A DNA stretch of 50,409 nt, counting the filler, from Dimargaris cristalligena (Eukaryota): the NCBI GenBank assembly GCA_003614675.1. It is 2 parts of 2 records of this genome, joined end to end, with 100 filler letters (N's around TTAATTAATTAA, not from the genome) between each part and the next. Parts side by side here need not be neighbours in the genome. Positions count along the whole stretch, not along the records: positions 25,265 to 50,409 come from ML002569.1; 1 more part is not named here. One strand, written 5' to 3'. Positions 1 to 50,409 of the stretch are shown one piece after another. A model generated the notes under the pieces. That model saw only the letters and a list, made by a program, of their open reading frames with translations. It did not search any database and was not told where the DNA came from. A program made the position numbers and the translations under genes. Within the stretch, counting starts at the first letter, position 1; each line of letters opens with the position of its first letter.

Positions 1-60
1 ATCTATCTTTTCAAATAAAGTTCAGTTTTCAAGGATTTGATTTCAGTTCTTTACATTAGG
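1..60 (+). repeat. Dispersed repeat; inverted copy at 25056-25115
   Basis: Reverse complement of 1-60 matches 25056-25115 at 54/60 positions; 5 of 6 differences are transitions. Confidence 0.85.
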
Positions 61-3000
61 TCTTATAACACAATATTAACCCTCCCATAGTCACCCCCAG
101 TACTATGGTATCATCATTTATTATATAACCCTTCTTCTTCCAGCCCCAATACTTTACACAAAACACTCCACATGCTGATCCCAAGACTCTTCTGGTTCCC
201 ATGAGAGTCTTCCAGATAAAGAAGCCATCTGGTCAGTCTATTTATCTATACCATAGTTTAGTAGTATCTCCCTTAGGACCTCCCTGGAGCTGTCCCCACA
301 TATATATAACTGGGCCCCATTATGGACTGGCTTGATTCCTTAGCTTATTCATATCCCCCAGTTTACCTCAATAGACTCTATATATGCTCATCCCCTCATA
401 CTAACTAGTAAGTGTGCCTACTACATGTCCCTTGCATATACCTACACTTATCCTTTATTAGTTAGTACTGCACCCCCATCCTAATGCTAGTAGCCCACTT
501 GGCTGAGTCTAAGCCCCACCTACCATTAGAAACCTATCCTCAGGACTCTTAACAAACCAAGAGTGGTTAACCTGGGTGACACTATGTGTCATTAGTTTCA
601 AAAGGAGCCCAATATTTATATGGGTTTCTAACAATGTATGTTATTTTTTGAGGTGAAGGCTACTTTTGTTACCTGCTATGATGTGGTTAGTAAAATGGTA
701 TCATTGGGCAATTAATTGGGGCTAGCCTTATGGCACCATCTAATTATCACCAGAGTACCAGATATTGGGCACTATCAATGCCTATTATTGAGAACAACCT
801 ATTCTATACCTTGGGATAAATGAAAAAGGCAATGTAATTGCCATCAAAGGAAGAGGGGTTGATATATCCTAGTTTCTGATCAACATCTGAAGGATAAGTA
901 GCCCATGGTAGATGTAAAGCAAGGTTAGGAACATAAGAGGAAGCAGTGCCACTACACCAGTATATAGGAACAGTATTGGATATTTCATAACATTACACAG
1001 ACAGGTTTTTATTACCATACAAATTCAGAAAGCAGCTTGCATCATCATTTTCACTTGGTGGTAAGCCAGAGTAAGGCTGAAGCCATTTCACTCAAAACAG
1101 GTTCAGGTGAGTCACGGGTTTAACCAGCTACATTAGAATGGGCAGTTGTTTGTGGCCATTGTTCCTATTTGTGTGTATATTATTATATTACAGCACCACC
1201 CAACATTATACTTTTTGTCCCCAGCTGTGGGTGGCCTATTCTTACCAGTGAAGGGCAGAAAAAGATGCTGTATCCAGCAACCACATCAAGCCCTACTAGT
1301 TTCCACCATATCCCACTCTCCAGGCTAATGGGTAGGTGAATTTCCCCCTCCTGAATAGGTTATCTGGACTAAGGCATAGCTGACTGTTAGCCCTGCATCA
1401 ATGACACTATTCCTGAAACCATTTGCATTGAATTTATATTGCTGACTTTGTATTTAAAAGTATGGCCTTTATCTCTATTGCATTTTCCAAACTCTCCTCT
1501 TCTTTAGCCCTTTGGTTAAATGCTCTTAAGCAATGACCTAGATTAGTTTGTAAAAAAGTAATATTATAAGTAACTGGTAGAATTCCCTCCCCTTTGAAGA
1601 GTGCAATTGTATATTTCTTGGATTCCATCATTGGTTGTGCCACCTCAATTATTGCCACTTACTCTTTAACAAAGCTTGTTACTTATATTATACAGTTTAT
1701 TTTGTAATTAACAGTAACAATATAAAATAGGTATTCCAAATTAACATCAATTGATATTCACCTATTCCTATCCTGTACAATGACCACATCCACCCCTGCC
1801 TCTGTGTCTTCCAACCTAGCAAATGTCTCACTGGCAGCTGCTAGGGAGCCACCCTCCATAACTTTGGGCCAGACCAATTTGGATGCAGCATCCTCCTGTC
1901 AAGTCCCTAAGTCAAGTGGCTTGAGACCATACTCCAGCAACCGTACAGAAGTGTAGTACCACTTGGTGGTCAGCACTTTTCTCTAAACTATGGGTGACTT
2001 GTCTGTACCAGTGAAGGGTGGATAATTCTGGGATACACAATGGCCACATCATTTCCACCATTCTCCCACTGACTATGCTGTTCTTGCAGTGAACACACCA
2101 TTAATGGTATCATAATTACTACATAGTTACTCTACCAGGTTGTATTTAATAGTCTGTTTTTCTTACCTTGCATTCAAAAGTCAGACTTATTTCTGAGTAT
2201 TTCTGATCCATTCCATTTTTTCTTGTTGGTTTTTTTTGTGGCATTCTAATAAACCAGCAGCCTCCAAAAGCCCTCTAAAGGGTACATAAGTAACCAGTAG
2301 AATCCCCCACTCCTTGAGAGGTTGTCATCACCCACACAGTTGAATTATCATATTATTCTGATCCTATTGTGTCCTTTTTTACCTCAAACTTTCCTTCAAA
2401 TGCTCTGGTTCCATTAGCTTTGCAATAAATTGGGATATCCATCCCTTTTACTCCCACCCCTTCTTGTTTGGTCACTTGTCCACTCCCATCTACTGCCTTG
2501 ACTATGCCCACTATCATTACTATCTCATCCAACTTGGCAAGCCTCCCAACTTCTGCCATTAGAGAGCCACCCTCCACATCTTTAGGTCATGTCAATAGGG
2601 GGACCATTCCCCCACTAGGATTCCAAAGGCCAATAATGCAAGGCCAGACACCAATTGCAGTACAAAAGCATACCTACTGTCCTACAGGGCTAATTCTGAG
2701 TTGAATAATTATGTAGTCACTCATAGTATCAAGGTTATCAAAAGACTCTAACTGGCCATCCAATTAAAGCTAACACTAGACTGGTTACTATCTATTTATC
2801 ATATTCCCTTCTCTTAGCATGGTGTTGGACTATCTAATCCACTTTAATCTGGCCAGCTTAGACATCCAACTATATTAGGGCTTATAGCACCATATTTGCT
2901 TTCCCATAGTCACACCTGATACTATGGGGTTATTACTTATCATATAACCTTCCCCTGGCCTGGCCCCACACATTTGTATTACTGTGAAGTACAAGATTAG

Positions 3001-3900
3001 GGAAAGCTTATTTTCTATTGATTGTATCTGGTATGATCATTTCCATATTAATTTATATTGTTACAACAGAGGTGAAGCCATTACCTTAATGATATACACC
3101 ATTGTTACTACTGTTGTGGTTGCACTTAATACCACAAGGTAATATAGCCTGATAACCTTATCAGGGCTGACTGGAGCAGTCTCAGTCTGGTGGAAAAACT
3201 AACTAACTAAGGAAAATATGCACTCGGCGGGGACAATTCTTATCTGATCTTTAGATAGGGACAACTAGGGTAACTGGGGATTACATAGGGATCCTTCCAG
3301 TATACAGCAGATAAGGTGCAATGAATGAGCTTGGGCCAAATAGATGATAGGGATAGAGCAAGACCAGTAGATCAAAATAACTAACTGGTAAACTATACTT
3401 AATGTAAACACTGCCTGTTTATTAGGAGACTACCCAATGGGTATTTATATGAAATGTAATAAAGAAGACCACCAATGTTGGTGGCTTTGAAGGTACTAAG
3501 TCTGGGGATACACCCCAGACTTCTATAACTACAAGATCCTCGAGTTATGAATAAAAACTATGAATACTGAATATAGAATATAGAATACTGGAAAAATGGC
3601 CTAGCCATTGAATGGCTTATTAATGGGTGGGAAAAGATGAATATGGACCTTTAGTGATGTTCTTTATCTTTTCTAAACTAAAAATAGTTTAGCTGGGATA
3701 TGCTATTAGATATTAAGCAGGCCCGGCCCCAACACTACTGAAACCATGGGCAGAAATCAACTACTGATAATGAAGTCCAATAATGGAAAATAGAGGTTGT
3801 CAATGACAAATAGCCATCACTGGTGACCATGTGAACAACCCGGTAATATTACAAGAACCCTTCATATCCCAATGTTTTATTTAAACCCACCTTTTTCCTC
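1..3900 (-). mobile_element. CpG-depleted, mutationally decayed repeat/coding relic of unknown family, with internal duplications
   Basis: Only two CpG seen by eye in 1-3200 (1115, 1942). Minus-strand frames read as protein broken by stops. Diverged internal copies: 81-150 vs 2901-2971 and ~1245-1880 vs ~2008-2600 (WPKVMEGGSL vs *PKDVEGGSL; GILPVTY vs GILLVTY). Confidence 0.6.
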
Positions 3901-4778
3901 CCTGATTTGGGAAGAACGAATCTGAGCACAATTATAACCATGAGTATAATTTCCTAGCCATTATTATCTTATCATTCTTTACAATTATTCACTCCCAAGT
4001 ATTTCTTATAAATTATTGTATAAACCAGTTTTTGAATAGTTCTTTAAAGTAGACCGTTTGTTTACTTATCAGAGAAGGGTCCACGAAGGTGAAGCTGCAA
4101 GTAACCAGGATTCCTTGAGCTCGTTTATATTAGCCCGATTCTATTTGATTCTTTTTTATAAATAATTTTAATACTCGTTAAATATCCTTATGTCTCGAAT
4201 GTCCCACCACCGTTCTGTCTTTCCGAGGGAGACAGAGTCCCCATCAGCACCACCCTCACTGCCACCGTCTTACCCTCGGTCACCGCTTGAGCGGTTGTTT
4301 GGACCGGCCTCTCCGGCGTGATCTGGTGCGCCTCCACCTGGTGGGGCCACGTCGAACCCTCCTGGATCCCCAGGTCGCATCAATACACTTGCATGATTAA
4401 CTATTGGGTTAAACCTCCCCTCTACTGAATTTCACCAGACTCATACCATTTAGAATTTTCCGAGGCATAGTAATAGTGTAGGATTGATTTAGGAAATAAA
4501 ATATTAATGTTAAGTATAAATCCCCAAACGGTGGCTCGAAGATATAATTTACTCTATAATGAAACCATTAGCTGTTGGAAGGGGGGTCCCAAGCCAAATC
4601 CAGCCAGGGTGTTGAAGACTCCGTAATAAAAATGGATAGTTGATATATAGATATATAAATATAGACGGCAGAACATGTAGCGAACAAATATTTTAAATAA
4701 TGAATTCGTTAAATCCAGTATTTACGAATGTTCACTGAATCCTAGTCGAGTCTCCCTTGAAGGGGGGGTTGCATAAGC

Positions 4779-6140
4779 CTATCCAGATGAGGCAGGCATA
4801 TCGCCCGGTGGGTATGTATTAATGACATATTCGATTTCCTCCCGAAGGTCTTCACAGATACGGTCCAACGGCAAGTCATTCAAGTCGTACCCAAAGGGGT
4901 TTTCAATTTCCCGCCCAATCCCATCAATGCCGAAGAGCATGAAGGCCACTGCAGTGACCAGGGGGATCATGAGGTAATGTAGATCAATGAGGGTGAAGGG
5001 CAGCAAGAAACAGTACAAGTAGAGGGATTGCTTGAGATGCACCCGGTAGGCCAGGGGAATGGGGGTCAGAAGGATACGTTCCAAGTTGGTGAAGCTATCA
5101 TGCATGTTGGCCAGGGTGGTATTGAGGATATTGCCGGTTTGCGGGTCAATGTTGTTCGCCTGGCGTTGGCGGAATACGTAGCGGTTAATGCGGAACAGAA
5201 TCTGGGCCGGCAGGGCAAGGGAATGGGCCGTAGCAATGAGGTTGTATTGGGGAATCATGGCCGTGCTGTCCAATAACAGCCGGGTCTCTTCATTGCTATG
5301 CTCCGAGTAATACCGGCGGGAGTGACGGGAAGTACCAATTTCGTCCGACTGGGAAGTAAACTTGCGGGGACGACCCGAGAATTTACGAAGGCCCACGCGG
5401 TTGAAGCGCCTAAAATCGCCCGGAGCGGATGTCGCAGGGGAGCCGGGAGTGCCGGCCCGGGTGGCTTGGTCAAGTGGGGAATCGAAGTAGGTCGTGGAGT
5501 CACGGCGGGTCGAAGTCTCACCCACGGCGTGTGGGTGGGTGTTGATGAAGGGACTAATGCTGGACGTTCCCGCGGCCACTTCGATGATAGCCTCAGGGGT
5601 ACTTGGCCCCTCATGCCGACCCGTGCACGCTCCACTTTCCAAGTAATGGCGCCGAAACTCCTCGGGAATCAAATCCTCCAGGTCCTCATAATCAATTCCG
5701 TTTTCCCCCCTCAAGTAATGCTTGGTCGCCACAACGTAGGCCACCAAGTACCGGATCATCTGGGCCTTCTCCTGGATTTCCTCGGGGGTCTTGGCGGGCA
5801 CGCCCAGCCAAACGATACGGGTAATGTTGCGCACCGCGGTTTTCAGCTGCGACCAGACGCGGCGCCCTTCTTTGAAACTATCGTGGGCGGTGTTGCTACG
5901 GAACACGAGGAGCAAACCCAGCACGACTGAAAAGGAACCCACCAGTGTGTTGGGCAGACCGATGCGGGAACTGAGGCGGTCATTGGCAACTGCAACCGCG
6001 GTGGCAAACAAGGTGACACTGAGGACGTTGGGGAGAATGGTTAAGATTATGGAACCACGCACCCGGAGGGCATCGGGATAGGAGAAAATAGTTTCGAAGA
6101 AACTGGGGACCCGGTTGGCCGGGATAGAACTCTCGTACAT
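4779..6140 (-). CDS. Bestrophin / RFP-TM (UPF0187) family chloride channel, 453 aa, intronless
   Basis: Motifs LGLLLVFRSNTAHDSFKEGRRVW, LERILLTPIPLAYRVHL and GIDGIGREIENPFGYDLNDLPLD are typical of the family. Confidence 0.9.
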   Translation of the reverse strand: MYESSIPANRVPSFFETIFSYPDALRVRGSIILTILPNVLSVTLFATAVAVANDRLSSRIGLPNTLVGSFSVVLGLLLVFRSNTAHDSFKEGRRVWSQLKTAVRNITRIVWLGVPAKTPEEIQEKAQMIRYLVAYVVATKHYLRGENGIDYEDLEDLIPEEFRRHYLESGACTGRHEGPSTPEAIIEVAAGTSSISPFINTHPHAVGETSTRRDSTTYFDSPLDQATRAGTPGSPATSAPGDFRRFNRVGLRKFSGRPRKFTSQSDEIGTSRHSRRYYSEHSNEETRLLLDSTAMIPQYNLIATAHSLALPAQILFRINRYVFRQRQANNIDPQTGNILNTTLANMHDSFTNLERILLTPIPLAYRVHLKQSLYLYCFLLPFTLIDLHYLMIPLVTAVAFMLFGIDGIGREIENPFGYDLNDLPLDRICEDLREEIEYVINTYPPGDMPASSG

Positions 6141-8076
6141 GGCGCTGGTGGTTAGAGCAGGTCTACGATGAAGAGAGACGGGGCCGCTGCAAGGGGAGAG
6201 GCAACACTAGTACCAAATGGTGAGTTACAGGGACTTGGGGCAAGGACAAATGGGGACTATAATAAAGTATGGTACTGCCGGCAGGAGTAGAGGAATAAAG
6301 GGCAAGTATCCAAACGAGGGGTAAATTAAGTGCCCCAAGGACAAAGCGGCAGTAATAGTGAAAAGCGCAGGCCAAAAGTTGGGCGGATATAAGAACTGAA
6401 CACCCCCTTGTGAAGTGGGCGGACATGGTTGGGTATTTAATAGTATTGCGGACAGGATGGACTGTACTCCAGCTGGCCTTGCATCATTGTCCTTCTCAGC
6501 CATGTCTTGCATCGCTTCTGGATGCTGGTCGGAGTCCTAAACGGGGGCTGAATCACATACTCTTGCTGACCTGGTTGGTGCTGATCCCCCGGCGAGATTT
6601 CCCACTCCCTAGGGAAGGCGAAAGCGCGGACTGTTCATTAGACAATATTAGGGGCTAATAAGCCAGTCTGGTACGCTGTTGAAGGACGGGGAAGTGGCCC
6701 AAGGATCATCAGTTTGTGCAGAAAAAACCAGAAACCAACTGCCGAAATGAACAACAATGTCCAAACTGGAAATATTGGTTCAATTCGATACGCTGGAGAA
6801 TATCCGCAAATACCAATTATTCTTGCTCTACCATTAACTCTATATCGCCATAATGGGAAGAAGAAACTCCCACAATGACAGACATGGTGCAGGATATACT
6901 AATATTTTATAATGGATATTGGCTAAATAACAGGCCTATGCTTTATCAAGGATACTCATAATGTACCCAAAATCGGATTTTACAATGCAGACTATACATT
7001 CACAATATAGTCAAAAGTACCACCTGATCGCACTGAAAGCTATGACCCAATGTTCGTCCGAACCCAGTCATAAGGATAGAAGTATCCCCAGTAGAAGCTC
7101 GATTTTAGTTACAATAATGGCAGGTGCGGGTATTTCACCTACTATTCATCCATGCCAGTGGATGGTGCTGTCCGTGGTACAAATTAGTGACTACGGGACT
7201 GGATGAACTGGCTTGTGAGTCTAGGGGTATAGTAGCACTGAAATGGTGGGCATGTTAGGAACCTCTTTAGTGGAGAATGGTGTTAGTGGAATACAGGCCC
7301 CGAGTCTACCGCAAACCCCATACTACTTGGAAGGGGCGCCCGCCTAACATGGCGATACATGGGTAGGATAGTAGTAATTAAGTAGATATGTATTCGCAAT
7401 AAAACCAAATGTACATGTGTCGGTGGAATATTGAAATTGTAATAACAGATGACATATTGATTAGGGTGCCGGAGAAAACCCCATTTTTATAAAAACTAGT
7501 TACATTTATCTTTGGGGAATCCCGGAACTTATAACCAGGGTCCATTAATTACTTGATTACATGTGCAGAAATGGTCTTTAAGTTCAGTATTAGCACTACC
7601 TAACTAGGAAAAAATGTGGAAGGCCACTTTTGGAACATAATATTACCTGTACTATTACAATCTGACACTCTGCCTTAACTAGCATCACATTGGGTATGGT
7701 GCTGTCATAAGTATCATTTACCGACCCTTTGGAGTAACATTTGTTGACCTACCCTGCTGGTTTTCATTATTAACCCAAGAGCGTTCTGGATCCCACTGAA
7801 GTTTTTTGAATATCAGCTGATATCACCCAGTGACTTGTGTCTCACTCGTAGGTGTCAATTCTGCAGATATCCCTCCTCCATACACACAACCAATACATGT
7901 CTATTATGACTTGTCTAGAATAGTCCGTCCCTATAATGAGAGAGTTTATTATTCAGAAAATAGCGAAGCTATTTCATTAACATGCTAAGTATAGTACACA
8001 TTGTTCGGTAAATTAAATCGGGATCCATAAGGACTGACTGGTCCTCATATTTCAGCCCCATACCTCCCCTCCGGGT

Positions 8077-9852
8077 TCACAGCTGCTGCTTTTGTAACCA
8101 GGTGTTAAGCATCGCCAAGCTAGCCGCCGGTTGGTAGGCCGGAACCTCGTGCCCCGCCTCGCTAATTTTGAGATAAGTAAAGTGGCGGAACGATCGAATA
8201 TGCCCCTGTACATGATCTTGCGGAGACCACGGTCGCCAGGTCTGGGCCTCGAAACCGGCCTGACCGGACCATTGGGCGGCCTGGGCAACGGCCAATGTTC
8301 CGAGCCAGTTGCAAATAAAATCGGCGTCGCCGGTGTACATAAGGATGGGCAGGCCCATCTCCAGAAGGGAACCCAAAGCCTGCAGCGGCTCTCGTCCCGC
8401 CCTATTGTAAATTTGCATTAATATAGGTGGTAATTAAGTAGCGGAACAGAAAGTTAGATTCGGCACCTGGGACTCTAAATGATAATACCGAATTAGCTAT
8501 TTGGTTTCGATCCCGAGTATTTGACGGCGGCGAGTGTAATAGACTATACCACGGAAGAATACACCAGACTAATAAGTGATAAACATAAAAAGAGGCACTT
8601 ACCAATCACCCCGGCGTTCAAAGTCACGGTACACCTCATCGTTACAATCGGTGTAGCTGCGGTGAACTCCCAATTCGGCCTGCACATCCGGTCGGTTAAG
8701 GTAGCCCTTGTAATCCACTGGTACCGGCCGGGCCGCCGCCCGCACGTCGTAGATGGTTGTGTGATTAGTGTACCTAAAACTAAAATGAGCACAGTACCGC
8801 TTAGCTTGTCGGCAACGGTGAAGATCGCGGGATTGGTGGCAGGATTCGAGGGCTCGGAGACAGACGGGGGTATGGGCCGCCAGGTCGGCGCATTGGGCGG
8901 GGGTAAACAAAGTAGTCGGTCCGCTTGGAGAGGGTGGCTCGGAGTGGGGTTGGAGGGGGGCTTTACAGGCCATGGTGTAATAACTAGGGATTTGGGTGAG
9001 GAAGTCCAGCAAACCGTTGCCGATGCCAATACTGGCCAACCGAATGGGGAAAATCTGGCTACGCAGGTGGTCGTGGGGTTTGACGAAGGGTAGGCGAATA
9101 TAGTCGCGGTAGGGTATGGGCTGCCGTTGATTGAGGGTCAGGATATGCTGCGCTAGAATCGGAAGGTAGTGACCCGCGTAAGATTCCCCGAATAGGTGGA
9201 GTGGGCTATCCCGGTACTGGGGGAAACGATGATAAAAGGCCTGAAGGAAACTAATTAAATCCAACGCGGCTTCAGTGGAAGTGCCGACTGGCTGGGCGTT
9301 GGGGTCGTTAAATGGCGCGGGCGTACGGTAGGAAAATCCCGTATTCGAGGGTTGGTCAATAAAGAGCAGGTTGGCTCGTTTATTCCACGCATGAGTTCGG
9401 GGCCGGACCTTTTGATGGTCTTGCGGATCTATCTGACAGGGCCCAAGTTCCTCGAACAGCCCCACCGTCCCGGCACACCCCGGTCCACCGCTCAACCATA
9501 ACACTAGCGGGTCATTCGGGGGATCCAACTCCGACTCAAATAGCCAGAAGAACGTGTGGCGGGTATCATTGGCGAAATCGAGATATCCGGCGTAATGGTG
9601 GGTGTGATTAGTGCATAAACGGGGTTCCCGGATACGGAAGCTGCCGTCTAAATGGATGCCGCTATTGAGGGGAAGGGAAGGCTGGAATTGGAGCTGCATG
9701 ACGGTGGCAAAGGACACGTGGTGGGAAATATGGGGGGCGTAAAAAACGTGGAGCCAAACGATAGCGAGGCTACCGATAATACATAGAGTGATCCGGATGG
9801 CTTTCGAACGCCATGCCTTGGGCTCGTAAAGGAGGGAATAGTTGACGGACAT
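8077..9852 (-). CDS. Serine carboxypeptidase, peptidase S10 (CPY-like); exons 9852-8603 and 8401-8077
   Basis: LWLSGGPGC, GESYAG (Ser), GDADFICNW (Asp), AGHEVP (His). Intron 8602-8402 (GTAAGT...TAG) joins the two ORFs in frame (GDW-AGREP). N-terminal hydrophobic segment present. Confidence 0.9.
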
Positions 9853-11821
9853 CTATAGGATTACAATACAGCTCAAAATATGGAACTGGGGCCTAGAATA
9901 GAGTAAAGCTAGAGGTTAGAAAAAATGTAAGTAAAGTTGATTTCATCAATTGAACCTATAAAAAAACATAGGGGCGGTCAGCGGATGGGCCCACACGTGT
10001 TATATATCGCCAACGGGGCTGATGTAAATAAGGTATAATACCCTCTCTGGCATAAAGAAATTAAAAAGTGAATGACGGGGGGACGAAATACCCCCAGACT
10101 GTTTTTTGTACTGTTACTGGCTTAGAGAGGGATTGGGCAGACGATGGTTGAAATATACGCCTTTTTGGGCTGATGGCCAAATCAAGCGACCTTCGGCCCA
10201 ATGAAGGTACTATTAGTAGGTCCCATACATGTCCTTATTAGAGTGAGTCAGCATCCCTAATGATGTAAAGTATCTAGTGCAATATGAAAAGGAGCTAGGC
10301 CACTGCATCCATCCACCCAAAAATTATTACTACCCCCTTTATCACGATGATCCATTCACTGGCCAGTCTCCCCCATCCTTATCGCCAAAGGGTAGTCAAA
10401 CTAGATTATATCGATTAGTCCAGACTGGCTCAGACTGCAGCCCCCCCCTTCTCTGCGTTACTGATGCCACTAAACACGACTAGGCCATACTAACAAAGCC
10501 ATCCCAGGAAGAGGGGGGATTTAGGATTGGGGGGCGACTGCCCAAGAAAGAGCACACACCTCTAAGCATTTACAGTGCGCCTGCTCAGCTCGAGGAGACA
10601 CACCACGGCCCTGACGCCATGTTTGGCTGAATGGAATGAACCACAGTCGATTGGCCCAGGGGTCAACCACGACTAATGTATACGGATGGACTAGCAATGG
10701 TCTTTGCGGTTGGCTGCATTGGACTGAATTATCAATCCAATAGAGAATGCGCGAGAGGGTTAGGAAAGGGGGGCGACGCCAGCAGTAAGATGGAGGGGGC
10801 GCAAACCCAATCAATCAGTGCATGTCCCTGCTGGCTTATGAGACAGTCAAGTCTCCCAGGATTTCCAAAAACCAGATTGGGCCGATGGGTGTCGCCGGTA
10901 GTTATACCCCATTACAATTAAGTTTTTCCGGAGGTGCGCTGCACTTTAAGGCTGAATGGATTAGAAAGGAACGATACAATCCGTTTATACTGTTGAGAAA
11001 CGGGGTTAACTGAACGCCAATCGCTACAAACTAGACTACTTACTGTAGGTAATAGCATCCGGTATTCTCGATTAACATTACTTCTCGAGATCAATATATG
11101 CCAGGATACCGACTTTATCAACCCCATGCACCTGAGACTATTGAGCAACAGCGCGACCATCTAGTTTGGGTCAATAGCAGCTAAACCCGGAGAGAGTTGA
11201 TATTACTACTAATACACCAACAAGGTCTTTTTTATATATCTATTTTGGATAACTGCGAAGACCCCAATTACTACTGTGCCATGTCATATACCGCCTAAGT
11301 GAACTAATATTGTGTAAATAGAACAATGATAAATGCCTACCCAATCAGGAACTGAGGAGGAACAAAACAAACCAGAACATAACAAAATAAAATATACCAA
11401 AAAGGCACTACTAGGTTATCAAATCAACATCGCATACTTCATACTAATGTAGTGAACAAAAAGTATCACAATGGGGCTACTAGCACAATAACCATTAGAA
11501 GAGGGAGTAAGCCATAATATAATCAGCGCGGTAGCTCAGTACCCTAGCTGCCATAAGTATGTGTTATATTTAAAAGTGAATAAGTGTATGCAACAATAAT
11601 AGTTGGGGAAGTAAACCCCGTCACATAGGACCAGACGAGCAAAGCGGTGACATATATATGTAGATATATATATTTATATCTGATCATGAAAAGCATGCCA
11701 AAATAACGAATAAATACCCTCTTCATTCACAATAAATGTGTGGATGGGGACGTAAGCTGAACAATAGGAAAAAAGCACACGCACTCACTACGACTATTTG
11801 GCGTGCCTCTCCCCCCTTTCT

Positions 11822-14470
11822 TTAATCATGTTCCAATGTTACATCCGACACAATCTGTTGCAGAATGGTGGAGTTCTTAATCAAAGATTTGAAGTAATCC
11901 CGCGATTCTTCGGCAACGAAGCGTTTCTCCAGTTTCTGGGCCCGTTCCCGTTCCTCGTGCTCAATCAAGTGCTGGAAGGACGTCTGGACGTCCCATACGA
12001 AGGGCCGGATGGCCTTGTTGGCCGCGTGGTAAAGGATGTACGATTGGTGTTCGGCGTAGCGCATGGATTCGGTTTGTTCGCGTAACCGCTGGAGCATCCG
12101 GCGGCGGATGGTACGGTCCAGGTCCGCGGTCAAGTAGACAAAGAATCCGGTTCCGACCAGCGCCGCGCCTAGCAGGGTAAGGGAACGCACACCGCGCCAG
12201 CCCAGCCAGCCGCCCAGGCGCACGGCCCGCTGCATCAAATCCCCCGCGGTGGTAAAGGGCAGACCGCCGGGAATCTTGGCCGCTAGCATCGTGAGGGTTC
12301 CCAGGGAGGCACCCGTCATGCCGAGAAGATGGGCGGCGTCGAATTCGAAGCGCCAGTTGACCAGATCCGTCAGGGATAGGGACATATCAAACAACGAGGC
12401 CGAGGGGGACCCGGGGGCCATCATGGAGGCGGCTGGAGACTGAAGGTCCGGTTGTTCCTGTTGCCGTTGTTCATTCAGAGCCACCACCAGGTCGCGGTCA
12501 CCCATGGGCAGGACCACGGAATCGGGGTTATCGGTAGCCAACTCGTCCTCGATGGTATCCCAGGGGATGTGGTAAGCCTTACGGGGCACGGGATCGGGTT
12601 GCAGGTCGTTGATTTGGAAGGTCACTTTATCCACAGCGTCTTCGGTGAAGAGTTCGCACCGGTGTAATTCCTGTTCCATCCGGGAGAGGAGGAAGGTTTT
12701 GAGATCAGCCATGTAACGGAACATATACAGGATACCGTTCCAAGGAACATGGGCCACGACGTCATCGGGATGAGGGGCGCCGGAAACGGGGGAGGTGGAA
12801 CCATCCGTGCCACCATTATGGTGGTCGTCAAAGGCCGCGGTAACGGCCGCTAAGCTCGGGGAGCGGGTCAGGGGGTGACTTTGGGGGACGGGGGCGGCCA
12901 TCAGCTGACCGCGGTCGGACAGAGCGAAGCGGCGCACCTGGTCCTGGAGGGCCTGGATGGTGGTACGCCGGATTAGCTCACAGCCAGCATCGAGCAGGCG
13001 GTTGGCCTGTTCGCTGGCGTCCTGGCGGCGGGTCAACAGGCTCTGGTAAAGGGGCACGGCGGTCTTGAGCTCATAGTTGATGCTCTCCACCCGTTTGGCG
13101 GCCATGACGAAGTTGACCCGGGAGAGCACGGTAATGTCGTCCAAGACACTCAGGAGGTAGCGCTGGGCGGGGGCCAGTTTGGAGATGAAGCGTTTCTCCA
13201 GGGTGAAGGAGCGCAGGGACTGTTCGAGGTGGGCGAACTCGGTGGTCAAACTACGCGGGATGCTACCGGTGGCGTGTTCGCCGGTGGGCGCGGTGGGGGC
13301 GTACATGTGGGTGGCACTCACAAAGTGGACCAGATCCTGGGCGTTGTTGTAGGTGTGTGGGGACAGTTCCCTAATTTGCTCCAGCACCAGGCGACGGCAA
13401 CGGTCCTTGTTGCGGATGGAGTCGAATTTGTTGACTACAATGAAAATGTAGGCCTTCTCCTTACCCGCGGTGGTCAGGAACTCCTGGCCCGACAAGGTGA
13501 AGTGGTTCTCGGAATTGACGACAAAGACGATGACGTCGATTTCCTCCTGGCGGGTGAACAGCTGGGTGGTTTTCAGGGAGTCCCGGTTCAGGCCGGGGGA
13601 GTCAATGAGGGCAATGTCGGCCACGCCGTTATGAAGCAAGCTGTTGTGACTGTCCCGACCGTCCACGGTATAGATCTTAAGGAGCTGGTAGTTGTCGGGA
13701 TTGTCCATTACCACGTCGTCCAAGTCGTCGGGGTCAATCAGAGTGTAGGAAGAGGGGTCTTTGGGGTCGTAGGCCTGGTGGTTCCAAATGGCATGGATAG
13801 CTTCCCGGCCTCCGTTCTGCTGAGCGTCAAGTACCTCGCAGAACAGCATGGTACAGGGCTGTTGGTCCCAGGGCAGCACCTCACGGCGCAGCAGGGAGTT
13901 GACCAGAGTACTCTTACCGGCGTTCAGGTCCCCGGTCACGAGGACTTTGGAGCTCCGGTCGGCCACTCGGGCGTGCAGGCGGGCCAAGTGGGCGAGCGAC
14001 TGGGCCAGCTGTTCGTCTAGCAGGTTGGAAATGGACCCCTGCTCCAGACTGAATACGAGGGAGGAACCGTCGACCGACGACGCACGGTGGGCTAGGCGTA
14101 GGTCCAATTTGAGGATCTTGAGGGTGCTGGGGCCGGAGTCGACGCCACTGTCCGAGAACTGGGCACTGTCGGCAAGGCTGGCGGTGTCAAAGGGAACCAG
14201 GGCGCGCTGGTCCTCCCCCGCCAGGGTGCCCGACGCAGACATAGGGGTGGCCGGTTGGTCATTGGGGTGCCAAAGGGACTGGGGATATTGCACCTGGAAG
14301 CGGGACCGGTTGGTCTGGCGCAGATCCTCCAGAAGGGCCTGGGTGTCCCGAATGTGGATCAGCAGCTTCTGGCTCTGTTCCTGGAACAGACGCTGGCGGT
14401 GAAGGGAATAGTCCTTTTCCGGGATCGGAAGGAGAGACGAGGTGGAGGAATTGAGATCCATGGTGGGCAA
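11822..14470 (-). CDS. FZO1: Mitofusin (fuzzy onions) transmembrane GTPase, ~880 aa, intronless
   Basis: SSKVLVTGDLNAGKST P-loop, LPWDQQPCT, IDSPGLN, QEEIDVIVFVVNSENHFTLS, VVNKFD, SKLAPAQRYL; C-terminal hydrophobic segments and coiled coil. The start may be either of two nearby codons. Confidence 0.92.
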   Translation of the reverse strand: MPTMDLNSSTSSLLPIPEKDYSLHRQRLFQEQSQKLLIHIRDTQALLEDLRQTNRSRFQVQYPQSLWHPNDQPATPMSASGTLAGEDQRALVPFDTASLADSAQFSDSGVDSGPSTLKILKLDLRLAHRASSVDGSSLVFSLEQGSISNLLDEQLAQSLAHLARLHARVADRSSKVLVTGDLNAGKSTLVNSLLRREVLPWDQQPCTMLFCEVLDAQQNGGREAIHAIWNHQAYDPKDPSSYTLIDPDDLDDVVMDNPDNYQLLKIYTVDGRDSHNSLLHNGVADIALIDSPGLNRDSLKTTQLFTRQEEIDVIVFVVNSENHFTLSGQEFLTTAGKEKAYIFIVVNKFDSIRNKDRCRRLVLEQIRELSPHTYNNAQDLVHFVSATHMYAPTAPTGEHATGSIPRSLTTEFAHLEQSLRSFTLEKRFISKLAPAQRYLLSVLDDITVLSRVNFVMAAKRVESINYELKTAVPLYQSLLTRRQDASEQANRLLDAGCELIRRTTIQALQDQVRRFALSDRGQLMAAPVPQSHPLTRSPSLAAVTAAFDDHHNGGTDGSTSPVSGAPHPDDVVAHVPWNGILYMFRYMADLKTFLLSRMEQELHRCELFTEDAVDKVTFQINDLQPDPVPRKAYHIPWDTIEDELATDNPDSVVLPMGDRDLVVALNEQRQQEQPDLQSPAASMMAPGSPSASLFDMSLSLTDLVNWRFEFDAAHLLGMTGASLGTLTMLAAKIPGGLPFTTAGDLMQRAVRLGGWLGWRGVRSLTLLGAALVGTGFFVYLTADLDRTIRRRMLQRLREQTESMRYAEHQSYILYHAANKAIRPFVWDVQTSFQHLIEHEERERAQKLEKRFVAEESRDYFKSLIKNSTILQQIVSDVTLEHD

Positions 14471-15565
14471 GGAATAGGGAATAAAGACAATAGGAAAGGA
14501 CGATGAATCACAGCTAGACGCAAGAAGAAACTATCGTAGAGGGAGAAGTGATAAATAGATAGGTAAGAGTGGGGGGAATGAAACCCGCGTGAGTGGGGGT
14601 GGTCTTGCTCAGGCACGGGGTGTGCGACTGTGGTGGTTGGTGGGCGAACGAGTAAAAGACAGGTAATAGAGGGAGCACCAAAAGGAATTTCCAAGGGCCT
14701 CAATAGGCAATGTAGGGCTTTCGAAGGGGGGAAAAGTAAAGGGAGTATAGTTTATAAAAGAAGGGACGCCCGGCCTTGGAGACTTTTAAAAGACTAACAC
14801 TACGGCAATAACCACGGAATGGTCACAATGAGGGAGGAGAGCCAAGGAGAGAGAACGAATAGAGAGAAAGGAGAGAGAGAGGTAAGGGGGGACACTGGTG
14901 ACGCACCTGCCAACACGGGGATTAACTATGGGTTGGGGTGATGGTGGTGCTGGGGCTTAGAGGAAAGTCCGCATAATTACAGGTGAGCAGTCATCGCCGA
15001 TACCCGCCCCATCTAGTTTAACAATACATAGAGGGACTTACGGAGAGAATATAAAATGGCACTGAATGATCGGCTGTTATAGTCGGTATCCAGTATGACG
15101 GGAGGGCGCTCATTGATACCTTGGAGCCAACAGGTAAATGGGTGAGGATAAAAGGCTCTAAAAAACACGCTCCTAAGGAAGAAAAGGCCATGCTGATATT
15201 TGGACATGGATAGCGGTTTTAAGCCAAAACAACCGTCTTCGGGTGCCACTGACCAGTAATACTTTAACTAATTTTTATGTATTCCGCCAACCAAATGGCG
15301 GGCAGATGGATGGCCATTGGTTTCCCCTCGACCGGCTCCGTGACTAAGGCTGCCGACCCGACCATTGCCATTGGTTGGCCGCTGCTTTTGCCAAGGAACA
15401 GTGCGGCAGTGGTGGAGACTTTATATACCCTTTTGTAGAGCACAACCTGCTTTCCTAAAAAGCCCCTCATGTGAGTGAAAATCTAATAGCAGCCAATGTA
15501 TCACTTTATCATTACAAAATATAATCGCTAGGCACATTCACAAGGGTAAGCTTGCGCAATAGTGA

Positions 15566-18500
15566 TTAACTCCGGGCAACCACCTTACCACTTTTGGTGA
15601 ATTCCCGGTAGGGCGCCCGCACCAGTCGGTTCTCGTCAAAGACGGGACGGCCCTGGACCGCCCAGAACGCCTTTTCGCCCTCCGGGTCGGGCCATTCGCG
15701 GGGGGCCCACGGGTGGTCGGCCGGAACCCGGGGATCCAGTTCGGGATTCGCCGCCAGTCGCTCCTTCTCCTCGTCAGTGAGGCATTCCAGTGGCTCGCCT
15801 ATGGTTTGCGCCACCTTGAGGAATATTTCGTCCGCCGAGAGTTCGTACGCTAGCAGTTCATCCTCCTCCGCCATTAAAATATCAATCGTCGACTGGACAC
15901 CGGGCATGTACACGGTGGCTGGTACCAAAAAGGACTGCATCGGTTCCTCCCCTTCAGCTCCGTTTCCTTCCGGGGCTATTTCGGCATGCCTATTCCCTGC
16001 GACTTCCTCCTCGGTATTGTGATCGTCGCCGTCCTCCTCCCCATCCCATTCGCCCTCTTCCTGGGCGGGATTAACGAACGGTGTCGGAAGGGTGGGATAG
16101 TAGTGTTCGCGGGGATTTACACACAGTTCGCTGGCCGGATCAGGGGTGCGGAACTGGGCTCCCATCCGCCAATCGTCATTTTTTAGGTCACTGGGGGGAC
16201 GTTCCATCAATTTCCGGATTTCCTCCGCCTCCTCCTCCGTCAGTTCGACAACCCCCTCTTCCACGGGCTCGTCATTAATAATCCCAATTTCCTCGGGCGT
16301 GAGCCGGTCCACCGGCTTGGGTTCGTAAATGGGCTTCGCATCGACCGACCCGTCCGTATAGTTGCCCTCCTGGGCCAGTCGCTTGGCTTCGTTCGTTTCG
16401 GGAACAGTAGCCAGGTACTGTGGGTGGAAACGGGCCCAGAAGCGACCCGAGAGGCGGTAGGCTCGTAGGAATTGTGGGGAGTAGTAGAAAACGCTGTAGG
16501 GCGTCGCCACCCGGTCCAGTAACGTAGCCGCATCGAAATGTACATACCGTGATTGGCCGTCGCTACCACCCGTAGTAGACTGGTCCCCGGCCTGTTTTAG
16601 AATGTCGTAGGCCCGGCGGAATTCCCAAGCTAGCCCTTCGACGGACCACGGCTCCCGGGCGCGGACCATATTAGATTCGGGCATGAATGGGTGTTCAATG
16701 GCCAGCAGCGCATATTGAGATTCAAAGGAGGCCATATCCCCGGGTACATTCGCGTTAATCAGGGGCGAGGGGGAGAGGCAGCGGGGCAGAATACCGCCTA
16801 AGCGCACCGACACCATGGCCTGCGTGTAGGGGAATTCGTGGCCGAAGAAGCGGAAAAACTCGGTCAGGAGGTGGGTCATGGTAGCGCCGGTCCCTGGGCT
16901 AGTGTTTCGTCGGTTACGGGGGAATTCCGGGTCAAGTCGGTAGGTGAAAGCCTGGGGGCGCGGGGCCAGGTTCATGTGTTTAACGGCGGGGGAGTCATCC
17001 AAGTATTCACCAGGATTCCGATCCTGCTCCCGGTAGATGTAGGTGGTCTCGTTCACCTGGAGGGTAAGTCCGCACCGGTCGGCGAACGAAGGGGGCACCC
17101 ACGCCATATAGGGCTGGGAAAAGCCATTATCGTCGATGAGTTGGGGGTACAGCCAGTTGGGCCGCCATAGCCTGCGCCGGATCGGCGCCCGGATAAAAGT
17201 GTGGGGGCGGGCCCTAACCCGCGAGTGGTACGTCATTTTTTCCTCCTCGATGATCCGCTCTTGGTTGGCCTCAAATATCGCCCGTTGGGTGTCGAATAGT
17301 TTCTGGGCCCGGCGTTCAATGTCCAGTTCGTGGGTTTGCCAGCTCGCCGTAGGCCGGGTCATAAAGTAGCCCTCCTCCTTGGCAAGTGGTACGCGAGGGA
17401 GAGTGGTTTGGCAGCTGAGGCAGTGGTGTAGGTCGTTGAGTAGCCGCTGAGCGTCCGGGTCCGTGACAATGGAGGCCAGATCGGCTTTGGATAAGAGGTT
17501 CAGGGCGGGCTGGGCATCAGTACTTTTGTCTTTCCCGGCAGCTTCTTTGGCGGGAAGTTGAATCTCGGTTTCACGCTGGTGCATGGCGGCTAGCAACTGG
17601 TTTTGTAAACTCCGCATGGCATGCTGGACCGCCCGGTGCCGGAAAGTGTCCTCGTGGATGCACGTGTCAACCCGCTGGAGAACCGGTAGGACTCCCTTAT
17701 ACTGTAAAAACCCTACCAGCATCATGGCCAATTGAATTGAACTGAATAGCTTTTTGGGCATTTCGAATATACTACCGGTATGTTCCTTCGGGAAGATGAG
17801 CTGTCGCTGGCGGGCCCAATCAAGGATAAATTGGAGCATAGGGCGGACCCGTGGGTCGAAGTCATAGTAGGCCTTGAGGAGACGAGTCTCGAAGAGGGGG
17901 AGGGGATGGTCGATGCGGATGGCAACGGGCGTGTAGGACTCGTATTTGCCGTAATTCCCCAGGATTAGGCCTTGGCCGGGCAAACTCTGGGCAGGAATGA
18001 ATCGGATTTGCTTCAACCCACCGCCCCGGAATTTGGATACGTATTTCTTCAGTGAATTCATAATATGATGGTTGGTGGAGTTGAGCCGAAGTACTTTGTC
18101 GTGAGGAATGTAGAGTAGGATATTTATGTCACTGCCGGGATGGGCTAAACCGGTAGCGAATGATCTTCCGGTGGCAGAGCATGGTGACAAACATACATAT
18201 ACATATAAGGTAAGTAATGATCCAGGTAAGCAATATGTATAGATGCCATTAAGCAGGTAGACAGCAAACTTATATTCCTATATAGTTGTTATTAAGGCCG
18301 GGGCCTTGCAATGGTATACATGGCACGGTGGCCTATATAATTATAGATCAACAAGTCAATGCGCGATCTAAACAACGCCAATCATTTAACTAAGTAGTAT
18401 CCGGATGAAGAACTTACCCTACTAATTCCACCCGATAATCCTTAGGGTTTTCGCCATTCTCAAATGACTCCCGCAGGTGAATAATGCTCGTATTAACCTT

Positions 18501-19244
18501 TTCCAGTAAGGCCGGACTAGGGCCCAAAGCGAAGCCCCGTAGGAGCAACTGCCGGTCGATTAGCAATTCTTGGCTGACCGACAGGCTAGTCAGTGTGCCT
18601 AAGGAGAGGGGATCCGAGGACAGTGGGGCCTGGTTAGGGTCCATCACTGACCAAGTGGGACCGGGGGGTTCGGTAGTGGAGGGATCGGGAGGCGGAAACT
18701 CGGCTTCCGCACGCACCTTGAGGGCTATTTCATAGGGGTCGGAGGTTAAATAGGGCATAGGCGCCGAATACCGATTCCGGGCTTCGAGTTCCCGCACCAC
18801 TTGGGGCCCGAGGGGCGTCCCGGTTAATGTGACCCACCGAAAAGGTTCTAAATTGATGGATTCAATCATACGTGGTAACCGATAATCCAAACAGGGTTGG
18901 GCAAACTCCGATGTCGGAGTTGCGGTCGTCGCGGCCGTCGAGGCGGGTGAGTTTAGGTCCGCCGTCCCTACCTCGCACTCCCCTTCATGGATAGCAAAAT
19001 ACTTGCGAAACACGGGCTTACTGAGAATGGGGTACAAGCCACGGCGGGGCAGGTAGGGGGCAATGAGCGGATCGCGGAGAATAGACCGATGCAGGTAGCC
19101 GAATGTCAAGGCCTGGTTGTTATGGGCCTTGATTTGCTGGTAGGTGTATCGAGCCAGTAGCCATTGGGCTCGATCAACGGACCGGAACTCGTGGATCTGC
19201 CGCTGTCGTTCGACGAAGCAAGCCGCACTAGGGAATCGACTCAT
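15566..19244 (-). CDS. Cid1/Trf4/PAPD-like non-canonical poly(A)/(U) polymerase-fold protein, catalytic residues degenerate; exons 19244-18418 and 18164-15566
   Basis: Intron 18417-18165 (GTAAGT...AAG) reconstitutes ELVG-SFATGLAHPGSDINILL. TRLLKAYYDFDPRVRP, MLVGFLQ...VLP, LLTEFFRFFG and LAIEHPF match the PAP-associated region. Confidence 0.75.
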
Positions 19245-20089
19245 GGAACGAGTGAATCCTGCTTATGAAGGTTATGAAGGCGCAATAACAATACTAAAAT
19301 AACATGAAGTAGCGTCTCATTAGACGCGCGATGGATAGATGTGGAAGGAACACATTTACTAAAGGATATAAGCAGGTCCGAATGTTACACTATACAAAAG
19401 TATATGAATGGAATTTGACTCAGTTTTAAAAGGATTTAATTGATATGGGCATGGGGAAATAGGCGGGAGATTCATTTAAAACCAACAATAATTTCCTCAT
19501 GCTGCGGATTTTTCTTTATACAGTCATGCTGTTCTTCTTCCATGCAATAGGAAAATGCTACAAGAGTGGATTGTGATATATTAAACCGAAACTAATCTTT
19601 TTCCCCGAGCTATTTCTAGCAGTATTTGACCTACTTTTTTGCCCTGTTACGTGCCATATAGATCGAAATAATATAAATATATAGCGGATTATTGAATAGG
19701 ACGGCAATAAGAAAGAGCCTCTTAGAGCAAGGGGGGCGGGGGCAGTTGGTTTTGATAACCAACGGCGGGGTAACTCCACCCGACCTATGGGGGGCCACAC
19801 CGGCCCAGCTATTAACCGAATGGGCGGTTATAGCCCTACCATTTGAATAATGTATCAATTAAGAAATATATAACAATGGAGTCTAATTAGGGTTATTTCT
19901 ATAGTCCATCCCGATTAATTTAAATCGGCGGCCTTCTGTATCAAGTGTGAATTTTCATCCAAAATCTTCTATAGGCAAAACTAACCTTCTCTCCCATTTA
20001 TACTGGTGAATATGGCAAAGGGGTAATTACACTTACTAGCCTGTGCTAATTAGGCGGAGCCATCAGTTATTTAGACGTACATTGGGTTG

Positions 20090-21155
20090 AACGACAAGCT
20101 ATTCCAGCTCTTGGTCAATTTCATAAGAGGCGGTTCAGTTTATCAACCTAGCTTTACATAGTGGGGGTCTGAAACTAGCTCCCAGTTAGGGGATAGGCAT
20201 GTAGCTCATCTGCTCAATGTAAAATCAATTGGCCAGGCAGGCCTCATTCAAATTAAATAATTGCTTAGTCTGGTGTTGTCAGCCCAAATCGCCACTTTAT
20301 AATGGGAACAGCCACACCATAAAGGTTTTGGTGCATGGGTATTGGGGCAATAGGTGGTTCAAATGCTTCTCCATTTACTGTCTATGGATATTTGAAATAA
20401 TCCTGACTATACGCGAAACACCACCTGGCCAATGCCTAAACAAGCTCGAAATGCGCTTGTTAAGAACCAAACTATATATTCGACTGAAATTTTATACACA
20501 CTATTATTTAACATCACTAATTATATTTGTAGGGTAGCGCAGGGTGAAGAGTTAAGCAGGCCGAAATACACTATCCCATGTACAAAAATATCACAGGGAT
20601 AGAATTGGACCGCTGTGTTCTAACAAGCCATATTACACACCCGTCTATCCTATTAACTATTTATCTGGGCATTCAAGATATCCTCGTCTGGAGTGCCTCC
20701 TCCGCCGACTAATACTATTGGACTACTAAAGTCATGACAATACAACAGGAAGTAAAGTAATAAAGCAGTTAGAGGATGACAGATACCTCTGGGTGGTTTA
20801 TTTTATTCAATAGTATACTCAGTAGGGCGAAATATAAGTGGTTAAAATTAGTGGTCACAAGATAACTAAATAACATAAAGTAATTGATGGAAATAGGATA
20901 GGATAAAAACAATACCCGTCGGGATATATTTTTCAACACTCCGTTGGAAAGTACCCATTCTAATGTCGCCCTAAACCGGTGTAATTTCGCTAGTGGTGGA
21001 CTAATAGCAAGAGAGCAGGCACAGGGTCAAAGGAATAGACGAGACGAACTTGGACACAGTGGAATTCTATCGAGAACGGTGATATAGCCCCATTTCAAGC
21101 GATAAATAGTATATAGGAACAAAGACTTAACCATTCAGGTCCCTTTTAGTGGACG
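20090..21155 (+). repeat. Diverged direct copy of 49385-50409; non-coding region upstream of the secreted protein gene
   Basis: Collinear shared blocks such as tttacatag..ggggtctga, gaagagttaagcag, ccctaaaccggtg, ttcaagcgataaa and aggtcccttttagtggacg. Left boundary is approximate. Confidence 0.85.
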
Positions 21156-21509
21156 CCACCGTGTTACCCATCGTCTTTCCTCTGCTACCCACATCCAATC
21201 CGATACTCCTTCGTACCATCACATCCTAATCTAAAGTACACGCAAAAATGGGTGGCCGAAAAAGTATAACGATAACCGACAACTATATCGGGGTGGAGAG
21301 TGGTTATACAGGGGGTCACGGAGTAGGCTTACTTCGCCAAGACAGGAGCATTATATATAAATGGTCGATATTCACCCCCCATCCAACGATTATTTATCAC
21401 TGAGGTTCTATTTTTCCGAACAACCCTGTTTTTCATAACTGACCTGTTTACCAGCAGCTATATCATCTCCCCCTTCTCATCTTGTTTGCTTTGCCTACAT
21501 TCGTTCACC

Positions 21510-23567
21510 ATGAGAGCCTTCAACATGAACTACCTGAATTGGGCGGCGTTAGTGCTCACTCTCAGTACTCGTTTACCTAGTGCCGCGTCCTCGCCCATGG
21601 ATACGCCGGCCAGCCCTGACTATGAAGCGATGGAAATAGGGTCCGAGTCTCAGTCTGACCAGCCGCCCATCGCCCTTTCCGAAATATACTCCACGAGTGA
21701 AGCGTTAGCTGCCGATCTTCAAAAGTTACCCAAGCACCCTGCCGAAGAATTCCAGAAAGGCCAGCGGATAGAATATAGGCAATTGTCCTATGAATTAAAA
21801 AGCCTCATCATTGATTATGCTATTGTGGGGAATCGGAACCAACTACTACTAATGAACAAGGAATTTAATGCCTTCGTTAAAAATCATCCGTACGAGAGAG
21901 CGCTGGTAGGTGTAAATGATACCGATTTTGAATTCGAAAGCACGACCCCCCATAGCTGGGGTCTTTTTGGCCTGCATTTATCGGGTATTATTTCCCCGCC
22001 TATTATTTTAACCCCACCAACCCTCTCATTCCATATTACTCGCTATTAATTACAACTTATTTATGACCAACAGGTGCAATTCAAGACATTTTATGATGGT
22101 ATTCAAACACTAAAGCCTCACCTTGTGGTTAAACGACTTGTTCAGGATGCTAACCAGCTATTTCCCGAAATTAACCAACTTGGTCAAGAAGCAATACCTC
22201 AACTTCACGAACTTAATCAGCAGTACCGAGAAGCCATTCGGCTTTCTCAAGTAGGTATTCCCTCGCCGCTCGAAACTAACCCTGATAACCAGGAATATAA
22301 CTCACTCCTGTACGAAGCTATTAGACTTGCTAATCAACTTAAACCGTTCCTTCTCGAAACCACCCGGCAACTTCAAGAAGTGTTTGAGATCTGGCGTCGG
22401 ATTATGCATCACCAATTAACCGGGTCACTGCACTACGACGCCAGCATGAGGTTAATTACCATTGCTAAGGAAATCGGCCCATACGACACCAACGATAACG
22501 TTCGAATTTCCAAGGCTCGCCTTATGGCCCTCTATCATTACGCAAAGCTTAACAAGGACGATCCGCTATATCAGCTAAACGCCTGGGATTTCATTAATCC
22601 CGACCACTTGACTGGCGCAGCTCTCGCGGAACAATTTCCGCTGCTGGCTTTGGTGGATGCCCAACCCAACGGCCACCAAGTTTTGCAAGTTGTCCGCACT
22701 CTGGCCGACCCCGAGCTCCAACCATTCATCGCCCGTGGCTGGAAGCCAACGGATCTCAATCGAGTGCGTCGCTTAATGAGTGTTGGCTTTTTGGGTCCCT
22801 TGGAGTGGGTTAAAATAGAGCGGATATTTACTGTCGTGATCCCTCGAGTGATTTCTCTGGTCATGGCCCGCTTGGCTACAACGAGTCGATTCAATCACTT
22901 AGTGGAGTTTATGGATGATCTTCCGGTCTTGACGAACACGTTGGCCACTGAACACATGGATAATAACCAGTATTATCACTCTTTTAACCGATTGGCGGTG
23001 GTCATGGCTGCGGTAGGCCAGCATAAGCCGGCCTTGGAGCAGTTCACTCGGGTCTATGCTAATGACACGTCCGGTATTCCTCCCGATGAGCTATCTGCGG
23101 CCCAATCGGAATTAGTACATATTATGAGGTTCAGTAACTTTTCGAAAGGAGCCAAATTTCTGCAAGAGCACTGGGAATCTACATCCACCTCCAACTCAAG
23201 TGCCACTTCTTCGACTACTGCCAACAGTGAGATCCGTGAAGATACTCCAGAGATAGAACCTCGTCCAGTTGTCAAATACAACCATATGTTCCCCGAACGT
23301 ATTTATCGCTTGCTGGATACCAATCAAATGGTCGTAGCGGTGCTTCTAACTGAAAATACCTCTGAGGAAGTGGCCAAATTACCCAAGAAAACCCTACCGA
23401 CCCTCGTTGATTTATGGGAAGATTTTGCACACCAAATGACACCCGAGAAGTTTTCTCAGCTGAGACGTCTAGCCTATGCGAGTACACAAGTAGGCGAGGA
23501 GTTGAGTTTGCAAGTATCAGTATCTCAACTCCACGAATTTAACGGTAACATTCCATCGGACTTTTAA
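21510..23567 (+). CDS. Orphan secreted protein with an F-box-like motif; exons 21510-21905 and 22074-23567
   Basis: Signal peptide-like MRAFNMNYLNWAALVLTLSTRLPSAAS-SP. Phase-0 intron 21906-22073 (GTAGGT...CAG) joins the 187-aa and 497-aa ORFs. TATA-like ttatatataa at ~21351. Confidence 0.75.
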
Positions 23568-23667
23568 CCATTGGTGGAAAAATGTATTGTTGACTCTAAT
23601 CAAGTCTTAGTTCATTTTCTTACTCAATATCGCTGTTTTGTCAACTACACCAAGTCTGTTTATAGGA

Positions 23668-24800
23668 TACACGGTCTGACCCAAAAGTTTTTCACTAGTA
23701 CTCTAAAATGAAAATGGTTTAAGTTATTTACATTTTTTTTCTGTTTATTTAAAATAGGATCCTTTTTCATCAATACACCGTTGGAATCACCCAAACAATG
23801 AGTGGAAGCGGCTTAGAAACCCATCCTTTAAGGTGCCTTTTAGGATGTCAGTCACAGTGTCTTAGATATCCTGTATGGAGCTGTAACTCTTCACTTTTAT
23901 AGCCAGCTTAAGTATTGGGAATAGCCAGAAGTCAGCTGGAGCTAGATCAGGTGAATATGATGGGTAGTCAAGTGCTACTACACCTCTTTTAGCTAGATAT
24001 GCCCAGATAATTTTGCACTTGTGTACAGGTGCATTATTATAGAGGAGACTCCAGAATCCTTACTTCTTGTACTCTGGCCTTATATGGTTGATCCTTACTA
24101 GTAGGCGTATCAACACTCCCAGGTAGTAATGGCTAGTGACTATTTAGCCTTGGGGAGTGAATTCCTGGTGGACAATCCCCTTAGAGTAAAAAAAAACAGT
24201 GAGCAAAGTCTTGATTTAGCTTAGTTGAAGGTATGATTTCTTTAGTCTTGGATCTTCAGTACCTACCCACTTAGAGCTTCTACATTTTGTTGATGGCTTA
24301 TATTAGAAGTACCAAGTCTTATCACCAGTAGTAATACTTCTGGCAGAGTTTTAGTCATTTTCACCTATTTTCTGTATGTCCAAGTTGTAGTCTACTCTGG
24401 ACATCATTTGGTCATTAATTAGCTGGTGGGGGACAAATTGGGTGCAGATCTTTTTTAGATATAAATCCTTGACCAGAATCCTATTGATAGTAGTCCTAGG
24501 TATTCCAGTTATATCCTTGAGTAATTGGGTAGTCATCCACTGGTCTGTTTTCAGGATATCAGTAACCATTTGGATGTGTTGCTTACTACACCCTTCCTTT
24601 GGGCATCCTGAATGGAAGTTGTTCTCAATATCTTCCCAACCTTCTTTAAATCTTGCAAACTAATAGAAAATAGTCCTAAGAGTCACAGTACCATCCCTTT
24701 ATATATTTTGGATTATCTCCAGGGTCTCATTAGCACTTTTTCTAAGCTTATAATAGAGCCTAATGTTCAATCAAATTTCAGAATTTGAATATATGATGAG
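23668..24800 (-). mobile_element. Decayed Tc1/mariner DD34D transposon; transposase pseudogene ~24794-23745 and one TIR
   Basis: Minus strand gives HTH KLRKSANETLEII...FARFKEG, then FVPHQL, TGDKTW, LLYNNAPVH, YSPDLAPADFWLFP and CIDEKGSYFK*. TA followed by CACGGTCTGACCCAAAAG at 23668 resembles a mariner TIR. Multiple in-frame stops. Confidence 0.9.
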
Positions 24801-25055
24801 GTATAGTGAACTCACCTCATTTTTACCTATTTTTCACACTTATAATAAGTATGCCCCTGATGAGTATAGCCAATTTAAGCCTAAATTATTAGTATAGTAT
24901 TTTCCTATATATACCCCTGACTAAGCTGCACCCCTGCATTTATACTACCCTGGCCTGACTGTGCCCCTATTTTAAGTATGGCTAAAAATAGCTTTCTCCC
25001 TTTCCCTTTTTTCTTCTATTGTTTCACATTAAATTTATTGGTTACCTAAGTATTA

Positions 25056-25115
25056 CCTATTGTAAAGAACTAAAATCAAATCCTTGAAAATTAAACCTTA
25101 TTTGAAAAAATAGAT
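25056..25115 (-). repeat. Inverted copy of window positions 1-60
   Basis: 54/60 identity by manual alignment; lies next to the assembly gap. Confidence 0.85.
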
Positions 25116-25164
25116 GATAAGAAGGGAAAGGTGATGATAGACTTGCTGTTCCAAGAGGTGGCAC

Positions 25165-25264
25165 NNNNNNNNNNNNNNNNNNNNNNNNNNNNNNNNNNNN
25201 NNNNNNNNTTAATTAATTAANNNNNNNNNNNNNNNNNNNNNNNNNNNNNNNNNNNNNNNNNNNN
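25165..25264. other. Assembly gap/linker: N44-TTAATTAATTAA-N44
   Basis: Exactly 100 nt with a central 12-mer giving stops in all six frames; an artificial spacer. Confidence 0.95.
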
Positions 25265-25551
25265 CACCGGCGGGTGTGTCATTTTTATAAGCAAGCCGAT
25301 ATAAAACGGAGGAATAAGATACTTCAAAAACTATTGTAAACCAACGGTTGATGAGTGGTTGTCTTCCTGGGGATGGGTTATATATACACTGGTCACACGG
25401 ACGGACGGCCTGTTCTATATTGGCAATTTTTTTCAAAGATATAGAGACTGGGACAGGTCCCAGGCCCTTGTATACGACCAAGTCAGTGTCGGTAATGTGT
25501 TGAGCTTTTTAAAAGACTCGCCTGCTTTATGATTCGTAGCAGGTCTCCCGC

Positions 25552-25893
25552 TCACAGGATACCTTTATTTAACTCAGTGGGCGAAGCGGGTGAAGTGGGA
25601 GGGGTAGGGTAATTTCGGTTGCTAGAACCGGGTAGATATTCCCTTTTCCCTCCCCCGACATGGTGGCCTTTGTCCCCGGCCGGGGCGCTGTCTACCTGCG
25701 GCGACGGTAGTGCTGACGCTGCAGGTGTTACGGGTGCTACTATTGGTGGTGGTGAGCGCTGTCCGGGGTGGTCGGTGTTTGACGGGTGGAGTTCCCGGTG
25801 AGCGGTTACCAGGACCAACCGAAGGGCTTTGGTGAGGTGAGCCTTCACTTGTTGACTCCGACTTGGGGTAGGATGCATCGTAAACCGTACCAT
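25552..25893 (-). CDS. Possible small Pro-rich hypothetical protein, 113 aa
   Basis: GC-rich island, good start context (acaaacgaccATGG), TATA-like tatata at ~26000. No recognisable domain. Confidence 0.4.
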   Translation of the reverse strand: MVRFTMHPTPSRSQQVKAHLTKALRLVLVTAHRELHPSNTDHPGQRSPPPIVAPVTPAASALPSPQVDSAPAGDKGHHVGGGKREYLPGSSNRNYPTPPTSPASPTELNKGIL

Positions 25894-27196
25894 GGTCGTT
25901 TGTTTGTATTGCGGGAGGTTATTGTGGAATTGAAGAAATCGCGACCCAAAAAATAGTAATGCGTGGCTGGGAAAAAGACCGATACGGGAATAGTGTGGAT
26001 ATATAGAAAGCTAAAATCAGCAAAGCGGAGAGCGAACTTGTCGAAAATGATATTTGAATTTACAGACCTTCATCCCCTGTTTATACCCATCAATTAGATT
26101 TAGGATACTGATATATTATTTACCGAGGAAGCACGTTCCTAAAATAGATGGTTGGTTATTGAAAGGCCGGAGAATTTATATCTTAAAGAACTTCCTTCCC
26201 ATTCACATCGCTAGTGGCGGTCATTATTCGGCCAAGACCCGAAAAGAAAAAAACGGGGCGGTGGCCTAATCATAAACCCCACGTCATGGTAATGGTTCAG
26301 CTCGAATCATTTTATCTTTTTGAAATAGCATTGACCAGATTATGCGACCATCGCCGTTGTGCAAGTCGCCACAATTACACACAATCGCCAACTTTTCAGC
26401 CACCCAATGCATGAAATCTGCCATTGGGTTTACAGCTCATTTACCAACTCCCACTCTATTTTGTGTATTGTTGCGGCCCACTTGCTCTCCTTGAGAGTCA
26501 AAAGCGCAACTTCCCTTGGATAGATTCTTTAACCAAGGTCCGGAATGCCAGGAGTACAAACCAACAGGCGGTTCCAAACAGCTAGAAGAGACCCGCCCGC
26601 GCCTCTTCTTCCCACCTTGACACATTTACTATTTAGAGGGTGTATTCTCGAGTCCCGGCTTATCTACTCGCCCCGTAATCTAACTAGTGATTAGCTTTAA
26701 ACGGGACATGTGGTATGAATGAGAATACACACCACAGCCCTCCCCTCCTTTATCCCAATAAAATGGCCCATGTGAAATACCTCCAGCTTAGACAATTTTG
26801 TCATTGGACGACCCCGTTCCGCTTTAGTTTATCGATTTGATGGGGTGCTTTCGTTGTTTCTACATGTTTCATTGGCTGATATACTGAGAAGTGAGAGGGG
26901 GGAGGGGGCACGTTAATAAAGAGCAGTCTGATCAGAACGCCTCTTGAAACACTCCTATGACCCTCCTTCTTCCCACTTGAATCTAATATATAACCCGCCT
27001 CCGCCACTAAACCGACAGGCTGCACTACCCCTGACAGAATGGGGCTGACTGGACTCGGGTACTTTAACTTTCCGTTGAGCCAGTGACAACCAGCACTCCC
27101 TTGTTTCCCCAACGCACATATACTTCTATTTAGTATTGCTTTCATTCATTGATTCAATTCTGCCTTCACGACTTCCTTATTATTAGTCAGCGAACT

Positions 27197-30100
27197 ATGG
27201 CCCCGCGTTTACCATATCCGTATGCCACTGGTATCCCATTCCAGTCCAACCGATCCCCGGTAGTTGGCACCCGCGGTATGGTGGCCTGTACGTAAGTAAA
27301 ACACTCCTTCTCGGGCGGAAACTTTGATGATTTGTCGAAATTTCGCTTCACTCTCGCCGTCCGTTTTATCCTCAACGGATACAATCGGGGCAGTGAACAC
27401 TGGCTACACAACACCACTAACAACGCACTATTTACGGCATGTATTACCTATTCTAATACTTGATACCGTGCAGTCAGCCACTTGCTAGCCAAATCGGGCT
27501 CGACATTCTTAAGCGAGGCGGAAATGCTGCTGTAAGTATCCATTGGTTACCCGGGTCTGGCCGCAGGTTGACTTCCAACCGCAATTTTTGGATACCACCT
27601 CACAAAAATCAGTATGATTTAAGGTCACTCTTAAACACTACGTAACTGGATATCTAAATGCACCTTTAATGTAAACCCCCTCACCACCCTTAGGATGCTG
27701 CCGTGGCTGTAGGTAAAGTTCGTGAATAAGTGGCACGTTGGATTTTCGGGACCGCGTGAGGGACTGCGTCCATCCATCGCACCTGGGAGACATTGCTATC
27801 GCTTGCCGAATCGGGAGTTGGCTATCCCATGAACCTGCAATTAATGATTGTCATTGTCCTACCCCTGCTGTTATGATACATATTTCTCCCACCAATCGAC
27901 CTATTTTACATGGTCCGGCTGCCGGCAATTTAAAGCCGCTGCACTCTGTGTGCTAGGTAAGTCTCCATCAGCGAACGAGCCAGTAGACGAGAAGAGACTG
28001 CATGAAACACATGTCGTCCTTTACGCTCAGCAAGCCAAAGGGAATTTTATATACATGCCATACAGCTAACCCACCATACACGTACTCTGGGGTTATTGCC
28101 AACCATTAGAGCCGTACTCCACCGGCTTGGGGGGTGACTGCTTCTGCCTGTTCTACAACGCCTCCACCCGCAAGGTCGACGGTATCAATGGATCTGGCAG
28201 GTAATTCAAACCACCCTACACCGGGTTACCGAATATTGGAGCGGCTATTTTACCAACCCTATGATTGCTACGTTTTCCACTAGACAGATATACTTTGCTT
28301 AACACGCCTTCTTCTAAGTCATATGGTACATGATTAGTTTTTTGAATGACAAACCACTATTGTTAATTTCTTATGGTGTCTGTTCACGACCATTTCAACT
28401 GTTTAGATCGGCTGCGGGAATAAGTTTGGACCACGTGAAGAAGGTGATTGGTCCGAATGCCACCGAACTTCCCCAAACCAGCGGGCTAGCCGTCAATGTG
28501 CCGGGCGCTGTGGCGGGTATGTTAGATACCCTGGAAGCCTTTGGGTCTGGTCTAATCGATCGAAAAACCGCCCTGGAGCCCGCGATTCAGTTGGCGAGAG
28601 AAGGGTAAGTTACATTTCATTATATTGGCCCACTAAAAAATAATAATAAAAGCGGGGAAGGTACAATTCAAGTTGCATTTTAATGCTCATCTCGTTCTTC
28701 TATATTGTATACCTCACCTCCTGTAATGCAACCTACTTACGCCTGGACCTTTGGGTTATATTCCCCTAAAATATCACCACCTTAAATTTATGATAACAGC
28801 TTTCCAGTTTCCCCAATTACCGCTCAAACAGTAAGTTATTCGAGTTATATTTCTCAAAGTTGGGTTCAGATGCCCATGTTACTTTTGGCTATTCTTTAAG
28901 TCAGCGTTTCCATTAATACGTATATTATACGTTCCCCGATTACTACAGTGGTCCCGTTCGGCGGAAAAACTCAAAAGAATCTCGCCCAATAGTCACGACT
29001 TCCTGATCAACGGCCATGGGCCCCGTTCCGGTCAGATTATGACCAACGTTAATATGGCCAGGTAAGTCCTATTACATTTGGTCCTTAATTTTCCAATTCA
29101 TAATGAATGGTCCATGATTCATGTGGATGAAATTCAAACCAGCTGTATAAGGTTTTACATAATACGTGTATGGGCGAATATATGTGAGAATAGCTTTTAA
29201 CCAGTAATATTGACCTCATCCAATGGATGTTTCGTTATACAGCCTGAATGAACTTCTCCCATGTTCATTTTTTCCCTGACTACTAATCTTTTTACTAATT
29301 TTAGTCACCCCAATTATGGGGTTGGGGGACATGATCATGCCATGCAGATCCTTGGAAATTATCTCCAATGAAGGAAAAGCAGGGTTTTACCAAGGTGAAA
29401 TAGCCCAAGCCATTGTTGACGCTGTCACGGCCCACGGGGGCTTATTAACGACCGAGGATCTAGCAAACCATACTTCGATTCCTGTGAAGCCGATCCGGGC
29501 CCAATACCAAGGGGTCGAAGTATTCGAATGCCCTCCAAATGGCCAAGGTAAGTTACGAATATATATATATTGGTGTAGAGCAGATGGGTTATACCTTAAC
29601 AATTGGCACAACCGTAGAGGAACATCATTCGGGTATTTGTAAAGTATTAGTTTGGTCATTATTGCTAAACTATCGCCAACGGCTAATTTGTGATGTATCG
29701 GGTCCATTCAATATTGTATCCAACATTAATCGAACTATGGGCTCTTTACTACTGCTTACCTGGATACCTCCCTCCTTTCACTACAATACCTTCTAGGCCT
29801 TACGGTTCTAATGGCCCTCAAATACCTGGAGGAGTTTGAGCGTACCGGGAAAATCCGGCCCTTTTCCGCCATGGTACCGGGCAGCGCCGAACACTACCAT
29901 CCGCTCATCGAAGCCTTGCGTCTCTCTTTTGTTGATACACGGTGGTACGTCTGTGATCCTGCCTCCCGCCTACCTCCGGCTCTACCCGCCGAGGAGACCC
30001 TTTTGGATCAGGCTTATCTCACCCGCCGGGCCCGGTTATTCGATCCGCACCGGCGAATGACGGACTTGCGCCACGGTGGACCTGGCGACGCAGATGGAGC

Positions 30101-30869
30101 CGGGGCCGGAGGGGTTGTTCCAGCATCGGATGGGCGGCCCCTACCCGGGTGTGATACCGTTTATTTCGCGGTGGTGGATGGTCGGGGTAATGCCTGTAGT
30201 TTCGTCATGTCCATTTACTCTAATTTTGGAACCTGCATCATCCCAGAGATCCGGGGGAGCTGCTCCCCCCTCACCAACTCCAACTCCAGCTCCGCTACGG
30301 TGGGATTCGCTCTCCACAACCGAGGGTGTGGCTTTAGTCTCGATCCGACTAGCCTTAATGCCCTAGGTCCCGCCAAACGTCCCTACCACACGATAATTCC
30401 GGGACTCGTCACCACCCCAACCCAAGCCCCAGTGGAGGGAAGGGGGAGGACCTTACCTTCCGCTGACGAGCCCGTGGTATCCGTCGCTGGAGACCCCGCG
30501 ACAATGGACGACGGTGAACTCCTCTACTGTTTCGGTGTCATGGGCAAATTCATGCAGCCCCAGGGGCACGTACAAACCCTGGTCCACATGCTCGGTTTTG
30601 GCCACGATCCCCAAACGGCACTGGATGGGCCCCGGTTCCGCCTCAATTTAGACGAAGACACGGTATCCATCGAAGAGACCCCTGCTACCGCGACGGTGGT
30701 TGCCGATTTGGAACGGCTCGGCCACAAAGTGGAGGTCGTACGCGGAATTGGGCGACATGATATGGGAAGGGGCCAGATTATTAGTCGAACGCACGACGAG
30801 GAATCGCAGAGATTTGTACTGACAGGTGCATCCGAGCCGCGTGCAGACGGTCAGGCGGTGGGCTGGTAG
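27197..30869 (+). CDS. Gamma-glutamyltranspeptidase family protein (YwrD-like, no signal peptide); 10 exons: 27197-27291, 27474-27531, 27694-27712, 27936-27956, 28110-28200, 28407-28604, 28800-28830, 28949-29061, 29348-29547, 29797-30869
   Basis: Splicing yields the continuous GGT signature [51 protein letters not shown], then [26 protein letters not shown] (Thr nucleophile), [22 protein letters not shown] and [11 protein letters not shown]. Confidence 0.92.
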
Positions 30870-32365
30870 AACATTATAGCTTGGTTTGATTCCATCGAAA
30901 CAACTCGGCGCCCCGTACTTGTAATGTCCGATTGCCCCTTTTTATAAGATCAAGGGCGAACCTATCTTTCATTAACCGACTATAGTTCGCCAGTATCCAC
31001 TGGCTCTCTTTCTTACTCACTATTTCAACCATAGTTATACCCTAGTAAACGCCCCGTCTAGATCTCGGATGAACTGATGATTAGTCTGTTAAACCTCAAT
31101 TTAATTTAATTGATACCATCTGGAGAGCCGGGGTTGCAATTTAATAACCTAATTACATGTCTATATAACACCACCTTCCCCCTAAGCTTCCAATTACGGA
31201 CTATGACATGTCCCAGAACACTTATGTAATTATAAATGAAACCGTAGTAGATAGATCCCGAGTGTACAGAGGAGTTAAAGAGTGGGGGGGGTTATAATCC
31301 AACGGCTTTTCACTATCGATGTATGAGACAGAACACGGTCAGAACAACATTTATAGGTACTAATGGAGAGAGGGGGCACGACGCGTACTGACAAAATCTC
31401 TAGTGGGATGGGTTGGCGTAAGACCCGCGCACATAACACAACACAGCAGAAAGGGAGATGCACTGTGCCGTTTTTAAACACAAAAATAAAGAATCAAAAA
31501 CAGCTGCCGGAATAGATCTCGTCGGAATAGCAGGGCCTTCCGGGTAAACTGTGGGGCTGATAAAAAAAAGGAGATGAAATGGCAGGCGGAAAATATGAAC
31601 TAGTCAAAGTAAGGGGGCGGAGAAAAAGTAGAAAACAAAGGGCAACACGCACTAATCCAGAGCATTGCAACCTGACTAAAGAAACAAGTGAAACTACAAT
31701 CGATACAACACTAACTATTCTTCAATCGGTTTGCCAAATGAGAAACTAAAATAAAAGGGGCTGAAAGAATGAAATAAGGATTCACAATGAGCAGAGGGAT
31801 GAGAGGGGGTAAGGACGGAGAGATTTTGGAAATAAAGGAACGAAGCGTCGGCCGCATTACAAATAATAACTGGAGGGATAGGGGAGCCCCTTTTTTTCAA
31901 CACAAACAGGATAAGCATGGTATACTAGGCATGGGGCCGAAAAGGAATAAGATCAAAAAACGTGGGGTACATTGGCTATGGGAGTAATTTCATACAGGAC
32001 CGAAGCAACACAAGCGCATCCGAAGCCCTGGTGTACGCCTAGCAATTGCTTCACAAACCTCCCACCAACCAGGCTCTATAGTCATCAAACTGGGAGTTCG
32101 TCGCATCAACATACCTAAGTAGATGGCCGTAGAACTCCCCAGAGGAGAAAACAGAACCCCGGGAAAGGGGGAGAAGTCGGGTAGGTAAGTAGAATAGATA
32201 GATACGGGTAAAGATGCGATTGTGCAGCGGAATGTATGACGAATGACTTCAGAATGGCACTCGAGTAATGTACAGGGAAGATGGACAGAAATATGGAGGA
32301 ACTGGTTCATCATAGAAGTGGCGCTACGAGAGAAAGGGGAGGGGCAAATCTAATCGCACGAGACA

Positions 32366-33790
32366 TTAAGTGGAACCGAAGTTCCCACGACCGAAGGGAC
32401 TGCTGTTGACACCGAAGCCGTAGGCGTTGAAGTTGGGGTTCTGCTGCGCCGTGCCGAAGGGGTTAGGCGGAGCCTGGGTAGTGAAAGAGGAGCCGCCCAG
32501 TGGATTGGCGGCAGAGAATGAGCCCATAGTGGCATAGGGGGAGTTGGGCGAGTAGCCCCCTTGGGGCTGTTGCTGCTGCTGCTGTGGTTGCTGCTGCTGG
32601 TGGTGGGAGAGATTACCCATGTTGAACCCGCCTAGATTCGAGGAACGGGGCTGCTGCAGGGCCATGCGGTGGGCGGTCATGTCAGCTGGGTAGCCCCCTT
32701 GGCTGTATGCCCCAAAATTCAGCACTGCCCCGGGATGATGCGCCATCTGGTTCCCGTACAGGGGAGGCAGCTGACTGTAGGTGTTGTTGCTGTAGCCAAC
32801 CCGGCCATATGGGCTAAAACTAGGTGAGACTCGGTTCCGGCCGGCCCGTGGGTCGCCCTGAACAGAGGTGCCGTTGGGGCCAGTTACATTCGTGGCCTGG
32901 TAGCCCTTGGGGCCAGTGATAACGTCGAATTCGACCTACATAATACAAGAAAAGGGGGGCAGAGGTATAATACACACCAGTATTGGAGCTTAGAACGAGC
33001 ATTTGGTTACAGTAGTGACGGGGGACGTGGCTCCGCAGTCACGGGCCAAGAATGTGGCATCTGGGAGGATGGACGATCCTGCCAGATGGGATGCCCCACT
33101 GACCCTCATTGTCAGTGCGTCCACTTCCCATTTTTAGATCCCCACACATACAGTGGGGGGTAGGGAGGGCAGCAAACCGGAAACGGCAGGAGGGGAGCGA
33201 TCCCCACCACAGTCGGGGGTTTGACAGGGCTGGATGGTCACTCTTCGGAACCTTTTAAATTACCTTTTCGCCCTATTTGATCGATCATAGTGAGGAAGCC
33301 GGGGTTCAGTAGTCAGGGAGAGGCGAGTGTTAAAGTGGGGGGAGTAATTTAGATAGGGGTATAGGTGGAAGCATGAATCTAAAGCGAGTTACAAGTGGCC
33401 GGCTGGGCACTATCGAAACTCCGAATGATACGATTAAATATAATGGGGGTATTGTGACCCGTTGGGCTATAGGCACTTACCTCGGCTAGACTCTTGAAGC
33501 CACCGTTATTTATGATGACAGAGTGGTGCACGAATACTGGTGATCAGATCAAAAGGAGTAAAAATAAACATCAGACAGATTGGCCAAAATATCCGGGTAA
33601 GAGATGGGTGGGGGTGGGCGGTGATTGATGGCTGCTTGGGGAACCCTTTCTAACCGAGAGAGAGAGAATGGTGAAGAGGGGACGGGACTGTACCTTCGGC
33701 GTTGTTCAGTTCGAGGGGGTCGTCAGGGAGAATGAAGCCAAAACCTTTCTGGCTATTGAAGAACTTAACGGTACCGGTTTTGCGAGACAT
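32366..33790 (-). CDS. Cold-shock domain RNA-binding protein with a Q/N/G/Y-rich tail; exons 33790-33694, 33536-33481, 33272-33264, 32935-32366
   Basis: Spliced product MSRKTGTVKFFNSQKGFGFI...[43 protein letters not shown] contains RNP1 and RNP2. All junctions are GT-AG and in frame. Confidence 0.92.
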
Positions 33791-36700
33791 GACGGAGGGA
33801 TATACTACGAATAGGGGGATAGAAAGGATAGAGAATACGATAATGGTGTTAAGCAATGAAAAAACTCAAAGTGAGGGGTAGGCTATATATAATAGACGAA
33901 ACTGAAGATAAGAATAAACCAACGGCCAACTTAAGAACAAAGAACCAGGGGCACGGTAAGGTACACTATATAGTATGTGAAAAAAATAGGAAACGGGATA
34001 CCCAGAGAAGGGTATTTAAAAAAAAAGAAGCCGAAGAGAAAGGGAAGGAGAGAGAGGGGAAGAGAGACGTGGGAGGAGATGAGGGGTATACAAGTAGGCA
34101 GGGGGAGGGGGGGAAGGGAAGAGGGGGGGAGTGCCTAGTAGAGAACTATAGATGGACGAATATGGCGGCAGGGGGACAGGGTAATAGGATAAAATCTGGA
34201 CCAGTCCGATTGAACGGGCCCATGCCGATGCCGCGCCGCGTGGGTGTGAAGTCCACAGATGCGACGAAGTATGTAGGTGCGTGTGTATATGGGGAGGTGT
34301 ATGTGGGAGAGAAAGAGAGAGATGCTGGGGACTTGGGGAGGGGGGCGCCTGTATCGACAGGGGCCCTGTCCGCCTAGTTCCAAACCCAGGTTGCATAAGT
34401 GATAAAACGGAGTGGGAGGGACGAGAGATGAAAGGATAAAACAAGGTAGAAGGACCGCGTAGGCTGCAGGTAAAGAAGTCTAGTTGATTAGGGCATCGAC
34501 AAGGGCTACTTTTTCCCCCGCACACACTCGCTGGCTCCATTCCCCTACTTTTGGACTATAATGACACCTTCTTTGTACAACCGTACTGACTGGGGTGACC
34601 GGGTTACACGCCCTTCTCCCCTTCGTTGCCTACGCATATATACACACACCCACATACACACACATACTCACATTCTAATGTATCCAATGCCCCAGAGATA
34701 TCGGCGGGTAAACGACCGGGCCCCCGCTCTTCCCTTCCCCCCCCCGCCCTCCTTCCCCAGCTCTAGAAGGGAAACTTTCAGAAGGCTTCTTAGTGAGAAG
34801 CTGTGCGACCTAGTCGCTTAGCCAGGGGCGTCGGGAAGGAATAGGGATAATAGGGGTGGGGTGCTGGAAGTGGAAGGTGGGGAAAACACCCTCCCCCTAA
34901 GCATTTGGAATCCGGGCTCAAGTAGAGGGCGGATTCATAGGAACCTAAGCTGCCGCTGGCTCATACCCGCTAGGGTAAGCCGATACAAGAAAGGCCCGAA
35001 TAACTCGGTATATGCTACTTACCTAATCAATGGGGAGCAAGGCCTGCGATTTCGGAATAAGCGGTGGTGAACAAAACTACCGGGAAAGGGAATTGGGGGA
35101 TAGGATAGGGTAGGTCGATAGCGGGAGGGTGGGGAGAGAATCGTCGAAAAACGGAAGGGATGCGAGGGGAAGCAATAGGAGACGGAAGCTAGCCGGTGAC
35201 GTGGAAGGACAGACTGACGGGCAGGTTACGTAAGGGTCACCACTGGACCGGAGAATGTGGTTGGTCAGAGTGAGGCGGAACAAAAACTTAACGAACGAGC
35301 AAGCACGGACGGACGGACGCACACAACAAACCGTAAGACTGAATAGAGTAGTTAAACCGAGTGGAAGTGTGGTGAAAAAAATGAAGGATAAATAAAAAGG
35401 CTAGGAAGAACACATAGAACCAAGAAAAGGGAGAAAGAGAGGAGAGGAAGAGAGAGGAGAGGGTTGTTGCAACGGCGGCGTCAGTGAGGGAAAGGGTTAC
35501 TTAAGGGTTTTTTGACTTTAGAAGTAGCTAGGCCGAAGGGTGGGTGTATGCTATATGCGGTATAAGCGGTGGAGTATATGCGAGTAATGAGGAGGGGGAT
35601 TAATAGAACGGATCTCTCGGCGTATAGAGCATATAGCATATAGCATACAAAGACCGAGAGATTTCTTTGGTCGTGACAGCAGCAGCCACGGTTACCTGGC
35701 CGAATGAATAATCTAAAACGGGCCCAGGGAGGGAAAGGGCGCCTTGCTTTGATCACACCCCTCTCTCGCGCGGCTGTCTCTTGTTCCCTCCTCTTCCATC
35801 GCTCTCCCTTCACTCCAATTCGCTTGTTTCGACCATTGTTTCCCCTGCCGATAAATATATCGCCCCATTCACCACCATTCGCACCAGCAGCAGTGGGCCT
35901 GGTTGCATTTTTTCTCTACAACAAAACCCATACCCCCCCTCCGCCGTCGTTCCATATCTCCTCCTCCACCAGATAAGCCGCCGTCAACACCAATAGAGGG
36001 GCCTTGGCGGCGGAAGCGACCTATGACTGGGCGGGTGTGGTATTCCCATGGTGGAAATTAAGGGCAAGGCAAGGCAATGGAGAAATGAATGAATGGGTGG
36101 AGAGACCCCGACAACCACTAAAGTCCATAAAAATAGACATGTCATCACCATCGCCACCACCACTACCATCACCAGCACCAGTACCATCAAATGCCGTTTT
36201 GGGGGGTGCGTAGAATGGAAGGATGGAAGGTACCCACGGCGGATCCACAGTGACAACGCAAGTAAAAAGATATCTTCCCCAGGCTTATTGGCGGTTCATT
36301 ATTTGACCATTCAGCTATTTTTATTACAACTTAGCCACGGAGTATACTAGTGAACCACCAAGTGTGATCGGCAAGCTTGGCACTATTCAGGGCAGGGTTG
36401 ATCACCCGCCTGCTAGCCGTCCGATGCATCGAGTGCGTGTGTCCCTTTTCCCCTTGGATTGTCTGTATCAATGGAGTCCACACATACCTAATATGGGCAA
36501 GGGAGACAGCGGGTGGCTGTGGTCAGTGGGTATATCCGTGATGATGATACTAATAAGGGTGGGGCCCTCTTTTCTACTTCCCTTACGCATATCACGCATG
36601 CGAGCATCAGGGTGGAAGATTACCAGAAAAATGCCCTGAAGTGGGGATAAAAGGTACAGGCATTCTACCGCCGGGCTAGGGTGATTAATAGGACCAAAGA

Positions 36701-37150
36701 GTTACTTCGGAGAGGTGTGCAGAAATACCAGAAAGCGTAGGTCAGAATCGGAACTAACAAACCAATTCCACCTGATATAAATACTTACCAATTGGCAGGA
36801 TTCAGGCGTAACTATTGATAGAACGATCCGCAGTTCGGCTCCCCACCTATCACTGTGAGACATCGAAATGTGTGAAATACCCTTAACCGATACAGCTCCA
36901 AAAGAACAATATACATGCCAATCCACCATCAATAGCGGCAGGACCCCTTCAAATCTCGTCTATTGAGCCTCCAACATGTAGGTCTGTGGCAGTTTATGTA
37001 TGCTAATTAAAGTAATCATGATTTTAATGAATACCCCATCAAATCAGTGGGCTAAGCGACTGACGGTGAACCGTTTTCCTAATTGAACTTGAATTCGATT
37101 CACTTCAACTATATAGCCGGCGGTAGGCAGTAGGTATAAGCCACCTCCTG

Positions 37151-38488
37151 TTAAGCCAAGAAACTCTGGCGCAGTAGTTTCTCCCCGTCGGGGGTTTGAG
37201 TGTAGTGCCGGTAGAGCATCAGCAGCTCCGGCCCGAGTTTAATCTCGGCCTCGGGCACAAAGCCCTTAATCAACGGATCCTGCTGCAGGAACTTAGCTAA
37301 GAACCCATATCCCCAAGTCGGGGCGCGGGATGGGGTCATCAGCCGTGGAATTAAAAAGTATTTGATAAACACCATCTCGAAAACATACACCTCGCTGGAA
37401 TAACCAGCGGGGGCGTAGACCGGACCAGAATAGGAGGAGCCTGCCGACGAGACCGACGATGCGGAGGGGCTTCGACTACGGTTCTCCGGGCCGGCGGAGC
37501 GACCCGGGGTACTAAAACCGCTGTCCCCTTGAACGAAGGAAGGACTGACGAGTATGGCCGTGGTGGGGAAGTAGTCCCGTATCTGGATATACGTCTCCAG
37601 GTCCATCCGCCCGAGCCGTACACCGGTGGGTCTCACGAACAAATCCCGAATGAGTTGGCGTACGACACCCAGCACCTCCTCCGTTCGGGGCATGTTCAGG
37701 GCCTGGATCAACGGAAAGGAACTCTGAGCCTGCACCAGAGCCACCCGGTCGGACCGGAGTTGGTTGACCCGCGCTTCAACCTGGGCTAGTTTGAGGCGGG
37801 AGGGCATCTCCAACAGCTGGTATTCCAGATCAACCGACATTGGCTTGTCCAGGGCTTCAACTTGCTTGAGCAAACGTAGGTGCCGCTCCGATACAGCCAG
37901 TAGCACGGAGTGCAGGTACAGTTTCCAGTGGGGCTCCAGCAGGGCCTTGTAGTGGCTGAACTCTTCATTGAAATCCCGCTGAATCACCTGGTGCTGATCG
38001 CTGGCATCTATCACTGAGCGGAAGTACGTCAGGTGGTAGATGATCTAGAGGTTTGACAGGTGGGAGGGATATGGTGGATGAATTTACCAATGATATGTGA
38101 AGAAGGGGCCGTTATTAGCGATAGGATCGGTGAGATGATGATAGTCGTGGGCGATTAGATCTCAGCTTTATATCTAAAATGATCAGCGGAGTATAAGGAA
38201 TAGCATCTATTAACCCCCTCCCTTAAAATAAAATAAAATGAACAGGTATTTTGGCCAATCTGTATTTTAACTTAGCTGTGCACAACTTACCTGGGGATCA
38301 ATGGGAGCGGATTTAACGTAGCGAACTGGGACTGCCGGGCTGTTGTCAAGAGAGGGGGGAAGACTGGGTTGGTTCGACTTCGCCGCCGGTAACAAAATAG
38401 GCAACAGGGCATGGGTAGTGGGGCTGGCGAGGACCGTATGGGATACCAGCGCCAACATTTCCAACAGGCCAACAACCAGTAGCTTCAT
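37151..38488 (-). CDS. Orphan secreted protein, ~363 aa; exons 38488-38291 and 38044-37151
   Basis: Signal peptide MKLLVVGLLEMLALVSHTVLA-SP. Phase-0 intron 38290-38045 (GTAAGT...TAG) is in frame with the 287-aa ORF. TATA-like tatataaa at ~38720. Confidence 0.75.
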
Positions 38489-41400
38489 CGTGAATTAGTA
38501 TTAAAATAAATAAATGTATATTCTAAAGAAAAAATCGGTGGGGTGTAAATAAACCACTATGATTATCAAGAAAAGCCAGTTAATAGAGGAGAGGGTGGCC
38601 AAAGGTAACCAGTGAGAAGGTGTTGCCGAGAAAGAGCGGGGTGTGTATTTCAATATAGGCAGTACTTGAGGGATTAGATGGGTGTGAATATAAGTTAGAT
38701 GGAGCAGGACACCGGACCTTTATATACTGATAACTTCTGTATTCAACCTCCCCCCCATTTCTCCTACTTTCACCATTCAATAACATTCGGGCATGGTCCT
38801 GGCAGTGTACTGAATGTCCTATTCGCCTGTTATGGAGTAGGAGAAAATATTCCCACCCTTGGTTGTTTGTGGCACTTAAATCGTGCGCACCTTTCTATAC
38901 TGTGTTATAAAAACCGCCAAGGTAGCGCACACCTGATTTCGCCCATCCCAACCGGGATACATACTATAGAACCGGAGCGGCAGGCGGACTGGAGGTCCAT
39001 TTCAGAGTGCCCGCTGCCCGTCAGAAGAAATTGTATGATATGTTTTCTTCGAAGTTTTACATTACAATAGTCTATGTCCACTTGGTTTGCCGCTGAGCTC
39101 CACTGGAAGAGATATCTATAGTTGACCCCAAGTAGCGGCAGTGTAGCCCGTCGCGATACATACATGACTAGAGTGACGTGTATGGTATAATTGGGGATTC
39201 TTTTTACCACCTAGCCCCATACTATAAAGCAGGCCAGTACTTTTTAGAACCGCCTGTTTGTCCGGCTGGTGGATGTAGTCGTTCCTACGTCTATGGGCTG
39301 GAAGCCGTCGCTGATAATGCCTCTGGATGGTTTGGGGCCTAAATAACCATGCTGAATGGCACTCCCAATTGTACATGAAGTACACCCAAACCACCGGTCG
39401 CTATTTTTAGGTGATCTCTTTTGATAACACGGTTATCCGGTATGTTGCCTTTACTACGAAACTGGTATCGCCCATTATTGGCGGAATTGAACGCACTGGT
39501 TTGACCAGCGTACACCAATTCCGGTCGCCGACTCTGACTTAATGCGCTGTCCGGAAGTTTAGTTATAACTCCCTATAATAAGACCCCTCGGCTTCTCTGT
39601 AGCCCCACCACCCAATCGAGTCGAGGGACCAGTTGTCTACTCCGGCTGCATGATTGTACGACGGAGGCGCATGTTCGAAAGACTAAAATTGGTCCTCGCG
39701 TCATAGATATATTTGCCTGCCCAAAACTAACGCTCCCAGCCACTTTATCCCATCCTATACGTATAAAGAATCGATGAGTAGAGTTATTATGGGAAGGGAG
39801 ACATCTTACCCGTCTTACAAGTTGCCCGGACACGCCTCAGGCCGCGGTATGAGACCAACAATAAAAAAGTAAAAATTACATATTATGTAATTTTAGCATC
39901 ACCTGGGCGGTTGATTAAGGAGAATGCATAGGTCGAATACCATGACTGCCTGGGGGATATGTACGAAAGCGAATAGGTGCGACAAATACACGCGGTTTTC
40001 TCCCTTCGGTTTCGCCTAAACATACATTGCTTCATAACTGGATCCTGCCAAAGCACACGGGTGGAAAAGGAAACCAACCCCCCCCATGCCACTTATATCA
40101 TGTGTGTCGTTCTTAGACGCAATTAGTGTAACCTCTACGGTTTTATTTAGCGAGCTATCCGTATCTAGCACCCCGGCCCGGCTAATACAAGGACTAAGCC
40201 GGTCGAGGAACACTTTCGGGGATATAAAATAATACAATAACAAGAACCAAAGGCTCTATAATGACACTTGCCTCTGGAAAAAGTATGTCATTGCTGGCGC
40301 CTCCCTCCCCAACGCACACGCCCCCTCAACCGGCGGCTAAACCAACCTCCGCAGCGTGGGCATGTCGGTGCAGACAGGGAACGAATTACCCTAACGCCCC
40401 AATTTGCAATAATTTACGGGAGCTATTTTAGGCAGTTTTCGGCATTAGATACATAGTATCCCTATTACTGACTCAGAGAAGGGAGATATGGGGGTTAATA
40501 GTATTAGAATATACAAGGAAACCCTTCATAATTGAGTCGGCTGCTGACCTTCGTCGATACGTAACTTGTACACTCGATAGTCGCTTCTGCGGCGAAGTCT
40601 GGACGCCCCGTCCCATGATAATGATGCAACCGATAGCCGCGATGTAACGGCGGGGTTGCTCGTATTGCACTTTTCCGTTTCCCCAACGCATAGCGCCTTT
40701 AATTGAACTATATAATTTTTAAGTAACGTCAAAGTATGAGGGGGAGGGGATGTATAGTCTAGTCTGGGTGGGGGGATTAAAAGGGGGTGCTACTTGGATT
40801 AAAGCAAAAAAAAAGTGGAAAAAATACAGGTCCACTTTTGCGACCTTAGCTTGGGGTTGGTCAACAGCAGGGTTAAAGACTTGCGGTCGAAAAATACCAG
40901 TGTCGGCTATAGTCGTTTTAGGTCAACGGCCGGCTGTGCTCATCTAGATAAGTTGCGTAACTTAGGGCGGTTACTCACGATTTCTATATTCTCCCACTCA
41001 TACAAAATCGAATAGCTTAGCTAACCCTCTTCCGTTTCTACCAATTACTTCAGACGGACCGTTAGGGTTTGAACTTGGGATGGATTTTAGTATTCAGTGG
41101 AAGGGAGTCGCGGAGTTGAGTTGGCTAGATTTTAAAGATAGCGCGTTTGTATTACAGTGGGGCTAAATTTTCAGTAGTGAACGAGTGAAGGTATAAGCAA
41201 AGTGCCATATATTTATATATAGTTTTAACAACGCATCCTCATTCTAAAAATATAAACGATTGAAGTATCGTGAACACACGAAAGGGTTAGAAAGCGGAAG
41301 CAGTGAGCGGACCCATAATCATTTCGGGCCCAGATGTAGCTCCAGTGTCGTTCCACGCAATGGCGGCTGGGGAGAGTAAAATATAGTAAGCCATTGGATG

Positions 41401-43183
41401 GTTTGGAGCGCAATGTCACCAGGGTTGGGCCCCCAGTATGGACCTTCCCAGCCTACCTTACATGTGCCACAAAACCTAAATAACTAAGGCAGGGCTGCCC
41501 CTATATCCGGAGTGTCCTCCCGTTTCAGAGAAGCCAAGATGAAACGGGCGGAAAGCCGACAAGGAGGTGCCTTTCCTTTACCCAGGGACACCACTGTTTC
41601 CACAAATACTAGACATTTATCAGACCTTTGAAACGAGGCTTTTCACTTGATAGGTATACTATCGGCGAGGAGCATCGGTCCTTGGAAGCGAGAATTGCCC
41701 CACCCCCGCTCTGGCGCCTTAGACTATTTTTGGGAGCGTGTTCTATTATCCGGAATATATGACACCACTAACTCGTTACATGGTTAATGTATAATCTTCC
41801 TTATGCCGCTACCCCATCGAACACCTGATGCAGGCTTCCATTCACGGACGAGAGAGTTCTAAAGATTACAAATTAATAATAAAACAAGGCTTTGGCCCTG
41901 GCCGGTCAATTTCCAAGAGCCTTAAGAAGCAGTCACATGCCTCGGCGGCTCCCCTCCTCCACATACACACGTTTTACGTACCTCGCAGGCGATTGGAGAG
42001 AGCAGTGGAGTCCATGGATGATAAGGTCGGCAGGATTTGGTAAATCGAGTCGATAACGAAGGAAGAATATAGAGGAAGTCTTCCGTCCCCTCTCTCCACC
42101 GTGGCTTCTTGACTTGGTCCAGTGTAATTAATCAGGCCACCAAGTGGGATAGCTGGATAAGAGGTGGTTTAGTAGAGTGTCATGATGGAGTAACTAGTAC
42201 ACGAATAAAGTTGTTTGGGATACTCTGTAAACTAACTGGTTGACCACCTCTTTGTTTTGACTGAAAGAAGACTTGGGCTAGTCCAACTAGGTCATACATC
42301 CGATATCTCGGCCACCCCCACATAGTTCTCACACCTTCCCCTCCCATACCCATCCAGAGGGTAAATATTTTCCGAGGCATTGTGGACTAATCTATTAGTT
42401 TTCATGCGCATCAGCAGAGTGGGAGGGGGTGTACTATAGGGGGCGGGAGTGAATGGATTAGTGACGGATATAAACGACTTCAATTCAATCATTCTATTAT
42501 CCGCCCCTCAATTCCGGCCGCCTCGATGATAGAGGGGATTAGTGCAATTCCTCGCATTTCGCTCACGGGACCTTCGTCAGTGACCACTCTATAGGAGTCT
42601 TATTGGTAGGTTGGACGGTGGAGGCGGTACGGAAATTCAGAGTAGGCGTTCCGAGATATGGACCGGTAGTGCACGTACCCTTCCCATGACCCTTTTCACT
42701 CAACTTACTGCCGCCTTGGATATGGTAATGGGGGTTATAGGCCAAGCAACCGAAACGGAGGGGTACGCCGTGTTTCAAAGCATTAGTGGGTGAAGCTGTA
42801 CATGGTGTAGGAGGTGCCTCCCCAACAACTACGGCAAACCAGGTGTTATTTATGAGACGCACGGTACATGCCGATGCAGGAGGAGGAGGAGTAGTGAGTG
42901 GTATTTATTGGTAATCTAGAGGAGAAGAGGGTTCGCCAGGGGCGCGATAAGATAAGCCGATGCGGATGGTTTAGTTATGATTCGGTCATAAAGCCAACAA
43001 CTGAGGCAGCAGAACCAAAGGGAGGAGAAGTCTAGGTAGACGAAGAGCATTTTTCTCCTTTGCCAGAGAGGGGGAATGGTGTGCAGGGCAGCATGGAGGA
43101 GAGGGAATGGTGAGCCTTATCCGTAAAGGTTTGCGAATCATCGTGGAATTTGACCCGCCGAAGTTGGCGAATAAGAGGGCTAA

Positions 43184-43192
43184 ATGAGTCAC
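43184..43192 (+). promoter_or_regulatory. Gcn4/CPC-1-type element (ATGAGTCAC) upstream of CPA1
   Basis: TGAGTCA core at 43185-43191, ~260 bp upstream of the (TA)n tract of an arginine biosynthetic gene. Confidence 0.55.
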
Positions 43193-43360
43193 CGTCTCCG
43201 TTGCCCAGTGTGGCCTCTGTGGATGTCTCAGGCGTTGCCGCTGGCCAATCCCGCCGGCCTAGTCGCAGACACTGTATTACTATTCAGAGTTCTGATTGGC
43301 TGCTCGCCTCCATCTTATCATAATCGCCTTTCCGTGTATATGCGTGAAAAAAAAATAGCC

Positions 43361-43441
43361 ATGCTCTCCTATCTGGTTATATGCTCTCTCTGGCTGTATG
43401 CTCTCTCTGGCTGTATGCCCTCTCCTCCATACATACATACT

Positions 43442-43469
<28 letters not shown>
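43361..43469 (+). repeat. 17-bp tandem repeat (atgctctctctggctgt x2 plus degenerate flanks) and (TA)n microsatellite in the CPA1 promoter
   Basis: Exact units at 43381-43397 and 43398-43414; TA run at ~43442-43469. Confidence 0.8.
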
Positions 43470-43473
<4 letters not shown>

Positions 43474-43632
43474 TAACCAGCAGCCGCCCCTCCAGTTCTT
43501 CACCTTACTTTACCTTTCTTCTTTCACTTCCCCCTCTTTGGTTGCCTCTAGCCTCGCTTCTACTATTTCTATAGCCTATTACTTCGCTTTTATAGCCCAC
43601 TTATTATACCCCAAGCTCTTACTTTATTCAAG

Positions 43633-43768
43633 GTAAATTCCCGTAATCATTTATAGTGGTGAATATATAGATTTACCCGTGTCGCTCGAGTTCGTGAATC
43701 TCCTTTTCGTCCGGTTGTACTAACCGGCCTGTTTCCCTCCTACCTATTATTGGTTTCCTCTTCCATAG
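43633..43768 (+). other. Predicted first 5'-UTR intron of CPA1
   Basis: AAG/GTAAAT donor, TACTAAC branch point at 43718-43724, polypyrimidine tract and TAG acceptor at 43768. Confidence 0.7.
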
Positions 43769-43823
43769 TTACGAACATCGTCACCGTGGCTTGATTGTGT
43801 AGGCGCTCCCCCAACTCGCTTTC

Positions 43824-44096
43824 ATGTACTCTCACAACCAAGAGAGGAACTCATCCGATTATATCCCTGACCAAGGTAGGTTTCGCTTCCAGGCACTCAG
43901 TACGCGCGCCCTCGACCGCTGCTAATTATTAAAACGACCAGTTATCGATTTGTTTGCTAAGCGATCCGGTTAACATCATATCTGTATAACATCCACCTTG
44001 TAACTAACTCGCCTGACACCTGTTTTACCTTGATTTCGCCCAACATCTTATTTCCTCTGTATCCCCACAGTTTGGAAATCTGCCGTCGGTTTCTAA
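43824..44096 (+). CDS. Arginine attenuator peptide (AAP) uORF, 25 aa, MYSHNQERNSSDYIPDQVWKSAVGF; exons 43824-43875 and 44071-44096
   Basis: Intron 43876-44070 (GTAGGT, branch AACTAAC ~44002-44008, CAG). The spliced peptide has D12-Y13-x-x-D16-x-x-W19, as in Neurospora arg-2 AAP (DYLSDHLW) and yeast CPA1 AAP (DYISDHIW). The stop lies 169 nt before the CPA1 ATG. Confidence 0.88.
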
Positions 44097-44265
44097 GTCC
44101 CCCGGTCTTGTCGAATCCCACCCGCCTTTCCCCTAGTATTCTTTCGCCCTTCTAAATTATCGTTATAGTTGTTTACTCTCAGCACCAAAGTCTTGACAAC
44201 CCGTTACCTCCTTCGCAGTTCTTCACCCTATCTACCCAACCAACCCCCCCTCAACAGCATTCGCC

Positions 44266-45573
44266 ATGTTTTCCTTCTCCCAGAAGTCTCTTAAGGCCAC
44301 CTCTGCCCTGCGCCGCTCTCTGGCCACCGTCTCCAACGCCACCATCAAGGCCACCTCCAACGGATCCGCCCCCGCGCGTCTGACCGAGCCCGCCTACCTG
44401 TCCCTCAAGACCGGCCAGACCTTCACCGGCCAGTCTTTCGGTGCCACCCAGGCCCCCGCCACTTCCGGCGAGACCGTCTTCACCACTTCCCTGGTTGGTT
44501 ACCCCGAGTCCATGACCGACCCTTCCTACCACGGTCAGATTCTGGTGTTCACCCAGCCCCTGGTTGGCAACTACGGCGTGCCTGCCTTCGACCGCGACCA
44601 GTTCGGTCTGCTCCGTAACTTCGAGTCGGATAAGATCCAGTGCAAAGCTATCGTGGTCAGCGACTACGCTACCCGCTACTCCCACTGGAACGCCGTCGAG
44701 TCCCTGGGTGAGTGGTGCACCCGTTCCGGCATCCCCGCCATTTCGGGTGTCGATACCCGTGCCTTGGTCCATCTTCTCCGTGATCAGGGTTCCACCCTAG
44801 GCGCTCTGACCGTGGGCGGCTCCAAGGCCCCCGCCACCGAGGAAGTTGAATTTGTGGATCCGAACACCGATAACCTGGTCGCTAAGGTGTCCGTCACCGA
44901 GCCCCAGCAGTTCAACCCCGGTGGCGACGTCAAGATCGCCGTGGTGGACTGTGGTATCAAGCAGAATATCCTGCGTTGCCTGGTGGCCCGCGGTGCCGCT
45001 GTTACCCTGCTGCCCTGGAACTACAACTTCAATGCCGTGGCTGACCACTTCGACGGCCTGTTTATTTCCAACGGCCCCGGAAGCCCCACCAAGTGCACCC
45101 CTCTGATCCAGAACGTGCGTCAGGCTTACCAGACCTTTAACAAGCCCATCTTCGGTATCTGCATGGGTAACCAGATCATGGGTATGGCCGCCGGCTTGGA
45201 TGTCTACAAGATGCGCTATGGTAACCGTGGCCACAACCAGCCCGCCGTAAACCTGACCAACGGCCAGTGTGTGATTACCTCGCAGAACCATGGATTCGCC
45301 CTGAAGGATGATGGTGCGATGCCCTCTGGATGGCAGCGCTACTTCGTGAATGCCAATGACGGCTCCAACGAGGGTATTCGCCACTCCTTCCTGCCCTTCA
45401 GCTCGGTCCAATTCCACCCCGAAGCCAAGGGCGGGCCCCAGGACACCCAGTACCTGTTCGATAGCTTCCTGACCCAGGTGCGCGAGGCCAAGATCCAGCG
45501 TACCACTCAGGAGACCGCCTTCCACAAGAATCTGGAAACCGCCACCGCCGAGCCCGTTTCTGTGGCAGCCTAA
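44266..45573 (+). CDS. CPA1: Carbamoyl-phosphate synthetase, arginine-specific, small (glutaminase) subunit, 435 aa, with mitochondrial presequence
   Basis: GETVFTTSLVGYPESMTDPSYHGQILVFTQPLVGNYG, GVDTRALV, SNGPGSP, FGICMGNQ (Cys), ITSQNHGFA, QFHPE. N-terminus is rich in Ser/Ala/Arg/Lys and has no acidic residues. Strong codon bias. Confidence 0.97.
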   Translation: MFSFSQKSLKATSALRRSLATVSNATIKATSNGSAPARLTEPAYLSLKTGQTFTGQSFGATQAPATSGETVFTTSLVGYPESMTDPSYHGQILVFTQPLVGNYGVPAFDRDQFGLLRNFESDKIQCKAIVVSDYATRYSHWNAVESLGEWCTRSGIPAISGVDTRALVHLLRDQGSTLGALTVGGSKAPATEEVEFVDPNTDNLVAKVSVTEPQQFNPGGDVKIAVVDCGIKQNILRCLVARGAAVTLLPWNYNFNAVADHFDGLFISNGPGSPTKCTPLIQNVRQAYQTFNKPIFGICMGNQIMGMAAGLDVYKMRYGNRGHNQPAVNLTNGQCVITSQNHGFALKDDGAMPSGWQRYFVNANDGSNEGIRHSFLPFSSVQFHPEAKGGPQDTQYLFDSFLTQVREAKIQRTTQETAFHKNLETATAEPVSVAA

Positions 45574-46752
45574 GTCAACCAGCGCGCCCCACCTTGGCTT
45601 TTTCCTCTGATAGCTAGCATTTCATCGTCCTTTCCGTTTGTATTTTTTTTTATTTCCATAACATGTGGTGCATCTCGGAAATCGCTTTGGTGGACATACC
45701 TCGTTGGCTATCGTGAAATAATTTGAGGTCCATTCTTATCTCTTTATCCCCCCCTCCGTTGCTTGGGGGTATATCCTCTTACATATCATAATAATCCCCT
45801 TATACAATGTTAACGTAGCAAATACAATATGTATTTAGTGAACTATTATGTTAAGAATCTAAAGTTGGATACCGTTAGTAAGTAGCCATCGTGCAGCATG
45901 GTTCATTTGCAGTAGGTTACTTTATGCCTCATCTTGAATGTTAATTTAATAAACAGGCCAATGCTGCGTAGCAATTGGGGCTACCTTAGGCGCATCCCTT
46001 ATCTTTCATTCCTAAGCATCTGAATTGGACTGGGCATTGGGAGACGCCAGCCCACTTCTTTTGATATATCGGGTAACTTTATAAGGGCCTTTGTGCGTGC
46101 ATTCAAGGGGCTCAAAGTGACACCCGGGGGACTGCGTTTGAAATCTACTGTGTGGGGGCTTTACAAATGTTGAGGAATGCATAGTGTTATAGTGTCTGTT
46201 TTCTAACTGATTTCTGCCGTTTACTAGATTTAAATTCTGGTCTCTTCCGTCTGATAGTTTAGCCTACTATAGACTATTGGGTATACCAGAAAGAGCCGCT
46301 ACCAGGAAACCCAATTACTATTACTCTAGCCTTCTATTGCCTAGTCAATAGGGGGGTTGGGGGAAAGGGGGAATTGCAGGCGGGGGGCCCTTTTACCCAG
46401 CACTATCATTGTCTGGGCTCTCCTCCCTTCTCCTTCTCCTTTAATTATAGTCACCTATACCCTCCTCGTCCTTTGGCCTGCCCATATATGTACACCTCTC
46501 CTGCGCCAGCTTTTTGTGAGCCCCGCAAGCCCTCGAGCCCCCTCCCCTCCCTGACAACGGTTAAACCCATTCCACTTGTTTTACAGGCAACCGTTTTCCA
46601 TTGACCATTACCACCTCATTCTCCCTTTTATTGCTCAGACCTTCTTTTTAATTTATCGATTGTGAGACTATATTCCCTTTTCCAACATAGTTATATCCGA
46701 ATAGTCTCTCTCCTTGGCGTTTTTATTTCCCCATTTCCTCGTCATCCCAGGC

Positions 46753-48789
46753 ATGGGATCATTCTTCCTTCGCCCTTCGCCCGCCAAGTCCCGCCAGGGC
46801 CGACGGCCAGGCCTGACCGGGCTTCTTCTGTTTGTAGCCCTCCTCCTCACCCCTTCTACAGTGGCCTTTTATCTCCCCGGTGTAGCCCCCAATGACTACC
46901 GCCTGGGTGACAAGGTCGAATTGGACGTTAACCATTTAACGGCCCAGGCCTCGTCCAACACCGACCACCGCCTCAAGTCCATCATCTCGTACGACTACTA
47001 TTTCCCTCCCTTCCACTTCTGCCGCCCCAGTGCCGAAGAGGGTGGGCCCCAGAGCAAAGCCGAATCCCTGGGGGCCATCCTATTCGGGGACCGTATCTTC
47101 AACTCGCCCTTTGACCTGCACTTCGGTCGCAACTCGTCCTGTCAGGCCTTGTGTCGCTCGGTGGTTCCCGCCCAGGATGCCAAGTTCATCAATAGCCGGA
47201 TCCAGGATAACTATATGCTCAATTGGCTCATCGACGGACTACCGGTGACTCAGGATGTGATGCTCTTTGTGGTGGACGATGGGTCGTCGTCGCCGTCGTC
47301 AACCGCGACGGCAGACCAGTCGGAGGATGGGGGCCAACAACACGCCCCCAAAACGGTGACCATTGCACCCTCAGTAGGCATTGCTCTGGGCCGGGTCGTC
47401 AATGAGCAGACCAGTTACTTCCACAACCATTACCAGATTCAAATCCACTACCACCCGGTAGATGACACCCGTAACCGCATCGTCGGAGTTACGGCCACCC
47501 CATCCAGCAAGCAAACCCCCGCTGACTTGCCCCTGGAGGCCACCGACCGGCTCTGCGACTCGGTCGAGCCTCAGGCCCTGAGCGAATCGGGCGACACATT
47601 GGTTACTTTCACTTATTCAGTCGAATGGATTCCGTCGGACATTACCTGGGGTACCCGTTGGGACGCCTACTTGTTTAACATGGACCCCCAGATCCACTGG
47701 TTCAGTCTCATTAACTCCATGGTGGTGGTCATTTTCCTGACTGGTATGATCGCTATGGTGCTGGTCCGGACCCTGCATAGGGACATTGCGCGTTACAACG
47801 CCATGGACGCCCAGGAGGACCTGCAGGAGGATTTCGGTTGGAAGCTGGTGCACGGGGACGTATTCCGTCCGCCCGCTTACGCTCGTCTGCTGTCGATTCT
47901 GGTTGGCAACGGCTGTCAGCTGTTCTACATGGCCGTCGTCACTCTGGTGTTCGCTTCGTTGGGCTTCCTGTCGCCCTCTAACCGGGGCTCTTTGGCCACT
48001 ATGATGGTCTGCTTCTACGTTCTGTTCAGTTGCGCGGCTGGCTACAATACCGCCCGGGTTTACAAGATGTTAAACGGGGCCCAGCTCAAACGGACCATTC
48101 TACTCGGGGCGTTTTTGGTGCCCTCGATTGTGTTCGCTATTGTTTTCTGTCTCAACTTGTTCTTGATCGGCTCCCACTCGTCCGGTGCCGTCCCCGGCGG
48201 CACCCTGGTGGCCGTGATTGGTCTCTGGTTCTTGGTGTCGGCCCCGCTGACCTTCGCCGGCGCCTACTTTGGCCTGCGCAAGCCTAAATTGGAGGCCCCG
48301 GTGCGGACCAACCAAATCCCCCGCCAGGTGCCCGACCAAAGCTTCTACCTCCGCCCGGTCCCGTCGGTCTTGATTGGCGGTATCCTACCCTTCGTGGCCA
48401 TTTTCCTGGAGCTTTACTTCATCCTCAACAGTATCTGGTTCCAAAAATTCTACTACCTATTCGGCTTCCTCTTCCTGGTCTTCATCATTTTGGTCATTAC
48501 CTGCGCGGAAGTGACCGTCCTGGTGTGCTATTTCCACTTGTGTGCTGAAGACTACCACTGGTGGTGGCGCTCGTTCTTCACGGCGGGAGCGTCGTCGTTT
48601 TACATTTTCCTCTACAGCGCCCTCTATTATTCGTCCCGCTTGAAGTTCACCTCATTTGTGAGCTCGGTGCTCTACTTTGGTTGGTCGTTCCTGATGTCCT
48701 TTTTATTCTTTATCATGACCGGTACCATTGGGTTTTACGCTTGCTTGTTCTTTGTGCGCAAAATCTACTCTTCCATCAAAATCGATTAG
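46753..48789 (+). CDS. EMP70: Transmembrane 9 superfamily (EMP70/TMN) protein, intronless
   Basis: AFYLPGVAP, ESLGAILFGDRIFNSP, QIHWFSLINS, GWKLVHGDVFRPP, PVRTNQIPRQVP, EDYHWWWRSF and C-terminal IYSSIKID. First in-frame ATG is at 46753. Confidence 0.93.
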   Translation: MGSFFLRPSPAKSRQGRRPGLTGLLLFVALLLTPSTVAFYLPGVAPNDYRLGDKVELDVNHLTAQASSNTDHRLKSIISYDYYFPPFHFCRPSAEEGGPQSKAESLGAILFGDRIFNSPFDLHFGRNSSCQALCRSVVPAQDAKFINSRIQDNYMLNWLIDGLPVTQDVMLFVVDDGSSSPSSTATADQSEDGGQQHAPKTVTIAPSVGIALGRVVNEQTSYFHNHYQIQIHYHPVDDTRNRIVGVTATPSSKQTPADLPLEATDRLCDSVEPQALSESGDTLVTFTYSVEWIPSDITWGTRWDAYLFNMDPQIHWFSLINSMVVVIFLTGMIAMVLVRTLHRDIARYNAMDAQEDLQEDFGWKLVHGDVFRPPAYARLLSILVGNGCQLFYMAVVTLVFASLGFLSPSNRGSLATMMVCFYVLFSCAAGYNTARVYKMLNGAQLKRTILLGAFLVPSIVFAIVFCLNLFLIGSHSSGAVPGGTLVAVIGLWFLVSAPLTFAGAYFGLRKPKLEAPVRTNQIPRQVPDQSFYLRPVPSVLIGGILPFVAIFLELYFILNSIWFQKFYYLFGFLFLVFIILVITCAEVTVLVCYFHLCAEDYHWWWRSFFTAGASSFYIFLYSALYYSSRLKFTSFVSSVLYFGWSFLMSFLFFIMTGTIGFYACLFFVRKIYSSIKID

Positions 48790-49384
48790 GGCCAGTCGCT
48801 TTGAACAACACTATTACTACCATAGTTTATTTTAGTTGAATGTTAAGTTGCCTTCTTTTCTACCAGCCTTTGCTTTTACTTGGATTTTTACTATTTTTTT
48901 TTTAAAAAAAGAAACTAAGGCAGCGGGGGATCCTCGGAGATTAGCGATGTTTTTATACACATACTCCCCTTTCTTTGGGCTCTGCTCTCATCAGAAAATT
49001 CTATAAGGGCTCATCGGTTTGGGCCTGATTTTTTATATCGACTCAATTATTTCTAAAGTTACCGTGCAGCAATCTAAACTAATAAGATATGTAAACCACA
49101 AGGCTTACCAATACCTTCAAGGTATTATGTCCGGAAAATTATACCTGAGAGTACTGCTCCATTATGGATAGAGACTTACAATGCCCACTTATTTGGCCTT
49201 TTAATGTATCTCAATTTTGCACTAGTTAAACATCCATCATTTTCTGGTAAAGACCAATTAATCGATTAATATTGGGGATTACTGTGCTGACCAGCTTACA
49301 CATTTACCCTTTATCAAGTCATTGTAGCGGGCACAGGTCAATAAAATACAACCCCGATAAATCAATAAACTGTCCACAGGGACC

Positions 49385-50409
49385 AACTAACAAGATATTG
49401 GCATTATTAGTCGGAATTTCTTTAGAGGCAGGTCAGTGTGGCAACATGCATTTACATAGCTGGGGTCTGAGACCAATTCCTAGTCGTGGAAAAGGTATGT
49501 AGTTCTGCCACACACTGTAAAGTCCACTGGGTAGTTAACACACATCAAAATTTAACGCCAAAGACCTAATCCATATGGCCAGGTCGATACTGTGGGATCT
49601 TTAGTCTGGAGAAATATTAAAATCCTAAATATATACACACATATAGCAGTGATTGGCCATCGAATCAACTTTATAGACAGAGCCGTTTCAGTGGGTAAAA
49701 AAATAAACGACTCAGTCTGGTATTACAGGCCTAAAAAGCAACTCGATAATAGGAAGAATGTCATCCTAAAAATTCGGATACATGTCGGTTGACTAACAGC
49801 CGGTCTAAATAGTTGACCCGTCTTTCCCAGCTATGTGCCTTTGGAATAATCCCGATTTTACATAGAGCATCTCCCCTGGCGGATGTCCTAAAGAGCCCAA
49901 AAAGCGCCTGTTAAGAGCCAGACTCTACATTTTCAACAGAAAATATATACTCACTATTATTTAAAGTTACTAAGTATATGTGGTGGCGCAGAGGGAAGAG
50001 TTAAGCAGACCTAAACACGCTATTCCGTGCACAAAAATATCATGGGGTTAGAGTTGTGTCACGGTGTATCAAGCCTTATTACACCTCTGTATATAGCCCT
50101 AGCTATATATCTGAGCTTTCAATATGTCCCCGTGTGGAATACCTCCTCCGTTGGGCAGTACCCATTTTCATCCCACCCTAAACCGGTGCAATTTTTCTAG
50201 TGGCGGGCTAATAGCTGGATAGCAGATACAGGGCCAAAGGAATATACAAGCTGAGTTTAGTCAGAAGTCGATGAAGACCAGCTTGGCCACTGTGGAATTA
50301 TATAGAGAAAAGTGATACAGCCCTAATTCAAGCGATAAAAATGGTACATAAGAACACAGGTTGTTGCAAGATGAACAGGGTGTACCATTAAGGTCCCTTT
50401 TAGTGGACG
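49385..50409 (+). repeat. Diverged direct copy of 20090-21155, running off the window end
   Basis: Same collinear blocks; the window ends in aggtcccttttagtggacg, identical to 21137-21155. Confidence 0.85.

Follow-up and report, generated by a model that had tools for sequence, protein, structure and literature searches.

A probable arginine attenuator peptide uORF, split by a predicted intron, in the CPA1 leader of an early-diverging fungus

In the window (the whole 50,409-nt stretch of DNA analyzed here), we found that the gene for the arginine-specific carbamoyl-phosphate synthase (CPS) small subunit, CPA1, is preceded by a small upstream open reading frame (uORF) that is predicted to form once an intron is removed and that, from the sequence of its peptide, is probably the Dimargaritales orthologue of the CPA1/arg-2 uORF that encodes the fungal arginine attenuator peptide (AAP). 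A preliminary description of this DNA had read the region as an intron-split AAP uORF before CPA1 and had named alignment with other CPA1 leaders as a check. The predicted spliced peptide did align with the AAP-type uORFs of three fungal CPA1 genes, and a CPS small subunit was encoded downstream, both in keeping with that reading. Given AAP identity, we propose by homology that the same arginine mechanism operates here, and we infer those of its steps that go beyond the anatomy of the DNA.

The CPA1 gene and its host

The main ORF (44266–45573, plus strand) was intronless, encoded 435 aa and started at an ATG in the context ttcgccATGt, with G at −3. Pfam matched it to CPSase_sm_chain (2.3e-44) and GATase (1.6e-49) and to no other domain, from which we concluded that it is a stand-alone CPS small subunit, and the UniRef label for many of its matches was “arginine-specific small chain.” These domains and matches, together with a uORF end lying 169 nt before the main start, agreed with the earlier placement of the uORF upstream of CPA1. 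The first 40 residues of CPA1 included six basic and no acidic residues, and the N-terminus suggests a mitochondrial presequence.

Among 5.8 billion proteins, the best named matches to CPA1 came from Dispira simplex (77% identical) and Dimargaris xerosporica (72%), both Dimargaritales, followed at 60–71% by Calcarisporiella, Basidiobolus, Mortierellaceae, Coemansia and Mucorales; many JGI and Logan proteins were also 60–77% identical. On the basis of the best named matches, we assigned the host to Dimargaritales (Kickxellomycota) or a close relative, which is consistent with the early-diverging fungus that the preliminary description had supposed.

Anatomy of the uORF and its leader

The uORF opened at an ATG at 43824 (the uATG) in the context gctttcATGt, and all of its parts lay on the plus strand. 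Exon 1 (43824–43875, 52 nt) consisted of 17 codons counted from the uATG plus the first base of codon 18, and its translation was MYSHNQERNSSDYIPDQ, followed by the G that begins the next codon. The predicted intron (43876–44070, 195 nt, phase 1, GTAGGT ... CTAAC ... CACAG) was followed by exon 2 (44071–44096, 26 nt), which completed Val18 and continued with W19, K20 and S-A-V-G-F (WKSAVGF) to a TAA at 44094–44096, for a predicted spliced uORF of 25 codons. Between the uORF stop and the main ATG lay a plus-strand spacer of 169 nt (44097–44265) without an ATG. When left unspliced, the frame of the uATG stayed open for 33 codons and met a stop inside the intron (43923–43925).

On the plus strand, the uATG was the only ATG in the 848-nt leader (~43416–44265); dinucleotide shuffles of this leader contained 6.6 ATGs on average, with one or none in 0.4% of 2000 shuffles, and the opposite strand contained 13. 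The depletion continued for over 400 nt on the upstream side of the uATG, and ATG depletion over 848 nt is the expected look of a long, scanned leader. With T at −3 of a lone uATG and G at −3 of the main ATG, the layout of a leader open to leaky scanning was present. The features that had been described earlier from the sequence were therefore all found in place, namely a weak-context uATG with T at −3, a phase-1 GT-AG intron joining exon 1 to VWKSAVGF and the stop, and no second ATG before the CPA1 start on a plus-strand scan of the leader.

Turning to the credibility of the intron, the donor at 43876 read aag/GTAGGT (the slash marking the junction) and the acceptor (CCCCACAG) ended at 44070. 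A CTAAC lay at 44004 with no AG between it and the acceptor, and the final 40 nt of the intron were 70% pyrimidine. Two other introns of the window are fixed by the continuity of Pfam profiles, one of 249 nt in a gamma-glutamyltranspeptidase gene (29548–29796; ccaag/GTAAGT ... CTTCTAG) and one of 201 nt in a serine carboxypeptidase gene on the minus strand (8602 down to 8402; GTAAGT ... ACAATAG), and by this standard a 195-nt intron is of normal size here. Counting against it, the uORF donor GTAGGT is one base off the GTAAGT of both Pfam-backed introns. The 800 nt before the main ATG contained 44 GT and 31 AG dinucleotides, and among the GT-AG joins in this leader that excise an intron of 40–400 nt, 43875/44071 was the only one to give the attenuator core motif defined below.

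A further candidate intron, likewise a prediction, was identified upstream of the uORF (43633–43768, plus strand), with the donor caag/GTAAAT, a TACTAAC whose CTAAC falls at 43720, and the first AG thereafter at 43767–43768. If this intron is real, the transcript would start upstream of 43633 and the uATG would lie within it. Farther upstream, at 43360–43475, we observed short tandem copies of an ~18-nt unit (ctggctgtatgctctct-like), after which came a (TA)n run (43443–43471, ~350 nt upstream of the uATG) and then a CT-rich stretch; the repeats, the (TA)n run and the CT-rich stretch may mark a promoter region. An Rfam search of 43300–44400 gave two matches, both far below gathering scores, and no known RNA family.

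AAP-type uORFs of other fungal CPA1 genes

For comparison we used three fungal loci, L001, L008 and L010, none of them from Dimargaritales or a named member of Kickxellomycota. The CPA1 of L010 was 85% identical to that of Zasmidium cellare and similar Dothideomycetes, and that of L008 was ~90% identical to proteins of Chlorociboria, Halenospora, Mollisiaceae and Phialocephala (Helotiales). The nearest proteins to L001 CPA1 were metagenomic (58–75%), followed by Mucorales, Coemansia and chytrids at 51–59%, and we take this locus to represent an early-diverging fungal lineage; its CPA1 was ~51% identical to that of the window.

In L010, exon 1 of the uORF ended with ...FTSQ and the G that opens the Asp12 codon, and was separated by a phase-1 intron of 95 nt from exon 2, (D)YISDHLWKASVN and stop, for 24 codons in total. 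The uORF of L008, also of 24 codons, had an exon 1 ending in ...FTSQ, a 225-nt phase-0 intron, a middle exon encoding DYIS plus a G, a 53-nt phase-1 intron and a last exon (D)HIWKASVN with the stop. This Helotiales-like contig (L008:1849–2201) thus had two introns, of 225 nt and 53 nt, within a 24-codon uORF, with a middle exon of 13 nt. In L001, exon 1 ended in ...AEDYLADQ and was separated by a 119-nt phase-0 intron from exon 2, IWKSAASH and stop, giving 30 codons. An extra ATG-started frame of 18 codons was seen at this locus (L001:1887–1943), its TAA lying a single base ahead of the AAP-type uATG (1945). Since all four fungal leaders, the window included, need predicted splicing to yield the peptide, intron splitting is not peculiar to the window, and the preliminary description's suggestion that it was a novel aspect was weakened: the other three fungal loci recovered were also intron-split.

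When the four peptides were aligned on Trp, the series Asp-Tyr-hydrophobic-x-Asp-x-hydrophobic-Trp-Lys was in register in every one. The predicted window peptide carried the attenuator core residues Asp12, Tyr13, Asp16, Trp19 and Lys20, and the rest of the core (hydrophobic 14, hydrophobic 18, basic 20) was also in register, with identical or conservative residues in 4/4 sequences. Asp was residue 12 and Trp residue 19 in three of the four (window, L008 and L010), L001 having five extra N-terminal residues. The positions that had been claimed for D12 and W19 were thereby confirmed, the Asp being in register with that of all three comparators and the Trp in register throughout. From Asp12 to the end, the window peptide was identical to L001 at 8 of 14 residues, six of these eight with different codons, to L008 at seven residues (five with different codons) and to L010 at seven (four with different codons), and these synonymous differences point to selection on the peptide and not on the RNA sequence.

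The preliminary description had also held the core to be divergent, citing Pro and Gln. As a novel aspect this too was weakened: Pro15 was private to the window among the four peptides (Ala in L001, Ser in L008 and L010), and Gln17 was shared with L001 (His in L008 and L010). With Pro/Gln in the window and Ala/Gln in L001, residues 15 and 17 evidently vary among early-diverging lineages. Compared with ascomycete AAPs as represented by L008 and L010, and not by the N. crassa or yeast sequences, the window peptide therefore differed by Pro15 for Ser, Gln17 for His and one extra residue between Trp and the stop (six in the window and L001, five in L008 and L010). The Trp-Lys-Ser-Ala tail was common to the window and L001, so that both showed a core D-Y-(I/L)-x-D-Q, an intron, and (V/I)-W-K-S-A. 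The likeness of L001 to the window extended to an intronless CPA1; it differed in its longer uORF (30 codons against 25) and in having A at −3 of the uATG, where the window, L008 and L010 had T. In all four leaders, position −3 of the main ATG was a purine, and the spacer running from uORF stop to main start was free of ATG.

The position of the intron was also compared. In both the window (43876, phase 1, 195 nt) and L001 (2011, phase 0, 119 nt) it adjoined the Gln codon, lying one nucleotide further on in the window. By contrast, L008 and L010 each had an intron after codon 11, and L008 had a second one that interrupted the Asp16 codon; the first introns of these two loci (1882 in L008, 923 in L010) were also one nucleotide apart. 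Within each pair, a phase-0 intron after a CAG Gln codon was matched by a phase-1 intron after a CAA Gln codon plus G. The one-nucleotide offsets in both pairs could be due to intron sliding or to repeated gain at AG/G sites. We also considered, as a rather doubtful proposition, that the intron beside the Gln17 codon is of ancient descent and belongs to an early-diverging type of AAP (Gln17, Trp-Lys-Ser-Ala tail, six residues after Trp) common to Dimargaritales and the L001 lineage. If this were true, the AAP uORF and the intron within it would predate the split of the two lineages, and splicing might constitute a second control point, with retention leaving a 33-codon frame without the Trp tail and hence an arginine-blind leader.

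Occurrence of the core motif by chance and at other loci

To assess chance occurrence, we searched all frames for the motif DY[ILVM].D.[ILVM]W[KR], both as they stood and with a single GT-AG intron removed, and demanded neither a start nor a stop codon. When the 800-nt leader was shuffled 1500 times with its dinucleotides preserved, this strict motif never appeared, and the loose motif DY..D..W appeared in three of the 1500 shuffles. Other loci were drawn from a metagenome scan built on an alignment of 20 early-diverging CPA1 proteins, in which at least 592 stretches matched and 80 were kept, three of them fungal; the scan was swamped by bacterial carA because the chosen patterns are common to bacterial carA. 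From a scan of genome contigs came another 52 loci, each titled as bacterial or archaeal, which served as negative controls, and a scan of viral contigs gave 11 pattern matches, with no relative among them. With one intron allowed, the strict motif was found in 3 of the 132 fetched carA/CPA1 loci (572,923 nt). These three were the three fungal ones, and in each the motif shared the strand of the gene and lay a short way ahead of the CPS small-subunit start. The 129 loci without the motif comprised the 52 that are bacterial or archaeal by title and 77 metagenomic loci presumed to be prokaryotic from 37–53% identity. The core motif of the uORF is not due to chance.

Relation to known attenuator peptides

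In the AAP, W19 (Neurospora numbering) is reportedly critical. Tyr13, hydrophobic 14, Asp16, hydrophobic 18, Trp19 and basic 20 reportedly define the AAP family in the work of Spevak 2010, said to be a mutational study of the AAP, and of Hood 2007, which is said to have surveyed AAP uORFs across several fungal phyla and may describe intron positions.

According to PMC7038982, the peptide of the N. crassa arg-2 uORF has 24 residues and causes ribosomes to stall at that uORF's stop in an arginine-dependent manner, Asp12 is in contact with uL4 where the tunnel is constricted, and an Asp12-to-Asn change abolishes the arginine response; the last of these backs the earlier statement that D12 is critical. 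At low arginine the uORF is passed over by leaky scanning, and at high arginine ribosomes stall at its stop, CPA1 translation goes down and nonsense-mediated decay (NMD) is triggered (PMC11550727 and PMC7969011). Beyond these species, Cryptococcus CPA1 orthologues show strong uORF occupancy, are NMD-sensitive and go up in a upf1 deletion (PMC7049704), an AAP homologue has been noted in Coprinopsis (PMC12230235), and the AAP is described as conserved “in many fungi,” citing Hood 2007 (PMC11550727). The AAP family and its wide fungal distribution are already in print.

As in the window, the AAPs of N. crassa arg-2 and S. cerevisiae CPA1 lie in the leader of an arginine-specific CPS small subunit. 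The N. crassa peptide is of the same size class (24 aa, against 25 here) with Asp at residue 12 (PMC7038982), and a single uORF stands before the main start, its own start partly skipped by leaky scanning (PMC11550727). Unlike the Neurospora and yeast uORFs, that of the window would exist only after intron removal; its host belongs to Kickxellomycota and theirs are ascomycetes. The human cytomegalovirus gp48 uORF2 and the AdoMetDC uORFs work on a like principle, in that the ribosome translating the uORF is stalled by its nascent peptide in the exit tunnel and the main ORF is blocked (PMC7038982 and PMC7969011), but they have no sequence relationship to the AAP and their effectors are none or polyamines, not arginine, making them analogues.

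In the literature searched, outside which Hood 2007 and Spevak 2010 fell, no paper paired the attenuator peptide with Zoopagomycota or with “early-diverging.” Searches on attenuator peptide with zygomycete or chytrid names gave no match carrying the AAP term, the phrase “interrupted by an intron” was absent among the arg-2/uORF literature matches listed, and three short core motifs searched as literature text gave no match.

Alternative explanations

If the uORF descends from the AAP, it may nevertheless have lost or changed its arginine stalling, in which case the spliced uORF would form a constitutive, modest scanning barrier. Such a loss could be read from a Pro15 that is unique among the four peptides compared, from Gln instead of His at position 17, and from the one extra residue after Trp relative to L008 and L010. 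On the other side, L001, a separate early-diverging lineage, has Gln17 and the six-residue tail in common with the window and likewise lacks Ser at 15 (it has Ala). Asp12, Tyr13, Asp16, Trp19 and Lys20 are moreover all kept, and the synonymous codon differences indicate selection on the peptide, so that we regard lost or altered stalling as unlikely.

We also weighed whether the uORF is made as predicted at all, since the intron could be retained or spliced otherwise, or transcription could start downstream of 43824, leaving the 33-codon frame or no uORF. Without splicing, the frame of the uATG runs on for 33 codons, which leaves room for this. The evidence on the other side comes both from the intron and from the leader: the splice signals are good, 43875/44071 is the sole GT-AG join in the leader that restores the Trp-Lys tail, and the core of L001 is likewise split by an intron adjoining the Gln codon, and ATG depletion continues for over 400 nt ahead of the uATG, with a candidate leader intron (43633–43768) also located upstream. 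We therefore consider it quite improbable that the uORF is not made. As to a chance resemblance, in which an ATG and a GT-AG pair that arose by accident in non-coding DNA happen to spell an attenuator core, the peptide is short and an allowed intron adds freedom to the search. The shuffles nonetheless gave 0 of 1500 even with one intron and any frame, the motif was missing from the other 129 loci fetched and lay upstream of 3/3 fungal CPA1 genes, and register with the fungal comparators was kept from Asp12 to Lys20, all of which makes this explanation extremely unlikely.

Proposed mechanism and its implications

Under the preferred reading, that of an AAP uORF orthologue, the leader would be transcribed from upstream of 43824, and removal of the 195-nt intron would generate the 25-codon uORF. 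Scanning ribosomes would partly bypass its weak-context AUG and initiate at CPA1. When arginine is high, the nascent peptide would act from the exit tunnel through its Asp12...Trp19 core to arrest the ribosome on or beside the stop codon of the uORF; the stalled ribosome would then stop scanning, CPA1 translation would fall, and mRNA decay would perhaps be triggered. The uORF intron itself probably has no part in sensing. In decay that depends on the exon junction complex (EJC), a downstream exon junction marks a stop as premature. With the intron ahead of the uORF stop and none in the main ORF, no exon junction would be left downstream of that stop.

The window uORF would extend the AAP, a textbook nascent-peptide sensor, to Kickxellomycota, and it leaves the understanding of the AAP mechanism unchanged. 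Work on the tolerance of the arginine-sensing tunnel interaction could draw on its natural variants at residues 15 and 17 and in the spacing from core to stop. With predicted splicing needed in 4/4 fungal leaders examined, the AAP uORF would be invisible to ORF callers in many fungi, and annotation pipelines should search spliced leaders for it.

Other features of the window

Upstream of the CPA1 leader, ~5 kb (38500–43600) contained no ORF longer than 150 codons, and Pfam matched no family in 16 ORFs tested from 38.5–43.6 kb; possible readings of this stretch are a gene rich in introns, a decayed element and intergenic DNA. Elsewhere in the window, Pfam identified on the minus strand a bestrophin (4782–6206), the serine carboxypeptidase S10 with its 201-nt intron (8080–9852), a dynamin-family GTPase (11825–14530) and a Cid1-type PAP-associated protein (15569–18277), and on the plus strand the gamma-glutamyltranspeptidase with its 249-nt intron (29280–30866) and an EMP70/TM9SF protein (46753–48789). 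Finally, we observed that many early-diverging stand-alone arginine-specific small subunits are labelled “Multifunctional pyrimidine synthesis protein CAD” at NCBI. As these proteins are 400–470 aa long and have just the two small-subunit domains, the CAD label looks like a propagated misnomer.
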